Assembly: GCA_902770965.1 (NCBI GenBank)
Contig: CACXUY010000014.1
Span: forward strand, 1,841-65,840
Length of the DNA: 64,000 nucleotides
Reading direction: 5' to 3'
Source of the DNA: an uncultured Lachnospiraceae bacterium
GTDB taxonomy: Bacteria > Bacillota > Clostridia > Lachnospirales > Lachnospiraceae
Shown: piece by piece, positions 1 through 64,000 of the stretch
How positions within the stretch are numbered: the first letter of the stretch is position 1
Layout: each line of letters begins with the position of its first letter
Notes under the pieces: model-generated
Database searches by the model: none
Seen by the model: the letters and a program-made list of their open reading frames with translations, nothing else
What the model was told of the DNA's origin: nothing
Position numbers and translations under genes: made by a program

Positions 1-173
1 TGAGGCGAATGGCGGTACGGTACAGCAGAACATGACGAATAATGTACAGAGTATATACGGATATGTTCAGAGGTAACGCGTCTGAGATTTTATGAAACCG
101 AATCAGACGGAGCCGCAGGAAAGTGTTTATGAGAAACGAGGACTATTGATTTTGTATTATCTTCAAAAAGCAT

Positions 174-200
174 TGACATTTCCTTCAGAACTGCTATAAT
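174..200 (+). promoter_or_regulatory. sigma70-type promoter candidate upstream of higB/higA
   Basis: TTGACA at 174-179 and TGcTATAAT (extended -10) at 192-200, with a 15-nt spacer. An AAGGAGG RBS follows at 228-234. Confidence 0.45.
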
Positions 201-292
201 TGACTTACCTAAAAGGTAAGTTTTTATAAGGAGGGGATCCTGCTCTGAACGTTGAGTATGAGGACGATGAGGTCAAAGAACTATTTGACGAT

Positions 293-619
293 TTGAATGA
301 TGTCGGTAATTCTAAGAACTTAATGAAAAAGGAGATTGGTGCTCAATTAACGAAGGCTGTTAAGAAACGATATAATCAAATCGTAGCGTTCACCTCGTTT
401 TCAGCACTTCAACAATCTGGAATAGGAAAAATGGAATCCCTGGAGGGTGACCGAAAGGGGTCATATTCGTTAAGAGTTTCCGCGAACTATCGTTTGATTG
501 TTAAACCAAAAGCAAAAGATTTAAGCGCAGAAAGCCTTAAGGGTTGCGACACACTAATTATCGAAGGGGTGATTGATTATCATGGTAAAGGGAAAAAATT
601 CAGTTGGATTATCCCGTGA
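293..619 (+). CDS. higB: HigB-like toxin (RelE/ParE superfamily, plasmid maintenance system killer type)
   Basis: LEGDRKGSYSLRVSANYRLIV...IIEGVIDYH matches the HigB signature (LKGDRxGxWSIxVxxNWRIxF...Y.DYH). The ORF-track start is TTG 293. The frame is open from 230, and a conserved-looking N-terminal strand (VEYEDDEVKELF) lies upstream, reachable only from CTG 245, 8 nt after the RBS. Confidence 0.75.
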   Translation: MNDVGNSKNLMKKEIGAQLTKAVKKRYNQIVAFTSFSALQQSGIGKMESLEGDRKGSYSLRVSANYRLIVKPKAKDLSAESLKGCDTLIIEGVIDYHGKGKKFSWIIP

Positions 620-1661
620 TTTTATTATTCATCCGGGAGAGACATTAGCGGAAGTACTTGAAGACAGGGAGATGTCGCAAAGGGAGCTTGCTGTCAGAAC
701 TGGAATGACTGAAAAGCATATCAGCACAGTTATTCATGGACAGAAGGGTATATCGGCTGCTTTTGCAAGAAAGTTAGAGTATGCTTTGGGAATTGAGACA
801 GCCTTCTGGATGAATCTTCAAGCAAATTACGACCGTGAATTACTTGAGTTTGAGGAAGTGAATAATATCACTGAAGCCGAATTAGGCGTTCTGAAAAATC
901 TTAAGGAAGTTACAGAAGTCTGGACGTCTTTTGGATGGCTTGATGAAGAAACGAACCCTGCCGCAATGGTGCTGGATTTTCGGATGATTTTTGGTATTAG
1001 TAATCTGCTCGATACTCCGAAAATTTCATATGCAGCTGCTTACCGTGCGCAAAACAAAAATGTAGATCCGTATGTACTATTTGCATGGCAAAGAATGTGT
1101 GAGCTTCTTACAAAGAACATCGAAATAGCTGATGAGGTAGACACGGAAAAGCTCAGAGAGATGATACCTGATATTAAACAGGTAATGTTCATGAGGGCAA
1201 ATCAAATTCAGAAGAAGTTGACTGCTATTTTTTCTGAATGTGGAATTGCTTTTAGAATAGTTCCGAACTTTACTGGTGCGCCGGTGCAGGGCTTTATTAA
1301 GAAAACAGAAGATGGGGCATTAATTCTTTGCATGACATTGAGACAAAAGTTTGCTGATATCTTCTGGTTCACGCTTTTTCATGAAATTGCCCATATTTTA
1401 AATGGCGATACAAAGCATGTATTCATTGATTTTGATTCAGTATCGGGAGAAGTTGAATCAAAGGCTGATAGTATGGCAGGCGAATTCCTGATTGATTCAA
1501 AGGCATATAAGAAGTTTGTTGCTGCAGAGGGATATAAACGGGCAAGTGAGATTGAACGATTTGCAAGTACACAGAAGGTGAAAGATTATATTGTTCAGGG
1601 TAGGCTTATGAAGGAAGAAATAATTCCTTGGAAGGCTCGACCAAGATACGAGTGGGCGTAG
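573..1661 (+). CDS. higA: HigA-type XRE-HTH antitoxin fused to an ImmA/IrrE (COG2856) zinc-metallopeptidase domain
   Basis: The N-terminus (IHPGETLAEVLEDREMSQRELA...FARKLEYALGIETAFWMNLQANYD) looks like a HigA/VapI HTH. The C-terminus carries FHEIAHILNGD, an HExxH motif of ImmA/IrrE type. The gene overlaps the end of higB; ATG 582 is an alternative start. Confidence 0.75.
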   Translation: MIIMVKGKNSVGLSRDFIIHPGETLAEVLEDREMSQRELAVRTGMTEKHISTVIHGQKGISAAFARKLEYALGIETAFWMNLQANYDRELLEFEEVNNITEAELGVLKNLKEVTEVWTSFGWLDEETNPAAMVLDFRMIFGISNLLDTPKISYAAAYRAQNKNVDPYVLFAWQRMCELLTKNIEIADEVDTEKLREMIPDIKQVMFMRANQIQKKLTAIFSECGIAFRIVPNFTGAPVQGFIKKTEDGALILCMTLRQKFADIFWFTLFHEIAHILNGDTKHVFIDFDSVSGEVESKADSMAGEFLIDSKAYKKFVAAEGYKRASEIERFASTQKVKDYIVQGRLMKEEIIPWKARPRYEWA

Positions 1662-1684
1662 TATTGATAACGATTTGGTTAAAG

Positions 1685-1718
1685 GCATCTGTCAACATGC
1701 ATGGCAGATGCTTTTATT
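1685..1718 (+). terminator. rho-independent terminator after higA
   Basis: GCATCTGTC (1685-1693) pairs with GGCAGATGC (1703-1711, one G-U pair), followed by TTTTATT. Confidence 0.6.
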
Positions 1719-1721
1719 ATA

Positions 1722-2100
1722 GGGTGCCCGGCGGCGCACGTTTCTAACGGGTGAAAGTCCCGAATCTGCCCGGTAGTGGGAAGGATATAGCCTAAGGCAA
1801 GGCTGCCATACAAGTCGAAGCCCGATAACTACACGGAATAGTTTGCAGTAGAAATGGTGGGTGGATGGCGGGGAAGGAACGATTCAATAGTTCAAGACAA
1901 AGAAGCGCAAGTTGATATGTCTGGGCGTTTCGGAATATTTTGCGCATCAGACGGCAGGGGGCCGCTGCGGGTACTGGTGGACGACCAACACAGGAGCGGT
2001 CAAAAGAGCATTAACAAAAGAAAGACTGGTACGGTGGGGGTGTTACGATCTCGCCACTGTGTACCAGGCAGTGTACGTAAAACTATTGAAACCGTCGTGT
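1722..2100 (+). ncRNA. structured non-coding region; candidate 5' (domain I-III) remnant of a group II intron with no RT ORF
   Basis: It begins GUGCC directly after the terminator. It contains UAACGGGUGAAAGUCCCGAAUC, GGUAGUGGGAAGG and AGCCUAAGGCAAGG, which I recall from bacterial group II intron 5' regions. There is no credible ORF across about 700 nt, and I found no domain V consensus. Confidence 0.3.
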
Positions 2101-2270
2101 CTTGGATCAAAAAACGGCAAATTGATACCTTCCTCCATAACTTATCTTTTTTATCATGAGTCCTATCAACGGTGCGTTGTCTTGTTTTGAAATCTTGTAC
2201 CGATTTGTGTCCAGGATCGCACTGTACAGCACAGGCCGTAACATCGGTCGCTTCAGCACAAATCCCTTCC

Positions 2271-2315
2271 CACACCATCCGTTCCCACACCATCCGTTCC
2301 CACACCATCCGTTCC
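2271..2315. repeat. 3 x 15-bp perfect tandem repeat (CACACCATCCGTTCC)
   Basis: Direct reading gives units at 2271-2285, 2286-2300 and 2301-2315. The repeat accounts for all the small overlapping ORFs in the track here. Confidence 0.9.
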
Positions 2316-2419
2316 GGCAACCAAGCGAATGGATTGACAAAAATCATGGATAGAGATAAAATTGTCTTGCGGTCTATAGTAGGTAAACTTTTGTGACAGA
2401 TTAATATCAGAGGTAAAAT

Positions 2420-2776
2420 ATGAGCCATTATCAGATGGGAGTATTGGAAACACGCTTTGCGAAAATCATATGGGAAAATGAACCCTTGTCATCTGGACAG
2501 CTGGTTGGGCTTGCCGCACAGGAATTGAACTGGAAAAAGTCGACCACGTTCACAGTGCTGAGAAGGCTCTGCGATAAGGGGATTTTCCAAAACAACAAGG
2601 GCACAGTAACGTCATTGTTGTCGCCTGACCAATATGCCACAGCTCAGAGCACGCAGTTTGTGAATGAAGCTTTTTGTGGATCCCTGCCGGCTTTTCTGGC
2701 TGCTTTTACTGCAGGACGAAAGTTGACGGAAGAGGAAATTTCTGAATTGCGCGATATCATTAAGTCGCAAGAGTAG
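2420..2776 (+). CDS. BlaI/MecI/CopY-family winged-helix transcriptional repressor
   Basis: 118 aa. The profile is typical of penicillinase-repressor family proteins (LSxxELxIMxxxW-like N-terminus, here ETRFAKIIWENEPLSSGQLV, then WKKSTTFTVLRRLCDKG). It lies directly upstream of an M56 peptidase gene. Confidence 0.8.
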   Translation: MSHYQMGVLETRFAKIIWENEPLSSGQLVGLAAQELNWKKSTTFTVLRRLCDKGIFQNNKGTVTSLLSPDQYATAQSTQFVNEAFCGSLPAFLAAFTAGRKLTEEEISELRDIIKSQE

Positions 2777-2825
2777 GTATATTAGGGAAAGTATGCCTTA
2801 TATTGTTCTGAAAAAGGTGTTATAA

Positions 2826-5090
2826 ATGGTAGACATTTTTCTGGAAGTGTTTAATCGCAGCGTTACGGCCGGCTGGCTCATATTAGTCGTTTTATTTTTG
2901 CGCATATTATTGCGTAGAACTCCTAAGAAGTACTTTGTTATATTATGGGCGCTGGTGGGAGTGCGTCTGATTCTGCCGTTTTCTCCGACTAGCAAATGGA
3001 GCATGATCCCTAGTTTTCAAACCATTCCAAAAGATGCTTTGTTATCTGGACAACCGGTGATAAATAGCGGCATTAGCATAGTAGACAACACGCTCAACCC
3101 CTTGGCAGACAGGCTACTTACGTCTATAGACGAGCCAGAAGAAAGCAAAGAAGATGCTTCATCTATAGATGGAACAACAGATTCAACCAATAAACGTAAT
3201 GGCTATGCGCTTTCAAATCCGAAGACTGAACAGCTTTCCAATCAACACAGTCCGAAAGAAGATCAGGATTCTGATGCCTCGATGCCTGACGCAGACTCTA
3301 AAGCCAAAACTGTATTCAGAATTGCCAAGATTGCCGCATTGACATGGATAATCGGGGTATTATTGATGCATTTATATGCCCTCATCAACTATTATCTCAT
3401 ACGTAGAAAGGTTGAAGTATCTTTCAAGATTGGAGACGGTATTCGAGTTTGCGATTATGTAGATTCCCCTTTCATTTTGGGGATTCTGAATCCTTGTATT
3501 TATCTGCCTTCGGATATTTCTGACAATGATGCCTTCTATGTTCTTGCACATGAACGGGCACATCTGGGGCACAAAGACAATTTATGGAAGCCCATAGGAT
3601 ACCTGCTGCTCTCTATATATTGGATCAATCCGTTAGTTTGGGCTGCATTCATTATGTTCTGCCGCGACATTGAGTTTGCCTGCGATGAGCACGTTGTAAA
3701 CGGGTTTGAACCCGAAGAAAAAACAAACTATGCCTCTACATTATTAAAGCTGAGCATTTTACACAGGGAAGCAATATCTCTACCATTGACCTTTGGTGAG
3801 GTTAGCGTAAAGCAACGCATAAAAAACGTGCTGAAGCACAAAAAAGCTGAGAGAAAACATATAATGGCGTGGTGGTTGGCATTTTTTGCGTTCGTCCTCT
3901 GTTTTATGACCAATCCGAAACCAATGAGCGCAAGACAATTTACTTTGCCGAAGCACAATCGAAATCAATTGATAGACGATAACACATTGTATGCAGACAC
4001 AGATGCGCATAAAGATACCTCCTACTTGATATCAGACAGATTTATGGCTGATTCTGATGACAGCCACAAGCATGAAATCATAATAAACACAGGGGATTTC
4101 ACGACAGAAGACCTGCATAAGACAGTAGAGGAATATGTTTCTGAACTATTGCATGTTTTTGAAGAAGGAAACATGAGAACTTTCAGCCCTCAAGAGTTTG
4201 CCTCAATTAACGGATATATTGTTGCTAAAAGCCTGATTAATGACCGTATTTCTTATATGGAGCAGAATGGCGAAGGCATTCGTCATCTGAGCATAAGTGT
4301 CCAGATAGATTCCGATGTTGTGGAAAACAAGGATTCTATATTGGTGGGGGCAGAAGGAACCATGCGTTATTCCGCTAATGGACACAATTGGGAAATAAGG
4401 CATCATTATAATGTTACAGTTGTAAATACCAATGGCGAATTGCAGTGTAAAGATATTGACACAGACGATGATGAAAATGTTGTATTTGCAAAAAAACAGA
4501 TCAGTGATTTGAAAGAAGAAGAAAAAGTGGCTTATGTAGACCATTTCTTTAAAAGCGAAGAAGCAATGGCGAATCCCATGTATCCATTGAGGCGGGCGAT
4601 ATTAGAATATGCTGAATCCATCACTTCGTCCGCAAACGGAGCTAACCCGACGGATTATTCGGCAGACGAATTTGAGACTGTAAACGGATACCTGGCTGCA
4701 AAGTACTATCAAACATTGCGTGAATGGTATCAAGAAAAAGGTTATACGGTTAAAGACCACCATGCTACCGGTGTGATTATAGATAGTATATACGATTTGG
4801 AAAATAGCAATAATAAACGACAAAAAATAGTCGAAGGATCTATCTGCTGCGTATATACGGATCCTGTAATGGGGACGCTTCAACACTATACAAGGCGGAT
4901 AGAAGTTCTCTTGGAAATGAGTGGAGAAACGGCATATCGCATAGTCGGCTTTAACAGTATCGGAAGCCATGAAATCGAAGAATTTCTAAATGATAACTTG
5001 ATGACTAGAGATGAAAAAATCGTATTTATAGACAATAATATCAGAGAAGCTGTAATAAGTGACGGCTTGCTTCCGATGGATAACAAATAG
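2826..5090 (+). CDS. M56-family (BlaR1/MecR1-like) membrane metalloprotease signal transducer with a non-canonical extracellular domain
   Basis: It has N-terminal TM helices and LAHERAHLGHKDNLWK (HExxH), followed by CDEHV, as in BlaR1. The C-terminal ~400 aa contain two copies of a ~100-aa module (EFASINGYIVAKSL..., EFETVNGYLAAKYY...). Confidence 0.8.
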   Translation: MVDIFLEVFNRSVTAGWLILVVLFLRILLRRTPKKYFVILWALVGVRLILPFSPTSKWSMIPSFQTIPKDALLSGQPVINSGISIVDNTLNPLADRLLTSIDEPEESKEDASSIDGTTDSTNKRNGYALSNPKTEQLSNQHSPKEDQDSDASMPDADSKAKTVFRIAKIAALTWIIGVLLMHLYALINYYLIRRKVEVSFKIGDGIRVCDYVDSPFILGILNPCIYLPSDISDNDAFYVLAHERAHLGHKDNLWKPIGYLLLSIYWINPLVWAAFIMFCRDIEFACDEHVVNGFEPEEKTNYASTLLKLSILHREAISLPLTFGEVSVKQRIKNVLKHKKAERKHIMAWWLAFFAFVLCFMTNPKPMSARQFTLPKHNRNQLIDDNTLYADTDAHKDTSYLISDRFMADSDDSHKHEIIINTGDFTTEDLHKTVEEYVSELLHVFEEGNMRTFSPQEFASINGYIVAKSLINDRISYMEQNGEGIRHLSISVQIDSDVVENKDSILVGAEGTMRYSANGHNWEIRHHYNVTVVNTNGELQCKDIDTDDDENVVFAKKQISDLKEEEKVAYVDHFFKSEEAMANPMYPLRRAILEYAESITSSANGANPTDYSADEFETVNGYLAAKYYQTLREWYQEKGYTVKDHHATGVIIDSIYDLENSNNKRQKIVEGSICCVYTDPVMGTLQHYTRRIEVLLEMSGETAYRIVGFNSIGSHEIEEFLNDNLMTRDEKIVFIDNNIREAVISDGLLPMDNK

Positions 5091-5141
5091 ACAGATATGG
5101 ATGTATAGATTTTTTATTAATATTATCCTCAAAGACATTGA

Positions 5142-5197
5142 CAGAAGGGGCTACATCATGTAAACTACTAATAGTTTACATGATGTAGCCCCTTCTG
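5142..5197. repeat. perfect long inverted repeat (hairpin) after the M56 gene
   Basis: CAGAAGGGGCTACATCATGTAAACT (5142-5166) is the exact reverse complement of AGTTTACATGATGTAGCCCCTTCTG (5173-5197), with a 6-nt loop ACTAAT (5167-5172). There is no T-run after it. Confidence 0.85.
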
Positions 5198-5288
5198 CAA
5201 TCAAATTGATTCTTAAGGGAGCAGTAGATAGCGCTGTCTGCTGCGCGTTCGCAAAGGTCCGTTAGTTATCATAAACAGGAGGCAGATA

Positions 5289-6182
5289 ATGAAAAATACT
5301 TATAAACTTATTGTGGTATTCATTCTAACAGTTGGTATATTCGGGATGAGTGCTTCCCGAGCGCACGCAGAATTGAAAGCTGATAACGCATCGTTAAAGA
5401 CATGTATTCAATTGTTTTGTGAAAAAATGTACGGAAGCATGTTGGCAGACAGCTCGACGAGCTTTTCAAAAGATGATTTTTTGACTGTTGATGGATACCT
5501 TACCGCAAAGGTATTTGAGGCAAAAAGAGATTATGAGCAGATTGACGTGCCCGGTGGTTTTACATATGTGAAAATCACAGATGTTATCATAAAGGGGATG
5601 GAGCAAGAAAAGAAAGGAGACATTTGCGTCACCGCTCGAATAAAATGCGATTATGTTTCCGGGGATGAAGCTAGTTACTGGGGGAACGATTATCAGTTTA
5701 CTGTACGGGTGGAAGGTGAATCGCTATCAGTTGTGGATGTGAAGGCATTGGAAGGTGATGAATTTTTAAATATCAGGGATTCGCTGCCTCTTTGGCAGGA
5801 AAAATGCAGCTATGCCGGAGAAGACTGGGAATATGAGGCAATTGACCTAATTCTCGACAATAAAAAGTTTGATGTAAAGGACCTGGTTCAGATTGATAAG
5901 ATAGAGCCAGAACCCGAAGCACCAGACAGAGTCGTAAACAGTGAGGAAGGGACAAAGTCAATAACCGTCTCATATAATACATATACCCATTCTGTTTTTT
6001 TCCATACTTCTGGAACCAATTACATACAGGATGCCGCAGATTTATATGTTTGCCAACATACCAGTTATAATCCTCATAGGCGTTTATCGGCGATCATTCG
6101 TTCATATTCTGCCAATGATCCTGATAATACTCCCTGTTACATGCGACGGATGCGGTTTTACAATGGCGTTTTTAATTCATGA
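5289..6182 (+). CDS. secreted protein of unknown function sharing a module with the M56 sensor domain
   Basis: It has a signal peptide (MKNTYKLIVVFILTVGIFGMSASRAHA). DFLTVDGYLTAKVFEAKRDY parallels the two modules in the preceding protein. The last ~80 aa look atypical, so the C-terminus is uncertain. Confidence 0.55.
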   Translation: MKNTYKLIVVFILTVGIFGMSASRAHAELKADNASLKTCIQLFCEKMYGSMLADSSTSFSKDDFLTVDGYLTAKVFEAKRDYEQIDVPGGFTYVKITDVIIKGMEQEKKGDICVTARIKCDYVSGDEASYWGNDYQFTVRVEGESLSVVDVKALEGDEFLNIRDSLPLWQEKCSYAGEDWEYEAIDLILDNKKFDVKDLVQIDKIEPEPEAPDRVVNSEEGTKSITVSYNTYTHSVFFHTSGTNYIQDAADLYVCQHTSYNPHRRLSAIIRSYSANDPDNTPCYMRRMRFYNGVFNS

Positions 6183-6232
6183 TATAAAATATTTAGGGTT
6201 AGCTGAATCAATGTCAGTAAGTTAGGTTGAAA

Positions 6233-6269
6233 GGGTTAGATTCCATGAGGGGTCTAACCCTATTTTTTT
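6233..6269 (+). terminator. rho-independent terminator
   Basis: GGGTTAGA ... TCTAACCC stem followed by TATTTTTTT. Confidence 0.65.
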
Positions 6270-6315
6270 GATAAAATTTCTCCAAAGGGGTTGACACAGA
6301 ACCCAAAATGTGTGG

Positions 6316-6398
6316 CCGCTCTCGCTACTGATTGAATGACAAGAGGTAGCGAGAGCGGACCTTGAAATTGGAAATGTAACCGTTATTCCAATTTCAAG
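6316..6398. repeat. two adjacent 13-bp-stem hairpins
   Basis: CCGCTCTCGCTAC (6316-6328) pairs with GTAGCGAGAGCGG (6346-6358). CTTGAAATTGGAA (6361-6373) pairs with TTCCAATTTCAAG (6386-6398). Confidence 0.7.
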
Positions 6399-6541
6399 TA
6401 GGTACTTATGACCCACAAAAAAATCAGTAATATTTTGGACTCTGTTATTAAATGTCAAGGAATACAAATTGAGATCGTACAAAAGCGATCCCCTGACAGA
6501 ATGGTATGTATTATCGGAAGTTTACAATGTTTTTGATATGA

Positions 6542-7387
6542 TTATTGATGAAGTAAATGAGCATAATGACACGATGATATGAGTATCTTCAAGAAATCAA
6601 TGAAATCCTCGCTTTTATGTGTGTCCCTGACCAGGGGGATTGCTTCCCCGGTAAGCAGATCTATTGCTGCCAGAAGTGATACCGTCCCTAACCGTTTGTA
6701 TTCGTAATCTCTCTTAATCGTACCGCTCTCTACTGTGGGCGGAAGATCGGGAGACGTTGTGGCAATGGCCTGAATACCGGGCTTTTCATCATAGGATACG
6801 GTATGGATATCCTGCTCACCAGCAGGTATAAACAGTTCACCGTTTTCATCAAAAAGCATCTCTATCTGCTTATAAACCAGCAGTACCTGGTGCATCTTTG
6901 CATCGAAATCAGGATTGCGGTTCTCACAGTAGTACTGTATCCGGAACGGTTTTATATTTGCTGCATCCAGAATGTTTTTCACGCTTGTTTTGGTAAGCGT
7001 TGACAGCCTTGTATAACCAGCGCTTTCAGCTGCCTTATTGATATGCGCTGTCAGTTTCGCATAGGTCCATGTTTCGGCAGAGTAGCCGAACTCCACAGGC
7101 TTTTGGCAGGCGATATTTATAATCCAGGTTTTTTCATCGTCGGTGATTTCTGCATTCCGGCCTCTGCCTGGAGCATCATATATGGCGTTTTCAATACCGC
7201 CTTCTTTGAATTTTTTCAAACACAGAAGGACGCTGTTTCGATTAAGATCGACCTTGTCAGCGATCGCATCTACGGAATCGCCGCTCTCCTTTAGGAGAAG
7301 GATCCTTGCGCGGGAAACGACTTGAGCCTGAAGCGTACGTGTCCTAACGATAGATTCCAGACGATCATGATCTTCGGCGGAAAGCAC
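6542..7387 (-). mobile_element. IS630-family transposase gene, 3'-truncated (remnant)
   Basis: The N-terminal HTH region and the start of the DDE domain (VSYDEKPGIQA..., YKRLGTVSLLAAIDLLTGE) are present. The ORF stops at ~281 aa, before the usual second and third catalytic regions. I did not identify clear terminal inverted repeats. Confidence 0.7.
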
Positions 7388-7517
7388 TAAGGTATTGATT
7401 TTGCCATCACTGAATACCTCCTAAATTTGGATGCATTCAGTATAGCACAGAACCATTATTTAGTATAGTTATTTAATTTACGCTCTACTAGAGAAAAACG
7501 AAATCAAGATTCCTATA

Positions 7518-8123
7518 TTGCATAACATTGGCAAGGGTACATTAATCGGAGCTATGACAGGTATTATCTGGATTGGGGTTGCTGCAGGAGTACTTATATT
7601 GTCAAAACAGTTAACTGTTACAAATAAGAATGAAATCCCGACACTTTGGCTCTGGATTATATCTGCATGTATTAATGTCATTATGCAGGAACTTCTGGTG
7701 AGAGGTTACATATATCAGTTTCTGAAGGAAAGATACAATCTTCTGGCAGCAGTAATAGTCACAACGGTATTATTTACGGTTGTGCATGGCGGAGCATTTG
7801 AGGCAGGGGTTATTCCAGTTATTAATGTCATCACTATGTGCCTTTTTACTACGGCAATGTATGAGTCAGAAAAGACATTGCTTGCTCCGATAATGGCTCA
7901 TGCAATATGGAATATTGTTGGCGCACTTTTCCTTGGAGGAATTAGTCTGGCAGATGATTATCCTCACATGCTTACAATGCAGGCTTCTGCGAATACACTT
8001 TTGTCAGGCGGTGAATATAAGATTGAGGCGAGCATTGTAACACTGATTCTTAATGCCGCATTGTTTGCCATCTTTTATATTAAGGATGCCGATCAAGAGG
8101 AACGATGTGCGCATAGCAGATAA
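7518..8123 (+). CDS. CPBP-family (CAAX/Rce1-like) intramembrane protease, probably 5'-truncated
   Basis: Motifs QELLVRGY (EExxxR), FTVVHG and HAIWN are present, and the protein is multi-TM. It abuts the IS630 remnant and is shorter than typical family members. Confidence 0.65.
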   Translation: MHNIGKGTLIGAMTGIIWIGVAAGVLILSKQLTVTNKNEIPTLWLWIISACINVIMQELLVRGYIYQFLKERYNLLAAVIVTTVLFTVVHGGAFEAGVIPVINVITMCLFTTAMYESEKTLLAPIMAHAIWNIVGALFLGGISLADDYPHMLTMQASANTLLSGGEYKIEASIVTLILNAALFAIFYIKDADQEERCAHSR

Positions 8124-8695
8124 TGAGATGCTTTTCTTTGATGAAGTGCTGATAGGTATCGAGGTTCATGTTGTCTATAAGAAGAAAAAATCAAGGACGC
8201 CAGGTTCTTGTATGCGTTCGAGGTTGCGAAAACGGTCGCGGCATAAGAGGTATCTTATCTGGCAAATGCCAGAAAGAAGGGGACATTTTTCCCGGACAGC
8301 TACGCAAAGAAAAAGCAGGTGTTCGGTGTAATTGTCCTTGAATGAGATCAGGACCTCGAACCTTAAACGGCATATCAATGCTTCTATAGTGCCTGCGGCG
8401 GATCGCGGAAATACGCATCGCAAAGCGGTTTCGCCACCGCGCATTTTGCGGCGAGTGCACGTAAACACTCATATCGAATGATTGGGGAAACGCTGAAATG
8501 AAGGCGCATAATCTTGGGGATACATTGATCAGCGTTTCCCCACGCCATCGATTGAAAAGACTGATGGCTGTTTTGGATAATAATATTCAGGCGTAAGCTG
8601 CACAAGGCAAATGAAATGCGGCATCAATATAGTACAGTATAGCCCAAAAGAAGTCTGAAAGCAGCCCGGATAAAGCCTGCCGGGGGAGCATATTT

Positions 8696-9334
8696 TTATT
8701 CTGCCGCGAGCGCGTCATCTATAAGTGCTTCATAATCATCCGAACCCCTTGCTCCGACGGCGGGTTCACCTACGATCCGCCCCTCAGCATCGACAAGATA
8801 AGAGGTGGGGATGAACTGCGCAGGAAATTCGTCGAATATGCCATCCCAGGGAAGCAGGTTCAAATATGTGACGCCGGTATTTGACAGTATCTCCTCGGCA
8901 GCCTGTATAGTCCTACTGTCATTAACGCCCATGACATCTACTACCACGCCGATTACAGCACATTCTTTGTCCTTCAGACGCCTGTTCAGCTCTTCAAGGT
9001 CAGGCATCTCTCTTATGCAAGGTCCGCAGAACGTGCCCCAGAGGTTGACCATAGTGAGCTTATTCTTGCTGAAAATATCTTCCGAGCGCACCGTGTTCCC
9101 TTGTAAATCTGTCGCCGCAAAGGAGACGGAAGGCTCTGCCTCGGCATCAACGATACTTTCATTGTTGGAGGAGTCAGTAGATCCTTCAGTGGTTTTAGCT
9201 GATTCCGAAGAATTCTTGCCGGAGCCGGATGTAGATGCAGATTGTGTGGAAGAGCATGCAGTTATGAAGATCATTGATGCGATGAGGAGCATAAGTAGAA
9301 AAATAGCAGATGCTGAGGTTATTTTCTTCTTCAT
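8696..9334 (-). CDS. TlpA/ResA-like thiol-disulfide oxidoreductase lipoprotein
   Basis: WGTFCGPCIREMP is a thioredoxin CxxC motif. The preferred start is MKKKITSAS (ATG at 9334), with lipobox FITAC and a Ser/Thr-rich linker. The ORF-track start (9415) would read through an intergenic repeat. Confidence 0.8.
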   Translation of the reverse strand: MKKKITSASAIFLLMLLIASMIFITACSSTQSASTSGSGKNSSESAKTTEGSTDSSNNESIVDAEAEPSVSFAATDLQGNTVRSEDIFSKNKLTMVNLWGTFCGPCIREMPDLEELNRRLKDKECAVIGVVVDVMGVNDSRTIQAAEEILSNTGVTYLNLLPWDGIFDEFPAQFIPTSYLVDAEGRIVGEPAVGARGSDDYEALIDDALAAE

Positions 9335-9367
9335 ACAGAGGTTAATCCTTTCGTTGATATTATGTTC

Positions 9368-9411
9368 GTAACTATTCAGCATCCCGAGTTTGGGGTGCTG
9401 AATAGTTGCTA
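9368..9411. repeat. short copy of dispersed inverted-repeat element (family 1)
   Basis: GTAACTATTCAGCATCCCGAGTTTGGGGTGCTGAATAGTTGC. Its termini match the ends of the ~75-bp copies at 14740, 33131, 33201 and 50835. Confidence 0.75.
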
Positions 9412-9433
9412 GCATTTTAGGAGAAGGGAACAG

Positions 9434-10306
9434 TCAATCTTCGCTTTGCCGCTTGTGCTTTCCTATGATGGAAAATGACAGCGCATGCATAGGACAGGCT
9501 TTCATGCATTCGCCGCAGCGGATGCACTCCGCGCTGTCGGGGTCTTTATGCGGGTCAACCTTCATCTCACAAACTCTTTGGCAGATGCCGCAGTCAACGC
9601 ACTTATTGTTATCAAGTCGGATTCGGATGAGACTGATACGCTGAAACAAGGAGTAAAACGCGCCGAGAGGGCAGATATATTTGCAAAAAGGCCTGTATAT
9701 CAGCACGGATGAGAGCAGACACAGCGCCAGCAAAAGCATTTTCCACCTGAACAGCCACCCAAGCGCAGGACGAAGCGTGTCGTTTAACAGTACTTGGAAT
9801 ACGCCGCCTTGAAGTGTGCCGACCGGACACAGATACTTGCAGAAGAACGGCACCCCGGCTCCATATTTGGTCCGGTAGAGGAGCGGAAGACCGATGACCA
9901 GTACAGAGAGCACAAGGTATTTTAGGCGGCGCAGAGGACGGTCGATCTTATCGGGGATATCGAGCTTCGGTATCGGGACTGGGATCATGTAAAGAAGCTC
10001 TTGCAGCAGACCGAACAGGCACAGCCAGCCGCAGATGAATCGCCCCACAAAAAGCCCGACAGCAGCAAGACATCCAAAAACATAGGCCGGAAACCTCCTG
10101 TGTCTTTCGTTCAGTACAGCCTGAAGCGCGCCGACAGGGCATGCGCCGAGTGCGCCGGGGCAGGAATAGCAGTTCATGCCCGGTACGCAGAAGTGCTTTA
10201 AAGGACCTGTGTATAAGGTCTGACCGCCCGGAAGGAAGCCTTTTACATATGCGTTAGTAAGCAGACCCCAGCCGGTCTGTATTATTTTTCGAAGATGTTT
10301 AGCCAA
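9434..10306 (-). CDS. membrane-bound 4Fe-4S ferredoxin-type protein (NapH/MauN-like)
   Basis: Several TM helices. Cys motifs: CYSCPGALGACP, CPVG, CKYICPLG, CVDCGICQRVCE and CIRCGECMKACP. Confidence 0.75.
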   Translation of the reverse strand: MAKHLRKIIQTGWGLLTNAYVKGFLPGGQTLYTGPLKHFCVPGMNCYSCPGALGACPVGALQAVLNERHRRFPAYVFGCLAAVGLFVGRFICGWLCLFGLLQELLYMIPVPIPKLDIPDKIDRPLRRLKYLVLSVLVIGLPLLYRTKYGAGVPFFCKYLCPVGTLQGGVFQVLLNDTLRPALGWLFRWKMLLLALCLLSSVLIYRPFCKYICPLGAFYSLFQRISLIRIRLDNNKCVDCGICQRVCEMKVDPHKDPDSAECIRCGECMKACPMHALSFSIIGKHKRQSED

Positions 10307-10451
10307 TGCCGATACACTCCATGCAGATTACTGCGGCTTTTCCGAAGACCGATTCCGCCTCCCCAGCAGCAGCGCCGAGTACGCTCATGCAAACTGCGGC
10401 AAGGATGAGTAACAGTGTAAGAAAAACAGAACGCGAATGTATGTCTTTCAT
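10299..10451 (-). CDS. small membrane CXXC-motif protein (CD1871A-like), co-operonic with the 4Fe-4S/TlpA genes
   Basis: The start is MKDIHSR, preceded by AGGAGGG. It has one TM helix and then CMEC near the C-terminus. It overlaps the start of the 4Fe-4S gene. Confidence 0.55.
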   Translation of the reverse strand: MKDIHSRSVFLTLLLILAAVCMSVLGAAAGEAESVFGKAAVICMECIGIG

Positions 10452-10827
10452 GTTTTTGTCCCTCCTGAGTGCTTCGATTATAGCACATTTGTCAGATATA
10501 ATCACTTCGAACATGCCTGTTATCGCCATGGGATACGATCTTATGATACTGTCCGACGATACACTTTGCATGCAATAGTAGTATGCAGCTGTATGTCAGA
10601 TATAAAAGCAAACACCCTGTGGATTGCTCCGCGCTGTGAGCTCACATTACGCTCATCGGTATTTACACTTAGGGATTTATATAGAATATTTCGTATAAAT
10701 CAGGTATATATTGGGCATAGATCGGCATCATTTTGGTAGAATGGCAAAGTATACGGTGATATAATATGGAACGACCCATATATCATGTATGCGGCCGTTT
10801 TTTTCATGCATGTCTATATTAACAGGT

Positions 10828-10896
10828 CTGTACTATCCTAACTGTACTATCCTAACTGCACTATCATAATTGTATTATCATAACTGTATTACCATA
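10828..10896. repeat. 5 x 14-bp degenerate tandem repeat (CTGTACTATCCTAA)
   Basis: Units start at 10828, 10842, 10856, 10870 and 10884 and diverge progressively. The repeat lies in the intergenic region upstream of the GT39 gene. Confidence 0.85.
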
Positions 10897-11073
10897 TCTT
10901 TATAAAGTTCTTTATTTCAAGAAGCCACGAAGATCATATATGAACGACAGATCCCAAGTGCTGAATCAGCTTTTGTTGAAAGGTTACGTGAAAGAAATCA
11001 TTTATATCGCATATCCAGGCCTTATATTGATGCGGCAAAATCTGCGTTATCATCATTATCAGAGGGGATTACT

Positions 11074-12816
11074 ATGGCTGAATCGAATAATAATGTACAG
11101 CTGAAGAAAAAACCAAAGAGAACGGTCGAGCTCATTTGCCTTGTCTTGCTCCTGCTTCTTGCGACTGCAAATGTGCTTTACTGGGGCAGCCGGAAAGAAG
11201 GCTATCATCTTGATGAACTGTTCTCCTATACACAGGTATGCAACACGGCCTATCTAAGGATGACCACTAATCAAAAGGATAGCAAGTATCTGAACATCTG
11301 GCATGACGTATCCTGGTTTGAAGATTTCTTAACAATCAATGATGATGAGGCGTTTGACCTTGTCGGGGCATGGAATACCGCCAAGGATAACGACGCACAT
11401 CCCCCACTGTATTTTGTGATACTGGAGCTGTTTATATCGCTCTTTTTCAGAAATCATTTCACAAAGTGGAGCGGCCTGGCCGCCAACCTTCCTTTTTTCA
11501 TTTTTACGCTGATCCTGTTATATTGCCTGAGCAAAAAGCTGTTCCGTAACGATGGAATACCTGCTCTTGCGACTGTTCTTTTCTATGGTATCAGCGTCGG
11601 GGCAGTAAGCATGGCAGTATTTATACGAATGTACATGGTTTTGTCCTTTTTTGCTATGCTGCTGCTGTATCTCCATTGTCTCCTTTATGAAAATGTATTT
11701 ATCAAAGGAAAAACGACGGGGCAGAGTACCGGTGTGATAATCGGCATATTCTTCAGTATACTTCTAGGTACGTTGACCCAATATTACTATTATCTCTTTG
11801 CGTTTTTTGTCTGCGCTGTTTTTTTCATCTGCCTTTACATCAGAAAAAAATGGGCTTCTCTCAGGGTATACACCGCAACCGCGATTTCGGCGGTATCAGC
11901 AAGCATCATACTTTGTCCGAACTTCATGAAAGATATTTTTCGTGGCCATAGGGGAGTAGGAACAATAGGTGAAGCCCTGTCGTTAAAGGGCTGGGTCTAT
12001 AATGGAATAGAGTATTTGCAGTTGACAGTCAGATCATTATTCGGGATTCTTGGCCGTGCGGTTGTCGTTATAATATTGTTGATGTCGGTCATATTAATAT
12101 GGAAATACATTATCGCTAAAACCGCCCCATGTGACGCGGATAACCGAATAAAAGACCGATCGGAATGGAAGCATGAGTTCGAAGCAAATAAACCTGAATC
12201 AAAGGCTGAAGCGAAAAACCAATGGGAGACAAGATTTGTCATACTCATCTCTCTGGCGATGGCTTTGTATGCGGCAAGTATCGCATTGATTGCTCCTTAC
12301 CAGGAATTACGATATGTTGCGGTTGTATTTCCTTTTGCCGTATTGGCAGTGTGTTATTTTGCTGTGCTGCTGGCTTCATGCGTCACTGAGGCTAAGATTT
12401 TCAGGGGAGTTATATTGTTCGTCATCCTGCTGTCTGTGATATCAGGATACCGTTCGCCTGGAGTGGATTATTTATTTGTCGGGTTTAACGAACAGCTGCA
12501 GCGTCTGGATACTCTTAGACCGGACAGGGCAATTGTCATTATAGATAAGAATAAAACATTCAGCACAAATATAGCACCGTGTTTGCTAAAATCATCTTAT
12601 ATATATCAGACATATTCGGATGATATTTCGGAGCTATCCGGCTTTAAAAAAGAGAACGATGAGAACATCGTGGTGTATATTTACAATGATGATTCACCGG
12701 AAATCGTTATTGAAGAAGTCAAAGACATTCTTCAGGCTTCGGGAGCATCTGAAGAGCTATTGACCGAGGGAAAACATCAGTTCCGAATGTATAGACTATT
12801 CTTTGATGAGCAATGA
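11074..12816 (+). CDS. GT-C fold glycosyltransferase, family 39 / ArnT-PMT-like membrane protein
   Basis: About 12 TM segments, GYHLDELFSY (DE loop motif), DAHPPLYF, and a soluble C-terminal domain. Confidence 0.75.
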   Translation: MAESNNNVQLKKKPKRTVELICLVLLLLLATANVLYWGSRKEGYHLDELFSYTQVCNTAYLRMTTNQKDSKYLNIWHDVSWFEDFLTINDDEAFDLVGAWNTAKDNDAHPPLYFVILELFISLFFRNHFTKWSGLAANLPFFIFTLILLYCLSKKLFRNDGIPALATVLFYGISVGAVSMAVFIRMYMVLSFFAMLLLYLHCLLYENVFIKGKTTGQSTGVIIGIFFSILLGTLTQYYYYLFAFFVCAVFFICLYIRKKWASLRVYTATAISAVSASIILCPNFMKDIFRGHRGVGTIGEALSLKGWVYNGIEYLQLTVRSLFGILGRAVVVIILLMSVILIWKYIIAKTAPCDADNRIKDRSEWKHEFEANKPESKAEAKNQWETRFVILISLAMALYAASIALIAPYQELRYVAVVFPFAVLAVCYFAVLLASCVTEAKIFRGVILFVILLSVISGYRSPGVDYLFVGFNEQLQRLDTLRPDRAIVIIDKNKTFSTNIAPCLLKSSYIYQTYSDDISELSGFKKENDENIVVYIYNDDSPEIVIEEVKDILQASGASEELLTEGKHQFRMYRLFFDEQ

Positions 12817-12886
12817 AATGACGGACTGTGTGAGTGAGGACAGCCGAACAATTCCTCGACCGCATTTACAGCGAAAAATGATAATA

Positions 12887-12971
12887 ATGGCAGTTGAACA
12901 ATGGTTTTAAGTGAAGACAGCATAGAATATGGCAGTTAAACAATGGTTTTTAAGTGAGGACAGCATAGAAT
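12887..12971. repeat. 2 x ~42-bp tandem duplication ending at the GT2 start codon
   Basis: ATGGCAGTTGAACAATGGTTTTAAGTGAAGACAGCATAGAAT (12887-12928) is repeated at 12929-12971 with 3 differences. The next unit would begin with ATGG, which is the GT2 start at 12972. Confidence 0.85.
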
Positions 12972-13946
12972 ATGGAAGATATGAACAGCAAATACTGTAA
13001 AAAAAGGAAGGTATCGGTTGTGGTTCCTGCCTACAACGAGGCGGAATCGATCCCCCTGCTCTATGAAGAGATATGTGAGAATCTCGATAGCCTGACAGAG
13101 GCAGGCCTGATCGGTGATTATGAGATCTTGTTTATCAACGACGGTAGCGCAGATAATACCGAAAGCGTGCTGTTAAAGCTCCATGAAAGCGATGAAAGAG
13201 TCCATCTGATCTCATTGCGAAGAAATTTCGGTAAATCAACAGCAATGCAGGCGGGCTTTCACCATGTGGCGGGTGATATCGTATTCACTATGGATGCCGA
13301 CCTGCAGGACGATCCGGCTGAGTTCAGACGCTTTATCGAGAAGCTGGATGAAGGGTATGACCTTGTCGTGGGCTGGAAGCAGAACCGTCTGGATCCGGCA
13401 GAGAAACGCCTTCCGTCAAAGCTTTTCAACACGGTGACATCAAAGACATCCGGAGTCAGGCTGCATGACTTTGACTGCGGCTTTAAGTGCTTCCGCAAGG
13501 AGGTCGTCGATGCGCTCGATATATACGGTGAACTGCATCGTTACATCCCCGTGCTGGCTCACCGTAAAGGCTTCAAGATCACGGAGATAACGGTAAACCA
13601 CAGGAAAAGGACGCATGGTAAATCGAAGTATGGCTTCGAGCGGTATATGAGGGGGCTTCTTGATTCCCTGACGACCACGTTTCTTTTGAAGTACTATGAT
13701 CGGCCGATGTACTTTTTTGGAAGGCTGGGACTGTTTACGGGCGGCCTGGGTTTTGTGATATGCCTTTGGCTGTCAATTCAATGGCTGGGCGGAGAGTCGA
13801 TAGGAACACGCCCGCTGCTTACCCTCGGCGTGCTGCTGGTCATCATGGGCGTGCAGTTCATTTCCACAGGCTTTGTCTGTAATCTGATCGTCGACAGGCA
13901 TTTCAGGAACTCATATAACGAAAGCCATATAAAATATATAACGTGA
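12972..13946 (+). CDS. GT2 polyprenyl-phosphate glycosyltransferase (GtrB/ArnC/DPM1-like)
   Basis: VSVVVPAYNE, NDGSxD, DADLQDDP and two C-terminal TM helices. Confidence 0.85.
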   Translation: MEDMNSKYCKKRKVSVVVPAYNEAESIPLLYEEICENLDSLTEAGLIGDYEILFINDGSADNTESVLLKLHESDERVHLISLRRNFGKSTAMQAGFHHVAGDIVFTMDADLQDDPAEFRRFIEKLDEGYDLVVGWKQNRLDPAEKRLPSKLFNTVTSKTSGVRLHDFDCGFKCFRKEVVDALDIYGELHRYIPVLAHRKGFKITEITVNHRKRTHGKSKYGFERYMRGLLDSLTTTFLLKYYDRPMYFFGRLGLFTGGLGFVICLWLSIQWLGGESIGTRPLLTLGVLLVIMGVQFISTGFVCNLIVDRHFRNSYNESHIKYIT

Positions 13947-14067
13947 AAGGCTCGTAAGCTGCGCCGTGCCCCCGGACCATTGCATGGCTTTCCGCGAGGC
14001 ACACAGGGGAGCCTCGCCAAGCCGCGCTGCGGCGTCATGACAAGATATGGAGCAAAGGAAGTGTGTG

Positions 14068-14157
14068 TCCTGAAGGAAGGGCATGTCTCTAAGGAAGGGC
14101 ATGTCACGAAAGAAGGGCAGGTCTCGAATGAAGGACATATCCGGAAGGATGAGCATG
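14068..14157. repeat. 5 x 18-bp tandem repeat
   Basis: Units are GTCCTGAAGGAAGGGCAT, GTCTCTAAGGAAGGGCAT, GTCACGAAAGAAGGGCAG, GTCTCGAATGAAGGACAT and ATCCGGAAGGATGAGCAT. On the + strand they read in frame as (V/I)xKEGH hexapeptides. Confidence 0.85.
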
Positions 14158-14173
14158 GCGGGCTGTATGGGGA

Positions 14174-14635
14174 ATGCTTATGGATGAGAAATTGGAAAAG
14201 AAGGACAGGAAGCATCTCTTGAAGGATGGACGTCTTGCGGAGGTCATAAGATACATATTCTTCGGAGTCGGTACGACTGTGGTAAATATTGCCATATATC
14301 AAAGCCTGCTTCCGTTTATGGATTACCGCGTCAGCAATTTGATAGCGATACTGGCCGCGAAGATATTTGCTTATGTCACGAACAAGCTGTTTGTGTTCCG
14401 GTCAAAATGTGGCAGCTTAAAAGAATTGCTGCTGGAGATGCTGAGGTTCATCCTTGCGCGCGGCGCGACGGGTGTGTTTGACTATTTCGGCCTGATGTTC
14501 GCGGTGGATGTATTGCGGCAGGACCGTGTATGGTCAAAATACGTTATCCAGATCATTGTTATAGCCATGAACTATATTTTGGGGAAAAAGGCAGTATTTG
14601 TCGGGAAGGGTAAAAAGGAACAGAATAAAACTTAA
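14174..14635 (+). CDS. GtrA-family membrane protein (polyprenyl-phosphate sugar flippase-like)
   Basis: IRYIFFGVGTTVVNIAIYQ, NKLFVF, four TM helices and ~150 aa. It is adjacent to the GT2 and GT39 genes. Confidence 0.8.
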   Translation: MLMDEKLEKKDRKHLLKDGRLAEVIRYIFFGVGTTVVNIAIYQSLLPFMDYRVSNLIAILAAKIFAYVTNKLFVFRSKCGSLKELLLEMLRFILARGATGVFDYFGLMFAVDVLRQDRVWSKYVIQIIVIAMNYILGKKAVFVGKGKKEQNKT

Positions 14636-14700
14636 AGATCATCAGGCGTGCGTTCTTCACGCAAGGAAGCCGACCGCCGCAGGTATATGGTATCGCGAGA

Positions 14701-14738
14701 TGAAGCCATTTAATAATCATAAGTGGCTTCATTTTTTT
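14701..14738 (+). terminator. rho-independent terminator candidate after gtrA-like gene
   Basis: TGAAGCCA (14701-14708) pairs with TGGCTTCA (14724-14731), followed by TTTTTTT. Confidence 0.5.
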
Positions 14739-14739
14739 G

Positions 14740-14813
14740 TTATTATTCAGCGCCTCTGACCGCCCCGCAACGAGGGGGCGCAGCATCCCGAGTCTGGCGC
14801 GCAGAATAGTTAC
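14740..14813 (+). repeat. dispersed inverted-repeat element, family 1 (full copy)
   Basis: TTATTATTCAGCGCC...CCGCAACGAGGGGGCGCAGCATCCCGAGTCTGGCGCGCAGAATAGTTA. It is collinear with the copy at 50835 and with the reverse complement of the copy at 33201. Confidence 0.8.
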
Positions 14814-15013
14814 CATTTTTTAAAAGGCTAAAGCGAGAAATTATTCCGGCTTTGCCGGGCATGGCCGCGCGGCGGGCAGGGTTCGGCTACATCACCCTTG
14901 CTGGATTTATTTGGGCGACTCAGTCTGCCAGCCAGACGGCTATTGAATAATCTTATGTTTTTTTATATAATGAAGCAGAATATCAGAATTTGAACGCCAT
15001 GACTGCATGAAGG

Positions 15014-16681
15014 ATGAATGCATGGTCAGGTCATACAAACAGAACAATAACAGGCATGGCTAACTATGCTGACGATAGGAACGTGACGAACATGAATGAT
15101 GAGAATAAGAATGATATGAGTATTAAAGAGAAGGCGGGAGAGGGCATTCCCGAAGAAGCGCAGATGTCTGCCGTCACAGAAAAGGATGATGCCGCAGCAC
15201 AAAAGACCGATCAGGACAAGGTCATAGACAGATCAGATGATAAAAGCACTGAGGATGAGACTGCTGTAGACAAGTCCGCGCCTGACGGAGCTGTTGAGGA
15301 TAAAGAATCTGAAAACAAAAAATCTGAAGACAAAACCTCCGGCGACCATTGTACTGTGTGCGGGAGGCCTGAGTCTGAGACCGGACCTTTGATCAACATG
15401 TTCAGTGGCTTCAGGATCTGCCGTGACTGCATCCAGAACACGCTGAACGGTTTTCCCGACCAGAACGTACAGCTTGATTTCTCCAAGATAGATCTCGGTA
15501 AGCTTCCGTTTAATTTCCAGATGATAGATCTGAGCAATATCGGCTTCCCCAGAATGCGGGCACCCAAGGTTAAGGAAAGGAAAGAACCGGAGGTGCCGGT
15601 CGTAAAAGACACTGCCGCGTTGATGCGGGATGTCCCCGCGCCCCATCATATAAAAGGGATGCTTGACGAATATGTGGTAGGTCAGACGAAGGCTAAGAAG
15701 ATACTGTCGGTGGCGGTTTACAACCATTACAAGCGCCTTGCCGCGAACAGCGACGATGGCGTGGAGATCGAGAAATCGAACGTGCTCATGATCGGTCCCA
15801 CCGGCAGCGGCAAGACCTTCCTGGTGAAGACTTTGGCAAGGCTGCTGAAGGTGCCGCTCGCCATAGCTGACGCGACCTCCCTGACCGAAGCGGGATATAT
15901 CGGAGATGACATCGAGAGCGTGCTCACCAAGCTCCTTGCTGTGGCGGACAATGATGTTGAAAAAGCAGAGCATGGTATAGTGTTCATCGATGAGATCGAC
16001 AAGATCGCCAAGAAAAAGAACATGAACTCCAGGGATGTCAGCGGCGAGTCGGTGCAGCAGGAGCTGCTCAAGATGCTTGAGGGCAGCCGTATAGAAGTGC
16101 CGGTGGGTTCCGGAAGCAAAAACGCCATGACGCCTACGACGCAGATAGATACCTCGAACATACTGTTCATCTGCGGCGGCGCATTTCCCGATCTGGAGGG
16201 CATAGTACGCGAGAGGCTGAAGAAGCGTTCCGCTATCGGATTTAATTCGGAACTCAAGGACAGCTACGACAATGACGAGAATATCCTGCAGCATGTCACG
16301 ATGGAGGATCTCCGTAAATTCGGCATGATACCGGAATTTCTGGGGCGCATGCCTGTATTAGTGACGCTTGAGGCCATGACGAAGGATTATCTTGTCAGAA
16401 TCCTGAAAGAGCCGAGGAACGCCATCCTGAAGCAGTACAAAAAGCTCATGGCGATGGACGAGGTGGATCTTCAGTTCGAGGACGAAGCCTTGGAGGTCAT
16501 CGCCGAGAGGGCCATGGAGAAGAAGACAGGCGCGAGGGCGCTCCGCTCGATACTGGAAGAGTGCATGCTCGATCTGATGTATGAGATTCCAAAGGACAGC
16601 AATATAGGGCGTGTCATTATCACCAAGGCTTATCTTGAGGGGCACGGCGGTCCTGGGATAGAATTCAGGAGCCAGCTGTAA
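15014..16681 (+). CDS. clpX: ClpX-type AAA+ unfoldase with a long acidic N-terminal extension
   Basis: Zinc-ribbon CTVCGR...CRDC, Walker A GPTGSGKT, Walker B IVFIDEIDK and sensor region GARALRSILE. About 110 extra residues precede the zinc ribbon. The true start within 15014-15130 is uncertain. Confidence 0.8.
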   Translation: MNAWSGHTNRTITGMANYADDRNVTNMNDENKNDMSIKEKAGEGIPEEAQMSAVTEKDDAAAQKTDQDKVIDRSDDKSTEDETAVDKSAPDGAVEDKESENKKSEDKTSGDHCTVCGRPESETGPLINMFSGFRICRDCIQNTLNGFPDQNVQLDFSKIDLGKLPFNFQMIDLSNIGFPRMRAPKVKERKEPEVPVVKDTAALMRDVPAPHHIKGMLDEYVVGQTKAKKILSVAVYNHYKRLAANSDDGVEIEKSNVLMIGPTGSGKTFLVKTLARLLKVPLAIADATSLTEAGYIGDDIESVLTKLLAVADNDVEKAEHGIVFIDEIDKIAKKKNMNSRDVSGESVQQELLKMLEGSRIEVPVGSGSKNAMTPTTQIDTSNILFICGGAFPDLEGIVRERLKKRSAIGFNSELKDSYDNDENILQHVTMEDLRKFGMIPEFLGRMPVLVTLEAMTKDYLVRILKEPRNAILKQYKKLMAMDEVDLQFEDEALEVIAERAMEKKTGARALRSILEECMLDLMYEIPKDSNIGRVIITKAYLEGHGGPGIEFRSQL

Positions 16682-16966
16682 ATAATCCGGGGATTCACAT
16701 GCCTGGTGATGTCTTCAGCCCAAGCATGCAGGTTTGACAGGATATGAACCGTAGGTTTTACGGAATAAGACAAAAGACTGCCCACAGATCGCCGCGGTGG
16801 CATGAACCGCAGAAGCTCACCGCTTAGATGGGGCAGTCTTTCATTTTTATAAGTCCCTGAGGCGAACGCAGACAAGAGCTTGTTTTCGGATGCATGCGGT
16901 TGTCGAAGGATAACCGGTGTGTGGATTTATTGTCCACGCGCGATCCGCATTGACATTCAGCCGCGC

Positions 16967-18304
16967 TCACATAAGCAGATTCGAAGCAATTGTGAAGAAG
17001 ATCAGCAGCGTCACTGCATCGACTATAGTGGTGAGCAGAGGGCTTGACATGACAGCCGGGTCAAGACCTATCTTCTTACCGAAGAGAGGCAGCATGCATC
17101 CGAAGGTCTTGGCGAAGATGACAGCGAAGAAGATCGAAAGACCCACGACCACGGCAGTCAGCATTCCGCGGTGGTCGAGGACGATCACCTTAAGAAAACA
17201 GACGGGCGCAAGCGTCAAGCCGATGCAGGTGGCGACCCGGATCTCCTTCCAGACAACCTTCAGCACGTCCGCGGGTTCAATCTCATCAAGGGACAGTGCG
17301 CGGATGACGGTTGTGACGGCCTGGCTTCCGGCATTTCCGCCCGTATCCATAAGCATAGGTATGTAGGCCGCCAGCATATATGCTGTCAAAGCCTCCTCGA
17401 AATTCGTTATGATAAGTCCTGTGAAGGTAGCCGAGATCATGAGGAAGAGCAGCCACACGATCCTTTTTTTATACAATTCCAGAGTGGAGCTTTTCATGTA
17501 AGGGTGCTCGGAGGGGACGATAGCCGCCATCTTCTCGATATCCTCCGTAGCTTCCTGCTCGATAACGTCCATGACGTCGTCGACCGTGATGATGCCGACC
17601 AGCCGCTCCTCGCTGTCAACGACAGGAAGGGCGATGAAGTCGTATTTCGTGAACATATCCGCCACCTCTTCCTGATCTTCCAGGGTTGTGGTGTAGATGA
17701 CGTTCGTCTCCATTATGTCTTCGATCTTGTCCTCATAGTTGGACAAGAGGAGCGTCTTGACGGATACCATGCCTATAAGCTTGCGGTCAGGCTGGATCAC
17801 ATAGCAGGTATAGATCGTCTCCTTGTCGATGCCGACGCGGCGTATCCTGGTAAATGCGTCCAGAACAGTCATGTCCTTGCGGAGGTCGACGTACTCTATG
17901 GTCATGATGCTGCCGGCCGAGTCCTTCGGGTAATGCAGCACGGTGTTGATGCTGCGGCGCAGCTCGGGGTCGGTGTGGCGGAGGATACGCCTCACCACAT
18001 TCGCCGGCATCTCCTCGATGATGTCAACCGTATCATCGAGGTAGAGCTGGTCCATGACCTCCTCCAGCTCCTTATCGCTGAAGGACTTGATCAGCGTCTC
18101 CTGCATGTCCGGTTCCATCTCGACGAAGACGTCAGCCGCGAGCTCCTTCGGCAGGATCCGGAACATGATGATCAGCTCGTCTTCCTCAAGCTCCGCGTTC
18201 GTCAAAAGCTCAGCGACGTCAGCGGGCTCCATCTCGCGAAGATAATCTCGGAGCTTTGCGTACTCCTTTTTGTGGTACATCTCATCGATTACTTCATTGA
18301 TCAT
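16967..18304 (-). CDS. mgtE: MgtE magnesium transporter
   Basis: MgtE N domain, CBS pair and C-terminal TM domain with DTGGNAGSQ. The start MINEV (ATG 18304) is preceded by AAGGAAGGGGGA. Confidence 0.9.
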   Translation of the reverse strand: MINEVIDEMYHKKEYAKLRDYLREMEPADVAELLTNAELEEDELIIMFRILPKELAADVFVEMEPDMQETLIKSFSDKELEEVMDQLYLDDTVDIIEEMPANVVRRILRHTDPELRRSINTVLHYPKDSAGSIMTIEYVDLRKDMTVLDAFTRIRRVGIDKETIYTCYVIQPDRKLIGMVSVKTLLLSNYEDKIEDIMETNVIYTTTLEDQEEVADMFTKYDFIALPVVDSEERLVGIITVDDVMDVIEQEATEDIEKMAAIVPSEHPYMKSSTLELYKKRIVWLLFLMISATFTGLIITNFEEALTAYMLAAYIPMLMDTGGNAGSQAVTTVIRALSLDEIEPADVLKVVWKEIRVATCIGLTLAPVCFLKVIVLDHRGMLTAVVVGLSIFFAVIFAKTFGCMLPLFGKKIGLDPAVMSSPLLTTIVDAVTLLIFFTIASNLLM

Positions 18305-18550
18305 GCAAAGCTCCCCCTTCCTTGTCTTTTTCAAAAAGTTGAATATCGTAATTCCGTAAGTGGACAAATCTTAAAACATTATACACTATAATCAGTGGAA
18401 AAGAAACCATGTACTTTATGGAGGACGAGAAAGTGAAAGGCGCTGAAGTGAAAGGCGAGAAAGCCCTAAAGGATCTTTGTTACAGCTTGCGGGCTATGGA
18501 CTAATACTGTTATAATAAAAACGTCTTAGAAGAATCATCCAGGAGGGTGA

Positions 18551-19103
18551 ATGATGCATATTAAGTTGGAAAATATCGGGATCATAAAAGAATCAACGAT
18601 TGCGTTAGATGGCTTAACAGTGATCACGGGAAAGAATAATTCAGGCAAGAGTACCGTTGGAAAAGCTTTGTATGCTTTGTTGGACGCTGTCTGCGATCTT
18701 CAGGATAAGGCTAAAAAAGACAGACTGTACTATATTCGTACGTATTTAAAGGACATTAGGAATGTTTTCTTTGATGTAACGATTAAGGATTATAAAGTCA
18801 CGAATGACGGCAATCCGTTTTTTTTACTCGCCGTTTAAAAGAGTTTATCTGGTGGATGATCCTTTTGTATTGGATGACATTTCCATGCCTGGGAAGTCTC
18901 GGATGATTTTTGGATTAGATATGGCTGAAACGGATACATTACTAAATCCCAATAGGGTAGTTTCGCACAATTTTCGACTTAGAAAATACCTGAAAAGTCG
19001 GCAAGGCCTAAGTGTTTTTGAACAAACTGTCCTGAATGATGCATTAAGAAATTTTGCAGTATCTTTCCGAATCAAAGATTCTTCGCAACAAGTTTTTACA
19101 TAA
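18551..19103 (+). pseudogene. decayed AAA/ABC-type ATPase gene (two frame-shifted fragments)
   Basis: Fragment 1 has Walker A (ITGKNNSGKSTVGKALYALL). Fragment 2 (from 18804) has VYLVDDPFVLDD, a Walker B-like motif. Together they total under 200 aa in different frames. The block looks AT-rich. Confidence 0.55.
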
Positions 19104-19119
19104 TTTTGAGGAATGATAT

Positions 19120-19386
19120 ATGCTTGAAAGAGATTTATTGAGTTATGCAGAGACAAACTGGAATGATTTTATAAAGCCGGTCTCTGATATTTCAAAAAAT
19201 GAGCACACTCATATTCCTTTGGTCATGGGGGCTGAGTTACTTTATAACTTTGATGCTGTAACTGATTCGCTTTTTTCTCCTGAAAAAAAACCTGCTTTAG
19301 CAAACGGGAAGGCATACTTCTACGATTCTGTAGAAGTCCTTTCTGCAGTAGATTTTCAGAACAGGCTGCAATTGCAGGCGTTGTAG
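19120..19386 (+). CDS. hypothetical protein (possibly a fragment of the partner gene of the decayed ATPase)
   Basis: 88-aa ORF with an ATG start in the same AT-rich block. I recognise no motif. Confidence 0.3.
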   Translation: MLERDLLSYAETNWNDFIKPVSDISKNEHTHIPLVMGAELLYNFDAVTDSLFSPEKKPALANGKAYFYDSVEVLSAVDFQNRLQLQAL

Positions 19387-19480
19387 ATGTGGCAGACTCG
19401 GATATTTATCAATGGGCCTCTTGGCGCATGATGTACGTATCATATGCGTTAAGAGGCCCATTTTATAGTTGATGCATGAT

Positions 19481-21466
19481 TCAGCGGCTTTCCAGCAGCT
19501 TCTTCATCTCGATCATGCGGTCCCGGAGCACGGCGGCTTCTTCAAAGTTGAGTTCTGCCGCCGCGGTGTTCATGCTCTGCTTGAGTTTGCTGATGAGCGC
19601 CTTGAGCTCCTTTTCGTCCATGGACTCAGGATCTTTTTCAAGCTTGGCCGCCTGAGGAGTCTGAACCTCGGCGAGGATGGAGATCTGGTCGCGCACAGCC
19701 TTGCGTATGGTAGTTGGCGTGATGCCGTGTTCATCGTTGTAGGCCTGCTGTATCTCACGGCGGCGGTTCGTCTCATCTATCGCGGCGCGCATCGAATCGG
19801 TGATGGTGTCGGCATACATGATGACGTGGCCGTCCGCGTTTCTGGCCGCGCGTCCTATGGTCTGGATCAGCGAGGTCTCCGAGCGAAGGAAGCCTTCCTT
19901 GTCCGCGTCAAGAATGGCGACGAGCGTGATCTCAGGGATGTCGAGGCCCTCTCTGAGGAGGTTGATGCCGACCAGGACATCGAAGACGCCCATACGCATG
20001 TCCCGTATGATCTCGGTGCGCTCAAGAGTCTTGACATCCGAGTGAAGATATCGGACCTTTATGCCGATCTCGCGCATGTACTCGGTGAGATCTTCGGCCA
20101 TTCGCTTGGTCAGCGTTGTGATCATGACCTTGTTGCCGGCATCCGTCTCCTTGTTGCACTCAGAGATCAGGTCGTCGATCTGTCCCTTGACCGGCCTGAC
20201 CTCAACCCTGGGATCAAGCAGGCCGGTGGGACGCAGTATTTGCTCCACTCTAAGGCTCTCATGGTCTTTCTCATAGATGCCGGGCGTGGCGGAGACGAAG
20301 AGCGTCTGATGGATCTTGTCCTCGAACTCCGCGAAATTCAGCGGCCGGTTGTCCAGGGCGGACGGCAGCCTGAAGCCGTAATCCACGAGTATCTGCTTGC
20401 GGTTGTGGTCTCCGTTCCACATGCCCCTGACCTGAGGGACTGTCATGTGGGATTCATCTATCATGAGGATGAAATCCTTCGGAAAATAGTCGAGCAGGGT
20501 GTGGGGAGTGGAGTGGGGCGGACGCCCCTCCAGCACCCGGCTGTAGTTTTCGATGCCGGAGCAGAAACCGGTCTCACGCAGCATCTCTATGTCGAAATTC
20601 GTCCGCTCCTCTATGCGCTGCGCCTCGAGCAGCTTGTCCTCTGAACGGAAGAAATCTATCCGTTCCTTCAGTTCTGCCTCTATCTCGCCGATGGCGCGGT
20701 CCATCTTGTCCTTGGATACGACGTAATGGGATGCCGGAAATATGACCACATGCTTCAGGCTCGCCTTTATCTCTCCGGTCAGGAGGTCCACCTCAGTTAT
20801 GCGGTCAACCTCATCGCCGAAAAACTCGATGCGGATCACCGTGTCTCCGGTTCCGGCGGCTATGACCTCGACGACATCGCCTCGCACTCTGAAGGTTCCT
20901 CGCTTGAAATCCATCTCATTGCGGATGTACTGGAGGGCTATCAGCCTCTTGATCACCTCGTCGCGGTCTTTTACCATGCCGGGCCTGAGGGTGACGGTCA
21001 TGTTCTTGTAATCGATGGGGCTTCCGAGGGAGAAAATGCAGCTGACAGAGCTTACGATGATCACGTCGTCGCGCTCAGAAAGGGCTGCCGTCGCCGAGTG
21101 GCGAAGCCTGTCTATCTCGTCGTTGATCGCTGAATCCTTGGCGATATAGGTGTCGCTTGAAGGCACGTATGCCTCGGGCTGGTAATAGTCGTAGTAGCTG
21201 ACGAAATATTCCACCGCGTTTTCGGGGAAAAACTCCTTGAATTCGCCGTAAAGCTGGGCCGCCAGGGTCTTGTTGTGCGAGAGGACCAGAGTCGGGCGGC
21301 CGATATTCTTGATGACATTCGCCATGGTGAAGGTCTTGCCAGACCCGGTGACGCCCTGCAGGGTCTGGAATTTTGCGCCGGAGCGGAAGCTCTCGGTCAA
21401 CGCTTCGATTGCCTGCGGCTGGTCGCCGGTGGGCGCGAAATCAGAGACCAACTTAAATTCTGCCAT
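19481..21466 (-). CDS. uvrB: excinuclease ABC subunit B
   Basis: [12 protein letters not shown], helicase motifs, and a C-terminal UVR domain ([14 protein letters not shown]). Confidence 0.95.
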
Positions 21467-21661
21467 ATGATGCCATGCCTTTCTTCTATTAAATACATGT
21501 ACAAATGGTTTTCCGGATCATTTAAAAAATCTTTTATACCCCATATGTTAACATATACGATGCTATAATTCAATTTGGGTATTTGCCCGGCATCTCAGGA
21601 TGAGGATTGCCGGCAACCCGGATCCGGGGCATCCGCGCAATTACTTTAGAAGTCGGCCCCC

Positions 21662-21719
21662 TGCGAAGCACGAAGCCACGCGGGGACTTATAAAGTATGG
21701 TTGTGCCAAACTTGGCATG
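21662..21719 (-). repeat. dispersed repeat family 2, copy 1 (inverted relative to copy 2)
   Basis: The reverse complement reads CATGCCAAGTTTGGCACAACCATACTTTATAAGTCCCCGCGTGGCTTCGTGCTTCGCA. This matches 54940-54997, with 35 identical leading nt. Confidence 0.8.
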
Positions 21720-21906
21720 CAGGTTACTCTGTCTGGTGATCAACATATGGGATGTACTGTACGGACAATAATATGTAAAAAATATTACAATGATAATCCG
21801 ATATTTGACACCGAAAAACGGTTGTGCTATTGTTATCTTGTCCATCAAACAACGTAGAAAACTGCATATTCTGTTATCATAATACTGAAAAAGGAGACTT
21901 GTGGAG

Positions 21907-23397
21907 ATGAAACTGCTGAATTACAAGGTTCTTGAGGAGAGCGGCTATGATGGTTACGTACTGAAGGACGCCCCGGTCAAGGTTCTTCAGTTCGGCGAAG
22001 GCAATTTTATGAGGGCATTTGTCGATTACTGGTTTGATGTTGCCAACGAGAAGACCGGGTGGAACGGTAAGGTCATGATGATCCAGCCCATAGCACAGGG
22101 CATGACCGAGTTGTTCAACAAGCAGGAGGGTCTCTACACCTTATATCTTAGAGGCAGCGTGAATGGAAAAGCTGTGGATGACAAGCGCGTGATAACAGCT
22201 GTTGCCGGCTGCCTGAACCCCTACAGTGACTACGACAAGATGCTCGAGGAAGCGCGTTCCGAGGAGCTTGAGTTCGTCACCTCTAACACCACTGAGGCCG
22301 GTATCGTCTTTGATCCTGAGTGCAGGTTCGAGGACACGCCCCCCTCATCCTTCCCCGCGAAGCTGACACAGCTGCTTTATGCCAGGTACAAGGCCGGCAG
22401 GAAAGGAGTGGCGATCCTTAGCTGTGAGCTGATTGACAATAACGGCAAGGAGCTTCAGAAATGTGTTGATCAGTACATAGAACTCTGGGGACTGGAAGAC
22501 GGCTTCCGCAGATGGGTCGATGAGGACAACCTTTTCTGCTCTACATTGGTTGACCGCATAGTCCCCGGGCGCATCCGCGACCCCGAAGAAGTCAGGAAGC
22601 TCACTGAGGAGAACGGATACGAGGATCCGCTTATTGATGTGGGCGAGGTGTTCGGCGTTTGGTATATCGAGGGTCCGAAGGAGCTTGAGGAAAGGCTTCC
22701 TTTCAAGGCGGCGAGCGTAAACGTCCATGTCGTACCCGAGGTGGCGCCTTACAAGAAGAGGAAAGTGCGTATACTGAACGGCGCGCATACCGGATTCGTG
22801 CTCGGCGCTTATCTCGCGGGTCAGGATATCGTGCGTGACTGTATGCATAACGACACGATACGCGGTTTCATGAACAAGATGCTTTACGACGAAGTCATAC
22901 CGATCCTTCCTTTGGATGAGGACGACTGCAAGGAGTTCGCGGCGGCTGTCACGGACCGCTTCAACAATCCTTTCGTTGACCATCAGCTCATGAGTATTTC
23001 GCTGAACTCCACATCGAAGTGGAAGGCCCGCAATATGCCCTCCTTCCTGGAGTACATCGAGAAATTCGGCAAGCTGCCCGCGGCTCTCACCATGAGCCTT
23101 GCCGCGTATATCGCTTTTTATTCGTCTGATATTCAGGAAAGGGCTGAGGACGGACTTCTTTGTAAGAGGCCTGCCGGGGATATCTACAAGGTACAGGATG
23201 ATGCCTGGGTGCTCGATTTCTACTATGACCGCAAAGACTCTGACGCGGCTGCCCTGGTGCATGACGTGCTTTCCAATACCAGGATGTGGGATCGTGACTT
23301 GACGCAGATCGCGGGACTCGAGGAGCTTGTCATCAAGGATCTTGAGATGATAAGGAGCGAAGGAGCGGAGGCTGCGTACAAGAGCTGTCTTGGTTGA
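21907..23397 (+). CDS. uxaB: tagaturonate reductase (altronate oxidoreductase), mannitol dehydrogenase family
   Basis: VLQFGEGNFMRAFVDYW at the N-terminus and ~497 aa, typical of UxaB. ATG 21907 is preferred over GTG 21901. Confidence 0.8.
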   Translation: MKLLNYKVLEESGYDGYVLKDAPVKVLQFGEGNFMRAFVDYWFDVANEKTGWNGKVMMIQPIAQGMTELFNKQEGLYTLYLRGSVNGKAVDDKRVITAVAGCLNPYSDYDKMLEEARSEELEFVTSNTTEAGIVFDPECRFEDTPPSSFPAKLTQLLYARYKAGRKGVAILSCELIDNNGKELQKCVDQYIELWGLEDGFRRWVDEDNLFCSTLVDRIVPGRIRDPEEVRKLTEENGYEDPLIDVGEVFGVWYIEGPKELEERLPFKAASVNVHVVPEVAPYKKRKVRILNGAHTGFVLGAYLAGQDIVRDCMHNDTIRGFMNKMLYDEVIPILPLDEDDCKEFAAAVTDRFNNPFVDHQLMSISLNSTSKWKARNMPSFLEYIEKFGKLPAALTMSLAAYIAFYSSDIQERAEDGLLCKRPAGDIYKVQDDAWVLDFYYDRKDSDAAALVHDVLSNTRMWDRDLTQIAGLEELVIKDLEMIRSEGAEAAYKSCLG

Positions 23398-23745
23398 GCT
23401 GATTGAAAATGCAAAAACAGGGACTGTGCCCTCGTAAAAACAGGGCGCAGTTCTTTTATTGATGCGCCCGGCCGCGAGGCGAGAACGCGAAGCACGGTGA
23501 CAATCCGAGGTTTATACGCTTGGTGGTACGAGCCCGGCATACAGGTATAGTATGCATATTTGTATATGTATATTTTATCGAAGATGGCAGAGGCTCATTT
23601 TCATTTTTGAGTTGCGAGTAAGGTAAAGTGGTGGTATTATGAGTTTTGTATTACGAGTATCCTGCTGATTACGGTATCCGATCATTTTCCGGTCGGAGCC
23701 TCTGTTCCAATCATTGATCAATCATTAATACTTCAGGAGAAAAAA

Positions 23746-24693
23746 ATGCTGGATTCTACAACTATAACCGATAACACAGAATTCAAGATGCCGATATATG
23801 ACATTCCCGAATCCTATGTCATTTGCGGATGCTCGACCGCCGATATGGAAGAGAGCTTTTTCATAAAACGCAGAATTCCTTGCGCGTTCTTCCATTTTAC
23901 TCTAGATGGGAAGAATTATGATGACAACTTCGGAAGGTCGATACCTTTCGACAGATTTTACGAGATGGTCGCTGAGGGCGCACAGCCTGTCTCATCGCAG
24001 GTGAACGTCGCCCAATACTCTGATCTTTGGACTCCGTATCTGGAGATGGGAAAAGACGTGCTTCACGCGACCCTGTCGTCCGGTATTTCCGGAACCTATA
24101 ATTCTGCCTGCATTGCGCGTGACGAGCTTTCGGAGAAATATCCTGACCGGAGGATCCTGGTTGTGGATTCTTTATCCGCTTCTTCCGGTTTCGGGATGGT
24201 GCTTGATTACATGGCTGACATGCGCGATGAGGGCAGGAGCATCGATGATGTCTACCAGTGGGTGCTTGACAACAGAAACCGCGTGCACCATTGGTTCTTT
24301 TCTACCGATCTGACGAGCTTCTGGAGGGGAGGACGCATCTCAAGAGCCAGCGCGTTTTTCGGCAACACCTTCAACATCTGCCCGCTGATGAACGTGAACG
24401 ATGAGGGTAAGCTTATCCCCCGCCGCAACGTCCGCACGAAGAAGAGGGTGATGGATGAACAGGTGAGGGAGATGATGGAGCATGTGGAGGACGGCAAGGC
24501 CTATAAGGGAAAATGCTTCATAAGCAATTCTGCCTGCCGCAAGGACGCGGAGGCTGTCGCGGCGAAGATAGTAGCACAGCTTCCTCAGCTCAAGGACAAG
24601 ATCGTTATCAATTCCATAGGAACGACCATCGGCACGCACACGGGACCCGGTACAGTGGCGCTCTTCTTCATGGGCGATGAGCGCGTCAGGTGA
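23746..24693 (+). CDS. DegV-family fatty-acid-binding protein
   Basis: The length and profile fit DegV (SSQVNVAQY, LSSGISGTYNSA, IGTHTGPG). Confidence 0.8.
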   Translation: MLDSTTITDNTEFKMPIYDIPESYVICGCSTADMEESFFIKRRIPCAFFHFTLDGKNYDDNFGRSIPFDRFYEMVAEGAQPVSSQVNVAQYSDLWTPYLEMGKDVLHATLSSGISGTYNSACIARDELSEKYPDRRILVVDSLSASSGFGMVLDYMADMRDEGRSIDDVYQWVLDNRNRVHHWFFSTDLTSFWRGGRISRASAFFGNTFNICPLMNVNDEGKLIPRRNVRTKKRVMDEQVREMMEHVEDGKAYKGKCFISNSACRKDAEAVAAKIVAQLPQLKDKIVINSIGTTIGTHTGPGTVALFFMGDERVR

Positions 24694-25089
24694 CCGGCGC
24701 AGGATAACGGCAAAAACACGTCTGAAGTGCAGTCGCTTCGTCCTGCATTCTAACGGTTATCTTGAGGTGCTGAATAATTACATATTTATCAAGGGGCATG
24801 GATCGCGGGTCGGGATGCTTGCCCCTCTTTTGATGCACAGCTATGTGCAGTGAATCAATTATACTTCCGTTGAGTGGCTGTCTGCCATAAGCCGGCTTTT
24901 GATGCTCAGGCACATGCAGGGAATGCTCCAGGACTTGTCTGGCAGGAGCCGCGCGGTGAGCAGGGCTCGATTATATCTCCCATATCCGGTTGTAACTGAG
25001 ATGAGCGCTGAGGCAGAGGCGGCTGGGGCGGCTAAGGCTGGACTCGCTGAGACAGAGTATTAATAGCGGTGAGGAGGGAAGACAGCTTT

Positions 25090-25998
25090 ATGCAGAAAAT
25101 GATAATTCTTCAGGTGACATTATTTGTCCTGATAGCCGTTGGCTTCTTCCTCAAAAAGAAAGGCATATTCGGTACGACAGGGCAGAAGAATCTCACTGAC
25201 CTGGTGATATACGTTGTCCTTCCGTGCAATATCGTGAACGCCTTTATGGTGGATTTCAGCATGGAACGGCTGTATGCCTGCGCCGGGATCCTGCTGATCT
25301 CGCTGGGCATCCAGATCTTTGCCGTCATCTACGGCAAGCACGTAGCCGCGAGAGGTGAGGCTGAGGACAGGGCGAAATGTATCCGCTATGCCATCATTTG
25401 TTCCAATGCGGGCTTCTTGGGAAATCCCATCGCGGAGGGGCTTTACGGAGCGGAGGGACTGCTGCTCGCGTCCTTCTACTTGCTTCCTCAGAGGATAATG
25501 ATGTGGTCGGAGGGTATAGCCGTCTTTTCAGGAGAATCGGACGTGAAAGCGACTGCGAAAAAGGTCGTCTCCCATCCGTGCGTCATTGCGTGTTTTCTGG
25601 GACTTGCCCTCATGATCTCGCAGGTGAAGCTGCCGGATATGGTCGTTAACCCCGTACAGGCGCTTGGAAGGTGCAACACCGCGCTGTCCATGCTGGTCAT
25701 TGGCATGATCCTGGCGGACATAAATGTGAGGCAGTTCCTTGACGTCAGCCTTTTGCGTTTTGCCGCCCACCGCCTGCTTATTATCCCGGGACTTGTCCTG
25801 CTGGTTTGCCATTTCCTTCCGGTGAGCGATACCGTGCGCAGCCTGTCGGTGCTGCTTGCCGCTATGCCGGCCGGAGCTACCACCAGCATCCTCGCCTCAA
25901 ACTATGGGCAGGACCCGAAGTTCGCCACGGAGCTTGTCATCTCATCGACGCTGCTCTCGCTGCCATCGGTCGCACTATGGAGCTTGCTGGTGCTGTGA
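25090..25998 (+). CDS. AEC-family (auxin efflux carrier-type) permease
   Basis: About 10 TM helices. The profile is typical of this family (NAGFLGNPI, LAAMPAGATTSILA). ATG 25090 follows GAGGAGGG. Confidence 0.75.
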   Translation: MQKMIILQVTLFVLIAVGFFLKKKGIFGTTGQKNLTDLVIYVVLPCNIVNAFMVDFSMERLYACAGILLISLGIQIFAVIYGKHVAARGEAEDRAKCIRYAIICSNAGFLGNPIAEGLYGAEGLLLASFYLLPQRIMMWSEGIAVFSGESDVKATAKKVVSHPCVIACFLGLALMISQVKLPDMVVNPVQALGRCNTALSMLVIGMILADINVRQFLDVSLLRFAAHRLLIIPGLVLLVCHFLPVSDTVRSLSVLLAAMPAGATTSILASNYGQDPKFATELVISSTLLSLPSVALWSLLVL

Positions 25999-26092
25999 GG
26001 GCGCGGCAGATCATCTTGCGGTTGCATTTCGAGACAAAAAAGGTTAACCTAATAGAGACGACCTAAAGGAAATACAAAAAGGAGAAACAGAT

Positions 26093-26344
26093 ATGCTTGA
26101 ATTCAGGTATGATACGCAGCTTTTGATCGATGGCACTGATCTTGACGAGGACGCCATCAATGATTACATCACGGAGAATTTTAAGGGCGACAGCCTGCTT
26201 GCGGTTGGAGATGAGGACATGATCAAGATTCATTTCCATACTAATGAGCCTTGGAAGCTGCTTGAGTACGCCGCTTCGCTCGGCGAGATCTACGATATAG
26301 TTGTGGAGGACATGGATCGCCAGACCAGAGGCCTCAAGGGCTGA
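26093..26344 (+). CDS. small protein resembling the C-terminal domain of DAK2-fusion (YloV/FakA-type) proteins
   Basis: GDSLLAVGDEDMIKIHFHTNEP...IVVEDMDRQ matches the GDSLLVVGD..KVHVHTN.P...NM..Q pattern. Confidence 0.55.
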   Translation: MLEFRYDTQLLIDGTDLDEDAINDYITENFKGDSLLAVGDEDMIKIHFHTNEPWKLLEYAASLGEIYDIVVEDMDRQTRGLKG

Positions 26345-26364
26345 GTCGCGGGAGCTTCATATTT

Positions 26365-27504
26365 ATGAGTAAGAGTAATAAGAGCGGCGGCAGGGGCAAT
26401 ATCGTCAGGGGCGGCCGTTCGAACGTGGGTTTTAAGAAGAGCACCGTATATACCGGGCCCGGCAGCTACAAGGCGAAGAAGGACAAAGGGGTTTTCGGTT
26501 CGTTTGTCTCGATTTTTACTGATGGCTGGAAGGCTCTTGATAAGAAGGAGTTGGCATCCGCAGCACCCGTCGTGGTAGTCTTCGCCGCGATCGGGCTCGC
26601 TGCTGTGAAACTGATCCCACTGGTTCCGGTGGGAAATGAGGCGGTGTCACGTATGCTCACTGAGCTGCTGCATCTGGCTGCCATTTGGATATGCAGCGCC
26701 GTGTATTCTTTCGTGAAGAAGGCAGTGCCTGAGATCGCGGACACCCGGAAACAGGCGAAAGGCATGGGACTTGGCTTGCTGTACGGCCTTATCTGGCTGG
26801 GCGGCGTGACCTCCATTTTGCTCATGTACAAGGTACTGAGCTTCGGGAAGGGAGCTGGGTCCTTGGACGGGCTGGTCTTGTGGGTCATAGCCCTTTTCGC
26901 CCGCGCCTTGATGACTGAGCTTTTTGCCCATGGGATAGTTTACAGTGACCTGCGGAGGAGATTCAACTTCGCGGTCGCCGCCGTATATGCCGCGGTAGTG
27001 TTCCTTGCTTTGAATTGGGAGACGGCCGTAGTCAATCCTTATTCATTTCTGACCATTCTTTTCGCGAGCGTTTTCTTCAGCGCCGCCATAGAGAATTCAG
27101 GTACTTTCATCACGTCCATCACGGCATATTACATATGGATATGCGTTGGAGGGCTGATACTTGGCCTGGTCTGCCTGCCGGCGGACTATCCTGCCATGCT
27201 CGTGCCTTCATTTACCGGGAGCGTCCTGCTGACGGGAGGCGCTGCACGCATCGAAGGAAGCCTCATAACCCTCGTGATAAATATCATGTTCATCTTCTCG
27301 TTCTACAGCATGTGGGTGAAGAAGTATCAGGAGGAGCATGAGGAGGCAGAGGTAAAGGCAAGGCGGAATCGTCCCGTAGATGAAGTCGATCCTGATAAGG
27401 TGCGCATCGGCGGCAGAGTATTTCCGAATGTTGAGACGCACATCGGGCAGAAGACACGCTACGCCGACAAATCATTTATGGATAAGCTCAAGGACCTGTT
27501 CTGA
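26365..27504 (+). CDS. polytopic membrane protein, CPBP-like with degenerate motifs
   Basis: A basic Gly-rich N-terminus and about 8 TM helices. TELFAHGIVY sits where CPBP proteases have EExxxRG. Function is unknown. Confidence 0.45.
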   Translation: MSKSNKSGGRGNIVRGGRSNVGFKKSTVYTGPGSYKAKKDKGVFGSFVSIFTDGWKALDKKELASAAPVVVVFAAIGLAAVKLIPLVPVGNEAVSRMLTELLHLAAIWICSAVYSFVKKAVPEIADTRKQAKGMGLGLLYGLIWLGGVTSILLMYKVLSFGKGAGSLDGLVLWVIALFARALMTELFAHGIVYSDLRRRFNFAVAAVYAAVVFLALNWETAVVNPYSFLTILFASVFFSAAIENSGTFITSITAYYIWICVGGLILGLVCLPADYPAMLVPSFTGSVLLTGGAARIEGSLITLVINIMFIFSFYSMWVKKYQEEHEEAEVKARRNRPVDEVDPDKVRIGGRVFPNVETHIGQKTRYADKSFMDKLKDLF

Positions 27505-27647
27505 CAGGTCCTGCTTTTCTATATGGTTTCTGTTCAGCTTCTGTTCAGCGTCCCGGTTAGGAAGGCCTTCAAGGCTGTTCATAGGCTGCCGTAAGGCGGT
27601 GGGCAAGAGCTCAGACAAATGGGGCATCGGAGAAAGAGGTGTGTATT

Positions 27648-29099
27648 ATGGGATTAAATGATACGCCTTCGGGCGAAAGAGTACATATAGGTTTTTTTGG
27701 CAGGAGGAATTCCGGCAAATCCAGCCTGGTAAACGCCGTGACAGGGCAGGAAATGTCCCTCGTCTCGGACACCTTAGGCACGACTACCGATCCCGTGTCA
27801 AAGGCGATGGAGCTTCTGCCGCTAGGTCCGGTCGTCATCATCGACACGCCTGGCTTTGACGATGTGGGGGAGCTTGGCGGGCAGCGGGTGAGGCGCGCAC
27901 GCCAGATCTTGAATCGCGCCGACATGGCGGTGCTTGTCATAGACGCCACCGTGGGGATGACGGACAGCGACCGACAGCTGGTCAGGATCTTTGAAGAAAA
28001 GGAGATCCCGTATATTGTCGCGGCTAATAAATGCGACCTCCTGGAGGGGGGAGCGGTCCCGGTCCCGCAATATACGGCTGCCGCGCAGGGCATGCCAGCA
28101 GGGCAGGGCAATACGATTGTGCAAAACCCGGATGCCGTGCAAACCACGCCAGCCGGACAGGACAATGCAATTGCGCAAGAGGCATCTGCCGCGCAGGGCG
28201 AAGAGACTACGCAAGAGAAGTCGGATGTGCAGAATGCGACAGTCGTGCGGGGCGAAGCAGTAGTGCAAGGCGAAGCATCCTCGCCGAAGGTCACCTCAGG
28301 CAGCACTATATATGTCAGCGCCCTTCACGGCACCAATATTTATGAATTAAAAGAGTGCATGGCTGCCCTCACTGGCGTCAAAAAGGAAGAAAAACGCCTT
28401 GTCGGCGATATGCTGGAGGCAGGCGATCTCGTCATATTGGTCATTCCCATAGATGAATCTGCCCCCAAGGGCAGGCTGATACTTCCTCAGCAACAGACCA
28501 TCAGGGACATACTGGAGGCGGGTGCTGCCGCTGTCTGTGTGAAGGACACGGAGCTGAAGCTCACGCTGGACAGGCTTGGGGCGAGGCCGAGGCTTGTCAT
28601 AACAGACAGTCAGGCCTTCGGAAGGGTTTCAAAGGAGACACCGGGCGACATACTGCTCACATCATTTTCGATATTGATGGCAAGATATAAGGGATTCCTG
28701 GATACAGCTGTCAAAGGCGCGGCGAAGCTTGAGAGGCTTAAGGACGGCGACCGCATCCTTGTTGCGGAGGGCTGCACTCATCACAGGCAATGCGAGGATA
28801 TCGGTACTGTGAAGCTTCCAGGATGGCTGCGAAAATACACCGGGAAGGAGCTGGTATTTGAGTCCAGTTCCGGGCGCAGCTTTCCGGAGGATCTGTCGCC
28901 TTACGCCCTCGTCCTTCACTGCGGGGGCTGTATGCTTAACGAAAGAGAGATGCTCTATAGGATGAAATGCGCCGAAGACCAGGGCGTGGCATTTACCAAC
29001 TACGGAATCGCTATCGCCCAGGTTCACGGCATATTGAAGAGGAGCCTGTCTCTCTTCCCGGAACTTGCTGCGATGCTTGCCGAAAGGCAACGGGTATGA
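27648..29099 (+). CDS. hydF: [FeFe]-hydrogenase maturation GTPase HydF, with a low-complexity insertion
   Basis: GRRNSGKSSLVNA (G1), DTPG, NKCD, and the C-terminal CTHH...HCGGC cluster-binding motif. An ~80-aa Q/A/G-rich insert is encoded around 28040-28300. Confidence 0.85.
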   Translation: MGLNDTPSGERVHIGFFGRRNSGKSSLVNAVTGQEMSLVSDTLGTTTDPVSKAMELLPLGPVVIIDTPGFDDVGELGGQRVRRARQILNRADMAVLVIDATVGMTDSDRQLVRIFEEKEIPYIVAANKCDLLEGGAVPVPQYTAAAQGMPAGQGNTIVQNPDAVQTTPAGQDNAIAQEASAAQGEETTQEKSDVQNATVVRGEAVVQGEASSPKVTSGSTIYVSALHGTNIYELKECMAALTGVKKEEKRLVGDMLEAGDLVILVIPIDESAPKGRLILPQQQTIRDILEAGAAAVCVKDTELKLTLDRLGARPRLVITDSQAFGRVSKETPGDILLTSFSILMARYKGFLDTAVKGAAKLERLKDGDRILVAEGCTHHRQCEDIGTVKLPGWLRKYTGKELVFESSSGRSFPEDLSPYALVLHCGGCMLNEREMLYRMKCAEDQGVAFTNYGIAIAQVHGILKRSLSLFPELAAMLAERQRV

Positions 29100-29420
29100 G
29101 CCAAGGAACCTTGGGGCGTTTGGCGCGTTTGCTCGGAGCAATTTAAGCGTTTTTATGTTGCCGTTATTGGAAAATAGTTGTATACTGTCAAGAAATGTGT
29201 CCGGAGGATTAGCTCATATGATATGGACTTACATAATCGTGTTGGATTTCGTATGCGGTTCAGGGCGCATTTAACTGCTGTATTTCGCGGATAGGTATGA
29301 ACGGAAGTTATTTCAGGAAAAAGTTGATCGATGTCTGCGAAATGATAAAGATGCCGCATAGGCTGTGTCTGCAGGTCAGACATTGATGCGGCAGAACTAT
29401 CATCAATAAAGGAGGAAGCT

Positions 29421-30389
29421 ATGAAAAAGACACTTAGCGTTTTTCTTGCTGCCGCTCTTGCGTTTGGCATGATGGCATGCAGCAACGCGAACACCACCAC
29501 ACCTGCTACCGAGGCGCCTGCTACCGAGGCGGCTTCTGCCGAAGAAGTCACTACAGAAGAAGTCACTGCTGAAGCGGCTGACGCTGAGACAGAGAAGGCG
29601 GCAGAAGTAGGAGAGGGCGGAAGCGAAGACAACGAAGTCGGTGAAGAGGTCAGCGCGGAATCTTCAGATGATGCGGTTGTGATCACCGGCGCGGGCGTAA
29701 AGACTGCCGGAACTCTTGTCATGTCAACCAACGCCGAGTTCCCGCCCTATGAGTATCATGACAGCGCTACCGACACCGGTATCGGTGATTTTGCCGGCAT
29801 TGACGTTGAGATTGCCAAAGCTATCGCCGAGAAGATGGGCTGCGAGCTGAAGATCGAAGACATCGCATTTGACTCAATCGTTCCTCAGGTCAACTCAGGC
29901 ATGGCCGACATGGGCATGGCAGGCATGACCGTCACCGAGGACAGGAAGAAGAATGTTGACTTCTCTGACACCTATGCCATATCAAGGCAGGTCATCGTAG
30001 TCAAGGAAGACTCTGAGTTTGTCGGCGTTGAGGACCTCGCGGGCAAAAGGATCGGCGTCCAGCAGGGAACTACCGGAGACATCCTTGCGTCCGGTGATAA
30101 AAACATCAGCGAAGGCGTTGAGCGCTACAACAAAGCCATGGAAGCTATCCAGTCCCTTTCTCAGGGCATGGTCGATGCCGTCATCGTTGATATTGAACCC
30201 GCCAAGGTTTTTGTCAGCGAGGTAACCGGACTTAAGATTCTCGATCAGGAGTACACATTAGAAGAGTATGCCATCTGCGTCAAGAAAGGAAATACCGAGC
30301 TGCTTGACAACATCAACGCTGCTCTCGCGGTTCTTAAGGCAGACGGAACTCTTGATGCCATCGTAGATAAGTATATCAACGCAAAATAA
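29421..30389 (+). CDS. amino-acid ABC transporter substrate-binding lipoprotein
   Basis: Lipobox GMMAC, an acidic A/E/T-rich linker, then a family-3 SBP domain (STNAEFPPYEY, GIDVEIAKAIA). Confidence 0.85.
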   Translation: MKKTLSVFLAAALAFGMMACSNANTTTPATEAPATEAASAEEVTTEEVTAEAADAETEKAAEVGEGGSEDNEVGEEVSAESSDDAVVITGAGVKTAGTLVMSTNAEFPPYEYHDSATDTGIGDFAGIDVEIAKAIAEKMGCELKIEDIAFDSIVPQVNSGMADMGMAGMTVTEDRKKNVDFSDTYAISRQVIVVKEDSEFVGVEDLAGKRIGVQQGTTGDILASGDKNISEGVERYNKAMEAIQSLSQGMVDAVIVDIEPAKVFVSEVTGLKILDQEYTLEEYAICVKKGNTELLDNINAALAVLKADGTLDAIVDKYINAK

Positions 30390-30457
30390 GCCGACAGAGG
30401 GCTATATGTGGCAGTTTCGGTGATGCAGGATTAAAAAGCCGAACAAGAGCCGTATGA

Positions 30458-30497
30458 AACGCTGCAGCAAAAGAGCATTTTCGCTGCAGCGTTTTTT
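30458..30497 (+). terminator. intra-operon terminator/attenuator hairpin
   Basis: AAACGCTGCAGC (30458-30469) pairs with GCTGCAGCGTTT (30483-30494), followed by TTT. Confidence 0.65.
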
Positions 30498-30551
30498 GAA
30501 AGAAGGCAGCTTTAGCGGATTTATTATGTACGGGCGAATACAGAAAGAAGA

Positions 30552-31271
30552 ATGGAAGGTGAAGAGATGACTTGGTGGCAGAATTTGGTTGAGGATTTTG
30601 TGACAAATTTCGTTGTCGACAACAGATGGAAATTTCTCACGGATGGCTTGGCGGTGACGCTGAAGGTCACCGCGTTCTCTGTGGTGGTCGGCTTGCTCAT
30701 GGGCTTTCTGGTCGCCGTGGTGAGGACAGTTCACGAGGAGACCGGGCGCTTCAAGATTCTGAACGCCATCGCGGGAGCATACCTGACATTCTTCCGCGGA
30801 ACCCCGGTGGTCGTACAGCTGATGCTTATCTATTTCGTAGTGCTCGGCCAGTGGATGGGCGTCACGAACAAGATGCTCGCCGCGGTCCTGGCATTCGGCA
30901 TCAATTCGGGCGCGTATCAAGCGGAGATCTTTCGCGCCGGCATCCAGTCGGTACCGCGCGGTCAGTTCGAAGCGGGGCGCAGCCTGGGCTTCAGCTATAC
31001 GCAGACGATGGTGACGATCATTATGCCCCAGGCTTTGAAGAACATTCTTCCTACCTTGTGCAATGAATTCATCACCCTGCTCAAGGAGACATCGGTGGCG
31101 GGCTATATAGCCCTCCAGGATCTGACGAAGGGCGGCGACATCATTCGCAGCCGCACGTATTCGGCGTTCATGCCGCTGATCGCGGTCGCGCTGATCTACC
31201 TCATAATGGTGTTGGTTCTGACCTATCTTATCAGGAGGCTTGAGAGGAGGCTGAAGAGAAGTGAGCGATAA
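30552..31271 (+). CDS. amino-acid ABC transporter permease (His/Glu/Gln/Arg/opine family)
   Basis: EAA-loop region [23 protein letters not shown] and five TM segments. Confidence 0.85.
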
Positions 31272-32004
31272 CAGCAATGTCATCATAAAAGTGGAGAATC
31301 TGGTAAAGGCCTTCGGAGACAACGTCGTGCTTAACGACATTTCAACTAATATTTATAAGGGCGATGTGGTGTGCGTCATAGGACCTTCGGGTTCAGGCAA
31401 ATCGACCTTCCTTCGCTGCCTGAATCTTCTGGAAAAGCCCACCGGCGGCCACATTTATTTTGAGGGAAATGACATCACCGACAAGAGAGCGGATGTGGAC
31501 AAGCACAGGCAGAAGATGGGGATGGTCTTCCAGCAGTTCAACCTCTTCCCGCATATGACTATCCTGCGGAATCTCACCGTCGCCCCGATGAAGCTTCAGG
31601 GCAAATCGAAGGAGGAGGCCGAGGCTTACGCGATGGAGATGCTGGGGAAGGTCGGATTGGCAGACCGCAGTGATTCGTACCCCAGCCAGCTTTCCGGCGG
31701 CCAGCAGCAGCGCGTGGCTATCGTCCGCGCCCTTTGCATGAAGCCTGACGTGATGCTTTTTGATGAGCCGACCTCGGCTCTTGACCCTGAGATGGTCGGC
31801 GAGGTCCTGAACGTCATGCGCTCGCTTGCCGAGCAGAGGATGACGATGGTCGTGGTCACCCATGAGATGGGTTTCGCGAGGGAGGTATCGTCCCGCATCA
31901 TGTTCCTGGACGGAGGGGATTTCGTGGAGGAGAATGAACCACGGGAATTTTTCACGAACCCTAAGAGCGACAGGCTCAAGAGCTTTCTCAGCAAGGTGCT
32001 GTGA
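31261..32004 (+). CDS. amino-acid ABC transporter ATP-binding protein
   Basis: [24 protein letters not shown] and [10 protein letters not shown]. It overlaps the permease stop. Confidence 0.9.
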
Positions 32005-32103
32005 GCGGCAGGAGGCCGCAGCCGGTGTGTTCGCAAGGTGCGGCGCATTGGCTGCGGTCTGTGTTTAAAATGCAATTCGAATGAAATATGGCTTGGTGTG
32101 AAT

Positions 32104-33081
32104 ATGGAGAGAAAGAAGAGAGAGTTAGTGATAGTGCGAGGCGGCGGCGACCTGGCAACCGGCACGATATACAGGCTCTATCGGGCAGGCTTTAGGGTAC
32201 TGATTCTTGAAGCTGCCACGCCGACTGCGATCAGGCGCGAAGCCGCTTTTTGTGAAGCTGTTCGCCTCGGAAGCATGACGGTTGAAGGCGTGACGGCGAG
32301 GCGCATGGATATAGATTTTGCACAGATGAAAAAAAGCGGTGCTGCCTTCAGACATACAGAGTCTGTTCGAGATCAAATGAAGGATGGTTTTGAACAGCAG
32401 AGGATCAGCACTGATGAGATAAAGGCTGTTATCAGCCAGTTGGATGAATGTTGGGATAAAGGCGAGATACCTCTTGTCGTTGATGAAGAGGCTTCAGCCG
32501 CCTATGTCCTGCGTCCGGAGGTCCTGGTCGACGCAATTATGGCGAAGAAAAATATAGGCACAGATCGAGCCATGGCTCCCTTCGTTGTGGCGTTAGGTCC
32601 CGGATTTAAGGCAGGCAAAAGAGATGTCCCGGACGCTGACGTGGACGTGGTCATAGAGACGATGAGAGGGCATGATCTGGGCCGTCTCATACATGAAGGC
32701 AGCGCCGCTCCCAACACAGGCGTACCCGGGCTGATCGCCGGGGAGGACATCCGCAGGGTGGTTCATGCTCCCGCTGCCGGCAGCATTAGGAATCTGTCAG
32801 CCATAGGCGACATAGTCGAGGAAGGGCAGGTCATTGCGAGAATCCTGCCGAGAGAAGCTGCGGAACGGTCGGACGGCATCCCGGTCCCGGCATCTCTTTC
32901 CGGTGTCCTGCGGGGCATCATCCAGGATGGCTTCTGTGTGTGGGAAGGGATGAAGATCGCTGATATAGACCCCAGGCGGGAGCAGCAGAAGAACTGCCGG
33001 ACTATATCGGACAAAGCCCGTGCTCTGGGGGGGAGCGTACTCGAAGCCATAGACCATTACCTGTATGGGAGAGAAGGATGA
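32104..33081 (+). CDS. yqeB: selenium-dependent molybdenum hydroxylase system protein, YqeB family
   Basis: VIVRGGGDLATGTIYRLYRAGFRVLILE...PTAIRREAAFCEAV is typical of the YqeB/EF2563 family. Confidence 0.7.
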   Translation: MERKKRELVIVRGGGDLATGTIYRLYRAGFRVLILEAATPTAIRREAAFCEAVRLGSMTVEGVTARRMDIDFAQMKKSGAAFRHTESVRDQMKDGFEQQRISTDEIKAVISQLDECWDKGEIPLVVDEEASAAYVLRPEVLVDAIMAKKNIGTDRAMAPFVVALGPGFKAGKRDVPDADVDVVIETMRGHDLGRLIHEGSAAPNTGVPGLIAGEDIRRVVHAPAAGSIRNLSAIGDIVEEGQVIARILPREAAERSDGIPVPASLSGVLRGIIQDGFCVWEGMKIADIDPRREQQKNCRTISDKARALGGSVLEAIDHYLYGREG

Positions 33082-33130
33082 TGGCATAGCCGGGCAGAGC
33101 ATATAAAAAGTGCAGTAAAATTTAAGCACC

Positions 33131-33186
33131 ACTATTCGGCATCTCGGACTCGGGATGCTGAGTATCCCTGGTTGTGCTGAATAGCC
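33131..33186 (-). repeat. dispersed inverted-repeat element, family 1 (shortened copy)
   Basis: ACTATTCGGCATCTCGGACTCGGGATGCTGAGTATCC...GTGCTGAATAGCC. Confidence 0.7.
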
Positions 33187-33200
33187 ATTACAGATAAAGG

Positions 33201-33275
33201 TAACTATTCAGCACCCCAGACTCGGGATGCTGCGCATCCTTCGTTGTGGTGCGGCGAGGGGTGCTGAATAATTAC
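33201..33275 (-). repeat. dispersed inverted-repeat element, family 1 (full copy, inverted orientation)
   Basis: TAACTATTCAGCACCCCAGACTCGGGATGCTGCGCATCCTTCGTTGTGGTGCGGCGAGGGGTGCTGAATAATTA. Its reverse complement is collinear with the copies at 14740 and 50835. Confidence 0.8.
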
Positions 33276-33316
33276 AGATAAGGATAATCCTGAACCCGTA
33301 TTGCTGAGGAGTCAAA

Positions 33317-34972
33317 ATGAGAGTCTGGAGATCAGATGGCAGCGGCGCGGCTTGCCTGACGGACGCGCTCTGTATAAACAAGGATATCATAAAAAAAAGA
33401 AGTAAAATGGACTGCTGCATTATTTCTGTCATCGGAGGTGGGGGAAAGACCAGCCTTCTATATCTTATGTCCAGGGAGCTTGCGGCAGATGGATTTCGGG
33501 TTGCCTTGACTACGACCACGCACATGATAATCCCGAAGACATTTCCATGGACCGAGAGTGTTGACGAAGCAGCGCGTATGCTTTCGAGAGAACCGGTGCT
33601 TGTGGCACATAAGGTTTCTTCGGATGCTTCAGGAACAGCTTCATCTTCGTCAAACAGATATGACTTTTCATCGATGGATAATGGTTCGGAAGATGCCGTG
33701 CACATAAAAGACGGCGCAGCTCACAAATATCCTTTAATAAAAGGAAAATGCACTGCGCTCACAGCTGAAGAGTTTGCTGTTTTGCGCAGGGAGGCCGACA
33801 TTATCCTGGTTGAAGCGGACGGAGCAAGGCAGCTTCCTATAAAGGCAGCTGTGGCACATGAGCCTGTCATCATGCCCGATTCTGATTATGTAATAGCTGT
33901 CGCAGGGATAGATGCCATTGGACAGCCGCTGCAAAAAGTATGTCATAGACCGTGGCTTGCGGCCGGTCGTTTTGGCGTACCCTTGGACATGGCAGTCACG
34001 GAAAAGATGTTGGCTGACCTTTTGACTGATCCTGTTATAGGGCAGATGAAGGGCATTGCGGGGCGTGGTAAATCTCAATCCGCGAGGCAGTTTCGTGTTC
34101 TTGTCAATAAGGCCGATGATGAGGGGAGAAGAAAAAGCGCGTTTGAGATCTGCCGCATGTTATCTTCGCGAGGTCTCATTTCCGCGGTATCGGCTCTGAG
34201 AGACAGGGTAGCTTTAATAGTCCTTGCGGCCGGTCAGGGGAAGCGGTTTACTCACAATAAAAATGATAGTGATGGAACAGCCGTAGTCCGTGTGGGAGAC
34301 CAAAGATATATAGATGAGACCGGAACGGAACATTTGAGACGATCTGATAAGAATACGATAAGTAAGAGTGAATCGGGGTATATCGGATATCCGGATAAGG
34401 AAGCGGTAAACAAGCTGGAATATTGTGTGAGAGGGGAGCCGATTTATGCGGGTTTGCTTCGTGCCGTGAGAGAACTCATATCAGGGTACGGAGACGAGAT
34501 CATTCATGAGAAGATATTGGTGACGCAGGAAGCCAGGCATGAGCTTCGCAGGGCCGCTGAGGCAGATGGGTTCAAAATTGTCATCAATCAGCAGCCATGG
34601 AAAGGAATATCGTCATCCATAAAGCTTGGGATAAATGCGGCTGAAGCTTCGGAGGCATATCTTTTCACCGTCTGCGATCAGCCGAAGCTCACGAGCAGGA
34701 CATTTTACAGGCTGATAGAAGCATATCAGTATGGCAGTGGCTCAATCGCGGCAGTGAGATCGATGGAGGCATTTGTGAATGCACAGGCGGCAGCCGGAGG
34801 AAACCCGAATATATTCTCGGTCCGCTATCGCAGCGATCTGTTGGCTCTTGAAGGCGACATGGGTGGAAAAAATATAATACGGAAGCACGAGACGGAAACG
34901 TCATACGTTGACGTGCCGTCAGAGGAGCTTTTTGATATAGACACGAAGGGAGATCTTTGGAGGTTTATATAA
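33317..34972 (+). CDS. yqeC: fusion of YqeC (selenium cofactor biosynthesis) and MocA/MobA-like NTP transferase (Mo-cofactor cytidylyltransferase)
   Basis: The N-terminal half has ISVIGGGGKTSLLY...VALTTTTHM (YqeC P-loop). The C-terminal half has LIVLAAGQGKRF...NKL and LFTVCDQP (MobA-like). Low-complexity inserts occur in both halves. ATG 33317 follows GAGGAG; ATG 33407 is an alternative start. Confidence 0.7.
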   Translation: MRVWRSDGSGAACLTDALCINKDIIKKRSKMDCCIISVIGGGGKTSLLYLMSRELAADGFRVALTTTTHMIIPKTFPWTESVDEAARMLSREPVLVAHKVSSDASGTASSSSNRYDFSSMDNGSEDAVHIKDGAAHKYPLIKGKCTALTAEEFAVLRREADIILVEADGARQLPIKAAVAHEPVIMPDSDYVIAVAGIDAIGQPLQKVCHRPWLAAGRFGVPLDMAVTEKMLADLLTDPVIGQMKGIAGRGKSQSARQFRVLVNKADDEGRRKSAFEICRMLSSRGLISAVSALRDRVALIVLAAGQGKRFTHNKNDSDGTAVVRVGDQRYIDETGTEHLRRSDKNTISKSESGYIGYPDKEAVNKLEYCVRGEPIYAGLLRAVRELISGYGDEIIHEKILVTQEARHELRRAAEADGFKIVINQQPWKGISSSIKLGINAAEASEAYLFTVCDQPKLTSRTFYRLIEAYQYGSGSIAAVRSMEAFVNAQAAAGGNPNIFSVRYRSDLLALEGDMGGKNIIRKHETETSYVDVPSEELFDIDTKGDLWRFI

Positions 34973-35193
34973 GAGAATGGTGAATGCTGTCGTCAGATGG
35001 CAGAACGTATTGTTCGGATTACATCGTTTCAGCCTCTGCTTTAACGCTGTTCCGGAATTGGTTGTTCAGAATGGATCGTTCGGTGTTATGACGTGCAAAA
35101 TGTGAACTATTACAGAAATACCAATATAATGACTCACGAAGAATACAGATAAAAACATAAAAACGAAGAAATATATAGAATTTAATAAAACGC

Positions 35194-35222
35194 TTGACAA
35201 TCAATATTGGAGTGTATATAAT
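35194..35222 (+). promoter_or_regulatory. consensus sigma70 promoter for the tRNA pair
   Basis: TTGACA at 35194-35199, a 17-nt spacer, and TATAAT at 35217-35222. The tRNA-Pro 5' end lies 22 nt downstream. Confidence 0.7.
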
Positions 35223-35243
35223 AGCGAAGTATCGAGTTCGCAA

Positions 35244-35317
35244 CGAGGTGTGGCTCAGCTTGGTAGAGCGCTGCGTTCGGGACGCAGAGGTCGCAGGTTC
35301 AAATCCTGTCGCCTCGA
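35244..35317 (+). tRNA. tRNA-Pro (anticodon CGG)
   Basis: I folded the cloverleaf by hand. The acceptor stem CGAGGTG pairs with CGCCTCG, the D arm is GCTCAGCTTGGTAGAGC, the anticodon stem-loop is CTGCG-TTCGGGA-CGCAG, and the T loop is GGTTCAAATCC. CCA is not encoded. Confidence 0.9.
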
Positions 35318-35368
35318 CTTGGACGCATTTCCTACTTGCGTCGAGACAATTTAATATTTATAACATGT

Positions 35369-35440
35369 GGTTCCTTGGTCAAGCGGTTAAGACGCCGCCC
35401 TCTCACGGCGGAAACAGGGGTTCGATTCCCCTAGGGACTA
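35369..35440 (+). tRNA. tRNA-Glu (anticodon CTC)
   Basis: The acceptor stem GGTTCCT pairs with AGGGACT (two G-U pairs). The anticodon stem-loop is CCGCC-CTCTCAC-GGCGG, and the T arm is AGGGGTTCGATTCCCCT. Confidence 0.85.
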
Positions 35441-35441
35441 T
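35419..35441 (+). repeat. left copy of 23-bp exact direct repeat (tRNA-Glu 3' end; att-like)
   Basis: GGTTCGATTCCCCTAGGGACTAT is identical to 47088-47110. Imperfect similarity continues for about 60 nt more, through a terminator-like hairpin, on both sides. Confidence 0.9.
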
Positions 35442-35999
35442 TGAAAAAGACCTCTCATCGAAGGTCTTCTTTTTTTGTTTTGGAAGGGGTGAATCAGGGA
35501 AACAGGGGAGTCAGGGTGAGACACGTGGACTCAGGCGAGTCCACATGACTCTTTTGAACATATGTAGTAGAAATATAGGATGGAAGCTGATTCGCGGATC
35601 ATAGACTGTTTTGCAAGCGGCGGTTTGGTTTTTGTTGATACTTATTCCCAGACGTAAGTGCGGGCTCTTTGCAAGGCGTATGTTTACATTAGGTTCATGG
35701 CATCTTATCATTTTAGTATGATATATTGTGTATGAATCACGACATCGCATGAATATATCTTGTAATTAGACGCTCTGTTTGCTATGTTTATTTGGTCAGA
35801 CACGTCGAGACTGATTTGTCAGTAACCCCCCATGCAGGATGCTGCCCCACCATGCATATAAGCCTGGGGGGGTAATGTCCATGCGGGGCATGCACACGGC
35901 CGCGCAGAGGAAGGTGCCGGCTGAATGCGACGCACGGTCGGCGCAGCTCGCCGCAAGCGGCGAGTTTATATAGTAATCATGAACAAGGAGACTTGGAAG

Positions 36000-37031
36000 A
36001 TGTCAAAAATAACACCCACTCCATATCAGGATATTTATTCCGAAATCAAAGATGCGCTATTACTTTCCCGTAACCAGGCCTATAGTGCGGTCAATTTTGC
36101 AATGGTTCAGGCATACTGGCACATTGGGCGAATCATCGTGGAGCACGAGCAGAACGGAAGCCTTCGTTCCGAATATGGAAAGGGTGTGTTGAAGGATGTG
36201 TCAGAACGGCTTCAACAGGAGTTTGGCGATGGGTTTTCTGTTCGGAATCTGCAACAGATGAAAAAGTTCTACGCTACTTTTCCAAATGCGAACGCACTGC
36301 GTACGCAATTGACCTGGACACATTATCGCGCTTTGCTTCGCGTGGAGGATGACATAGCGCGAAACTGGTATATAGAGGAGTGCATTAAATCCGGATGGTC
36401 GAGTCGACAGCTGGAGCGGCAGATTTCCACGTTATACTACGACCGACTTTTGGCTAGCAGGGACAAGTCTTCTGTAATTGCGGAAGCGGGAGAATTGATG
36501 AAACCGCTTGAGGCAGAGAGCTTTATCAAAGACCCTTACGTGTTGGACTTCCTCGATTTGAAAAACTACCCTGCCCTGCGCGAGTCCGATCTGGAACAGG
36601 CATTGATCGACAAATTGCAGGAGTTTCTGCTGGAGCTGGGACGCGGATTCTGCTTTATTGCAAGACAGAAACTCATGCGGTATGAAGACGAGGACTTCTA
36701 TCTTGATCTTGTCTTTTATCACAGCATTTTGAAATGCCACGTACTGATCGATCTGAAAATCGGAAAGCTGACACATGCCGACGTTGGCCAAATGGACAGT
36801 TACATCCGTATGTTTGATGCGCTATACAAAAACGATGACGACAATCCTACGATTGGGATTATCCTTTGTTCTCAGAAAAATGAGGCTATTGTTAAGTATT
36901 CGGTGTTGAACGATGCGAAACAAGTCTTTGCTTCTAAGTACCGTCTGACGTTGCCCACAGCAGAGGAATTGCAACGGGAGATTGAGGAAGAAAGACGAAA
37001 AATCGAGGAAAGAGGGGAATCGAGAAACTGA
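36000..37031 (+). CDS. YhcG-family (DUF1016) PD-(D/E)XK nuclease
   Basis: AVNFAMVQAYWHIGRIIVEHEQNG, LTWTHYRALL, GRGFCFIARQ and DLVFYHSILKCHVLIDLKIGK are typical of YhcG/DUF1016. ATG 36000 follows AAGGAG. Confidence 0.75.
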   Translation: MSKITPTPYQDIYSEIKDALLLSRNQAYSAVNFAMVQAYWHIGRIIVEHEQNGSLRSEYGKGVLKDVSERLQQEFGDGFSVRNLQQMKKFYATFPNANALRTQLTWTHYRALLRVEDDIARNWYIEECIKSGWSSRQLERQISTLYYDRLLASRDKSSVIAEAGELMKPLEAESFIKDPYVLDFLDLKNYPALRESDLEQALIDKLQEFLLELGRGFCFIARQKLMRYEDEDFYLDLVFYHSILKCHVLIDLKIGKLTHADVGQMDSYIRMFDALYKNDDDNPTIGIILCSQKNEAIVKYSVLNDAKQVFASKYRLTLPTAEELQREIEEERRKIEERGESRN

Positions 37032-37043
37032 GGAGGCACATAG

Positions 37044-37511
37044 AATCTCTCTGTGCTACGTTCCCGTGGCAGCTATACCGTCATCGACAAGATCACGGTC
37101 AGTCTGAATATCAAGCGCGATGTCTATGAGGCCGAGTTCTCCAATCTCGGTCTGAAGGCTGTGCCGATTTCTGACGAGTACCCGGATTTGGTGCATCGTG
37201 CAGTTGGATTACGAATACATCGAAGAGGATAAGAAGAACGGCAATCCCATTCAGATTCGGAAGCTGACTCCGATACAGCTTTCCTTGACTGTATGCACTG
37301 CTATATTCCCGGTTGGGAGATTCCAAAGTTTTGTCCGGAGCATTTCACGAATGACTACGGATTCATTACGGACTACCTCGCCGAATATATCCGGGAGCTG
37401 CGGAAGGAACAGTACGGCGATGCGCTGGCTCACTACTTCCACCTTGGAAAAAATCTGAATCAGCGCGACACCATAGCCGTGCGCAGGATAGTTGTATTAA
37501 ACGTCAAATAA
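37044..37511 (+). pseudogene. brxL: remnant of a brxL-type (BREX Lon-like protease, TIGR02688) gene
   Basis: Three frame-shifted pieces. They read VIDKITVSLNIKRDVYEAEFSNLGLKAV (N-terminal region), VQLDYEYIEED...PIQIRKLTPIQ, and DTAFLDCMHCYIPGWEIPKFCPEHFTNDYGFITDYLAEYIRELRK...LGKNLNQRDTIAVR (C-terminal region). The AAA+ core and both gene ends are missing. The match is from my memory of BrxL sequences. Confidence 0.5.
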
Positions 37512-37528
37512 ATAATAGGGGTGGCAAG

Positions 37529-39217
37529 ATGGAAGAAAAAACGGTTTACAGTTATCACACCTTTCTATATCCCTTTTTGTGGAATGACATAGATGGGAAT
37601 CACAGTATTGATGTCTTTGAGACAAAATTAAAACTGGAAAGTGCAGGCTGGTCTCAGGATGATATGGTTTCTAAAAAGAATGGTGAAATTAATCTGACCA
37701 GTGTTGTCAATAATGAGTCCCAAGATGAACAACGACTGGATTATCAGACATTTCAGTATTTTAATCCGGCTGCAAGAAAAGCTCTCTTTCGGGAAGATGG
37801 AGAAATAGTGCATGGTTGGAAGTATCGTTCGGGTGACGTACATAATAAAGCAGAATATAAGATATTTGAAAAAGGAAGCGATAATCCATATGTTTTGAAT
37901 ATAAATCATATCCGTCTCAGACTTTTCAATACCGGTGTAGGGATACTTGTGTTTGAGTTGGAGTACCCTATGCCGAACGAGGGAGTAAAAAAAGCACGGC
38001 AGGATATCAGAGCGATCAACGAGCTTGGTAGAAGAGTTTTTCCGGAGTTCCTTCCTGAACAGCCAGAAATTTTCATGGGAAGCCTTTTTGCCACGAGAAT
38101 AGAAATTGTTGTTGATGAGAATCATTTTGAAGAGAATTTGTACTGTCGTTCGGGGTTGCATGGAGAACAAAGCTACCTTAGAGATCCGTTGCATAAGCAG
38201 AGTTTTTTATTTACGCTTTTAGGCTATGATAGCAATAGTACAATCTCTATAACACCAGCTGTGGATGATAGGATGTTTGTCTGCTGCTGTATAATGGATC
38301 CGGATTATACAGAACATTTTTTATATCGTTCGTATCAGGATCCGTCTTTAGAGAAGACCGAATTATCGGAAGAAGAAAAGAAATTTAGTATGCAAAATAA
38401 GCAGCCTATGTTTCTGGATAACTGGGATGTTGGTACGGAATTATATGCATTGACCAATATTGATTATAAAGATAGCAGTTGTCAGAATCGGGTGATGCTG
38501 AACCAATACTTTGAAGATCAACTATATCTTAGGTGGACTGAGATCGGGTATAGCACGATTTATTCGGTGACAAACCATTCGATGATATGTTTGACCGGAG
38601 ATAGGAAATATGTTACTGCGCCAGTTGTTAATCCTTTCTTGATTGAATATATCCAACTTTGTATATTGGTTCTTGCTCAGAGGGCATCTTTGATAGCCTT
38701 TGATAGCAGAATTACAGAGGCTATTTCCAGGGATGACGAGAAAGAGATTATCACTGACAAGTTGTTAACATTATCCAAAGATTTTGCTAAGTTTCAGGGG
38801 CAAATCCTGATTCCTGAGGCTACTCCTCAAATACAAGGTATAGAGCTTTATGGAAAGCTGCAGAGGATGCTCTTTATTGAAAAACTTCAAAATAACGTAC
38901 TCAGTCAGATGAGCAGTCTTTCTGGAATGGCTCAATATGAGCAGGAACGAAGACAGCAAAAAATGGATAAAGATCTTGAAGAACAACAATTTAAGACAGG
39001 CTTATTCTTCAACGTGATAGCAGCGGTTACGATAGTTTCGGTTCTGATTGATTTATTTAATTATATAGTCTGGTTTGTTTCTCCTCATGATGATATATGT
39101 CTTCCATCATGGTGGATAATGATGATTATTGATGTTATATTGATTTTAACTGTCGCGGGAAGAAGTATAAGCTTGATCCATGATAAAAAGAAGAAGGAGA
39201 AAGAGAAGGATGAGTGA
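37529..39217 (+). CDS. corA: CorA-like membrane protein, candidate type III CRISPR accessory effector
   Basis: 562 aa. It has a large soluble N-terminal region and a predicted long helical segment (KLQNNVLSQMSSLSGMAQYEQERRQQKMDKDLEEQQ). Two TM helices sit at the extreme C-terminus (GLFFNVIAAVTIVSVLIDLFNYIVWFV; WWIMMIIDVILILTVAGRSISLI), followed by a KKKKEKEK tail. There is no GMN motif. Its stop overlaps the cmr1 start. Confidence 0.6.
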   Translation: MEEKTVYSYHTFLYPFLWNDIDGNHSIDVFETKLKLESAGWSQDDMVSKKNGEINLTSVVNNESQDEQRLDYQTFQYFNPAARKALFREDGEIVHGWKYRSGDVHNKAEYKIFEKGSDNPYVLNINHIRLRLFNTGVGILVFELEYPMPNEGVKKARQDIRAINELGRRVFPEFLPEQPEIFMGSLFATRIEIVVDENHFEENLYCRSGLHGEQSYLRDPLHKQSFLFTLLGYDSNSTISITPAVDDRMFVCCCIMDPDYTEHFLYRSYQDPSLEKTELSEEEKKFSMQNKQPMFLDNWDVGTELYALTNIDYKDSSCQNRVMLNQYFEDQLYLRWTEIGYSTIYSVTNHSMICLTGDRKYVTAPVVNPFLIEYIQLCILVLAQRASLIAFDSRITEAISRDDEKEIITDKLLTLSKDFAKFQGQILIPEATPQIQGIELYGKLQRMLFIEKLQNNVLSQMSSLSGMAQYEQERRQQKMDKDLEEQQFKTGLFFNVIAAVTIVSVLIDLFNYIVWFVSPHDDICLPSWWIMMIIDVILILTVAGRSISLIHDKKKKEKEKDE

Positions 39218-40556
39218 TCATCATAATTCACCATATTGTAGGTTAGTAGAACTCCGGCAGTATACTCCTTTATTACATTTTCAGGGAGATACAGAGGGAG
39301 CTTGTTTGCGTGCATCAGAAGTGAAGCCAAAGCTGGATCGTTTCGTGTGGGATTATCTTAACAGAAATCAAATCAGCATTCCGGAAAGTTGGCAGCTTAA
39401 GAACATGGATGAAGAGTCTCCATATGAACCAGCTTTACGATACAAGATGCGGTTTATGGGAAATATGAAGAAAAGAGAAGATAAGAAACATCTTCTTTAT
39501 TTTGCGCAGAACATGGACGGTACTTCAATAGCTTTAGAAAGCTTATCTAATACCAGGATGACGATTATTTCTCTGGTCAAAGATCGTTTGGGAACAGACT
39601 GTCCACTTTACAATAATAAATATTTGGAGAATCCCACTATCTGTGAGTTGATTGACGCATTACTTCCCGCATTCTTCTGTCTGCATTGTTTTGGAACAAG
39701 AAATGGAAAAGGCTTTGGAAGCTTTGAAATCGTAGGAAGTACTATAAGCGATGAGGAGATTGATTACTATAAAGAACGAGATTGTATGAAAGTATACCGT
39801 TTGTCATCCAGTCGAAATTCATATTCGGACATGAATTGTCTGGATGATATTTATGTCCTTTCGGGTATGATGAAGGGCGGTTTTAATCGTCCATATTATA
39901 AAGGAGATATTCAAAAATATCTATGGAGAGAGAACATAGGTTCAGAAAAATCGTTTATAAAGCAAGAGATATTTCCTAATGAGACGGTAAACAACACAGG
40001 AGAATCATTATTGGACTGGTATAATAATGATCTTTGTGGGGGAAGAAATCATAGACCTCAAAAGGTATATAAAAACAATCAATTTCTCCGCGCCATGTTA
40101 GGATTAACTGATCACTATGATTATTTTTTCTACAATAGAAATTTGAAAAAACGCGTAGTTAAAACGATATGGGTAAAGTCGAAAAACAGTGAAATAACAC
40201 GTTTTGCGAATCCTATCCGCTTTAAGCCATGTTCTGGAGGTTTTCGTATACTTGTATACAGGATACCGAATGCGATGTTAAACAAGTCGCAAGCATCGGA
40301 AGACAATGGTTTTGAGTTTTCTTTTAGTTCCAAGCAATATACGCTTTATACACCAGAATTTTTTGATCTTGTGGCTTTTATGCATTATTTCCTTTCTCCG
40401 TTTCACGATAATAAATCGAGAAAGTCGCATAATTGGGAAGCGTTAAAAGATAAAAGTTATCAGCTGTATTATGGCAAAAATAATAGCCAAACTCGGTTTT
40501 TTAATGATACCCTTGATAATCTCCGGATCGCGTATGGATGGGAGGAATCCATATGA
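39210..40556 (+). CDS. cmr1: type III-B RAMP protein Cmr1 (divergent, long)
   Basis: It is the first gene of a cmr1-cas10-cmr3-4-5-6 order. It has YTPLLHFQGD...LRASEVKPKLDRF, the G-rich loop FGTRNGKGFGSF, and RFANPIRFKP. ATG 39210 lies inside ATGAGTGA, overlapping the upstream stop. Confidence 0.6.
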   Translation: MSDHHNSPYCRLVELRQYTPLLHFQGDTEGACLRASEVKPKLDRFVWDYLNRNQISIPESWQLKNMDEESPYEPALRYKMRFMGNMKKREDKKHLLYFAQNMDGTSIALESLSNTRMTIISLVKDRLGTDCPLYNNKYLENPTICELIDALLPAFFCLHCFGTRNGKGFGSFEIVGSTISDEEIDYYKERDCMKVYRLSSSRNSYSDMNCLDDIYVLSGMMKGGFNRPYYKGDIQKYLWRENIGSEKSFIKQEIFPNETVNNTGESLLDWYNNDLCGGRNHRPQKVYKNNQFLRAMLGLTDHYDYFFYNRNLKKRVVKTIWVKSKNSEITRFANPIRFKPCSGGFRILVYRIPNAMLNKSQASEDNGFEFSFSSKQYTLYTPEFFDLVAFMHYFLSPFHDNKSRKSHNWEALKDKSYQLYYGKNNSQTRFFNDTLDNLRIAYGWEESI

Positions 40557-42199
40557 ATAAACAGTATGTAGGTGTTACCATAGGCCCCATTACCGATACA
40601 TTGATGCTCACTTCCTCGCCTGCCGGTCTTTGGGGTGCAAGTTATCTCTTCTCGTGGATTAGCCGTAGATTGATTCATTATTTAGTGGTTGATTATAAGG
40701 TTGAGCAGAGTCGATTTGTAGCCCCCTTTTTCTCAGTGAAGAATAACGAGATCTTTCTTCCTGAAGAAAATGATATCGATTATGAGGATATGTGGAAAAA
40801 GGGAATTGGCCTGTTTCATGATCGTATAATATTCTGTTCAGATAGTTTAACAAACCCACTTGAAATCGTTGCGAAGGCCAGAGAAGCTGTCATTTGCGAA
40901 CTCACAGAAGAAATAGCTAGAATAGAATCTAAAACAGAATCTACGACAAATAAGAAGGATATATATGAGTGGCTGGATGGTTATATACGGATTTATGCTG
41001 TTCAAAGGGAGAGCGCATCTCCACTACTAGATTTGGGTGCTGATCTAAGTGCAATGGAACTGGAACCTCATTTTTTCGGGCTTGAAAAGTATAATCATCT
41101 TTTGGGTATTTTTGAAAATATAATTCCTTGCGATGAAAATCATTCACATATGGAGCTGGGGATGAAAAATAAGCTGATGAAGCAATTCCTGCTCTCTCAT
41201 CGTGATGAAGATGCCTGGGTGCTTTATGATAATAATCATATGATAAAAGATTTACAGGATATCGCAGCGAATGGTGCAAATCCTGTAATGAAACACACTC
41301 AGTATTATGCTGTGCTGAAATCAGACGGAGACAGTATGAGCAAGATACTGGAAAACTTGATTGACGATGAAGAAGTCCGAACCTATAGTAAAAAATGCCT
41401 TGGTTTCTGCGCAAAGGCTGCTCAGCAGATATATAAATACGGCGGTGTGCCTCTTTATGCGGGTGGTGACGACCTGTTGGCTCTTTTGCCGTTAACCGGC
41501 ACGCACCCTGAAAATCATGAGAAATGTACCCTTTTTGGCTTAATAAATTATATACGCACATTGTTTAATGGGGTGTTTAAAGAGGATAGAGAAAGATTTA
41601 ATGGCATGCCGACGATATCTTTTGGTATCTCAATACAATTCTATAAAAGCCCGTTGTTTGAGGCACTGGAGCGAGCAGATGGATTACTGTATCGTGCTAA
41701 ATTGGGATTAAAAGATGCATGCTATCTGCATCTGCAAAAACATAGTGGACAATCTGTATTGTTTACCGAAGAACGTCTTAATTACGTTAATGAAGAAGGC
41801 GACAATTTGATTTCCGCTTTGGACAAGTTGTTAACAAATACGAGAATCGGTGATATCAATAATGACGATGCTGTTCTTTTTCTGTCTGGTCTAGGATTTA
41901 CATTGGAACAATATAAAAATTTGTTTTACCTGGCTATCGAAAAGACAAAGCGAACAGATGCGATTTTAGAGAATCTGTTCGCTAATCTCTTTAGCAATGT
42001 GGATCAAAAACAATTTGAACCTTATATAACCGAAATAAAAAAATTGACAGTGCAGCTCATCAGAAAGAATAGTGAGAATGAAGCAAAGGCAAAAAGAAGG
42101 CAGAATGAAGCAAATCAGGGCGAAGGAGTTATGTCTCAGCTTCAGGCCATAATTCGACTATTGCATTTTATGAGAGAGGGGGGAGCAGAGAAAGAATGA
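40553..42199 (+). CDS. cas10: Cas10/Cmr2 large subunit lacking the HD domain
   Basis: It starts directly with the Cmr2 block YVGVTIGPITDTL...GLWGASYLFSWI. It has YYAVLKSDGDSMSKIL, the cyclase motif LYAGGDDLLALLP (GGDD at 41462-41473), and ISFGISIQFYKSPLFEALERADGLLYRAK. It is only ~548 aa with no HD-type N-terminus. Confidence 0.8.
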   Translation: MNKQYVGVTIGPITDTLMLTSSPAGLWGASYLFSWISRRLIHYLVVDYKVEQSRFVAPFFSVKNNEIFLPEENDIDYEDMWKKGIGLFHDRIIFCSDSLTNPLEIVAKAREAVICELTEEIARIESKTESTTNKKDIYEWLDGYIRIYAVQRESASPLLDLGADLSAMELEPHFFGLEKYNHLLGIFENIIPCDENHSHMELGMKNKLMKQFLLSHRDEDAWVLYDNNHMIKDLQDIAANGANPVMKHTQYYAVLKSDGDSMSKILENLIDDEEVRTYSKKCLGFCAKAAQQIYKYGGVPLYAGGDDLLALLPLTGTHPENHEKCTLFGLINYIRTLFNGVFKEDRERFNGMPTISFGISIQFYKSPLFEALERADGLLYRAKLGLKDACYLHLQKHSGQSVLFTEERLNYVNEEGDNLISALDKLLTNTRIGDINNDDAVLFLSGLGFTLEQYKNLFYLAIEKTKRTDAILENLFANLFSNVDQKQFEPYITEIKKLTVQLIRKNSENEAKAKRRQNEANQGEGVMSQLQAIIRLLHFMREGGAEKE

Positions 42200-43368
42200 A
42201 ATATTGGAAAATAACCCTAAAACCTTTAGATGCTTATTTCCTGGGAGGGGAGCGAAATGTATTTTATCAAAACAATCCGGTACAACGTTCCGAACGAAGA
42301 CCTTATTTTATTCGTTCCAATCATATGATTTCACAGTCCGCTGCGTTTGGAGTACTACGATATCTAGGTATTCATAGCCCAAATGCTAATTATCGTTTGT
42401 CGTCTGAGGATATAAAAAATATAGGAGACAGAAGCTTTAGCATCACACGAAACCAACAAGGATACGGTCGCATATGCAGTATTTCCCCCGTGTTTCTATG
42501 TGATCAGGAAGGTAAACGGTACGTAGCTGCTCCGTGTAATCGTGTTAAGGCTGATTTTGAATGCTGCTATGATAAAGAGCATCCAAAGATGCCGTTTGTT
42601 TCCTTTGAAGCCTTCCGACGTGTAATAACCATGGATGGTACACGGTATTTACCATCTGAGTATAATGAGAAAAGGGCTTGTGACCCATCAGATCTGCTAT
42701 GCTTAGAAACAGGTGACGTCATATCATCCCCTTTTTCTACTCAGATACGTACGGGAATCAATAGAGAAAGTCAAAAGCTAAAGCAAAATGGAAATCTGTC
42801 GGACGATAATCCTAGTGGTTTCTTTAAGAAGGAATATATTGTTCTGGATAGAGACTATTCCTTCATGTTTTATGCTGAAACAGAAGATGGTTTTTTTATT
42901 CACCGTGATACAGTGGTTTACATAGGACAGGGAAGAACGCCTTTTTCTGCTCATGCAGAAGATGCACAGAAAAAGTGGGATATTGATTTACCGGTTTGTT
43001 GCCGACCGTCAGTTGGAGCAAAATGGGAAAGCGCAACGGTAATTTCTGACATGTTCTTTGATGGGCATATAAAAGAACTAAAAAGGCTGTGCTCATTGAT
43101 GATTTCATCTATCAGGGATCATCGGTGTATGGAAACAAATTACTCGGCAGAAAATGCGGGCAACCGATATAGTAAAAAGGAAGCATTAAAACTGATACCT
43201 GCCGGTAGTGTGTTTTTGTTTATGGGAGACGATAACGGTAAAGAACCGAAGGATCAGCTTTGTCATTTTCGAAATACGCTGATAAAAACCCGTTATTGGG
43301 ATAGCGCTTTGCGCGCCGGCTTCAATTATGTACTATATAGCGATATTCAACAGAATGGAGGACAATGA
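42196..43368 (+). CDS. cmr3: type III-B RAMP protein Cmr3
   Basis: ITLKPLDAYFLGGERNVF...SQSAAFGVLRY (Cmr3 N-terminal pattern), ISPVFL, and its position after cas10. It has an ATGA overlap with cas10. Confidence 0.7.
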   Translation: MKYWKITLKPLDAYFLGGERNVFYQNNPVQRSERRPYFIRSNHMISQSAAFGVLRYLGIHSPNANYRLSSEDIKNIGDRSFSITRNQQGYGRICSISPVFLCDQEGKRYVAAPCNRVKADFECCYDKEHPKMPFVSFEAFRRVITMDGTRYLPSEYNEKRACDPSDLLCLETGDVISSPFSTQIRTGINRESQKLKQNGNLSDDNPSGFFKKEYIVLDRDYSFMFYAETEDGFFIHRDTVVYIGQGRTPFSAHAEDAQKKWDIDLPVCCRPSVGAKWESATVISDMFFDGHIKELKRLCSLMISSIRDHRCMETNYSAENAGNRYSKKEALKLIPAGSVFLFMGDDNGKEPKDQLCHFRNTLIKTRYWDSALRAGFNYVLYSDIQQNGGQ

Positions 43369-44171
43369 TTATGTCAAATATACTGTATAGGTTAACATGC
43401 CTTACCAACCTTCATATGGGGAGCGGAGATATAAACTATGATGTGATAGACTTGGAAGTAGAGCGCGATCCGGTATTAATGGAGCCAACAATGAATGCTA
43501 GCGGTGTCAAAGGTGCCCTTCGGGATTATTGTAAGAAAACTATGTCTGATGATGATTTGCTGTTTGTATTTGGCGGCAAAGCAAAAAATGATGATGATAA
43601 CGGAGCTCAAAGAAATAATCAAGGGACACAGCAGGGGTTTTACAATTTTTTTTCCGGAGATATGTTGGCTCGTCCTATAAGAATATCTGAAGGAGAAGGG
43701 GCATATCTGCTTGCTACAACGCCAGATATTCTCAAAACGCTTTTGCGTAAATTACATGCGTTTGGGTTTTGCATCGGCTATAATGAGAATGATATTCCGG
43801 CTCTGCCGCAAGATGGTTCTGTACTATCCCCGGTAAATATCATAAGTGTTGAAGGACAAAAAGTTACAAATGGAACGTGCGCATATTTATCTGCTCTTCT
43901 TGGATCTGACCATTGGGTTTTGATGAGCAGTCAACAGTTAAGGGATATTGATCTGCCGGTTTTAGCTCACAATGTATTGGAGGATGGTATCAGCAAGAAT
44001 CTATGGTATGAGCAGGTTGTTCCTCATGAGAGTGTTTTCTTGCTGATCATATCAGGACTGGAAAACGACGATAGATTAAGTAAGACGTTAACTAAAAAGT
44101 GCATGGTTCAGTTTGGCGCGGGAGCTACCACTGGAAACGGTTATACCTTGATGGAACAACTGGAGGTATAA
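43365..44171 (+). CDS. cmr4: type III-B backbone RAMP Cmr4
   Basis: CLTNLHMGSGD...VIDLEVERDPV...ASGVKGALRDY (RAMP motif with candidate catalytic Asp) and the C-terminal G-rich loop FGAGATTGNGYT. Confidence 0.75.
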   Translation: MIMSNILYRLTCLTNLHMGSGDINYDVIDLEVERDPVLMEPTMNASGVKGALRDYCKKTMSDDDLLFVFGGKAKNDDDNGAQRNNQGTQQGFYNFFSGDMLARPIRISEGEGAYLLATTPDILKTLLRKLHAFGFCIGYNENDIPALPQDGSVLSPVNIISVEGQKVTNGTCAYLSALLGSDHWVLMSSQQLRDIDLPVLAHNVLEDGISKNLWYEQVVPHESVFLLIISGLENDDRLSKTLTKKCMVQFGAGATTGNGYTLMEQLEV

Positions 44172-44175
44172 ACAC

Positions 44176-44601
44176 ATGAACAAGAAATTAGTGAATGAAC
44201 TCATTCCTTTAGCATATCAGGAATTAGATTCAGTAGGTATTGCTCAGAACGGTGAGATCTCAAAGGGCTTTCGTGGCCAGATTGCTTCTTTTGGTGCAGC
44301 AATAGCCACAGGGTCTTTGCTGGCGGCATCGGCATTCTTTAATGATCAGGGCGGCTCTAAGAGTGAACGCCATAAGCTAATGGTGGCCATTAACAATATG
44401 TTGGCTTACAAGGATATGGAGAATGGTTGCTTAGTACAAAATCAAGGAAATACCTTATTTGATACTGTAAAAATATGGATGAAGGCTCACAATGGTTCTG
44501 ATAGGGAGATTAAAGAAAAAGTGCTTTCGTGTGCCATAGCCTTAAAACTTGCCATGAATCTTTACTCACTGAAACCAGAGAAAAAGAATAAAAAAGGCTA
44601 A
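44176..44601 (+). CDS. cmr5: type III-B small subunit Cmr5
   Basis: 141 aa and helical. FRGQIASFGAAIATGSLLAASAFF resembles the Cmr5 core. It lies between cmr4 and cmr6. Confidence 0.65.
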   Translation: MNKKLVNELIPLAYQELDSVGIAQNGEISKGFRGQIASFGAAIATGSLLAASAFFNDQGGSKSERHKLMVAINNMLAYKDMENGCLVQNQGNTLFDTVKIWMKAHNGSDREIKEKVLSCAIALKLAMNLYSLKPEKKNKKG

Positions 44602-44622
44602 TTTTGCGGAGGAGGATCATTC

Positions 44623-45540
44623 TTGAACCAGCATTATGAATTTTGGGTAAAATACTATGAGAGGTTGATAGAATCCGATACTGCATTTGCTGAAGCGCTT
44701 AATATTAATAATGAAAATTTGACGAAACGCATTTGGAAAACAGGAAATCGGGAAATCCTTCCGGGATGCAATGAAGAACCCTTCTCTGGCTGCAAACATC
44801 TACGATTGGAGGTGAATTATCCTGGCTTGTTAGTAGGCATAGGAAACGCTCATGACAGTGGGAAGAAATTTGAAGATAAAGACAAAACCGACAGGACAAA
44901 AAAGAAAGATAAGAAAAAGGATACACCAGAAGAAATAAAACTGGGAATACTATTAGACTCAGTAACCGGTTTGCCGTTTTTACCTGGAAGCATGTTGAAG
45001 GGGATATTGCGCTCGGCATTCTTATATAATGTTGATTATATTAAAGATTTGCTTCAGTATATAGATTCTTCTTTATTGCTGACCGCCGAACAGGTAGAAG
45101 AATTAGAACTGGATATTTTCGGACATCAACACCCTTGCCATAATTATGAAACCGATATCGAAGCAGGGACAGGAAGAGATGTTTTTTTTGATGTTTATCC
45201 AATTCAGCCGGATGGGAAAAGTCATCTGATTGGTATAGAAAACATCACATCTCACCGTGCTAAAAACCGTAAGCTCGATGGCTTAACAAAACTCAATCCA
45301 CTTACGCTGCTAAAGATTATGCCGGGAGTAGTGCTTTTGTTTAGGTTTTATCTGAATGATACTGATTTAAAAGATGGAATCAGGATTACAGCAAATCATA
45401 AATTAAATCTTTTTAAACAGATACTGCTTGATTTGGGCGCTGGTGCAAAGACAAATGTGGGCTTTGGCGTGTTGACAGATACGAAAAACCCTGAGGAAAC
45501 GGACAAGTATTATTATCTGGAAGAAATGCACAGAGATTAA
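44623..45540 (+). CDS. cmr6: type III-B RAMP protein Cmr6
   Basis: GLPFLPGSMLKGILRSAF, DIFGH, DVFFDVYP and the G-rich loop LGAGAKTNVGFGVL. The TTG start is 7 nt after GGAGGAGG. Confidence 0.75.
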   Translation: MNQHYEFWVKYYERLIESDTAFAEALNINNENLTKRIWKTGNREILPGCNEEPFSGCKHLRLEVNYPGLLVGIGNAHDSGKKFEDKDKTDRTKKKDKKKDTPEEIKLGILLDSVTGLPFLPGSMLKGILRSAFLYNVDYIKDLLQYIDSSLLLTAEQVEELELDIFGHQHPCHNYETDIEAGTGRDVFFDVYPIQPDGKSHLIGIENITSHRAKNRKLDGLTKLNPLTLLKIMPGVVLLFRFYLNDTDLKDGIRITANHKLNLFKQILLDLGAGAKTNVGFGVLTDTKNPEETDKYYYLEEMHRD

Positions 45541-45564
45541 GAACTAAAATCATCATTTAGTAGA

Positions 45565-45594
45565 AACCTCCTGGTCCATCTCAGGAGGTTTTTT
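45565..45594. terminator. bidirectional terminator between cmr6 and the convergent DUF3791 gene
   Basis: AACCTCCTG (45565-45573) pairs with CAGGAGGTT (45582-45590), then TTTT. The same hairpin recurs at ~48962-48990. Confidence 0.65.
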
Positions 45595-45799
45595 CTGATA
45601 CTCTCTTATAATAATCCCTAAAATAATCCGGTCCCTCTGCCCAAAGTGCTGAATCGAAATCGAGCAGGCATTCGTAAGCTTTTGATTCAAGGACTTCTTT
45701 TCTGATTTCGTCAATTGGTTTTCCACTTTCGGCGGCCATATCTTCAATAGCAAGGGCTAATGTCAGAGCAGCGCATGTATTCATTGTTTCATATGACAT
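45581..45799 (-). CDS. DUF3791-like small protein
   Basis: 72 aa. It lies downstream of, and overlaps, a DUF3990-like gene, which is the triad arrangement I recall from Clostridia. Confidence 0.5.
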   Translation of the reverse strand: MSYETMNTCAALTLALAIEDMAAESGKPIDEIRKEVLESKAYECLLDFDSALWAEGPDYFRDYYKRVSEKTS

Positions 45800-46367
45800 A
45801 TTTCCTCGCCTCCTGAAACATCAGACAGCTTATAACTTTTTCAGTCAAGAAGCAGAACTGATCTTCAAGCTTATCAGGCAAAAGCCTTTTGATTGTATCA
45901 TTTATCGCTTCGTCAGATTCTATATCTCCATACAATTCGCCAAGATAAGCTGTGATGGTTGTATTTGTTTTATCATTTGCAACTTTTCCGATAATGATTT
46001 CCGCACTAAATATTCTGGGGTCAATTCCTGGTTTTAGTTGCGTGGCAAGATGTTCTCGTCTGTTCTGCGCGATAAACCAGAGCCATTCTTTATTAGTTGT
46101 AGGAAATTCATAAAAATCTATTCCCTCTTTCGGTGCTTTGAATCTAAAGGATAAAACAAAACCAAAGTCTTGGTCCATCGGCAAATCGCCAGTATTTACT
46201 GCTTTTCGTATGGATGATTTAATAAAAAGCCGGGCTTGATTTAGGTTCGAAGTCAGATAAAAGCCCTTACCAAAATCCTTACCTTTATTGCACATCGAAA
46301 GGTCGATTGTCTCAACAGGGGCATAGCTTCCGTGAAACAGGAGCATGCCGTCTCTTAACTTGGTCAT
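45789..46367 (-). CDS. DUF3990-domain protein
   Basis: MTKLRDGMLLFHGSYAPVETIDLS...GKDFGKGFYLTS is a typical DUF3990 N-terminus. It has an ATGA overlap with the upstream DUF3791 gene. Confidence 0.6.
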   Translation of the reverse strand: MTKLRDGMLLFHGSYAPVETIDLSMCNKGKDFGKGFYLTSNLNQARLFIKSSIRKAVNTGDLPMDQDFGFVLSFRFKAPKEGIDFYEFPTTNKEWLWFIAQNRREHLATQLKPGIDPRIFSAEIIIGKVANDKTNTTITAYLGELYGDIESDEAINDTIKRLLPDKLEDQFCFLTEKVISCLMFQEARKYVI

Positions 46368-46576
46368 ACACATGCCCCCTTTTTCTGTAGAATGCGAACG
46401 ATACCATTGAGAATATACTCGTCACCGTTCATGTGAAGAACATCATAGCACTCTTCGATATATTTCCAGATGCCATAGTTTTCAAATAAGCGATTAGCGT
46501 CCGCAGGTTTCAAATTAAATTTACGAACGAAATCACTAAAAACCCTTGCTTCCATAAACAGTATCTCATTAACCAT
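46364..46576 (-). CDS. DUF3791-like small protein
   Basis: The start is MVNEILFMEARVFSDFVRKF, preceded by GGAGGA. The ORF-track N-terminal extension has no support. Confidence 0.55.
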   Translation of the reverse strand: MVNEILFMEARVFSDFVRKFNLKPADANRLFENYGIWKYIEECYDVLHMNGDEYILNGIVRILQKKGACV

Positions 46577-47087
46577 GACCGTATCCTCCGTAGAAAAGCA
46601 TAACATATTTATCTGATAACATAAAGAACGATTTTTACTGTTTACTAGAAGGTATTCCGGTATGAAGGGAAAAAAGGTGGTTTTCAGCGGGATCAAAGGA
46701 TCCTGCCGGTTTTCCGGAGTTGACCGTACCGCTCTTGCGTTGCTCGCCGTAGGCGAGTTGCTCCACATTGGAAAAAATAGCAGCTTTAGATTTGGACGTT
46801 ATACCATGCTGAGTCCTCGAGACTAGCTGGGCGAATCAAGGGCGAGCGGACGGCAGGGACTGTTCTGTTGTCCGCTTTTAAATCTGATACAAGATACAGG
46901 ATGTCCGCAAATAACACCAGAATATTGGTGGATTCTTGGTGAACATGGTGCCAATATATCAATAAAAAAACTAATCAGGTTAGAAAAAGTATAGCATGAC
47001 CGTGCAAAACATGGGCAGAAATTACTATATAGTTTGACAAATCGATATACAGAACAAAATAATTCAAAATTGTTCTGCAAATGCAAT

Positions 47088-47110
47088 GGTTCGATTCCCC
47101 TAGGGACTAT
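47088..47110 (+). repeat. right copy of 23-bp exact direct repeat (partial tRNA-Glu 3' end; att-like)
   Basis: GGTTCGATTCCCCTAGGGACTAT has no tRNA 5' half upstream. It is followed by a hairpin (AAAAAGACCTCTCAGCAGAGGTCTTTTT) similar to the one after the intact tRNA-Glu. Confidence 0.9.
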
Positions 47111-47388
47111 CTAAAGAAAAAGACCTCTCAGCAGAGGTCTTTTTCATTTTCGGAGGAGGGGTGAGTAATCCGGGCTCCGGGTACCAGCAATCCGCAAATG
47201 GATATCGATATACCGGAGTATGATATCGGGCGATTCAAAACATTCAGTCCGCCTAAGCGTACTTTTTATTCGCCAATGATACCATCCTGACATAGAATGA
47301 TGCCAGGCAATCAGTGCCTGCATTCAATCCTGAATCGCCTTATCAAGGATTGAGTGTTGAAAATAGAGGAAGTTCACATGTACCGGCA

Positions 47389-47417
47389 TTGACATTATAC
47401 CGGTTGACCGTTATAAT
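47389..47417 (+). promoter_or_regulatory. consensus sigma70 promoter upstream of the HTH/NTase pair
   Basis: TTGACA at 47389-47394, a 17-nt spacer, and TATAAT at 47412-47417. TACCGG(N)TTGAC direct repeats overlap the promoter and may be an operator. Confidence 0.6.
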
Positions 47418-47438
47418 GTTATGGAAGGCAGGTGAAGA

Positions 47439-48011
47439 ATGATGACCATCCGAGAGAAATTAAAAGATAAAAACATGTCTGTATACCGGCTTGCCAAAGC
47501 TAGCGAGCTTCCCTATGCGACTGTAAACGATATTTGCAGCGGCAAAGCGCAGCTGGAAAAATGCAGCGCCGAAACGATCTATAAGATTGCCAAAGCACTG
47601 GACGTTCCCATGGAGGAACTGCTTGCCCCCTGCTTCCTCAAACGCAGCAGTTTTGAAAACTTCAAAAGCAATATCTGCCACCGAGTCAAAGAGCTGGGCG
47701 ATATAGACTTTCTTATCGAAACGCTGGAGAGCCATGACATCCGGACCTATTATGAGCGGAAATGGTATCCTGAAAGCCTTTACCTCCTTGCCATGCTGGA
47801 CTATATCAGCCGGGAAAATGATGTTCCCCTTGTCAGCGAATACGACGACATCAGGCGGTGCAGGCTGGAAAAACCGGTTTATCCGGCCAGTCTCCGGGCT
47901 GTTTCAGCGGCGGCCAGAAGCGACGCCGCGCTGAAAGAGGCAGAGAAAACGGCGATCCCGGAGTTTATGCGGTTTAACATTATAGAAAGCGAAGTGCGAA
48001 ATGTCATCTGA
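47439..48011 (+). CDS. XRE-family HTH protein (putative antitoxin/regulator)
   Basis: The N-terminal HTH reads MSVYRLAKASELPYATVNDICSGK...TIYKIAKALDVPMEELL. The stop overlaps the next start by 11 nt. Confidence 0.65.
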   Translation: MMTIREKLKDKNMSVYRLAKASELPYATVNDICSGKAQLEKCSAETIYKIAKALDVPMEELLAPCFLKRSSFENFKSNICHRVKELGDIDFLIETLESHDIRTYYERKWYPESLYLLAMLDYISRENDVPLVSEYDDIRRCRLEKPVYPASLRAVSAAARSDAALKEAEKTAIPEFMRFNIIESEVRNVI

Positions 48012-48774
48012 ACGCAGCGTTGAGTTTACAAAAGACAATATTGACATCTACTTGAAAGAGGTTGCGAAGGAATACCGGAAACAGGTTGGGAAGGGAATGC
48101 CCGCCGAACTGATCCTGATCGGCGGTGCTTCCGTCCTGATCAATTACGGATTCAGAAATATGACCACCGATATAGACGCCTTGATCCGGGCGGCTTCCAG
48201 CATGAAGGATGCGATTAGCAGGGTTGGTGATCGTTTTGGCCTTCCCACCGGCTGGCTGAACGCCGACTTCAAGAACACGGACTCCTACACCCCGAAGCTC
48301 GAAGAGTTTTCCTCCTATTACAGAACCTATTCCAACGTACTGTCAATCCGTACCGTGAAAGCGGAATATCTGATTGCCATGAAACTGCGATCCGGCAGAC
48401 AGTATAAGAGTGACCTGTCCGATGTGCTGGGCATTCTGGCGGAACATGAAAAAAGAGGAACGCCTATCACGATGGAGCAGATACGAAAAGCCGTGACTGA
48501 CCTGTACGGCGACTGGACATCTCTTTCGGATGTGTCTCAGGCGTTTATAGAAAATGTCATGGCGGACGGACGGTTTGAACAGCTTTATGTGCAGACGGCC
48601 CAGGGTGAGAAGGAAACGAAGGAACTTCTGATCCGGTTTGAGAAGGACTATCCGGGCGTAACGAAGGAGTCCAATGTGGACGCTATCGTCGGTAATCTTC
48701 AAAAGAAAGCGGATAAAGCTTCCATCCTTGCCCAGCTTCGGCAAAAGAAGTCCAAAGGCATGGAGACAATTTAG
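48001..48774 (+). CDS. Pol-beta-fold nucleotidyltransferase-like protein (DUF6036/AbiEii-like), putative toxin
   Basis: LILIGGASVLINYGFRNMTTDIDAL matches the GG/GS-x(n)-DxD nucleotidyltransferase pattern. AEYLIAMKLRSGRQYKSDLSD is typical of this family. It is translationally coupled to the HTH gene. Confidence 0.55.
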   Translation: MSSERSVEFTKDNIDIYLKEVAKEYRKQVGKGMPAELILIGGASVLINYGFRNMTTDIDALIRAASSMKDAISRVGDRFGLPTGWLNADFKNTDSYTPKLEEFSSYYRTYSNVLSIRTVKAEYLIAMKLRSGRQYKSDLSDVLGILAEHEKRGTPITMEQIRKAVTDLYGDWTSLSDVSQAFIENVMADGRFEQLYVQTAQGEKETKELLIRFEKDYPGVTKESNVDAIVGNLQKKADKASILAQLRQKKSKGMETI

Positions 48775-48957
48775 GAGAAGAACCCGCGAAAGAGGAATGA
48801 CCGGGAAAGATAACCGAATATTGAGCTTGATACTAGATCGGGCCGGGAATGTTCAGACCGGAATATTCAGAGGGGTGACTCACCCCTCCTCGAGATATTT
48901 TATGATGCCGTCTGCGGAGATCTTGGCCTGGCAGACGATGAAAGATTTCTTTAAGCT

Positions 48958-49527
48958 GAAAAACCTCCTGATCCATCTCAGGAGGTTTTTTCTGATACCT
49001 TCTTATAGTAATCTCTAAAATAATCCGGTCCTTCTGCCCAAAGCGCTGAATCGAAATCGAGCAGGCATTCGTAAGCTTTTGATTCAAGAACGTCTTTTCT
49101 GATTTAGTCAATTGTTTTTCCGCTTTCGGCAGCCATGTCTTCAATAGCAAGGGTTAATGTCAAAGCAGCGCATGTGCTCATTGCGTCATATGACATATTT
49201 TTTCGCCTCCTCAAACATCAGACAACTGATAGCCTTTTCAGTCAAGAAGCAGAACTGATCTTCAAGCTTATCAGGCAAAAACCTTTTAATTGTAGTTTCC
49301 GTGAAACAGGAGCATGCCGTCTCTTAACTTGGTCATACACATGCCCCCTTTTTCTGTAGAATGCGAACGATATCATTGAGAATATACTCGTCACAGTTCA
49401 TGTGAAGAACATCATAGCACTCTTCGATATATTTCCAGATGCCATAGTTTTCAAATAAGCGATTAGCGTCCGTAGGTTTCAAATTAAACTTACGAACAAA
49501 ATCACTAAAAACCCTTGCTTCCATTTC
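48958..49527 (-). pseudogene. decayed second copy of the DUF3791-DUF3990-DUF3791 cassette
   Basis: It is collinear with 45561-46560 at high identity. The DUF3990 body is deleted, with a junction near 49295 leaving only MTKLRDGMLLFHG. The distal DUF3791 is disrupted, while the proximal DUF3791 (49333-49524) is nearly intact. Confidence 0.75.
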
Positions 49528-49603
49528 ATATTTTCATCCCATGAGGGCGGAAAAGTGAGCGTTAACCGGCCAGTCAGTGGCCGTTGATTTGTCAGTGATC
49601 GTC

Positions 49604-50791
49604 TTATAGCTTTCCGACAACAAATTCAAAGTATTCCTGGACTTCCTCATAGGTCTTAAAGCGTGCCATGTACACATAGCGTCCCATCTGCGGCCAGTCG
49701 ATGGGCGGCATTTCCTCCCATAGCACGATCTGATCGCCATAGCACTCCATGATTTCTTCATGAGAGCGCAGGTAGCTGTGCCCGTCTTTTCTCGCCGCAT
49801 ATGCGCAGTAGAACTGCTCGTCTGATTTGGGGACAAAGCGGTTGTCATCTGCGATCATATCGGCATATATCTTGAAGACATCGACCGAGTGAGCATAGTT
49901 CATCATGTCCGGGTCATGTCCGCCGGCGGGACGCATGTTTACCTCAAGCGCCACGAAATCGCCTGTTTCCCCGAGACCCTGACGAGGGCTTGCGAGCTTG
50001 AAGAACTCAAGATGCACGAAGCACTGGCGGACGCCGAAGGCTTTCACCGTCCTGCGCCCGAGGTCGCGAAGCTGCGGCGGCAGGTCGGGGCAGGTGTAAA
50101 ACGCGACGTCAAGATCGTCGAGGACAGCATCCATGACGGGCGCATAGGTGGCAGTCGACTCAAAAAGCGGTTCACAGTGTGAGTCAATGACGGCATCGTA
50201 GGTCCAGATATCGCCTTCTATGAACTCCTCCATGACATAGGATATGGAAGGCAGGGCATCGTAGAACGCCTCAAGCTCCGCGTCGTCCTTCAGCTTCCAG
50301 GTATCATTTGCTCCGACCCCTATGTTCGGCTTCACTATGACCGGATATCTAACCTCACGAATGAAGGCCCGGCCTGCCTCCCTGGTAGTCACCACATGCT
50401 GCCTGGCGGTAGGGATGCCTGCCTCGTGATAAATCTTCTTCATGAGAGCCTTTTCTTTGATGAAAGCGATCCTGTCGCTGCGGATTCCGATGGGGACATT
50501 GAAATCCGTGCGCAGCCTGGCATCAAGCTCCAGCCAATACTCGTTCAGTGACTCCAGAAAGTCGATCTTGCCGTATTTGAATGAGAAGAATGCCACGGCA
50601 CGGAAGACCTGATCATAATCCTCAAGCGAACTGACATAGTAATACTCGGTGAGAGCGGCCTTGAGCTGGTCGTCGAGGGAATCAAAAGGCGTGTCACCGA
50701 TACCGAACACCCTGATGCCGTTCTTGCTCAGACGATCACAGAAAGATGTGCCCGTATGCGGGAAGTTCGGGGAAATAAATACGTAATTCAA
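49604..50791 (-). CDS. ATP-grasp domain protein (carboxylate-amine ligase type)
   Basis: YPVIVKPNIGVGANDTWKL, EEFIEGD and the overall ATP-grasp layout. The substrate is unknown. Confidence 0.65.
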   Translation of the reverse strand: MNYVFISPNFPHTGTSFCDRLSKNGIRVFGIGDTPFDSLDDQLKAALTEYYYVSSLEDYDQVFRAVAFFSFKYGKIDFLESLNEYWLELDARLRTDFNVPIGIRSDRIAFIKEKALMKKIYHEAGIPTARQHVVTTREAGRAFIREVRYPVIVKPNIGVGANDTWKLKDDAELEAFYDALPSISYVMEEFIEGDIWTYDAVIDSHCEPLFESTATYAPVMDAVLDDLDVAFYTCPDLPPQLRDLGRRTVKAFGVRQCFVHLEFFKLASPRQGLGETGDFVALEVNMRPAGGHDPDMMNYAHSVDVFKIYADMIADDNRFVPKSDEQFYCAYAARKDGHSYLRSHEEIMECYGDQIVLWEEMPPIDWPQMGRYVYMARFKTYEEVQEYFEFVVGKL

Positions 50792-50834
50792 GGTATGACC
50801 TCCTTTTTTGCAAATATGTTTCTTGCAAAATGTG

Positions 50835-50910
50835 CTATTATTCAGCGCCTATCACCGCCCTGCAACGAGGGATGCGCAGCATCCTGAGTCTGAGGCGCTG
50901 AATAATTACC
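50835..50910 (+). repeat. dispersed inverted-repeat element, family 1 (full copy)
   Basis: CTATTATTCAGCGCCTATCACCGCCCTGCAACGAGGGATGCGCAGCATCCTGAGTCTGAGGCGCTGAATAATTACC. The termini are ATTATTCAGCGCC and GGCGCTGAATAAT. Confidence 0.85.
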
Positions 50911-51335
50911 AAAACATGAATAATATCATCAAAAATAACAGTGGCGTCTGACGATATTTGTGCTATAATAGCACGGTTATAAAAATGTAGTATTTAAAGG
51001 ATGGCTGCATTATCAATAATATCACACCTTGGTTAAGGAAGCACTGACAAAATCAATTATTATATATCCCAGTACTGCCAAAGAAGCGCAGACTCCATCA
51101 ACAAAATGAAAAAGCCTGCGTATGTCATGATAATAGGCGAACGGCTTATCTGGAATGGGTCTGAGATATATTGTCTGCTGATGGTCAGGGGGGTGGGGTA
51201 AGAAGCCGCACAGGAACATCTGCAGAACAGGAACATCTATAGAATCTGTTCAGTGGAGTATGCCGATCTTGGTATGTTGGCATGGAAGGCTTTTGATAAT
51301 GCCCGGCAGTTTTAGCAGAAAGAAGGCTGAAATTA

Positions 51336-52622
51336 ATGAAATCTATGGTTGCTGTTGCTATTGCACTGTTCGCCGGCTTGATGATGACGCGTTTGTTCAA
51401 AAAAATGAATCTGCGCTTCCCCGATGTAACGGCGTTTTTGCTGGCGGGACTGCTTGTGGGACCTTTTGGAATAGGGAAAATGGATCTTCCCGGGATAGGT
51501 TTTTCGAATTTTGCCGAAGTCGATGAACTGAACATCATAAAGCTCGCGGCTTTGGGCTTCATCGCATTTTCCATCGGCAAAGAGTTCGATCTCAAAGACC
51601 TGAAGAAGACGGGTAAGTCTGCCGCCGTCATCGGAGTATTTCAGGCCGTGGCAACGACTATTTGCGTCGATATCTTTCTTGTAGGTCTGCATCTTCTGCT
51701 GGGAGAAGACACCCTTCCGCTCGCCGTGGTGGTGACCCTGGGAGCCATCGCCGCTGCCACAGCCCCTGCCGCAACGCTTATGGTGGTGCGCCAGTACAAG
51801 GCGGATGGCCCGCTGACGAAGCTCCTCCTGCCCATAGTCGCCTTGGACGATGCCGTCGGCCTCGTCATTTTTGCCGTATCGCTTGGCATAGCGCAGGCGC
51901 TTGAAGGCGGTGCGGTAAGCATACTCTCTATATTAGTCGAACCCATGCTTGAGATCATCGGCTCCCTCGTTCTTGGAGCGGTCATGGGCTTGCTGCTCTC
52001 GCGCATAGAAAAAATGTTTTTTTCCAACACCAACCGGCTCAGCATCACCATAAGCTTCGTATTGTTCACCATAGCAATGGCATCCCTGTCATTTGAGCTG
52101 GGTGACATCACGCTGTCATTTTCTTGCCTGCTGGTGTGCATGGTCGCCGGGACGGTATTTTGCAATATCGGTGAGAACGCGGAGGAAATATTTGAGCGCT
52201 GTGACAAGTGGACGGCTCCGCTGTACGCTGTCTTTTTCGTCGTGTCCGGAGCGGAGCTTGATCTTGGCGTCTTCCTGCGCCCGACGGCACTGCTCATCGG
52301 CATCGTCTATGTCTTAGTCAGGGCAATTGGCAAATACCTAGGCGCGGGCCTGTCCAGCACGATGATGCAATGCGACGCGAATGTGAGGAAATACCTCGGC
52401 ATAACCTTGTTCCCTCAGGCCGGAGTCGCCCTCGGGATGGTCATTTCTGCCCAGACTCTAGGAGATGAAGCAGGGGCGCTCATCCGAAATGTCATCCTTT
52501 TTTCAGTGCTGATATACGAGCTGGTAGGTCCCTCGATGACCAGGTGGGCGCTTGATAAAGCAGGCGAGATCGGAGAGATTCCGGAGCACAAGAAATCACA
52601 TGAGAGGTTTAAGAAGAAATGA
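51336..52622 (+). CDS. cation:proton antiporter (CPA2 / Na+-H+ exchanger family)
   Basis: About 12 TM helices, with the N-terminal pattern LFAGLMMTRLFKKMNLRFPDVTAFLLAGLLVGPFG typical of Kef/NapA-type antiporters. Confidence 0.8.
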   Translation: MKSMVAVAIALFAGLMMTRLFKKMNLRFPDVTAFLLAGLLVGPFGIGKMDLPGIGFSNFAEVDELNIIKLAALGFIAFSIGKEFDLKDLKKTGKSAAVIGVFQAVATTICVDIFLVGLHLLLGEDTLPLAVVVTLGAIAAATAPAATLMVVRQYKADGPLTKLLLPIVALDDAVGLVIFAVSLGIAQALEGGAVSILSILVEPMLEIIGSLVLGAVMGLLLSRIEKMFFSNTNRLSITISFVLFTIAMASLSFELGDITLSFSCLLVCMVAGTVFCNIGENAEEIFERCDKWTAPLYAVFFVVSGAELDLGVFLRPTALLIGIVYVLVRAIGKYLGAGLSSTMMQCDANVRKYLGITLFPQAGVALGMVISAQTLGDEAGALIRNVILFSVLIYELVGPSMTRWALDKAGEIGEIPEHKKSHERFKKK

Positions 52623-52643
52623 ATGCTTGATCCATCCTTTCCT

Positions 52644-52661
52644 GGGGTGCTGAATAGTTAC
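52644..52661. repeat. half-site of family 1 repeat
   Basis: GGGGTGCTGAATAGTTAC matches one terminus only. Confidence 0.5.
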
Positions 52662-52890
52662 GATCATTATGGATAACCAAAACAGAAAACAAAAAGAATA
52701 AAACATTTGTAGATAGTATGAAGATCACGTGGGATAGCGTACCATGTGCCCCCGATTAGTACACTACAGAAATAGTTTTACAAAGCGATTGTTATATGGT
52801 ATTATGCTTTTGTCACCACGGCTGCCAGTTAGCGATGTCTTTATATGCTGTCGTAATATGGATAAGACGTTATCGCAGCCGATATTGTAA

Positions 52891-53582
52891 TTGACGCGCT
52901 TCGGCGATATACTAACACCGAAGGCGTGGGACGGAGGAAAGAACATGCACAATACCACGAATACCGCACCCTACACGATAAAGCCAGCAGATATAGCAGC
53001 CGAGGTCAACGGCACAACGTCCGCAGTCGGCAGCGCAACCGCTGCCACGACTGGCAGCGCAACCACCATAGCCAATAGCACCACGGTCACAGGTACAAGC
53101 ATTGCGCATAAGGGCGTGACCACTGCCGCAGTTGGCGGCAGTTCCAAGGTGAACGAAAAGATCAAGGACAGGCTGTTTAAGTTCGTTTTCGGCAATCCGG
53201 ACAACAAAGAGTGGACGCTGAGTCTCTTGATGTAGCGATAAATGAAATGCCGGATGATTTTGTCATCAAGCCTTTCATCATTCTTCACAGAGCGGAGGTA
53301 AAGCACATGTGTATCACGGAATATGACGAGGAACGAACTCTGGCGGAAATGAAAGAAGACGGCAGAAAAGAAGGAAGAGCAGAAGGAAGAGAAGAAGGAA
53401 GAGCAGAAGGAAGAGCAGAAGGAAGAGCAGAAGGAAGAGCAGAAGGAAGAGCAGAACTCGCTGAATTGATATCCGTGCTTCTTGATCAGGGCAGGATAGA
53501 GGATGCCAAGCGTCTGGCCAAGGATATAGAGTTCAGGGACGGTCTTTTAGCGGAGTTCGGCATAGGCACTGCAAACGGTTAA
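52891..53582 (+). pseudogene. Rpn-family (PD-(D/E)XK, transposase_31-like) gene with an internal deletion or frameshift
   Basis: The N-terminal fragment has KDRLFKFVFGNPDNKEWTLSLL. The second frame (53211-53582) has the typical C-terminal tail with EGRAEGR repeats and LISVLLDQGRIEDAKRLA. The nuclease core is missing. Confidence 0.45.
53370..53453 (+). repeat. 7 x 12-bp tandem repeat (GAAGGAAGAGCA) encoding (EGRA)n
   Basis: Direct reading; one unit differs by one base (GAA for GCA). Confidence 0.9.
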
Positions 53583-53752
53583 AGTTGTGTGAATTTCCAT
53601 ATCAATATGCTTTAAAGTTGAGATTCTTTTGCTATAATATTTATTAGCGATACATATAGGATCAGGGCTTTAGCATGCATTTATAGTTTACGTTTTTAAG
53701 CTCATCCTTTATTACTCATGGTTAAAGCTAATATTATCAAAGGAGGAAAACT

Positions 53753-54934
53753 ATGAAAAAGAAAATGTTGTCACTTTTGATTTCAGGCATCATGATCTTG
53801 AGCCTGGCAGCCTGCGGGGGTTCCGGCAACGGCTCGTCCAACAACGGCGGCGCGTCACCGTCTACGGGCAAAGAGGGAAATGCCGGCGAGACGACAACCA
53901 AGTCGGATTCCGGCGAGGAAGCTTCCGCGGACGGTCTCGACGCGCTGATCGAAGCGGCCAAGGCAGAGGGAGAGCTGGTCGTTTACGGCTCCTGTGAAGA
54001 GGATTATCTTGCCGCCGCCTGTGAGAATTTTGAGAAGACCTACGGCATCAAGGTTCAGTATCAGAGATTGTCCACCGGAGAAGTTCAGGGCAAGATCGAC
54101 GAGGAGAACGGCAACCCCTCGGCTGACGTATGGTTCGGCGGAACGACCGACCCCTACAACGAAGCCGCTTCGGCAGGTCTGCTCGAGCCCTACGAGGCGA
54201 TCAACGCGTCGCATTTGATCAACGACCAGTACAGAGATGCCGATGGCAACTGGTACGGCATCTACAAGGGCATCCTTGGCTTCATGGTGAACACAGACGA
54301 GCTGGAGAGAAAGGGGCTGGATGCTCCCAAGGATTGGGCAGACTTGCTCGATGAGAAGTACAAAGGCCTTATCTGGCTGTCAAACTACAATACAGCCGGT
54401 ACCGCGAAGCTCGTCGTAAACACCATGATTCAGAAGATGGGTCACGATGAGGGCATACAGTACCTGGTCGACCTTGACAAAAACATCGAAGTTTACACTA
54501 AGTCTGGCTCGGGTCCTTCCAAGAATATCGGAACCGGCGAGTGCACTATCGGAATCGGCTTCCTGCACGATGGCATCACCCAGATTGTTGACAATGGATA
54601 TGGCAACATTTCCCTGATCATCCCTTCGAGCGGCACCTCCTTTGAGGTCGGCGCGACGGCTATCTTCAAGGGATGCAAGCATCCCAATGCTGCCAAGCTG
54701 TGGGTGGAATACGCCCTGTCTCCTGAATGCGTGGAGCTCGCCGCCGAGAACGGCTCATACCAGTTCCTGGTCATCGACAACGCCAAGCAGCCTGAAGTGG
54801 CGGATGAGTTCGGCCTTGATCCCGACAACGTGATGGAATATGATTTTGAAGATGCCAAGCAGAACACCTCCAAGTATGTCGAGGACGTGATGCAGGCGCT
54901 TCATGGCGGAGACGACCGCTTCAAGACGGAGTAA
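53753..54934 (+). CDS. ABC transporter substrate-binding lipoprotein (Fe(III)/polyamine SBP family)
   Basis: Lipobox LSLAACGGS, a Gly/Ser linker and the family-1 SBP pattern (VVYGSCEEDY, VWFGGT). Confidence 0.75.
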   Translation: MKKKMLSLLISGIMILSLAACGGSGNGSSNNGGASPSTGKEGNAGETTTKSDSGEEASADGLDALIEAAKAEGELVVYGSCEEDYLAAACENFEKTYGIKVQYQRLSTGEVQGKIDEENGNPSADVWFGGTTDPYNEAASAGLLEPYEAINASHLINDQYRDADGNWYGIYKGILGFMVNTDELERKGLDAPKDWADLLDEKYKGLIWLSNYNTAGTAKLVVNTMIQKMGHDEGIQYLVDLDKNIEVYTKSGSGPSKNIGTGECTIGIGFLHDGITQIVDNGYGNISLIIPSSGTSFEVGATAIFKGCKHPNAAKLWVEYALSPECVELAAENGSYQFLVIDNAKQPEVADEFGLDPDNVMEYDFEDAKQNTSKYVEDVMQALHGGDDRFKTE

Positions 54935-54939
54935 ACCTA

Positions 54940-54997
54940 CATGCCAAGTTTGGCACAACCATACTTTATAAGTCATCGCGTGGCTCCGCGCTTCGCA
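54940..54997 (+). repeat. dispersed repeat family 2, copy 2
   Basis: CATGCCAAGTTTGGCACAACCATACTTTATAAGTCATCGCGTGGCTCCGCGCTTCGCA. It contains the palindrome TGCCAAGTTTGGCA. Confidence 0.8.
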
Positions 54998-55116
54998 CTC
55001 CCGCCACGCTAACCGGTATTCGCACTTTTCGCCCCCATGGGCAAGAGGACAGATCGTCCCTGTCCATGGGGCTTCTTCTATGTTTCGACATCATTTTTAT
55101 ATCGAGGTTCAAACAT

Positions 55117-56823
55117 ATGGCAAAATCTCAAAGTACGGAATTGGATCGCAAGAAGTTTTTCGCGGATCCGATCATGGTCACTACCATCGCGGTGCTGATC
55201 GCGTTTTTGACTGTATTTATTCTTTATCCGCTTGCGATTCTGCTGGTAGACAGCTTCATGGGCGATGACGGACCGACCATGTCCATATTCGCCAGGGTCA
55301 TGGCCATGCCGAACTTCCGAAGGGCGATTACGAACACTCTCAAGGTCGGCTTCCTGACAGGAATCGCCTCCTCTCTCATCGGTCTGCTCTTCGCTTATGT
55401 TGAGGTGTACGTGAAGCTGCGTACCCGCCTGATGAGTGGGCTTTTTCAGGTGGTCTCCATGCTGCCGGTGGTCTCGCCGCCCTTCGTCCTGTCTCTTTCG
55501 ATGATAATGCTCTTCGGCAAGTCGGGAATCATCACGCGTTTCCTTCTGGGGATCTATGATAACAGCGTGTATGGATTCTGGGGCATTGCCATCGTACAGA
55601 CGCTCACGTTCTTCCCTGTGTGCTATATGATGCTCAAGGGACTTTTGAAAAATATCGATCCTTCCTTGGAAGAAGCAGCGAGAGACATGGGAGCGTCCAG
55701 GTTCAAGGTTTTTACTACCGTGACGCTGCCGCTGATCCTTCCGGGCCTTGGAAATGCGTTCCTGGTCACTTTCATCGAATCCATCGCTGATTTTGCTAAC
55801 CCGATGATTATCGGCGGTTCCTACGACACTCTCGCGACCACTATATATCTGCAGATCACCGGCGCTTATGACAAAGAAGGCGCGTCAGCCATGGCCGTCG
55901 TCCTGCTGTGCATCACATTGGTGATGTTTATGGTGCAGAAATACTGGCTGGAAGCAAAGAGCACGGCTACTTTGTCCGGCAAGGCGAGCCGGATGAGGAT
56001 GCTCATCGAGGATAAGTCCGTCACCATTCCATTGACGGTGCTGTGCAGTCTCTTTGCCATCTTTGTCATCGGCATGTATGTCTGCGTTCCTTTCGGAGCT
56101 CTTTTCAGGACCTGGGGCTACGATTTTCATCTGACCTTCAAATGGTTCGGGCAGGTGTTTAAACGGTACAAGGGGCTGAAGGCTTTCAAGGATTCCTTCC
56201 TGCTGTCCTTCATTTCCGCTCCGATAACCGCGCTGCTTTCAATGATCATATCGTATCTGGTCGTGAAGAGAAATTTCCGCGGTAAGGGCTTCATCGAGTT
56301 CGTTTCCATGCTGGCGATGGCGGTTCCCGGCACAGTCCTTGGTATAGGTTATATCCGCGGCTTCTCGGCCGGCGTTTTCCGCACCGGCTTCCTGCAGGGA
56401 CTATACGGAACCGGGGCTATTCTCGTGATCGTCTTTGTCGTGAGGAGTCTGCCGACCGGCACCCGTTCGGGAATCTCAGCCTTGCGCCAGATCGACAAAT
56501 CAATCGAGGAGTCGGCATATGATATGGGCGCGGACAGCTTTACGGTTTTCATGACGGTCACTCTTCCACTGATAAAGGACAGCTTCCTCAGCGGTCTCGT
56601 GACTGCCTTTGTGAGAAGCATAACCGCCATTTCCGCGATCATCCTGCTGGTCACGCCTCAGTACCTGCTGATCACCGTGCAGATCAACGAATTTGCCGAA
56701 AAAGGTTCATACGGAATCGCATGCGCGTTCGCGACGATACTGATACTCATCACCTACGGCGCGGTCTTGCTGATGAACCTTTTCATCAAATTCTTCGGAA
56801 CAAGCCGATACTCTGAGGGCTGA
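55117..56823 (+). CDS. ABC transporter permease with two fused permease domains (FbpB/Fe(III)-type)
   Basis: About 12 TM helices and two EAA-like loops (EEAARDMGASRFKVF; EESAYDMGADSFTVF). Confidence 0.8.
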   Translation: MAKSQSTELDRKKFFADPIMVTTIAVLIAFLTVFILYPLAILLVDSFMGDDGPTMSIFARVMAMPNFRRAITNTLKVGFLTGIASSLIGLLFAYVEVYVKLRTRLMSGLFQVVSMLPVVSPPFVLSLSMIMLFGKSGIITRFLLGIYDNSVYGFWGIAIVQTLTFFPVCYMMLKGLLKNIDPSLEEAARDMGASRFKVFTTVTLPLILPGLGNAFLVTFIESIADFANPMIIGGSYDTLATTIYLQITGAYDKEGASAMAVVLLCITLVMFMVQKYWLEAKSTATLSGKASRMRMLIEDKSVTIPLTVLCSLFAIFVIGMYVCVPFGALFRTWGYDFHLTFKWFGQVFKRYKGLKAFKDSFLLSFISAPITALLSMIISYLVVKRNFRGKGFIEFVSMLAMAVPGTVLGIGYIRGFSAGVFRTGFLQGLYGTGAILVIVFVVRSLPTGTRSGISALRQIDKSIEESAYDMGADSFTVFMTVTLPLIKDSFLSGLVTAFVRSITAISAIILLVTPQYLLITVQINEFAEKGSYGIACAFATILILITYGAVLLMNLFIKFFGTSRYSEG

Positions 56824-56830
56824 CATTATA

Positions 56831-56990
56831 TGAAGGATGGCTATCTTTGAAGGCTGGTCATCTATGAAGGCTGGCCATCTATAGAAATTTGATCATCTAT
56901 GGCAGCTGGCCATCTATAGAAATTTTGTCATCTATGAAGGCTGGCCATCTATAGAAATCTGCTCATCTATGAGGACTGATTATCTATGAT
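56831..56990. repeat. complex tandem repeat (~35-bp units built on CATCTAT cores) between permease and ATPase genes
   Basis: AAGGCTGGCCATCTATAGAAATTTGATCATCTATG-like units occur three times, with partial units on both sides. Confidence 0.85.
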
Positions 56991-57149
56991 GCTGTTCAGA
57001 ATGTTGATCGTTATTGAAGGATGATCAGGCCAGGAAGGTCGCAGAAGCACTGATAATTGCGCGTAAAACACTGTCAGAAGGGGAGCTGCGGTCATATCAG
57101 TAACGCTGTTCCCAGAGAGCGACTATTATTAAGAAAGAAGGAAAACGGA

Positions 57150-58223
57150 ATGGCAAAGGAAAAGAAAGGGATACGTCTGGAACACATTTCCAAGATATAT
57201 AAAGATCCGAAGACAAAACAGGATTTTTACGCGGTTCATGATGTGAGCCTGAATATTGAGCCGGGAAGCTTCGCGACGCTGCTCGGGCCTTCGGGCTGCG
57301 GAAAGACTACCATACTTCGCATGATAGCGGGCTTCGAGTCTCCGGACGAAGGTGAGATCTATCTGGGTGATGAGGCGATCAACGCCCTTACCCCAAACAA
57401 GCGTGACACGGCAATGGTCTTCCAAAGCTATGCCTTGCTCCCGCACTACAATATTTTCGATAATGTCTCCTATGGCCTGAAGCTTCGGAAAATGGACAAG
57501 GAGACCATCAAGAAGAAGGTCACTGATATCCTGGGTCTTGTCGGACTTGAAGGCATGGAGGCCCGTATGACGAACCAGCTTTCGGGCGGCCAGCAGCAGC
57601 GAGTGGCTCTGGCTCGCGCTCTGGTACTCGAACCCGGAGTGCTGCTCTTCGATGAGCCTCTGTCAAATCTGGACGCGAAGCTCCGCGTCACCATGCGCAC
57701 GGAGATCCGCCGCATCCAGCAGGAGGCCGGAATCACGGCGGTTTATGTCACACACGACCAATCAGAGGCCATGGCGATATCCGACAAGGTCATAATCATG
57801 GAAAAGGGCGTAATGGCCCAGATGGGCACTCCGCAGGAGATTTATTATCATCCCAACAGTGAGTTCGTCGCGGATTTCATAGGCGAGGCGAATTTCCTGA
57901 AAGGAAAACTCAAGTCTGTCTCCGGAGGAGTCGGACATTTTGATATCGCCGGCGGATCGGCGGACATACAGGCAGACGGTCATGCGGCGGGCGGCGAATA
58001 CACCCTGGTGCTTCGTCCTGAAGCGGCAGTGGTGGCTGACTCAGGGCAGCTTCCCTGCAAGGTGGTGCTCAGCTGCTTCATGGGCTCTTACCAGAACTAC
58101 CATGTCATGGTTGGCGATGCCCTCGTGCGCATTACGGATTTCAACCCCAAGAACAAGAAGATCTACAAGGAAGGTGATCAGGCGTTCGTGAAATTCGACC
58201 CCTCTTCGGTGCATATCCTGTAA
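57150..58223 (+). CDS. ABC transporter ATP-binding protein (PotA/FbpC-type with C-terminal TOBE-like domain)
   Basis: [24 protein letters not shown] and LLFDEPLSNLD. The start is ATG 57150 (MAKEKKGIRLEHIS). Confidence 0.9.
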   Translation: MAKEKKGIRLEHISKIYKDPKTKQDFYAVHDVSLNIEPGSFATLLGPSGCGKTTILRMIAGFESPDEGEIYLGDEAINALTPNKRDTAMVFQSYALLPHYNIFDNVSYGLKLRKMDKETIKKKVTDILGLVGLEGMEARMTNQLSGGQQQRVALARALVLEPGVLLFDEPLSNLDAKLRVTMRTEIRRIQQEAGITAVYVTHDQSEAMAISDKVIIMEKGVMAQMGTPQEIYYHPNSEFVADFIGEANFLKGKLKSVSGGVGHFDIAGGSADIQADGHAAGGEYTLVLRPEAAVVADSGQLPCKVVLSCFMGSYQNYHVMVGDALVRITDFNPKNKKIYKEGDQAFVKFDPSSVHIL

Positions 58224-58428
58224 ACCTGTAAACCGGTATTCCTGCATGCGGCCATTAACCGAAACGCGTCAGGCGGATGAAGGCAGAGACAGAGATAAGG
58301 ATACAATAAGGATAAAGCCTGTCGCGGTATTCGGAGAGTGGCAGCATACATGCGTGTATGAATGCATCCCTATATGGCCACCCGCTTCGCAGGGGACCGA
58401 CTTTCAATGTAATGAGAGGAGAACGGAT

Positions 58429-59310
58429 ATGAGGATTCCAGACATAATGAAGAGAAGGATGAGCTTTTCCTTTGAAGTATTTCCTCCGAAGGAAGACAAG
58501 CCTCTTGAACCGCTTCTCGCAGCTCTCGAGGAGCTGTATAAGTTCAATCCGGATTTTATCAGCTGCACCTACGGAGCGGGAGGCACGAATGTAGGACGGA
58601 ATCTGGAGGTCCTGCGTTCCATCAAAAACAGAGGCGAGACGATACCTGTCACCCATTTTACCTGCGTGGGCAACAGCCGTGAAGATATTCGACGCCAGCT
58701 CGATGAGTATCTTTCTATCGGGGTCGATCATCTGTTGGCTCTTAGGGGTGACCTTCCGGCAAATAATATGGGGACAGGCGGCGATTTCTCCTATGCGAAC
58801 GAGCTCATCGCCTTTATTCGCGCCCATTACGGAGACCGCTTCGCCATAGCCATAGGAGCTTATCCGGAGAAACACGTAGAGGCGAAAAACCTGGCGGAGG
58901 ATATCGCCCATCTTCGCATCAAGCAGGACGCGGGAGCTGATTTCATTATGACACAGCTTTGCTTTGACACCGAGGGCTTCAAGAGGTGGATGGACCGCAT
59001 CCGCCGGGCCGGTGTCCGAATACCCGTGAATGCTGGAGTTATGCCGGTCACAAACAAGGATTCGGTGATACGTATGGCGCTGTCGAGAAACGGCTGCTCC
59101 ATCCCGAGGCATCTTGCCGAGATCATCAGCCGCTATTGGGACGATCCTGTGGGCTTCAGGGAAGCAGGAATCGAGTACACCGTCAGGCAGATCGGAGAGC
59201 TCATCTGCGAGGGCATCGATGGACTCCATATCTATGCATTGAACCGCCATGAGACGATAGAAGAGATCGTGCGCAAGTCGGGCATACAGGCCAATCCCAA
59301 AGGACTGTGA
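58429..59310 (+). CDS. metF: methylenetetrahydrofolate reductase
   Basis: FSFEVFPPK, CTYGAGG and ~293 aa. ATG 58429 follows GAGGAG. Confidence 0.85.
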   Translation: MRIPDIMKRRMSFSFEVFPPKEDKPLEPLLAALEELYKFNPDFISCTYGAGGTNVGRNLEVLRSIKNRGETIPVTHFTCVGNSREDIRRQLDEYLSIGVDHLLALRGDLPANNMGTGGDFSYANELIAFIRAHYGDRFAIAIGAYPEKHVEAKNLAEDIAHLRIKQDAGADFIMTQLCFDTEGFKRWMDRIRRAGVRIPVNAGVMPVTNKDSVIRMALSRNGCSIPRHLAEIISRYWDDPVGFREAGIEYTVRQIGELICEGIDGLHIYALNRHETIEEIVRKSGIQANPKGL

Positions 59311-59346
59311 AGCTTGTTTTATTATCAGTGAGGGAGAAACAGTATC

Positions 59347-60240
59347 ATGGAGAAAGAAAACCTACATGCCGGGACGCTGCTGATCATTCTTGCCGGGTGC
59401 TTTTGGGGGAGCATGGGTATATTCGTCAGAAGGCTTGGCACCTTCGGCTTTACATCTATCCAGATAGTGGCTATCCGCGTCACTTTGGCTGCCTTGGTCT
59501 TTTGTGTGCTGATGCTCATCAAGGATCGTTCGGGCTGTGGGATCTCGGTACGCGACATTCCGCTGTATTTGGGGCTGGGCTTCGGAAGCATCCTCTTCTT
59601 CACGGTATGTTATTTTACCGCGATCAGGCTCATGCCGCTGTCCACGGCGGCTATCCTTCTCTATACCTCCCCTATCTGGATAATGCTTATGTCGATGCTT
59701 TTCTTCCATGAGAAAATGAATCGTAAAAAGCTGGGGGCTCTTGCGCTTGCCTTCGCCGGCTGCGTCCTGGTCTCCGGAATTTCAGGGGAAGGTATACCTC
59801 TGAGAGGATTGCTTGTCGGGCTCGGCTCAGGAATCGGTTATGGGCTATACAGTATTCTGGGGACGGTAGCCCTTCGTAAGTATTCCCCCTACACTGTCAC
59901 TGCCTACACCTTTCTTTTCGCGGCAGTCGGAGCATGCCTGATCTGTGATCCGATGGATTTGATGAGAAAATGTGCCGCCGCGCCGGATCACGCGGCATTG
60001 TTCCTGCTCTGCTGCATGACAGCTTTAGTAACCGCCGTGGTTCCGTTTCTCGCATATACGATAGGTCTTCGCACCGTGGAAGCCAGCAGGGCGGGAATCC
60101 TCGCGACTATTGAGCCGATGGTGGCTGCTTTGATAGGGATACTGGTCTTTTCTGAGCAGCTGACTGTCCTCTCGGGACTCGGTATACTTATGATTCTCGC
60201 CGCAGTGATACTATTGAATTCACATTGTACAGATAACTGA
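59347..60240 (+). CDS. DMT-superfamily (EamA-type) transporter
   Basis: Ten TM helices in a two-EamA-repeat layout. Confidence 0.75.
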   Translation: MEKENLHAGTLLIILAGCFWGSMGIFVRRLGTFGFTSIQIVAIRVTLAALVFCVLMLIKDRSGCGISVRDIPLYLGLGFGSILFFTVCYFTAIRLMPLSTAAILLYTSPIWIMLMSMLFFHEKMNRKKLGALALAFAGCVLVSGISGEGIPLRGLLVGLGSGIGYGLYSILGTVALRKYSPYTVTAYTFLFAAVGACLICDPMDLMRKCAAAPDHAALFLLCCMTALVTAVVPFLAYTIGLRTVEASRAGILATIEPMVAALIGILVFSEQLTVLSGLGILMILAAVILLNSHCTDN

Positions 60241-60438
60241 TCGGTTACGGTGTTTTTCCTTATGTTACAGCGAATACAGTCTCCATAATCCATTTACAGG
60301 TTTGCTTGCAGGAGATAGGCCTTCATGTTATACTAAAATAATGCCTGAAGCACCAGCATTCGGTCAGCGTATGATGCGGAAAGACAGAAGAAGTTTTTCC
60401 GGGACTTATGCAAGAGGGAAATAGAGGAGAGAAGTGAG

Positions 60439-61731
60439 ATGACTTATAGGGAAGCAATTAATTATATTCACAGCATTGGCTGGCGAGGCAGCAAACCCGG
60501 CCTTACAAGGATTCGTGAACTTCTGTCGAAGCTCGGCAATCCGCAGGACGACCTTAAATTCGTGCATGTGGCGGGGACGAACGGCAAGGGTTCTACCTGT
60601 GCCATGATCGAATCAATACTTCGCGCGGCGGGATACCACACGGGGCTTTTTATTTCACCTTACGTCTATTGCTTCAATGAGAGGATACAGGTAGACGGAC
60701 AGGAGATAGGCGATGAGGAGCTTGCGGAACTGGTTGATGTGATCAAGCCGATAGCGGAAGCAATGGAGGATCTGCCCACGCAGTTTGAACTCATCACCGC
60801 TGCCGGTATGCTTTATTATAAGAAGAAACACTGCGATATCGTAGTTCTTGAGGTGGGGCTTGGCGGCGAGCTTGACTCCACGAACGTGATCCGCACTCCT
60901 GAAGTCGCGGTCATCACCTCGATCGGACTTGATCACACTGCCATACTCGGTACATCTGTTATTGAGATAGCCATGGCCAAAGCCGGCATCATGAAGGAAG
61001 GGGGCAGTGTCGCCATCTGCGGCCGCAACCGCGAGGCCATGCTTGTCTTCCAGATGAAGGCTGAAAAAGTCGGTGCCAATATTTACAGACCCAGATATGA
61101 TTCGATAGAATTCAAGACACGCACCGATGAGAAGCAGGTTTTCTCATATGCCTCTTATGATGACCTGGAGCTTCCACTCGCCGGAACGTATCAGTTGGAC
61201 AATGCCGCGCTGGCTATCACCGTGGCTCAGATCCTTCAGGAGAAGGGGTGGGATATTCCCGAAGAGGCGGTGCGCAAGGGTCTTGCCAATGTGAGGTGGC
61301 CCGGACGTTTTGATATAATTCACCGGGAACCCACAGTGCTCATAGATGGTTCGCACAACCCTCAGGCCATCCGCGTCACGATGGACACGCTGAGATCTGT
61401 CTATGGAGACAAGAAGATAATATTTGTCACGGGTGTTTTTGCTGACAAGGATTACCGAACGATGATGACGGAGCTTACGCCTCTCGCGAAGTTTTTCGTC
61501 GCTACTCAGCCTGTCGGAGAGAGGGGCCTTGACGCGGAGACACTCGCGCATACAGTGGAATTCATGGGCAGAATGCCGGTCAAGGTTGAGCCTGTAATCG
61601 CGGATGCTTGCGCATACGCGTGGGAGAATGCGGACAAGGACGATGTTATCTGTGTGATAGGCTCGTTCTCCTTGGTCGCTCCTGCGAGAGAGGCGTTCGA
61701 GAAGCTGTTTGCTGCCGAAAAAGCTGATTGA
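60439..61731 (+). CDS. folC: folylpolyglutamate synthase / dihydrofolate synthase
   Basis: HVAGTNGKGST, LEVGLGG and IDGSHNPQA. Confidence 0.9.
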   Translation: MTYREAINYIHSIGWRGSKPGLTRIRELLSKLGNPQDDLKFVHVAGTNGKGSTCAMIESILRAAGYHTGLFISPYVYCFNERIQVDGQEIGDEELAELVDVIKPIAEAMEDLPTQFELITAAGMLYYKKKHCDIVVLEVGLGGELDSTNVIRTPEVAVITSIGLDHTAILGTSVIEIAMAKAGIMKEGGSVAICGRNREAMLVFQMKAEKVGANIYRPRYDSIEFKTRTDEKQVFSYASYDDLELPLAGTYQLDNAALAITVAQILQEKGWDIPEEAVRKGLANVRWPGRFDIIHREPTVLIDGSHNPQAIRVTMDTLRSVYGDKKIIFVTGVFADKDYRTMMTELTPLAKFFVATQPVGERGLDAETLAHTVEFMGRMPVKVEPVIADACAYAWENADKDDVICVIGSFSLVAPAREAFEKLFAAEKAD

Positions 61732-61942
61732 ACTTGAAGGACTGCTCGCGTATATTAGCTGATTATATCAGGAATCAGATCGGAACAAAGCTGCCGTATG
61801 AGGGAGCAGCAGACCGGAGCTAAGACGGCTGCTGAATGGAGCAATGCTTATTGAGGTTGGAGCAGCTGTCTGAAATCGCCGGCATTTTATGCCATGTGGT
61901 TTTGACAGGCGGCAGGTTGTCATTTTGACCGGGAGGAAATGT

Positions 61943-62926
61943 ATGAAGCCGGTTCTGTACATAGTCGTGCCTTGTTATAACGAGCAGGAGGTTCTGCCGA
62001 TGACCAGCAGGCTTTTTCTCGATAAACTCTTGCAGCTGGAAGCTTGCGGCAAGATAAGCGGAGAGAGCCGGGTGCTTTTCGTCAATGACGGGTCAAAGGA
62101 CGGCACGTGGGATATCATTTGCCGCTTGGCGGAGGAAGACCGGCACTTCCTGGGGATAGCGCAGAGCAGAAACCGCGGTCATCAGAACGCGGTGCTCGCA
62201 GGGCTTATGGAGGCAAAGGATCGCTGCGACATCACTATCTCTATAGATTGCGATGGTCAGGACGATATCAACGCCATGGACAAGATGGTGGATGCCTATC
62301 TGGATGGCTGCGAGGTGGTCTATGGAGTCAGGTCAAAACGCGACACGGACACGTTTTTTAAACGCTTCACGGCGGAAGCCTTCTATAAGCTGCTCAACAG
62401 AATGGGGGCGGAGGTCGTTTTCAACCACGCGGACTACAGGCTGATGAGTTCAAGAGTCCTGCAGGAATTAGCCGGTTTCAAAGAAGTGAATCTCTTCCTT
62501 CGCGGTATGGTTCCGCTGGTTGGCTTCAAGAGTACGGCGGTAAGCTATGAGCGCCGGGAGCGCATCGCCGGAGAAAGCCATTATCCCTTTTCCAAGATGC
62601 TGGGGCTGGCTATTGATGGCATCACAAGCATGTCAGTGCGCCCTTTGCGAATGATCATCAGCTTTGGCTTCCTCGTTGCTATCCTGAGCTTTATCGGCGT
62701 CATTTGGGCGCTTTTTCAGAGGCTCATCGGAGGCACAGCGTGGGGCTGGGCGAGCATGACCTGTATCATTTGTTTTGTGTCGGGCGTGCAGCTTATAAGC
62801 CTCGGCGTGATAGGCGAGTACATAGGGAAGATATATATGGAGACCAAACACCGGCCTCGATATATCATCAGTGAGAGAACCTGGGAGAAGATGAACCGGG
62901 GAGAAGATGAACCGGGGAGAAGATGA
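61943..62926 (+). CDS. GT2 polyprenyl-phosphate glycosyltransferase (GtrB/CsbB-like)
   Basis: IVVPCYNE, NDGSKD, DCDGQDD and two C-terminal TM helices. ATG 61943 follows GGGAGG. The C-terminal tail is encoded by a tandem repeat. Confidence 0.85.
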   Translation: MKPVLYIVVPCYNEQEVLPMTSRLFLDKLLQLEACGKISGESRVLFVNDGSKDGTWDIICRLAEEDRHFLGIAQSRNRGHQNAVLAGLMEAKDRCDITISIDCDGQDDINAMDKMVDAYLDGCEVVYGVRSKRDTDTFFKRFTAEAFYKLLNRMGAEVVFNHADYRLMSSRVLQELAGFKEVNLFLRGMVPLVGFKSTAVSYERRERIAGESHYPFSKMLGLAIDGITSMSVRPLRMIISFGFLVAILSFIGVIWALFQRLIGGTAWGWASMTCIICFVSGVQLISLGVIGEYIGKIYMETKHRPRYIISERTWEKMNRGEDEPGRR

Positions 62927-62940
62927 ACCGGGCGGAAGAT
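62887..62940 (+). repeat. 3.4 x 16-bp tandem repeat (GAAGATGAACCGGGGA) spanning the GT2 stop codon
   Basis: Units start at 62887, 62903 and 62919, with a partial unit at 62935. The unit length is not a multiple of 3. Confidence 0.9.
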
Positions 62941-62974
62941 AGCCGTGTGGAATAATATCATGTGCCGGATGATC

Positions 62975-63105
62975 AGACAGCAGATGCTAAGGCGATGAGT
63001 GCTCGTGCGGCAGATGGCCGTGCGGAGGATTGTCAGCCAGATGTTCGGGCAACAGATGCACAGACGGCAGATGTTCGCGCGGCAGATGCTCGGGCGGAAG
63101 TGTGA
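62975..63105 (+). repeat. degenerate ~15-18-bp repeats built on GGCAGATG(C/T)TCG
   Basis: CAGATG recurs about 7 times at a roughly regular spacing upstream of the cyclohydrolase-family gene. Confidence 0.7.
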
Positions 63106-63145
63106 ATCTGGAGCAGGTGACAGAAGGCAGAGGAGGAAGCAGAAA

Positions 63146-63817
63146 ATGGTATGGGTTGATAACGCATCAAAGAAAGCTACGGATTTTATTGATCATTCCT
63201 GTGCCGCCTTCACTGAAGCGCTGGCATCGAAAGCACCGGTCCCGGGCGGCGGAGGCGCGTCGTCGCTGGTAGCCGCAATAGGGATAGCCTTGGGCAGCAT
63301 GGTCGGAAGCCTTACTCTGGGCAAGAAGAAATACGCTGATGTCCAGAACGATATAGAGGTGTTGATGGGTGAGGCGGAAGAGCTGAGGAAGGCTTTCCTG
63401 AATTTGGTCGGTCGCGATGCCGAGGTCTTCGAACCCCTTTCGAGAGCTTATGCTCTGCCAAAGGATACAGAAGAGCAGCTGGCTGAGAGAGACAGGGTCA
63501 TGGAAGAAGCCTTGGCGGATGCATGCCTTGTGCCGCTTGAGATCATGGAGAAATGCTGCCGCGCGATAGAGGTCATAGCCGGTTTTGCTCAAAAGGGTTC
63601 TGCGATAGCTATCAGCGATGCGGGAGTCGCCGCAGCCTGCTGCCGCGGGGCGCTTGAAGGCGCGAGCCTGAATGTTTTTATCAACACCAAGGCGATGAAG
63701 AACCGCGAGACCGCGGAATCATTTAACGAGAGAGCAGACGCTATGCTGGATAAATATGTCCCAATGGCGGAAGAGATATTTATAAATGTTCGAGGCAAAC
63801 TTAAGGAACAAAGATAA
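63146..63817 (+). CDS. cyclodeaminase/cyclohydrolase-family protein (FtcD C-terminal / FchA-like)
   Basis: FTEALASKAPVPGGGGASSLVAAIGIALGSMVGSLT is the family signature. ATG 63146 follows GAGGAGG. The ORF-track N-terminal extension reads through the repeat. Confidence 0.75.
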   Translation: MVWVDNASKKATDFIDHSCAAFTEALASKAPVPGGGGASSLVAAIGIALGSMVGSLTLGKKKYADVQNDIEVLMGEAEELRKAFLNLVGRDAEVFEPLSRAYALPKDTEEQLAERDRVMEEALADACLVPLEIMEKCCRAIEVIAGFAQKGSAIAISDAGVAAACCRGALEGASLNVFINTKAMKNRETAESFNERADAMLDKYVPMAEEIFINVRGKLKEQR

Positions 63818-63970
63818 AAGCAGGTACAGAACGAAGGTAAAAGCAGGTACAGAACGAAGATAACAGTAAGTACGGAACGAAGATAACAGTAAGTACGGAA
63901 TGAAGATAACAGTAAGTACGGAATGAAGATAACAGAAAGTACGGAACGAAGATAACAGCAAGCAGAGTGT
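63813..63970 (+). repeat. ~7 x 23-bp tandem repeat (GATAACAGTAAGTACGGAACGAA)
   Basis: Units start at 63859, 63882, 63905, 63928 and 63951, with two more divergent units upstream. The repeat begins at the stop codon of the preceding gene, and the units are contiguous with no spacers. Confidence 0.85.
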
Positions 63971-64000
63971 AAGTATAGGGAGAAAGTATGCCAGCTAGAT

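Follow-up and report, generated by a model that had tools for sequence, protein, structure and literature searches.

Does the AT-rich DNA that lies between two copies of a tRNA-Glu 3' end represent an integrated genomic island, and by what route could it have entered without an integrase gene of its own? This question was raised by a 64-kb window (the whole stretch of DNA analysed), for which an earlier reading of the letters alone had proposed a tRNA-Glu-targeted island that had lost its integrase, or was mobilised in trans, and is now fixed. Our analysis indicates that positions 35442-47087 are probably a foreign mosaic defence island, which entered by site-specific recombination of the tyrosine-integrase type and is now of the CIME type.

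The tRNA-Glu repeat and its empty site

The target gene belongs to a two-tRNA unit on the forward strand, in which tRNA-Pro(CGG) (35244-35318; ARAGORN, Rfam) stands first, just upstream of tRNA-Glu, with a consensus promoter ahead of the unit at 35194-35222. The intact tRNA-Glu(CTC), which forms attL, was placed at 35368-35441 by ARAGORN and at 35369-35440 by Rfam (63.6 bits). The 23-bp sequence GGTTCGATTCCCCTAGGGACTAT was found in exactly two copies on the same strand, 35419-35441 and 47088-47110; no third copy occurred in the window when up to 3 mismatches were allowed, and none occurred in 100 shuffles. It comprises two T-stem bases, the T loop, the 3' T stem, the 3' acceptor strand, the discriminator and one more nucleotide. 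The ARAGORN and Rfam coordinates thus bear out the first description of the repeat as the final 22 nt of the tRNA and 1 nt beyond. The right copy (attR) has no tRNA 5' half in front of it, again as first described, and neither program called a tRNA at 47 kb. No known RNA was detected in the arms, the two tRNAs being the only matches at the Rfam gathering threshold.

A likeness downstream of both copies, initially put at about 60 nt, proved real over ~50 nt, a stretch that takes in the terminator hairpin and GGGGTGA (local alignment z = 11 versus dinucleotide shuffles). On the left it falls in the island arm at the tRNA side (P' arm, 35442-35500, forward strand), which carries a terminator hairpin at 35447-35468 and the GGGGTGAATCAGGG motif and is homologous to the post-tRNA-Glu sequence of strains with an empty site. 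On the right, the terminator hairpin at 47121-47145 (forward strand) is the one that directly follows tRNA-Glu in those strains.

Insertion at the tRNA-Glu end is real, because sister strains carry the site empty. In six contigs of the same species tRNA-Glu was joined straight to the sequence found right of the window's second repeat, and their attB equalled the left side of attL, the core and the right side of attR, as site-specific integration predicts. The sequence-only reading had named two outcomes that would count against it, the same genes at this locus in relatives lacking the repeat and a composition like that of the flanks; the empty sites and the strong difference in composition described below run contrary to both and support a tRNA-Glu-targeted island. 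A search of genome contigs with the neighbouring ATP-grasp gene returned 80 loci at 60-72% identity from rumen and gut Clostridia MAGs, none having a tRNA-Glu close by, although gene order is no longer conserved at this degree of divergence. The apparent split of hydF in island-bearing contigs was traced to a run of N in the scaffold.

Among the same-species loci fetched in this analysis, three kinds of sequence preceded the core: the tRNA, the P arm of the island or the P arm of a second element, E. Four kinds followed it: attB-right, or the P' arm of the island, of E or of the L002 type. Six left/right combinations were seen, namely the empty site, the island at either end, the episome and island in tandem, an integrase stump by the tRNA and the episome attP, and every breakpoint lay inside TTCGATTCCCCTAGGGACTA. 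The 20-bp core is a hotspot used by several elements. Neither an island circle, in which the right arm would meet the left arm across the core, nor a composite circle was represented by a junction in the fetched loci. In a scan of JGI metagenome contigs the right arm was nowhere found fused to the core, an arrangement that either attR or a circle would produce, and scanned viral contigs gave no match for the island attR junction or the L002-type attL junction.

Element E is plasmid-like and mobilizable, and encodes a MobL relaxase, a ParM-like protein, an SSB and a tyrosine integrase; with MobL and integrase it has, in other strains, the make-up of an IME. It lay upstream of the island in tandem in five contigs, all from other strains, joined through E right arm, core and island left arm, a junction absent from the window. 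Its own attP junction was recovered in two samples, where the attP-side integrase bears RRGEICAL...HDLRH...Y motifs. In 5/5 contigs carrying it the E integrase is spread over two overlapping ORFs, and it may be defective. In L002 and L003 the core is abutted by a truncated Phage_integrase gene (HDLRH...Y) that converges on the tRNA. That independent tyrosine-integrase elements occupy the same core supports integrase-mediated insertion. A 54%-identical integrase was also found convergent with tRNA-Met, 27 nt apart, at the end of a prophage. The description of the island as now fixed was too strong, since it is polymorphic in the population and often in tandem; about half of the island-bearing contigs have it next to an integrase-encoding element.

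Composition and gene content of the island

The bracketed DNA has a GC content of 40.3% versus 51.4% for both flanks, and the lowest value among 58 other 11.6-kb windows was 42.9%. Its tetranucleotide distance is ~3x the backbone value, and the sliding composition check thus confirmed that it is AT-richer than its surroundings. Within the island GC is mosaic, 47% at the left versus 39% in the cmr part. This mosaic was overlooked in the sequence-only reading, as were the cas6 3' fragment, the second, decayed copy of the triad and the integrase tail presented below.

The genes read earlier (YhcG, a brxL remnant, CorA, Cmr1-6 and the DUF3791/DUF3990 triad) were all recovered by Pfam and PADLOC. 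On the forward strand, a YhcG/DUF1016 PD-(D/E)xK nuclease of the PADLOC candidate defence family PDC-S02 (35925-37031; Pfam, PADLOC) is followed by a 72-aa BrxL fragment (37293-37511; Pfam, and PADLOC profile positions 354-420 of 680), near which the window alone shows a 28-bp deletion (at 37186). The type III-B module, also on the forward strand, begins with a CRISPR-associated CorA-like membrane effector of 562 aa (37529-39217; PADLOC CorA, E = 5e-65), and continues with Cmr1 (39180-40556; PADLOC, E = 7e-57), a Cas10/Cmr2 that lacks the HD domain and keeps the GGDD cyclase motif (40538-42199; Pfam, PADLOC), and the PADLOC-called Cmr3 (42196-43368), Cmr4 (43365-44171), Cmr5 (44176-44601) and Cmr6 (44623-45540). 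All of these genes are present and uninterrupted. Of cas6 only a 54-codon 3' stump is left (46662-46826, forward strand), which aligns with the C-terminal 47 residues of the Cas6 profile (PADLOC positions 248-294 of 296, E = 2.5e-10). In relatives cas6 directly follows cmr6; here an intact triad on the reverse strand (45581-46576), made up of a 72-aa ORF (45581-45799), DUF3990 (45789-46373) and DUF3791 (46364-46576), sits in place of its 5' part.

The 64-kb window contained no CRISPR array and no cas1/cas2, and an NrN, DEDD or SAM-AMP-lyase gene was found neither in it nor among the island ORFs; an array may lie elsewhere in the genome. The Cas10 had no match in a search of GTDB representative genomes, and the closest one beyond the cluster of the island was 49% identical. 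No recombinase matched Pfam or PADLOC in the island interval, and tblastn with ~100 integrases of the locally relevant clade found nothing inside it, in agreement with the original statement that no recombinase ORF lies between the copies. Relaxase and transfer genes were likewise lacking from 35442-47087 by Pfam and PADLOC.

The island ends in a right arm (P arm, 46922-47087, forward strand), in which a promoter-like TTGACA-18-AATAAT (47034-47063) points towards the core. These 166 nt also form the end, at this junction, of another AT-rich island, L015. The arm was considered as a CRISPR leader with a degenerate repeat, for which no repeat evidence was obtained; it was also considered as kin to the E arm, and the alignment score was not significant (z = 0.5) despite a plausible-looking MAFFT alignment. 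Recognition of the island arm by the E integrase is putative.

The flanks are not pure backbone, as the stretch to the right of the second repeat (47111-49603) resembles what an earlier element of a similar kind would have left behind. Outside the bracket, it carries an HTH (190 aa) and DUF6036 nucleotidyltransferase pair (47439-48774, forward strand), found in all strains and 53% and 57% identical to a pair within E. On the reverse strand follow a second, decayed triad copy (48961-49524), 91-97% identical to 45564-46555 with a 430-bp internal deletion, and a remnant of 21 codons from the 3' end of a tyrosine integrase gene, whose clade targets tRNA-Glu (49537-49599; tblastn E = 1e-4 to 1e-5, 6 queries).

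Origin of the island

These observations can be joined in a simple scheme. A crossover inside the T-loop/3'-acceptor part of tRNA-Glu(CTC), presumably catalysed by an integrase, would have inserted the island; its tRNA-side arm would have supplied a replacement tRNA 3' end with terminator, which would leave the tRNA intact at attL, and the displaced original 3' end would be the 23-bp copy at attR. The island has the duplicated tRNA 3' repeats, the empty site and the divergent composition of a tRNA-targeted island, with no integrase of its own by the att site. It lies outside the IME class (own integrase plus relaxase or oriT). It has kept both att sites while carrying no integration or transfer genes and, in other strains, it stands in tandem with an integrase-encoding element, all of which fits a CIME-type island. 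As for an origin by decay, cas6 and BrxL stumps are present, no integrase or relaxase remnant accompanies them and the arms are unrelated to those of E. The internal damage (cas6 stump, BrxL stump, mosaic GC) shows that it has been eroded, and an integrase may have been lost rather than absent from the start; in the absence of such remnants, descent from an autonomous element is putative. Further movement would need an integrase from another element, for which episome E, using the same core and found in tandem elsewhere, would be the obvious helper and might be able to mobilise the island.

The island might instead never have had an integrase, being a hitch-hiker or satellite that consists of att arms around cargo and relies on an integrase wholly in trans. 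The right arm shared with L015 suggests a conserved arm with exchangeable cargo, the island holds no integrase remnant, and an integrase-encoding episome on the same core co-occurs with it. However, L015 may itself carry an integrase, as its contigs all end within ~230 nt upstream of its 279-aa gene and its left end lies beyond them; the same right arm also occurs in a non-att context in two contigs (L119 and L120), and the island arms are unrelated to E arms. With erosion visible, loss is at least as likely an account of the missing gene, and we regard an origin without integrase as unlikely.

It is also doubtful that the island is a passenger moving in cis with E instead of a dead relic. E would then insert at the island's tRNA end, and both would excise and mobilise as a unit extending from the tRNA junction to the distal att site of the island. 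If this were true, an effector-only, array-less CorA-Cmr module could spread by using the recipient's own crRNA arrays.

Homologous import from a diverged relative was also considered. A block from ~32005 through yqeC, the tRNAs and the AT-rich genes would have crossed over in the conserved flank on the left and been joined illegitimately inside the recipient tRNA-Glu on the right, so that the second repeat would be the recipient's own tRNA stump and terminator. Consistent with this, 32005-35165 is 84-91% identical to empty-site strains versus 98-99.7% for other flanks; the window-type allele was found in five left-junction contigs (L002 and L003 among them) and the divergent allele in 6/6 empty sites, with no occupied site carrying the other allele among the sampled contigs. 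The ~79% identity over ~50 nt after the repeat is also about what orthologous terminators would show between sequences so diverged. On the other hand, the right junction lies at the 5' edge of the T loop, <=2 nt from that of E, an unlikely coincidence for illegitimate joining, and L002 and L003 have a left flank 99.98% window-type yet a different occupant from the same core, which indicates turnover at the core within the window-type allele lineage. Import is thus improbable as the origin of the island, and the 84-91% identity between occupied and empty strains over the 3.2 kb left of the tRNAs means that it may explain part of the history.

Finally, an ancestral tandem tRNA-Glu pair, each with its terminator, with foreign DNA between them, the second gene's 5' half lost and homologous deletion in the empty-site strains, would account for the homologous terminators after both copies and for the recreated empty sequence, but is scarcely credible given a truncation point at the integrase crossover region of other elements, a compositionally foreign interval, only 23 nt of the second tRNA left behind an unrelated AT-rich arm shared with another island, and a Cas10 without match in GTDB representative genomes.

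Entry by site-specific recombination thus remains our preferred reading. The 11.7-kb block is an ordinary genomic island in decay, and other mobile elements go on using its site; CIME-type islands are already known, and current understanding is not overturned by it. Within an uncultured lineage of gut Clostridia, the locus illustrates cleanly, at the level of a population, how a tRNA gene serves as an integration hotspot, and suggests that defence islands can lose mobility genes yet keep intact att sites beside active elements. A CorA type III-B module of the effector-only kind, with neither cas6 nor an array nor a SAM-AMP-degrading partner, also comes to light here; one can test whether modules of this sort work with trans-supplied crRNAs.

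Comparison with known systems

In Williams' sublocation classes, tRNA-targeted islands and prophages reportedly include a group whose tyrosine integrases cross over in the T loop. Like members of that group, the island has an identity block from T loop to tRNA 3' end, a tRNA regenerated at one junction and a foreign composition, and the local clade integrases are convergent with the tRNA. Unlike them, it has no integrase gene, and its homology reaches ~50 nt past the tRNA into the terminator.

The defence module resembles the CorA type III-B system of Bacteroides fragilis in its gene order corA-cmr1-cas10-cmr3-cmr4-cmr5-cmr6 and in a Cas10 with GGDD and without HD (PMC10600005). SAM-AMP-signalling systems of this kind usually have an NrN, DEDD or SAM-AMP-lyase partner, which the B. 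fragilis system required for immunity when tested in E. coli (PMC10600005). In contrast, the island has a cas6 stump only, and the 64-kb window is without array, cas1/cas2 or SAM-AMP-degrading partner.

The definition of CIMEs and the accretion model are given in a review (PMC5704250). The island differs from the CIMEs related to ICESt1/ICESt3 of Streptococcus thermophilus and from the streptococcal IMEs in that it has no remnant tying it to an ICE or IME as parent, its arms and those of the co-resident E are unrelated, its cis-mobilisation is putative, and its host is an uncultured gut Clostridia lineage. As in those systems, its attL and attR derive from the 3' end of the target gene and it is free of integration and transfer genes (PMC5704250), and in other strains a mobilizable integrase element stands in tandem with it, at the att site with the intact gene end.

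The tRNA-Glu insertion and its empty site

The sequence-only reading had described an AT-richer segment bracketed by an exact direct repeat of a tRNA 3' end, and these features held up on computation. The 23-bp repeat (GGTTCGATTCCCCTAGGGACTAT) was exact and occurred twice in the window, at 35419-35441 (attL) and at 47088-47110 (attR). No third copy was found in the window at ≤3 mismatches, and none appeared in 100 dinucleotide-preserving shuffles. ARAGORN placed a tRNA-Pro(CGG) at 35244-35318 and a tRNA-Glu(CTC) at 35368-35441 (35369-35440 by Rfam), and neither program detected a tRNA near 47 kb. With the cloverleaf read off the sequence, the repeat began 2 bases 5' of the T loop, spanned the 3' T stem, 3' acceptor strand and discriminator, and ended one base beyond them, in agreement with its description as the last 22 nt of the tRNA plus 1. 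The similarity following both copies was real and extended for ~50 nt; this stretch contained GGGGTGA and a run of T as well as the terminator hairpin, and gave a local alignment score of 45 versus 18.4 ± 2.4 for shuffled sequence (z = 11). The bracketed DNA (35442-47087, the island) had a GC content of 40.3% versus 51.4% in each flank, the minimum among 58 other 11.6-kb windows was 42.9%, and the tetranucleotide distance between island and backbone was ~3 times the backbone value. Composition was mosaic within the island itself: the YhcG/BrxL part had a GC content of 47% and corA-cmr6 one of 38.6%. Another block of low GC content (42.7%) and island-like tetranucleotide distance occupied 1-13000; it carried an HTH-Peptidase_M78 protein, a BlaR1-like M56 peptidase, an IS630-like DDE_3 transposase fragment and an Rce1-like protease, and no tRNA or integrase was seen in it.

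Comparison contigs were retrieved from gut metagenomes by exact-protein look-up of the flanking genes, and their flanks were 98-100% identical to the window. All were metagenome assemblies, many of which ended at the core (the 23-bp repeat) or at a repeated gene triad, and junction types co-occurring in one sample (e.g. contigs L003 and L021) were not assignable to a single genome. An empty tRNA-Glu site in relatives, proposed earlier as a check on the insertion, was found in six contigs (L009, L011, L012, L013, L014 and L017). In each of them the full tRNA-Glu was followed immediately by TCTAAAGAAAAAGACCTCTCAGCAGAGG..., the window sequence right of the second repeat, with the HTH and DUF6036 genes next, so that the unoccupied site (attB) consisted of the attL left side, the core and the attR right side. 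Since this arrangement is what conservative site-specific recombination predicts, the island is a real insertion of 11,669 bp (copy to copy) that is polymorphic within the species. Matches to the neighboring ATP-grasp gene came from Clostridia MAGs of gut and rumen, with a protein identity of ~72% at most.

Recombination at the core

In the best-supported account, the island would have entered tRNA-Glu as a circle through the action of a tyrosine integrase, with the crossover in the T loop or the 3' stretch. The left arm of the island beside the tRNA (P' arm) would bring a replacement tRNA 3' end and terminator, and we therefore propose that attL retains a functional tRNA; the original 3' end, together with its terminator, would have been displaced 11.7 kb downstream. 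A near-consensus promoter, TTGACA-18-AATAAT at 47034-47063 (+), was located in the right arm (P arm, 46922-47087) and pointed into the partial copy of the tRNA and the terminator; a short transcript of ~75 nt could arise from it.

We took a census of every core occurrence in same-species loci. The tRNA-Glu on the left was joined to the island P' arm in 5 contigs, to the right side of attB (empty site) in 6, and to a different P' arm, that of contigs L002 and L003, in 2. The P arm of the island or of contig L015 was joined to the right side of attB in 7 contigs. The P arm of a further element, E, was joined to the island P' arm in 5 contigs and to its own P' arm in 1 (2 including contig L132). 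All breakpoints lay inside TTCGATTCCCCTAGGGACTA, and such mixing of arms around a single core is a hallmark of site-specific recombination.

L002 and L003 matched the window at 99.96-99.98% identity as far as 35440 and split directly after ...GGGACTA into CTTTTTTGTGCCC... Approximately 175 nt beyond the divergence a minus-strand ORF had its 3' end, and the last 70 residues of this ORF matched Phage_integrase profile positions 101-170 of 172 (HDLRH...Y); since the N-terminal part was unrelated GC-rich sequence, this is a truncated integrase. Its homologues were phage-type integrases, and one of them, 54% identical, lay at the end of a prophage and converged on a tRNA-Met at a distance of 27 nt, in the same architecture as in L002 and L003.

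In tandem arrays on five contigs (L110, L112, L116, L117 and L130; metagenomes ERZ27279897, ERZ914838, ERZ1029110, ERZ1029116 and ERZ28613550), the island left end followed ...AATGAAGCA + TTCGATTCCCCTAGGGACTAT instead of the tRNA, which places E, as judged from these junctions, between tRNA-Glu and the island. E encoded an ArdC-N antirestriction protein, an HTH (190 aa)/DUF6036 pair, a MobL relaxase, a small RHH (ribbon-helix-helix) protein, a ParM-like actin, an SSB and a 146-aa AT-hook protein. E (contig L124 10441-11858, L132, and the left parts of L110 and L117) is a plasmid-like mobilizable element whose own attP lies at this tRNA-Glu core. In L124/L131 and L132, which came from different samples, the E right arm, the core, CTTTTTTATTGCCC and a minus-strand tyrosine integrase (RRGEICAL...HDLRH...Y) were contiguous, an arrangement that represents the E attP, from either a circle or a tandem copy. 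The integrase was split into two overlapping ORFs in 5/5 contigs carrying the gene, and the E copy in L110 contained a group II intron reverse transcriptase.

Within 35442-47087 there was no tyrosine, serine or DDE recombinase, as had been noted from the sequence alone. No integrase remnant was found inside the island, and tblastn with ~100 integrases of the locally relevant clade gave no match there. Neither the island circle junction (GCAAATGCAATGG + core + TTGAAAAAGACC) nor that of a composite circle of E and island (GCAAATGCAATGG + core + CTTTTTT[AG]T) was seen in the fetched loci, and scans of the JGI metagenome collection for the island right arm joined to the core, and of the viral collection for the island attR and L002-type attL junctions, returned no match. 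The similarity between the right arms of the island and E was not significant (z = 0.5).

We consider it unlikely that the island was a pure hitch-hiker that never encoded an integrase of its own. In favor of such a history, L015 carried a different AT-rich island that shares both its 166-nt right arm and its right junction with the island in the window; however, the left end of the L015 island was not covered, so that it may encode an integrase of its own, and the right arm also occurred at 85% identity in a non-tRNA context (contigs L119 1591-1790 and L120), where similarity ended within the would-be core, at ..ATG[A/G]TTC, ahead of an AAA_16 ATPase gene. Import by homologous recombination with an illegitimate right junction, the post-repeat similarity being orthology, is decidedly improbable. 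It draws on the region directly left of the tRNAs (32005-35165, a 347-aa ORF and yqeC-mobA), which was 84-91% identical in empty-site strains versus 98-99.7% farther out: the window-type allele was present in 5/5 occupied left-junction contigs and the divergent allele, with a YqeC of 600-612 aa versus 551 aa, in 6/6 empty-site contigs. Yet the right junction was ≤2 nt from that used by E, and L002 and L003, with a window-type flank at 99.98% identity, held another occupant at the same core. An ancestral tandem duplication of tRNA-Glu is the least likely account and scarcely credible, given a junction position within 2 nt of that of E and the foreign composition of the island.

Island cargo and the right flank

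Pfam, PADLOC and NCBIfam bore out the gene content described for the island. It comprised YhcG/DUF1016, which belongs to the PADLOC candidate defence family PDC-S02, a BrxL fragment of 72 aa that covers profile positions 354-420 of 680, a CorA-like protein of the CRISPR-associated type (E = 5e-65), Cmr1, Cas10, Cmr3, Cmr4, Cmr5 and Cmr6, and a triad of a 72-aa ORF, DUF3990 and DUF3791 on the strand opposite to the other cargo. At 37186, in the BrxL-remnant region, the window lacked 28 bp (GAAATACGACCGGCTGCTCTGCGGGGGC) that all other island-bearing contigs contained, among those compared over this position. Cas10 lacked the HD domain at its start and kept the GGDD motif; its relatives were ≤49% identical, with the gene order corA-cmr1-cas10-cmr3-4-5-6. 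Downstream of the triad we found a cas6 3' stump absent from the earlier description (46662-46826 (+), 54 codons), which matched only the last 47 Cas6 profile positions (E = 2.5e-10). In contig L123 a cas6 with the Pfam Cas6 domain was directly 3' of cmr6, and the triad in the window therefore occupies the expected place of the cas6 5' part. No CRISPR array, intact cas6, cas1/cas2, NrN, DEDD or SAM-AMP-lyase gene was found in the 64-kb window. CorA systems usually have a SAM-AMP-degrading partner, and in E. coli tests of the B. fragilis system immunity depended on both CorA and NrN (PMC10600005). The island thus carries an effector module of CorA type III-B without an intact cas6, array, adaptation genes or SAM-AMP-degrading partner, and this module is incomplete as a CRISPR-Cas locus within 64 kb.

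The DNA right of the second repeat (47111-49603) was present in all strains, with an intermediate GC content of 46.7%. Just outside the bracket, an HTH (190 aa)/DUF6036 nucleotidyltransferase pair (47439-48774 (+)) was 53% and 57% identical to the pair in E. A second triad copy at 48961-49524 was 91-97% identical to 45564-46555, with a 430-bp internal deletion in DUF3990; the homology matched the extent of the three genes, start codon through terminator, almost exactly. A 21-codon remnant at 49537-49599 (-) (..TDKSTATDWPVNAHFSALMG*), matched by 6 tblastn queries, corresponded to the C-terminal end of the L002-type integrase, a tyrosine integrase from the clade that targets tRNA-Glu (71% identity, E = 1e-4 to 1e-5). 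Flanked by the stop codon of the ATP-grasp gene (49604) and the decayed DUF3791 start, it lay 9 nt upstream of the latter and was also present in empty-site strains. This region is probably the stump of an older integrated element; read in this way, the flank would not be pure backbone and the locus would have been hit repeatedly.

A palindromic intergenic repeat family without an Rfam match (CAGCAYCCCGAGTYTGGGGTGCTGAATAGTT and longer, ≤81 nt) occurred at 9377, 14781, 33131, 33203, 50877 and 52629, and an inverted pair (33199-33279 / 50830-50910) enclosed the yqeC-tRNA-island-ATP-grasp region. The right part of the window also held tandem repeats at 63779-63985 (23 nt, ~7 copies), 56829-56972 (35 nt, ~4 copies) and 53343-53468 (12 nt, ~7 copies).

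Relation to known integrative elements

An autonomous integrative island is defined by its own integrase and an IME by an integrase plus a relaxase, unlike the island in the window, which retained att sites and had no mobility genes. Elements with att sites but without mobility genes are defined as CIMEs (PMC5704250), and the island can be filed with such integrase-less, att-flanked islands at tRNA genes. The same review describes a three-step path of integration, decay, and accretion of a new element at a gene-end att site (PMC5704250), of which the first and third steps were visible here across strains. Nothing in the island or the locus is categorically new compared with these systems; the value of the locus lies in its unusually complete series of natural intermediates at one att site.

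Follow-up and report, generated by a model that had tools for sequence, protein, structure and literature searches.

A CorA-type III-B CRISPR effector operon on a decayed tRNA-Glu island, most likely left without its guide-RNA and signal-degrading parts by rearrangement

[quoted passage not shown] The III-B system of Marinomonas mediterranea, a stand-alone effector module, draws on I-F arrays in this way, and such use by type III systems was reportedly described by Silas and colleagues in 2017 (both cited in PMC11229360). CorA-type III-B systems have been characterized in Bacteroides fragilis, where NrN accompanies the Cmr and CorA genes (Chi et al. 2023, PMC10600005), and in Clostridium botulinum, where the partner is a SAM-AMP lyase (PMC12255297; PDB 9gad). 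The CorA/SAM-AMP literature describes an obligate association of CorA effectors with NrN, DEDD or a lyase, and has the degrading enzyme as needed for immunity (PMC10600005, PMC12255297), a role understated in the first-pass annotation of the present locus, which treated the enzyme as a mere off-switch. The only reconstituted CorA system gave no immunity unless a degrading enzyme was co-expressed, and CorA by itself proved toxic.

The effector operon and its island

The region examined here, within a 64-kb window (the whole stretch of DNA analysed), is a small defence island held by some strains of the species and missing from others. It chiefly carries a CRISPR effector operon of the CorA type III-B, in the SAM-AMP signalling class. 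The CorA-type III-B identity had been proposed in the first-pass annotation and is upheld by Pfam, NCBIfam and PADLOC, which recovered seven intact genes, all on the forward strand, in the order corA-cmr1-cas10-cmr3-cmr4-cmr5-cmr6. The CRISPR-associated CorA-like membrane effector (37529-39217; 562 aa) is full length (PADLOC CorA 5e-65, residues 3-551), has two TM helices at its C-terminus and is 41-49 % identical to CorA of the related loci L009, L010 and L091. Cmr1 (39210-40556; 448 aa; PADLOC Cmr1 7e-57 and gene call) is followed by a Cas10/Cmr2 of 548 aa without an HD domain (40553-42199; TIGR02577 5e-26, PF22335 8e-23), and then by Cmr3 (42196-43368; PADLOC Cmr3 7e-20), the Cas7 backbone protein Cmr4 (43371-44171; TIGR02580 3e-26 and PADLOC Cmr4), Cmr5 (44176-44601; PADLOC Cmr5 6.5e-39) and Cmr6 (44623-45540; TIGR01898 2.7e-21). 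Cas10 displays GGDD at residues 304-307, and its D90 and E169, in alignment columns invariant among relatives, align with D70 and E151 of B. fragilis Cas10 (profile alignment to PDB 9lq5_B, E=1.5e-72), the two acidic residues defined as marking SAM-AMP synthases (PMC10600005). Outside conspecifics, the closest Cas10 in a search of 5.8 billion proteins was 49 % identical.

The island spans 11,669 nt repeat-to-repeat (35442-47110) and is integrated at the 3' end of a tRNA-Glu (CTC) gene (35368-35441, forward strand; ARAGORN), which lies downstream of a tRNA-Pro (CGG) gene (35244-35318, forward strand; ARAGORN and Rfam RF00005, 65 bits). The last 23 nt of tRNA-Glu form the left att-like direct repeat (GGTTCGATTCCCCTAGGGACTAT; 35419-35441), identified as an exact repeat by blastn and repeat search; the island body (35442-47087, no strand assigned) was delimited by empty-site alignments and tRNA calls, and ends at an attR-like second copy of the repeat (47088-47110, forward strand; repeat search), directly 3' of which stands the native terminator hairpin (47111-47149). 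Two conspecific contigs (L109 and L112) display the precise empty site, with tRNA-Glu followed directly by window position 47088 onward and flanks 99 % identical, whilst two others (L095 and L098) carry a third copy of the repeat core with a different element upstream, a tandem second element. The island has no integrase or integrase remnant; an integrase is present 5 kb upstream of corA in the related locus L091. Between tRNA-Glu and corA lies a DUF1016/YhcG PD-(D/E)xK nuclease gene (36000-37031, forward strand; PF06250 1e-57, PF17761 2e-46) matching PDC-S02, a single-gene candidate of PADLOC (2e-144), which is not conserved beside cmr in relatives, tblastn matches being confined to identical contigs. 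The next interval, 37032-37528, had been read as non-coding and in fact holds a BrxL (BREX Lon-like) fragment of 72 codons (37293-37511, forward strand), corresponding to approximately residues 354-420 of 680 (PF13337 6e-24; PADLOC BrxL 5e-32). The island has thus decayed, as seen in the missing integrase, the BrxL fragment and a cas6 3' stump. Beyond its right end, an HTH (XRE) and DUF6036 nucleotidyltransferase pair (47439-48774, forward strand; Pfam, L104-L112 contexts) is chromosomal and found in strains both with and without the island. Neither the tRNA-Glu island with its empty site in sister strains, nor the cas6 stump, nor the PDC-M13-like cassette described below featured in the first-pass annotation.

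The slot past cmr6 and the missing parts

In all of the closest Cas10 relatives (37-49 % identity; L007, L008, L010, L009 and L089), DEDD lies directly past cmr6, followed by Cas6 in L009 and fused to it in L089. In the window, this slot, where DEDD is often followed by cas6 in the nearest relatives, is filled on the opposite strand by an orf72-DUF3990-DUF3791 cassette (copy A, 45564-46576, reverse strand; PF13151 7e-30, PF12668 2e-14) comprising orf72 (45581-45799), DUF3990 (45789-46367) and DUF3791 (46364-46576), which matches PDC-M13 (PADLOC PDC-M13A/B/C). Abutting it, 1.1 kb past cmr6 and on the strand of the cmr operon, is a cas6 3' stump holding the last ~55 of ~310 codons (46644-46826). 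Three independent profiles assign it to the very C-terminal end of a Cas6 of ~310 aa, namely PF10040 (E=2.3e-5, positions 51-89 of 89), PADLOC Cas6 (E=2.5e-10, positions 248-294 of 296) and our own Cas6 HMM (E=8.5e-15, positions 252-306 of 310), and tblastn matched it to full-length Cas6 of L055, L083, L079 and L046. The truncation point falls inside 46577-46643. A six-frame HMM search of the window gave no match to canonical Cas6, and no N-terminal cas6 remnant in any frame. The earlier statement that no ORF resembles Cas6 was therefore wrong, as was the description of 46577-47438 as non-coding; 48775-49603, similarly described, holds a degenerate chromosomal second copy of the cassette (copy B, 48961-49524, reverse strand). 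Detected through direct repeats with copy A, copy B lies 3.4 kb away, is 91-97 % identical, has lost the middle of DUF3990 (equivalent to 45898-46323) and also occurs in island-free strains.

The position of copy A, exactly in the relatives' DEDD slot, raises the question of whether one of DUF3990, DUF3791, orf72 and the DUF1016 nuclease degrades SAM-AMP in place of DEDD, as an unrecognized off-switch. In the CorA locus L042, too, a DUF3990 gene directly follows the array, and the predicted DUF3990 model (pLDDT 91.6) suggests a nucleotide-binding ART/PARP-like fold. That match is weak, however (E ~1e-3, TM 0.35-0.44), and no SAM-AMP lyase or phosphodiesterase is known to have such a fold; DUF3990 of copy A is frameshifted in L096-L100 despite an intact cmr operon, the same cassette stands on the chromosome of island-free strains, the family is widespread across Clostridia without CRISPR context and is listed by PADLOC as a separate candidate defence system, the cassette runs opposite to the cmr operon, and no relative keeps DUF1016 alongside cmr. 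We regard replacement as very unlikely, the least probable of the accounts weighed here.

Other claims of the first-pass annotation held in the window. TRF, repeat search and our own k-mer chain detector, which as a positive control recovered arrays in ~50 related loci, found no repeat-spacer periodicity in the 64 kb, and TRF showed the tandem repeats elsewhere to be contiguous units without spacers. Between 35 and 50 kb, Rfam at a permissive E-value returned the two tRNAs only, and the clade's 8-nt crRNA handle ATTGAnAC was absent. No orphan repeat was found either. Scans of essentially every window ORF of at least 140 aa with Pfam, NCBIfam and PADLOC found no Cas1, Cas2, CARF, DHH/NrN or MYG1, and there was no ring nuclease in the 64 kb; six-frame searches of the window with HMMs built from relatives, as was that for canonical Cas6, gave no match to DEDD, SAM-AMP lyase, Cas1 or Cas2 in any frame. 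Overall, the 35 kb upstream of the module and the 17 kb downstream of it are free of any array, functional cas6 or degrading enzyme. The claim that the window has no dedicated off-switch accordingly stands as regards SAM-AMP-degrading enzymes, although it had left DEDD, the clade's usual enzyme, out of account.

Secondary loss and its alternatives

On balance we favour secondary loss, on a defence island that is decaying, with a rearrangement as the most likely cause of the missing guide-RNA and signal-degrading parts. [quoted passage not shown] The cas6 stump indicates that the locus formerly had crRNA processing and, together with the inserted PDC-M13-like cassette and the tRNA-Glu island with its empty site, argues for secondary loss rather than a purpose-built array-less module. 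Past cmr6, the ancestral locus would have carried a SAM-AMP phosphodiesterase of the DEDD type, cas6 and probably an array; this order rests on analogy rather than on a direct ancestor, because the stump belongs to the PF10040 type of ~310 aa whilst the nearest Cas10 relatives use a canonical Cas6 of ~240 aa. A rearrangement would then have put the opposite-strand PDC-M13 cassette into the slot of these genes and deleted the phosphodiesterase together with ~250 codons of cas6 and whatever array there was.

In ~14 conspecific contigs the seven effector ORFs are intact without exception, and the architecture is fixed across them, including the stump. Between strains, the operon displays ~0.1 % divergence versus ~1 % in flanking chromosomal genes, with synonymous to nonsynonymous counts of 4:5 and 24:8, respectively, which do not differ significantly (Fisher p=0.11). 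We infer that the effector genes have stayed intact owing to the recent date of the rearrangement and of the spread of the island. Intact ORFs and fixed architecture nevertheless also fit a selected, trans-served module, and two further observations count against secondary loss: the bare corA-cmr1-6 layout recurs in L029, L062 and L066, and the protein search offered no Cas10 relative closer than 49 %.

If the module works, a crRNA-loaded Cmr complex would bind foreign RNA, Cas10 would join SAM and ATP into SAM-AMP, and SAM-AMP would open CorA and damage the membrane. For this, other parts of the genome would have to provide crRNA and a Cas6-type processing enzyme, and probably also an enzyme to degrade SAM-AMP; without such supply the module would be an orphan heading to pseudogenization. 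A working trans-dependent system, taking crRNAs and Cas6 from another CRISPR-Cas locus of the same genome, with SAM-AMP degraded elsewhere or its degradation unneeded in the native host and with the local loss of cas6, DEDD and array tolerated through redundancy, is possible, if rather doubtful. The operon and its catalytic signatures are kept in all strains seen, array use in trans is established for type III systems in general, and 7/32 related CorA loci with good flanking sequence are without an array within ~5-9 kb, among them L009, which keeps cas6. L089, outside the 32-locus set with only ~0.4 kb of upstream sequence, likewise keeps cas6 without an array. Three of the 32 (~10 %; the unrelated loci L029, L062 and L066) are completely bare, with corA-cmr1-6 between housekeeping genes, suggesting that a bare module may be viable, and the window module is another of these. 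Against trans-dependence stand the empty surroundings of the module, the enzyme requirement and CorA toxicity of the sole reconstituted system, and the general decay of the island.

The first-pass annotation had offered either borrowed crRNA and Cas6 or an array-less module with a non-canonical role; the array-less relatives leave room for the former, but nothing supports a regulatory role. A purpose-built unit with crRNA-independent activation or a regulatory role would account for the absent array and cas6 and for the bare modules of three other lineages, yet the stump records past crRNA processing, the crRNA-binding and measuring proteins Cmr1, 3, 4, 5 and 6 are all kept in standard form, patchiness of the island among strains fits poorly with housekeeping regulation, and the operon has no conserved new domain or partner gene. 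We consider this very unlikely.

Comparison with known systems

The window shares the cmr1-6 set with the B. fragilis III-B system (PMC10600005), as well as an HD-less Cas10 with GGDD, the acidic pair of the acceptor site, and a CRISPR-type CorA membrane effector adjoining the cmr genes, the likeness of its Cas10 to the 600-aa PDB chain 9lq5_B being a profile-level match only (clade profile). In contrast to that system, it has no NrN or other SAM-AMP-degrading enzyme, only a stump of cas6 and no array, cas1 or cas2, and its corA lies upstream of cmr1. With the C. botulinum system (PMC12255297; PDB 9gad) it has in common a CorA and Cmr operon in Clostridia, but no window frame contains a homologue of the lyase; such homologues are present in the relatives L043, L048 and L093. 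Firmicutes CorA III-B loci with DEDD (e.g. Streptococcus oralis/mitis, Ruminococcus and Butyricicoccus MAGs; L009, L010 and L053-L082) belong to the same Cas10 clade (27-49 % identity) and have the same effector gene set; the partner in that clade is usually DEDD, and its crRNA repeats terminate in ATTGAnAC, whereas the window is without DEDD, functional cas6 and array and has an unrelated opposite-strand cassette in the post-cmr6 slot. Stand-alone modules of the M. mediterranea type resemble the window in that the effector operon comes with neither an array nor adaptation genes of its own. The window differs from them in its signalling class, which reportedly depends on a dedicated degrading enzyme, likewise absent here, and in its cas6 stump, which documents secondary loss.

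Effector operon and signalling class

Profile searches identified a co-oriented operon, corA-cmr1-cas10-cmr3-cmr4-cmr5-cmr6, on the forward strand of the window. The first gene, corA (37529-39217, +), matched the PADLOC CorA profile over residues 3-551, its full length (E=5e-65), with no extra fused domain found along that profile, and its CRISPR-associated CorA-family membrane protein product adjoins cmr1 (39210-40556, +), cas10/cmr2 (40553-42199, +; TIGR02577, E=5e-26), cmr3 (42196-43368, +), cmr4 (43371-44171, +; TIGR02580, E=3e-26), cmr5 (44176-44601, +) and cmr6 (44623-45540, +; TIGR01898, E=3e-21). PADLOC profiles identified cmr1, cmr3 and cmr5. The type III-B (Cmr) effector set of Cmr1, Cas10/Cmr2, Cmr3, Cmr4, Cmr5 and Cmr6 is therefore complete within one operon, with PADLOC matching 6/6 components and the NCBIfam equivalogs for Cas10, Cmr4 and Cmr6 exceeding cutoff.

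The Cas10 protein is short (548 aa) and without an HD domain, its sole Pfam domain matches being Cmr2_N and palm2. The palm is intact, with GGDD at residues 304-307, and these residues were invariant, together with D90 and E169, in an alignment of 41 members of the Cas10 clade. The profile built from this alignment matched PDB 9lq5_B (600 aa) end to end (E=1.5e-72), aligning D90 with D70 (GLFPDRY) and E169 with E151 (NIIENQ). In BfrCas10, D70 and E151 form the acidic acceptor-site pair that is the signature of a SAM-AMP-making Cas10 (Chi et al. 2023, PMC10600005). Because D90 and E169 fall on this pair, the predicted identity of the operon as a CorA-type III-B system of the SAM-AMP-signalling class (the CorA-1 cluster of Chi et al. 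2023) is sound. The same call had been made in the first-pass annotation of this DNA, and it is upheld by the profile matches, the HD-less Cas10, the GGDD motif and the D90/E169 pair.

Array, adaptation and degradation genes

No repeat-spacer array was found in the 64-kb window by TRF, a spacing-limited repeat search or a k-mer chain detector, the last of which was validated by its recovery of arrays in approximately 50 related loci. TRF returned contiguous tandem repeats only, and an Rfam search at permissive thresholds between 35 and 50 kb returned two tRNAs and nothing else. The repeats of arrays in this clade terminate in the crRNA handle ATTGAnAC, which was not found between 35 and 50 kb. 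In a search of the window for orphan or degenerate repeats with the consensus sequences of 60 repeats of related arrays, neither blastn-short nor ungapped scanning (identity of at least 65 %) gave more than chance matches. The annotation had described the locus as lacking an array and the tandem repeats as contiguous units without spacers, and both descriptions held, the first under TRF, the repeat search, the k-mer detector, Rfam, and the handle and consensus scans, the second under TRF. Two such tandem repeats, each of contiguous units without spacers, were found. One, at 56829-56972 (35 nt, 4.1 copies), lies between two ABC-transporter genes; the other, at 63805-63962 (23 nt, 6.9 copies), covers the 3' end of an ORF (62999-63817) and runs just past it. 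A dispersed, GC-rich palindromic intergenic repeat of approximately 80 nt, present at 14738-14815, 33196-33276 (inverted) and 50833-50911 with 82-86 % identity, looks REP- or MITE-like and is unrelated to CRISPR. Only one further gene of a mobile element was noticed in the 64 kb, an IS630-like DDE_3/HTH_32 transposase-like ORF (6542-7387, -).

A Pfam search of essentially all window ORFs of at least 140 aa found no Cas1, Cas2, CARF, DHH/DHHA1 or MYG1 domain, and placed housekeeping genes outside the island. We also searched the window in six frames with HMMs built from relatives for DEDD, canonical Cas6, a long Cas6 type, Cas1/RT-Cas1, Cas2 and SAM-AMP lyase; for the last of these, the seed was validated against PDB 9gad (E=2e-18). 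One model matched, and the match was to a 3' remnant of cas6. Neither Pfam nor the six-frame Cas1/RT-Cas1 and Cas2 models detected cas1/cas2 adaptation genes in the window; no SAM-AMP-degrading enzyme (DHH/DHHA1, MYG1 or DEDD) was found among its ORFs by Pfam, NCBIfam or PADLOC, and no remnant of a DEDD or SAM-AMP lyase gene was detected by HMM in any frame. Thus, the absences listed in the first-pass annotation were confirmed for Cas1 and Cas2 (by Pfam, NCBIfam and PADLOC as well as the six-frame models), for CARF and DHH/NrN (by the three profile collections) and for any degrading enzyme near the operon (including the six-frame DEDD and lyase models), but not for cas6, of which a stump is present.

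Type III loci without an array are well known and ordinary; of the two absences, that of a degrading enzyme is more unusual. Chi et al. (PMC10600005) describe an obligate association of CorA with NrN, DEDD or lyase, and both St Andrews papers (PMC10600005 and PMC12255297) report that in the reconstituted system there was no immunity without a degrading enzyme and that CorA alone was toxic. We compared the window with 80 loci from GTDB species representatives and several metagenome contigs, approximately 75 of which encode CorA; these relatives are Clostridia of the gut and rumen. A DEDD exonuclease of approximately 170 aa, carrying the motifs FVDAETDGL and HDAMNDV and matching PADLOC DEDDh, was present in 28 loci, whilst three loci (L043, L048 and L093) encoded a SAM-AMP lyase and one (L017) a MYG1-like protein. 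Scanning the ORFs of the related loci for a DHH...GG[GH]H motif revealed no NrN; the clade's degrading enzymes comprise DEDD, SAM-AMP lyase and, for L017, the MYG1-like protein. In every close relative DEDD directly follows cmr6, either alone (L007, L008 and L010), followed by Cas6 (L009) or as a DEDD-Cas6 fusion (L089), the two being joined there in one 413-aa protein. In several of the closest relatives, Cmr6 also carries a fused S1 RNA-binding domain at its C-terminus, giving a protein of approximately 400 aa (L007:8209-9438, L089:7243-8457) versus 305 aa in the window. A further protein, of approximately 415 aa, is encoded repeatedly in the SAM-AMP-type Cas10 clade (L007:1562-2827, L008, L090:7633-8877, L022, L026, L028, L033, L045, L059 and L087) and has a Card1-like PD-(D/E)xK endonuclease domain at its C-terminus (PF09002, E=9e-5). 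In L007 and L008, which have the closest Cas10 (49 % identity), it occurs together with DEDD and without any CorA, and it may act in SAM-AMP signalling as a second effector, of the nuclease type.

Cas6 stump, cassette and tRNA-Glu island

The cas6 remnant at 46644-46826 (+) encodes the final 55 or so residues of a Cas6 of approximately 310 aa. Three profiles recognized it, namely our long-Cas6 HMM (positions 252-306 of 310, E=8.5e-15), Pfam PF10040 (positions 51-89 of 89, E=2.3e-5) and PADLOC Cas6 (positions 248-294 of 296, E=2.5e-10), and the full-length Cas6 proteins of four related loci (L055, L083, L079 and L046) align with it at their G-rich C-terminal loop. Public gene callers also marked it on identical contigs. 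The N-terminal part was absent from every frame of the window by HMM, and a functional cas6 was thus not found there. The earlier statement that no ORF resembles Cas6 is contradicted by this stump, which lies inside a stretch (46577-47438) that had been read as non-coding. Two other stretches read in this way contain gene remnants, a 72-codon piece of a BrxL gene (37293-37511) and a second, internally deleted copy (48961-49524) of the cassette described below. Beside the BrxL fragment, in the spacer between DUF1016 and corA, four strain contigs (L001, L095, L096 and L098) carry a 29-nt insertion relative to window position 37186, and on contigs with this insertion gene callers give a 99-aa minus-strand ORF instead of the BrxL fragment.

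An opposite-strand cassette, orf72-DUF3990-DUF3791 (45564-46576), abuts the stump and takes the position after cmr6 that DEDD holds in close relatives. Its genes match the A, B and C components of the PADLOC candidate defence system PDC-M13 (DUF3990, 8e-30; DUF3791, 9e-12; orf72, 8e-4). The second copy at 48961-49524, a chromosomal paralogue 3.4 kb downstream, is 91-97 % identical and is also found in island-free strains. We considered whether DUF3990 might be a hidden degrading enzyme substituting for DEDD. This is unlikely, given that DUF3990 is frameshifted in strains L096-L100, in which cmr is intact, that its predicted structure (pLDDT 91.6) bears only a weak likeness to PARP/ADP-ribosyltransferase catalytic domains (E of approximately 1e-3, TM 0.35-0.44), that the family is common in Clostridia outside any CRISPR context and that the cassette corresponds to a separate PADLOC candidate system.

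The operon, cassette and stump lie on an 11.67-kb island. The final 23 nt of tRNA-Glu(CTC) at 35419-35441 recur exactly at 47088-47110, and a similar terminator hairpin follows each copy. Two contigs of the same species (L109 and L112; flank identity 99 %) represent the empty site, in which tRNA-Pro and tRNA-Glu are followed directly by sequence corresponding to window position 47088 onward, with the 11.67-kb segment precisely missing. A small indel polymorphism lies beside the att site, as the alignment of these two island-free contigs jumps from 47216 to 47378, the intervening 160 nt or so (47217-47377, upstream of an HTH gene) being replaced or absent. The island comprises, in order, a DUF1016/YhcG nuclease gene (PADLOC candidate PDC-S02), the BrxL fragment, corA-cmr1-6, the opposite-strand cassette, the cas6 stump and a 260-nt spacer. 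Strain contigs L095 and L098 have the att core (21 nt) a third time (L095:770-790, L098:99-119), upstream of the island and beside a different element, which is situated between tRNA-Glu and the cmr island and carries a group II intron (L095:300-467, -; RF02001, 118 bits); this therefore indicates that islands are stacked in tandem at the tRNA-Glu att site. No integrase domain was present in any island ORF. In a related locus, L091 (Cas10 46 % identical), genes for an integrase and an HTH_17 protein lie approximately 5 kb upstream of corA, and tblastn with this integrase gave no match or remnant.

Taken together, what survives here, on a small tRNA island that is decaying and has no integrase, is the effector core of a CorA-type III-B locus. 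In the simplest and most likely reading, a rearrangement involving the cassette would have removed the phosphodiesterase, any array and approximately 250 codons of cas6. This is an ordinary explanation for what is missing, rearrangement of an island in decay being the most likely cause of the losses. The suggestion that the system was purpose-built without an array did not survive, as what remains is the core of a stripped locus with a cas6 stump.

Recurrence and status of the module

We searched for a closer, undeleted version of the locus in a collection of 5.8 billion proteins and found none, the next Cas10 being 49 % identical. A metagenome scan with the cas6 stump and a viral-contig scan with the Cas10 profile gave no match, and the island was absent from GTDB species representatives (best match 38 %). 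We compared gene content across 32 CorA loci flanked on each side by 4 kb or more: an array was present in 25, cas6 in 24 and DEDD in 12; seven had no array, and three (L029, L062 and L066) were without array, cas6 or DEDD, lying directly between housekeeping genes or beside an IS605 TnpB gene. Array-less and even bare modules therefore recur, with fully bare corA-cmr1-6 modules in roughly one in ten loci.

All seven ORFs were intact in approximately 14 conspecific contigs from different samples, each with the same cassette and stump. The operon differed from that of one of these strains (L096) by approximately 0.1 % (four synonymous and five non-synonymous substitutions in 9 kb), compared with approximately 1 % for flanking chromosomal genes (24 synonymous and eight non-synonymous in 3.7 kb). 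This difference in divergence indicates an island that is young or has spread recently. The operon's larger proportion of non-synonymous changes was not significant (Fisher p=0.11), the substitutions being too few to tell purifying from relaxed selection, and evolution has not yet had time to report on the function of the module.

Secondary loss leaving a probably orphaned module is the reading we favour, albeit with moderate confidence. Intact ORFs and a complete effector set would also be seen in a functional, trans-dependent system, which is possible but less probable alongside a truncated cas6 and no degrading enzyme; more exotic readings, even taken jointly, are very improbable. One specific form of function, a naturally minimal SAM-AMP system in which corA-cmr1-6 alone gives immunity, with crRNAs captured from another CRISPR locus of the host and with either no dedicated degrading enzyme or use of a host one, appears improbable. 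If true, it would run counter to reports that NrN, DEDD or lyase is obligately required, and would provide a natural setting for asking why degradation is needed.

Under the favoured reading of secondary loss, the locus is still a natural case of an intact effector and CorA without degrading enzyme, cas6 or array, and the bare L029, L062 and L066 look alike. Were such modules inert, they would form a record of CRISPR effector modules stripped and orphaned on small defence islands; active ones, by contrast, could reveal whether native hosts truly require degradation. The main value of the locus is as a natural CorA module without a degrading enzyme, in which the unexplained requirement for SAM-AMP degradation in the reconstituted system (PMC10600005, PMC12255297) could be tested.

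Follow-up and report, generated by a model that had tools for sequence, protein, structure and literature searches.

The locus at positions 37529-45540 (plus strand) of the 64-kb stretch of Lachnospiraceae DNA analysed here (hereafter the window) raises two questions: which kind of CRISPR effector system do its genes encode, and can that system operate from where it lies? Our results indicate that the seven genes very probably form a type III-B (Cmr) effector module linked to CorA and making SAM-AMP, like the one in Bacteroides fragilis, and that this module is stripped in the window. CorA-linked, SAM-AMP-type III-B modules are a well-known kind, and the locus is not a new one.

Seven genes for a type III-B effector module

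The seven open reading frames share one direction and are tightly spaced. The CorA-like gene comes first and is followed by cmr1-cas10-cmr3-cmr4-cmr5-cmr6, the order proposed in the first-pass annotation of this DNA, and a profile match was obtained for each of the seven.

37529..39217, plus strand: corA, CRISPR-associated CorA-like membrane effector, 562 aa (PADLOC CorA 5e-65, residues 3-551)
39210..40556, plus strand: cmr1, Cas7-like RAMP subunit, 448 aa, ATG 39210 (PADLOC Cmr1 7e-57)
40553..42199, plus strand: cas10/cmr2, 548 aa (NCBIfam TIGR02577, 91.6 bits vs cut-off 79.4)
42196..43368, plus strand: cmr3, Cas5 family, 390 aa (PADLOC Cmr3 6.7e-20)
43365..44171, plus strand: cmr4, Cas7 backbone subunit and nuclease for target RNA, 268 aa (266 aa with the ATG 43371 start; NCBIfam TIGR02580, 93 bits vs cut-off 87)
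44176..44601, plus strand: cmr5, Cas11 small subunit, 141 aa (PADLOC Cmr5 6.5e-39; Pfam Cas_Cmr5 weak, 0.0022)
44623..45540, plus strand: cmr6, Cas7-like RAMP subunit, 305 aa, TTG start (NCBIfam TIGR01898, 76.6 bits vs cut-off 51.1)
45566..45594, plus strand: intrinsic terminator-like hairpin and U-run, closing the operon (RNA fold -21.1 kcal/mol, z = -5.7)

PADLOC profiles match every subunit of the complex, including Cas10 (Cas10b, 3e-46), Cmr4 (7e-27) and Cmr6 (4e-23), and the NCBIfam scores of Cas10/Cmr2, Cmr4 and Cmr6 beat the curated cut-offs. The motifs quoted beforehand (GGDD; GSGD..IDLEVERD..SGVKGALR; LPGSMLKGILR; GAGAKTNVGFG) are all found in the translations. The sole PDB match of Cmr3 is B. 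fragilis Cmr3 (9lq5_C, 7.9e-12). The best match of Cmr4 is 9lq5_D (3.4e-28), and its D29 aligns with the aspartate replaced by alanine in 9lq6-9lq8, the predicted catalytic residue being thus kept.

Direct reading of the sequence places all the reading frames, junctions and overlaps where the first-pass annotation had put them. The corA stop overlaps the cmr1 start in ATGAGTGA (39210-39217), ATGA overlaps occur at 40553-40556, 42196-42199 and 43365-43368, and cmr5 (ATG 44176) and cmr6 (TTG 44623) follow gaps of 4 and 21 nt, respectively. A purine-rich Shine-Dalgarno-like stretch lies upstream of every start. In the public gene calls for identical contigs, the products measure 562, 448, 548, 390, 266, 141 and 305 aa, in agreement with the internal starts of cmr1 (39210) and cas10 (40553). 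A longer cmr1 frame starting at 39180 is less likely, since AAGGAG precedes ATG 39210 and the public product is likewise of 448 aa. In the same calls, cmr4 starts at 43371, two codons downstream of the start first chosen, which makes the ATGA overlap at 43365-43368 optional.

Cas10 and its predicted signal

Cas10 has no HD domain, carries an intact GGDD (G304-D307) and matches Pfam Cas10-Cmr2_palm2 (8.5e-23); its best PDB match is 9lq5_B (3.6e-29). The nearest solved relatives of Cas10, Cmr3 and Cmr4 all belong to the B. fragilis SAM-AMP Cmr complex (9LQ5-9LQ8), other Cmr complexes being far behind these chains (1e-7 or weaker). None of the 55 CorA-linked Cas10 proteins aligned with MAFFT departs from B. 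fragilis D70 and E151, which correspond in the window to D90 and E169, the predicted acidic pair of the SAM site. On these two conserved residues and homology, SAM-AMP is most likely the signal of this Cas10. The earlier proposal that Cas10-made SAM-AMP activates CorA is supported at the sequence level, because the nearest structures are those of 9LQ5-9LQ8, D90/E169 and GGDD are conserved, and the CorA-like protein carries RR and DD motifs.

The CorA-like membrane protein

The first protein of the operon begins with an alpha/beta sensor domain, continues in long stalk helices and ends, at the C-terminus, in two transmembrane (TM) helices and a basic tail. Hydropathy locates the two hydrophobic helices at about 488-518 and 522-551 and the tail reads KKKKEKEKDE. 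Together with an AF2 model (pLDDT 85, pTM 0.80), it bears out the initial description of a 562-aa protein whose C-terminal end has two TM helices and then a basic tail. Set against Suppl. Fig. 10 of Chi et al. 2023, the protein carries G167-R168-R169 and D246-D247 motifs, of which R168, R169 and D246 are invariant among homologues (n=28); the RR and DD motifs of B. fragilis CorA were mutagenesis targets (PMC10600005).

The CorA identity claimed for this protein stands as regards the PADLOC match and the RR/DD motifs, but not as regards the fold. Indeed, the Pfam/NCBIfam profile search gave no match, Pfam CorA included, the GMN signature is absent, and CorA is the top Foldseek match of the model at a non-significant level (E = 0.045, TM 0.13-0.17). 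Since the fold match is not significant and GMN is missing, the word channel is an assumption here. The best identity to any other protein is at most 50% (5.8 billion proteins, self excluded), and ligand specificity could therefore have shifted.

Such a shift is the starting point of another reading, in which Cas10 makes a cyclic oligoadenylate or other nucleotide sensed by a divergent, GMN-less CorA clade; we consider it improbable. Something similar has been proposed for the Actinomyces CorA linked to Csm6-2. A cA6 response was suggested for a CorA clade without degrading enzymes (PMC11229360), and a degrading enzyme was likewise not found at the window locus. CARF-PDDEXK proteins are also encoded in eight related CorA loci, in line with this reading, as is the low identity of the window CorA to other database proteins. 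However, the SAM-specifying pair is invariant across the aligned Cas10 proteins, the window's included, the closest structures of three subunits are those of a SAM-AMP complex, the island around the module holds no Csm6-2, CARF or SAVED gene, and DEDD-like genes are present in the closest relatives.

A module stripped of its partners in a genomic island

The module was acquired horizontally and lies, among defence-gene debris, in an 11.67-kb low-GC island at tRNA-Glu (35442-47087); GC is 0.38-0.40 across the operon versus about 0.52 in the flanks.

35368..35476, plus strand: tRNA-Glu(CTC), then a hairpin (ARAGORN, Rfam)
37060..37510, plus strand: brxL (BREX Lon-like protease) pseudogene in frameshifted pieces (three-frame translation; PADLOC BrxL 1e-48)
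45581..46579, minus strand: three-gene cassette of DUF3791, DUF3990 and a 72-aa ORF (Pfam DUF3990 7e-30, DUF3791 2e-14; PADLOC PDC-M13)
46620..46826, plus strand: 3'-terminal cas6 remnant, about the last 55 of about 300 codons (HMM from related-loci Cas6, 8e-12)
47088..47149, plus strand: right copy of the tRNA-Glu 3'-end repeat, attR-like, closing the island (repeat search and alignment)

In the alignment, the left direct-repeat copy that bounds the island comprises the last 23 nt of tRNA-Glu and about 55 nt beyond. The brxL pieces end 18 nt upstream of corA; once joined, their best stretch covers positions 354-420 of the 680 in the PADLOC profile, and the public calls list a BrxL_ATPase fragment in this region. 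An HTH-DUF6036 pair lies downstream, and a second, partial copy of the DUF3791/DUF3990 cassette lies 3.4 kb from the first.

The cas6 remnant covers positions 256-313 of 316 in the HMM from related loci and 241-294 of 296 in PADLOC Cas6 (1.9e-12), and its phmmer matches are Cas6 genes downstream of cmr6 in related loci (L034, L064, L028 and L007). Its 5' part is replaced by the minus-strand cassette, which is located between cmr6 and the stump. This cassette (PDC-M13, a candidate system) is present in none of 80 related loci and is outside the CRISPR system. That it, or the HTH-DUF6036 pair, took over the role of NrN or DEDD in signal turnover or toxicity control is very unlikely: it directly follows cmr6 in every public copy, and type III-D2 CorA systems, the analogous case, require an adjacent toxin-antitoxin (TA) module that possibly degrades the messenger (PMC13294483), but neither set of genes adjoins CorA-Cmr in any of the 80 related loci, and the cassette runs opposite to the operon, is frameshifted in 2/6 public copies compared, is partially repeated nearby as expected of an independent mobile or duplicated unit, and matches a stand-alone candidate defence system.

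Neither a CRISPR array nor cas1/cas2 was found in the window, and HMMs for DEDD, NrN, RT-Cas1, Cas2 and Cas6a, built from the 80 related loci, gave no match in it, while the same NrN query detects NrN in 10 related loci. By a weaker test, no SAM-AMP lyase was found in the window either. A DEDD-like gene lies beside the module in the closest relatives with long context (L081, 4e-66; L001; L003), and B. fragilis immunity requires a SAM-AMP-degrading enzyme (PMC10600005, PMC12255297). The module is not self-sufficient inside the 64 kb: the term complete, used at first, holds for the effector complex but not for the system, of which this stretch has a cas6 stump and no array, adaptation genes or SAM-AMP-degrading enzyme.

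The same configuration occurs in at least 21 public contigs from many samples, and the 99.8-100% identity among all copies implies a recent common ancestor. It is quite conceivable, if short of an even chance, that the module is a non-functional relic of a once complete locus (corA-cmr1-6, DEDD gene, cas6, array) drifting toward loss. A deletion or replacement would have taken most of cas6 and its neighbours and ended crRNA supply, the reading frames being intact only through recency. The abutment of the cas6 stump on an unrelated minus-strand cassette, the brxL pieces on the other side, the missing array, cas1/cas2 and degrading enzyme, the presence of DEDD and Cas6 in the nearest relatives and the recent ancestry of the copies are all consistent with decay. 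In the same vein, six near-identical public copies differ by 4 synonymous and 5 non-synonymous substitutions, which give no clear sign of constraint and are too few for showing purifying selection. Conversely, the seven reading frames and every checked catalytic or ligand-site residue are intact, the configuration is widespread among samples, and the module is free of frameshifts in the six public contigs compared in detail, whereas the neighbouring DUF3990 gene has a 1-nt indel in two of them. Besides, type III-B modules using arrays and Cas6 from other loci are well known.

Comparison with known CorA-associated systems

The B. fragilis Cmr/CorA/NrN system (Chi et al. 2023, PMC10600005; 9LQ5-9LQ8) has the same cmr1-6 gene set as the window. 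Both have an HD-less Cas10 of about 550-600 aa (600 aa in B. fragilis) that carries GGDD and the acidic residues equivalent to D70/E151, a Cmr4 catalytic aspartate, and a CorA-family effector in which RR and DD motifs are combined with a stalk and a pair of TM helices. Unlike B. fragilis, the window is without NrN, intact cas6, array and cas1/cas2, its CorA lacks GMN and is a member of a Clostridia clade, and the two Cas10 proteins are a distant match (E = 3.6e-29).

The closest CorA relatives (41-50% identity) are those of clostridial type III-B loci with a DEDD-like nuclease or SAM-AMP lyase (for example C. botulinum, PMC12255297, and the public loci L001, L003, L007 and L081). The window, L001, L003 and L007 all have corA directly next to cmr1 in a corA-cmr1-6 order, and L007 and L034 encode, downstream of cmr6, a Cas6 of the same sub-family as the stump. 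These loci keep the DEDD-like gene (L081, 4e-66), a complete cas6 and, in many cases, arrays and RT-Cas1, while the window has none of these. A long Cmr1, a short Cas10 and a leading, coupled corA had been regarded as divergent; they are the norm for the clade. Across 80 public loci, corA is often the first gene and often the last, and in 19 it adjoins or overlaps cmr1.

In type III-D2 systems, a Cas10-made SAM-nucleotide messenger also acts on a CorA-family membrane effector, SAM-AMP and SAM-AMP2 being produced (PMC13294483). These systems differ by Cas7x3 and Cas7-5 fusions in place of the window's classical six-subunit Cmr set, by the TA module required in place of NrN or DEDD, and by a CorA that shares only about 15% identity with that of III-B (PMC13294483). 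Finally, canonical CorA/ZntB Mg2+/metal channels (MIT superfamily) share with the window protein a long stalk helix that continues into TM1, followed by a short loop, TM2 and a basic C-terminal end, but the window protein differs by its lack of a Pfam CorA match and GMN, its fold match of E = 0.045 and an unrelated N-terminal domain.

Proposed mechanism and its consequences

We propose that Cmr1, Cmr3, Cmr4, Cmr5, Cmr6 and Cas10 would assemble on a crRNA. Upon binding of a complementary foreign transcript, Cmr4 would cut the RNA at an active site including D29, and target binding would also activate the Cas10 palm domain (G304-G305-D306-D307). Since Cas10 is HD-less with D90/E169 in the acceptor pocket, we infer that it would join ATP and S-adenosylmethionine into SAM-AMP instead of making cyclic oligoadenylate. 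SAM-AMP may then bind the CorA-like protein in its cytoplasmic domain, at an interdomain cluster including R168/R169 and D246/D247, and the bound protein would perturb the membrane via its two C-terminal helices, leading to growth arrest or abortive infection. The module can act in this way only if crRNAs, and probably also a degrading enzyme, are supplied by other parts of the genome; such an outside supply of crRNAs and an intact-looking module heading for decay are about equally likely.

A complete Cmr effector operon headed by a corA-like gene

The seven ORFs that the first-pass annotation had read as a type III-B operon are real and lie where it had placed them, at 37529-45540 on the plus strand. 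Lengths were taken from public gene calls on contigs identical to the window, and PADLOC profiles matched the full Cmr effector gene set that had been claimed (cmr1, cas10/cmr2, cmr3, cmr4, cmr5 and cmr6).

Genes of the CorA-Cmr operon in order (plus strand), with public-call length and PADLOC profile
corA, 562 aa, CorA-like (5e-65)
cmr1, 448 aa, Cmr1 (7e-57)
cas10, 548 aa, Cas10b (3e-46)
cmr3, 390 aa, Cmr3 (7e-20)
cmr4, 266 aa, Cmr4 (7e-27)
cmr5, 141 aa, Cmr5 (6.5e-39)
cmr6, 305 aa, Cmr6 (4e-23)

In Pfam and NCBIfam, Cas10/Cmr2, Cmr4 and Cmr6 scored above curated cut-offs and Cmr5 weakly. CorA, Cmr1 and Cmr3 had no match in either collection, so that PADLOC and PDB searches were needed for them. 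The closest solved structures of Cas10 (3.6e-29) and Cmr4 (3.4e-28) are chains of 9LQ5-9LQ8, the structures of the Bacteroides fragilis Cmr complex that makes SAM-AMP, and a chain of the same set is the sole match of Cmr3 among solved structures (7.9e-12). Other Cmr complexes appeared at 1e-7 or weaker.

Direct reading of the junctions bore out the tight packing previously described. The end of corA and the start of cmr1 overlap in ATGAGTGA (39210-39217), ATGA is common to cmr1/cas10, cas10/cmr3 and cmr3/cmr4 (at 40553, 42196 and 43365), cmr5 starts 4 nt past cmr4, and the TTG start of cmr6 lies 21 nt past cmr5. A purine-rich ribosome-binding stretch precedes every start in the operon. The internal ATGs chosen as starts of cmr1 and cas10 agree with the public calls, whereas the proposed start of cmr4 does not: it is called two codons later, which makes the cmr3/cmr4 overlap optional. 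A strong hairpin followed by a U-run at 45566-45594 ends the operon (-21.1 kcal/mol, z = -5.7). Upstream of corA, the promoter scan did no better than on shuffled sequence and returned no convincing candidate.

Cas10 keeps the signature of SAM-AMP synthesis

The Cas10 of the window was aligned with that of B. fragilis, whose sequence was rebuilt from a PDB alignment, and with 53 proteins from CorA-linked public loci (n = 55). The palm motif GGDD is intact (G304-G305-D306-D307). The HD nuclease domain is absent, since the MNKQYVGVTIGPIT block, aligned to residue 2 of B. fragilis Cas10, opens the protein.

In B. fragilis, the product of Cas10 is SAM-AMP, and an acidic pair in its acceptor (SAM) pocket, D70 and E151, is absolutely conserved across the CorA-1 Cas10 clade (Chi et al., PMC10600005). 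The D70N/E151R substitutions abolish SAM-AMP synthesis and increase that of pppApA (Chi et al., PMC10600005). The role of the pair is covered in PMC10600005 and in PMC13294483, which describes the complex with ATP and SAM bound (9LQ8). The corresponding residues of the window protein are D90 and E169, and both columns are invariant in 55/55 aligned proteins. Given these kept residues and the Cas10 comparison with B. fragilis, SAM-AMP is the best-supported candidate for the signal that this Cas10 would make. In Cmr4, D29 aligns with the Asp that is changed to Ala in the 9LQ6-9LQ8 chains.

The membrane protein is CorA-like by family membership

The PADLOC profile places the 562-aa protein firmly in the CRISPR-associated CorA family. 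Neither Pfam nor NCBIfam has a family that matches it at E <= 0.01, and no PDB sequence does so at E <= 1. More than 500 homologues were found, the closest besides itself being only 50% identical. Compared with the CorA-1 alignment in the supplement of Chi et al., it keeps the N-terminal YSYH..F.PF.W block, the GRR motif (G167-R168-R169; R168/R169 correspond to R152/R153 in B. fragilis) and the DDRMF motif (D246/D247, the counterparts of D219/D220). Chi et al. selected the RR and DD pairs of the B. fragilis protein for mutation because they presumed a SAM-AMP site there. Across 28 homologues, R168, R169 and D246 do not vary.

The two C-terminal TM helices that had been noticed hold up: hydrophobic segments at ~488-518 and ~522-551 coincide with the last two helices of an AlphaFold2 model (pLDDT 85, pTM 0.80), which comprises an alpha/beta N-domain, long stalk helices and two terminal helices. 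Foldseek against the PDB placed CorA 8tmb_D first with this model, at E = 0.045 (TM 0.13-0.17); nothing reached E <= 0.001. No CRISPR CorA structure was among the matches of either the PDB sequence search or the Foldseek PDB search. Canonical CorA metal-ion channels (PF01544, MIT superfamily) are recognized by profile membership and a GMN signature that ends TM1, and the window protein has neither; its TM1 reads ...VLIDLFNYIVW... instead. GMN is kept in only 13/80 CRISPR CorA homologues. As GMN is absent and the fold match is not significant, "CorA-like" is a family label and no proof of a CorA-type pore.

The layout is typical of related loci

A scan of one genome per species yielded 80 loci related to the CorA-Cmr module, mostly from Clostridia. 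Their genes were mapped with the window proteins, and neighbouring genes were clustered. The long Cmr1 and short Cas10, initially regarded as divergent, turned out to be typical of the clade, because they are frequent across related loci: an HD-less Cas10 of 500-600 aa and a Cmr1 of 400-480 aa are the rule. Likewise, neither the corA-first order nor the translational coupling is unusual, since the orders corA-cmr1-6 and cmr1-6-corA are both common in the 80 loci. The distance between corA and cmr1 is at most 40 nt in 19 loci, 7 of which have overlapping ORFs.

Recurrent neighbours of the related modules include Cas6 of two sub-families (24 and 7 loci), a DEDD-like nuclease (23 loci), RT-Cas1 (16 loci) and NrN (8 loci, plus fusions; it matches PADLOC DHH_CorA at 5e-68), besides Cas2 and CRISPR arrays. 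The DEDD-like gene adjoins the module in the closest relatives with long context (loci L081, at 4e-66, L001 and L003). Its presence there matters because, in the B. fragilis reconstitution, immunity requires a SAM-AMP-degrading enzyme, either NrN or a lyase (PMC10600005, PMC12255297).

Other neighbours were seen in passing. A conserved gene of ~140-190 aa without Pfam or PADLOC match sits between corA and cmr1 in nine loci (L008, L009, L015, L018, L027, L035, L045, L052 and L054), usually with a DEDD-like gene also present. A different ~180-aa TM protein occupies this place in the Bacteroidota loci L049, L064, L065, L074 and L079. Genes for CARF-PD-(D/E)xK proteins (Card1/Can2-like) adjoin the CorA-Cmr modules of L002, L009, L019, L028, L036, L058, L059 and L060, and L081 has one too (12308-13576). 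The co-occurrence of this cOA-type sensor with a Cas10 bearing the SAM-AMP signature was unexpected.

No crRNA supply or SAM-AMP-degrading gene was found in the window

HMMs built from the Cas6, NrN, DEDD, RT-Cas1 and Cas2 clusters of related loci found nothing in the window besides a Cas6 fragment. This 3' piece of cas6 (46620-46826, plus strand) covers about the last 55 positions of Cas6 according to the HMM from related loci; PADLOC agrees (1.9e-12, profile positions 241-294 of 296). The remainder is gone, and an opposite-strand DUF3791-DUF3990-72-aa cassette stands in its place. No CRISPR array was detected in the window by TRF, two repeat searches, our own k-mer detector or Rfam, and a search for a lone repeat ending in ...GGRATTGAKAC, as is typical of related arrays, produced chance-level matches only.

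The search for SAM-AMP-degrading enzymes was extended with NrN and lyase queries from the OCR-damaged synthetic genes in the supplement of Chi et al. By tblastx, the B. fragilis NrN query found nothing in the window, while picking up its target in 10 of the related loci. The C. botulinum lyase gene was also silent in the window, a weak test as it was silent in the related loci too; the jackhmmer negative with a manually reconstructed lyase sequence is similarly weak, nothing being found anywhere, related loci included. The remaining sizeable ORFs of the 64 kb encode housekeeping or unrelated defence/mobile functions, except for three without family match. Two nearby candidates were set aside. 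A 136-aa ORF at 35194-35604, which might have been a small accessory enzyme, turned out to read through two tRNA genes. The DUF3990/DUF3791 cassette is an unlikely partner: none of the 80 related loci has it, it is encoded on the opposite strand, and some of its copies are frameshifted.

The missing degrading enzyme is not unique to the window: of 51 complete public loci, about 17 likewise have no recognizable DEDD or NrN gene within 10 kb. They include L011, L013, L016, L021, L023, L029, L032, L033, L037, L038, L046, L055, L060, L071, L076 and L077, among others. That about a third of complete loci are without these genes is at odds with the near-obligate association reported.

The operon lies in a tRNA-bounded island

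GC content is 0.38-0.40 over the operon versus ~0.52 in the flanks. A direct repeat made of the last 23 nt of tRNA-Glu(CTC) and ~55 nt beyond, including a hairpin, brackets an 11.67-kb low-GC island that contains a YhcG-type nuclease gene, brxL pieces, the CorA-Cmr operon, the DUF3990 cassette and the cas6 stump.

Features of the island and its borders
35244-35441: tRNA-Pro and tRNA-Glu
35368-35476: tRNA-Glu(CTC) and the hairpin after it, with the left copy of the direct repeat
47088-47149: right copy of the direct repeat (attR-like)
35925-37031: YhcG/DUF1016 PD-(D/E)xK nuclease gene, left island end (PADLOC candidate PDC-S02, 2e-144)
37060-37510: frameshifted brxL (BREX) pieces, ending 18 nt ahead of corA (PADLOC BrxL, 1e-48)
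45581-46579, opposite strand to the operon: DUF3791-DUF3990-72-aa cassette (PADLOC candidate PDC-M13)
47439-48774: overlapping HTH (Cro/C1-type) and DUF6036 nucleotidyltransferase genes, just outside the island

The island retains no integrase. A phage-type integrase gene does adjoin the tRNA in other strains whose upstream YqeC/MobA gene is identical (related locus L093, 6913-7863, minus strand). The YhcG/DUF1016 gene also matches a "CRISPR-associated PD-DExK" profile. Apart from the brxL pieces, no BREX gene was found in the window; around window position 37186, within these pieces, all public copies carry 28 extra nt. The HTH/DUF6036 pair may be a toxin-antitoxin or defence pair.

A second copy of the cassette, without DUF3990, lies 3-3.4 kb downstream (72-aa ORF, 45564-45863 and 48961-49260, 91% identity; DUF3791, 46324-46555 and 49293-49524, 97% identity). 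The cas6 stump, the attR-like repeat and the HTH/DUF6036 pair all lie between the two copies, which suggests past recombination. UvrB is 75-79% identical to MAG proteins of Lachnospiraceae and other Clostridia. Short tandem repeats with periods of 12, 35 and 23 nt (53343-53468, 56829-56987 and 63779-63985) occur towards the right end of the window, within or close to housekeeping genes, and are unrelated to the CorA-Cmr module.

At least 21 contigs, drawn from many metagenomes, share this cas6-truncated configuration. A detailed comparison of six gave 99.8-100% identity to the window; the seven module ORFs are intact in all six, and DUF3990 has a 1-nt indel in two. Among the six public copies, the module shows 4 synonymous and 5 non-synonymous substitutions, too few to judge selection.

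Discussion

The profiles, the matches to 9LQ5-9LQ8 and the kept motifs identify the module as a CorA-associated type III-B system of the B. fragilis SAM-AMP kind, as had been correctly read from the sequence. This system type is already known genetically, biochemically and structurally from the B. fragilis Cmr/CorA/NrN work of 2023-2026, with hundreds of homologous loci publicly available. The window module is therefore a fairly divergent addition to a known system; it brings no new architecture and no new principle.

Within this stretch of the genome, the effector module is orphaned. For it to work, crRNA, and perhaps also a signal-degrading enzyme, would have to come from elsewhere; failing that, it is a recent relic. 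We consider it improbable that the intact module still defends this widespread lineage of gut Clostridia without its own cas6, array or degrading enzyme. Such activity would imply that crRNAs are made elsewhere in the genome and that the un-degraded signal is tolerated or removed by an unrecognized turnover factor. If so, the "obligate" need for a degrading enzyme (NrN, DEDD or lyase), which is unexplained in B. fragilis, would not be universal, and the ~17 other public CorA-Cmr loci without a recognizable degrading enzyme would fit the same picture.

To conclude, the locus offers a natural experiment, in which an intact CorA-Cmr module without known SAM-AMP-degrading enzyme or crRNA machinery of its own is found unchanged in many metagenomes. 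If active, it would bear on why CorA-mediated immunity needs SAM-AMP degradation. If inactive, it would be a clean case of defence-island erosion and of overwriting by other defence cassettes.
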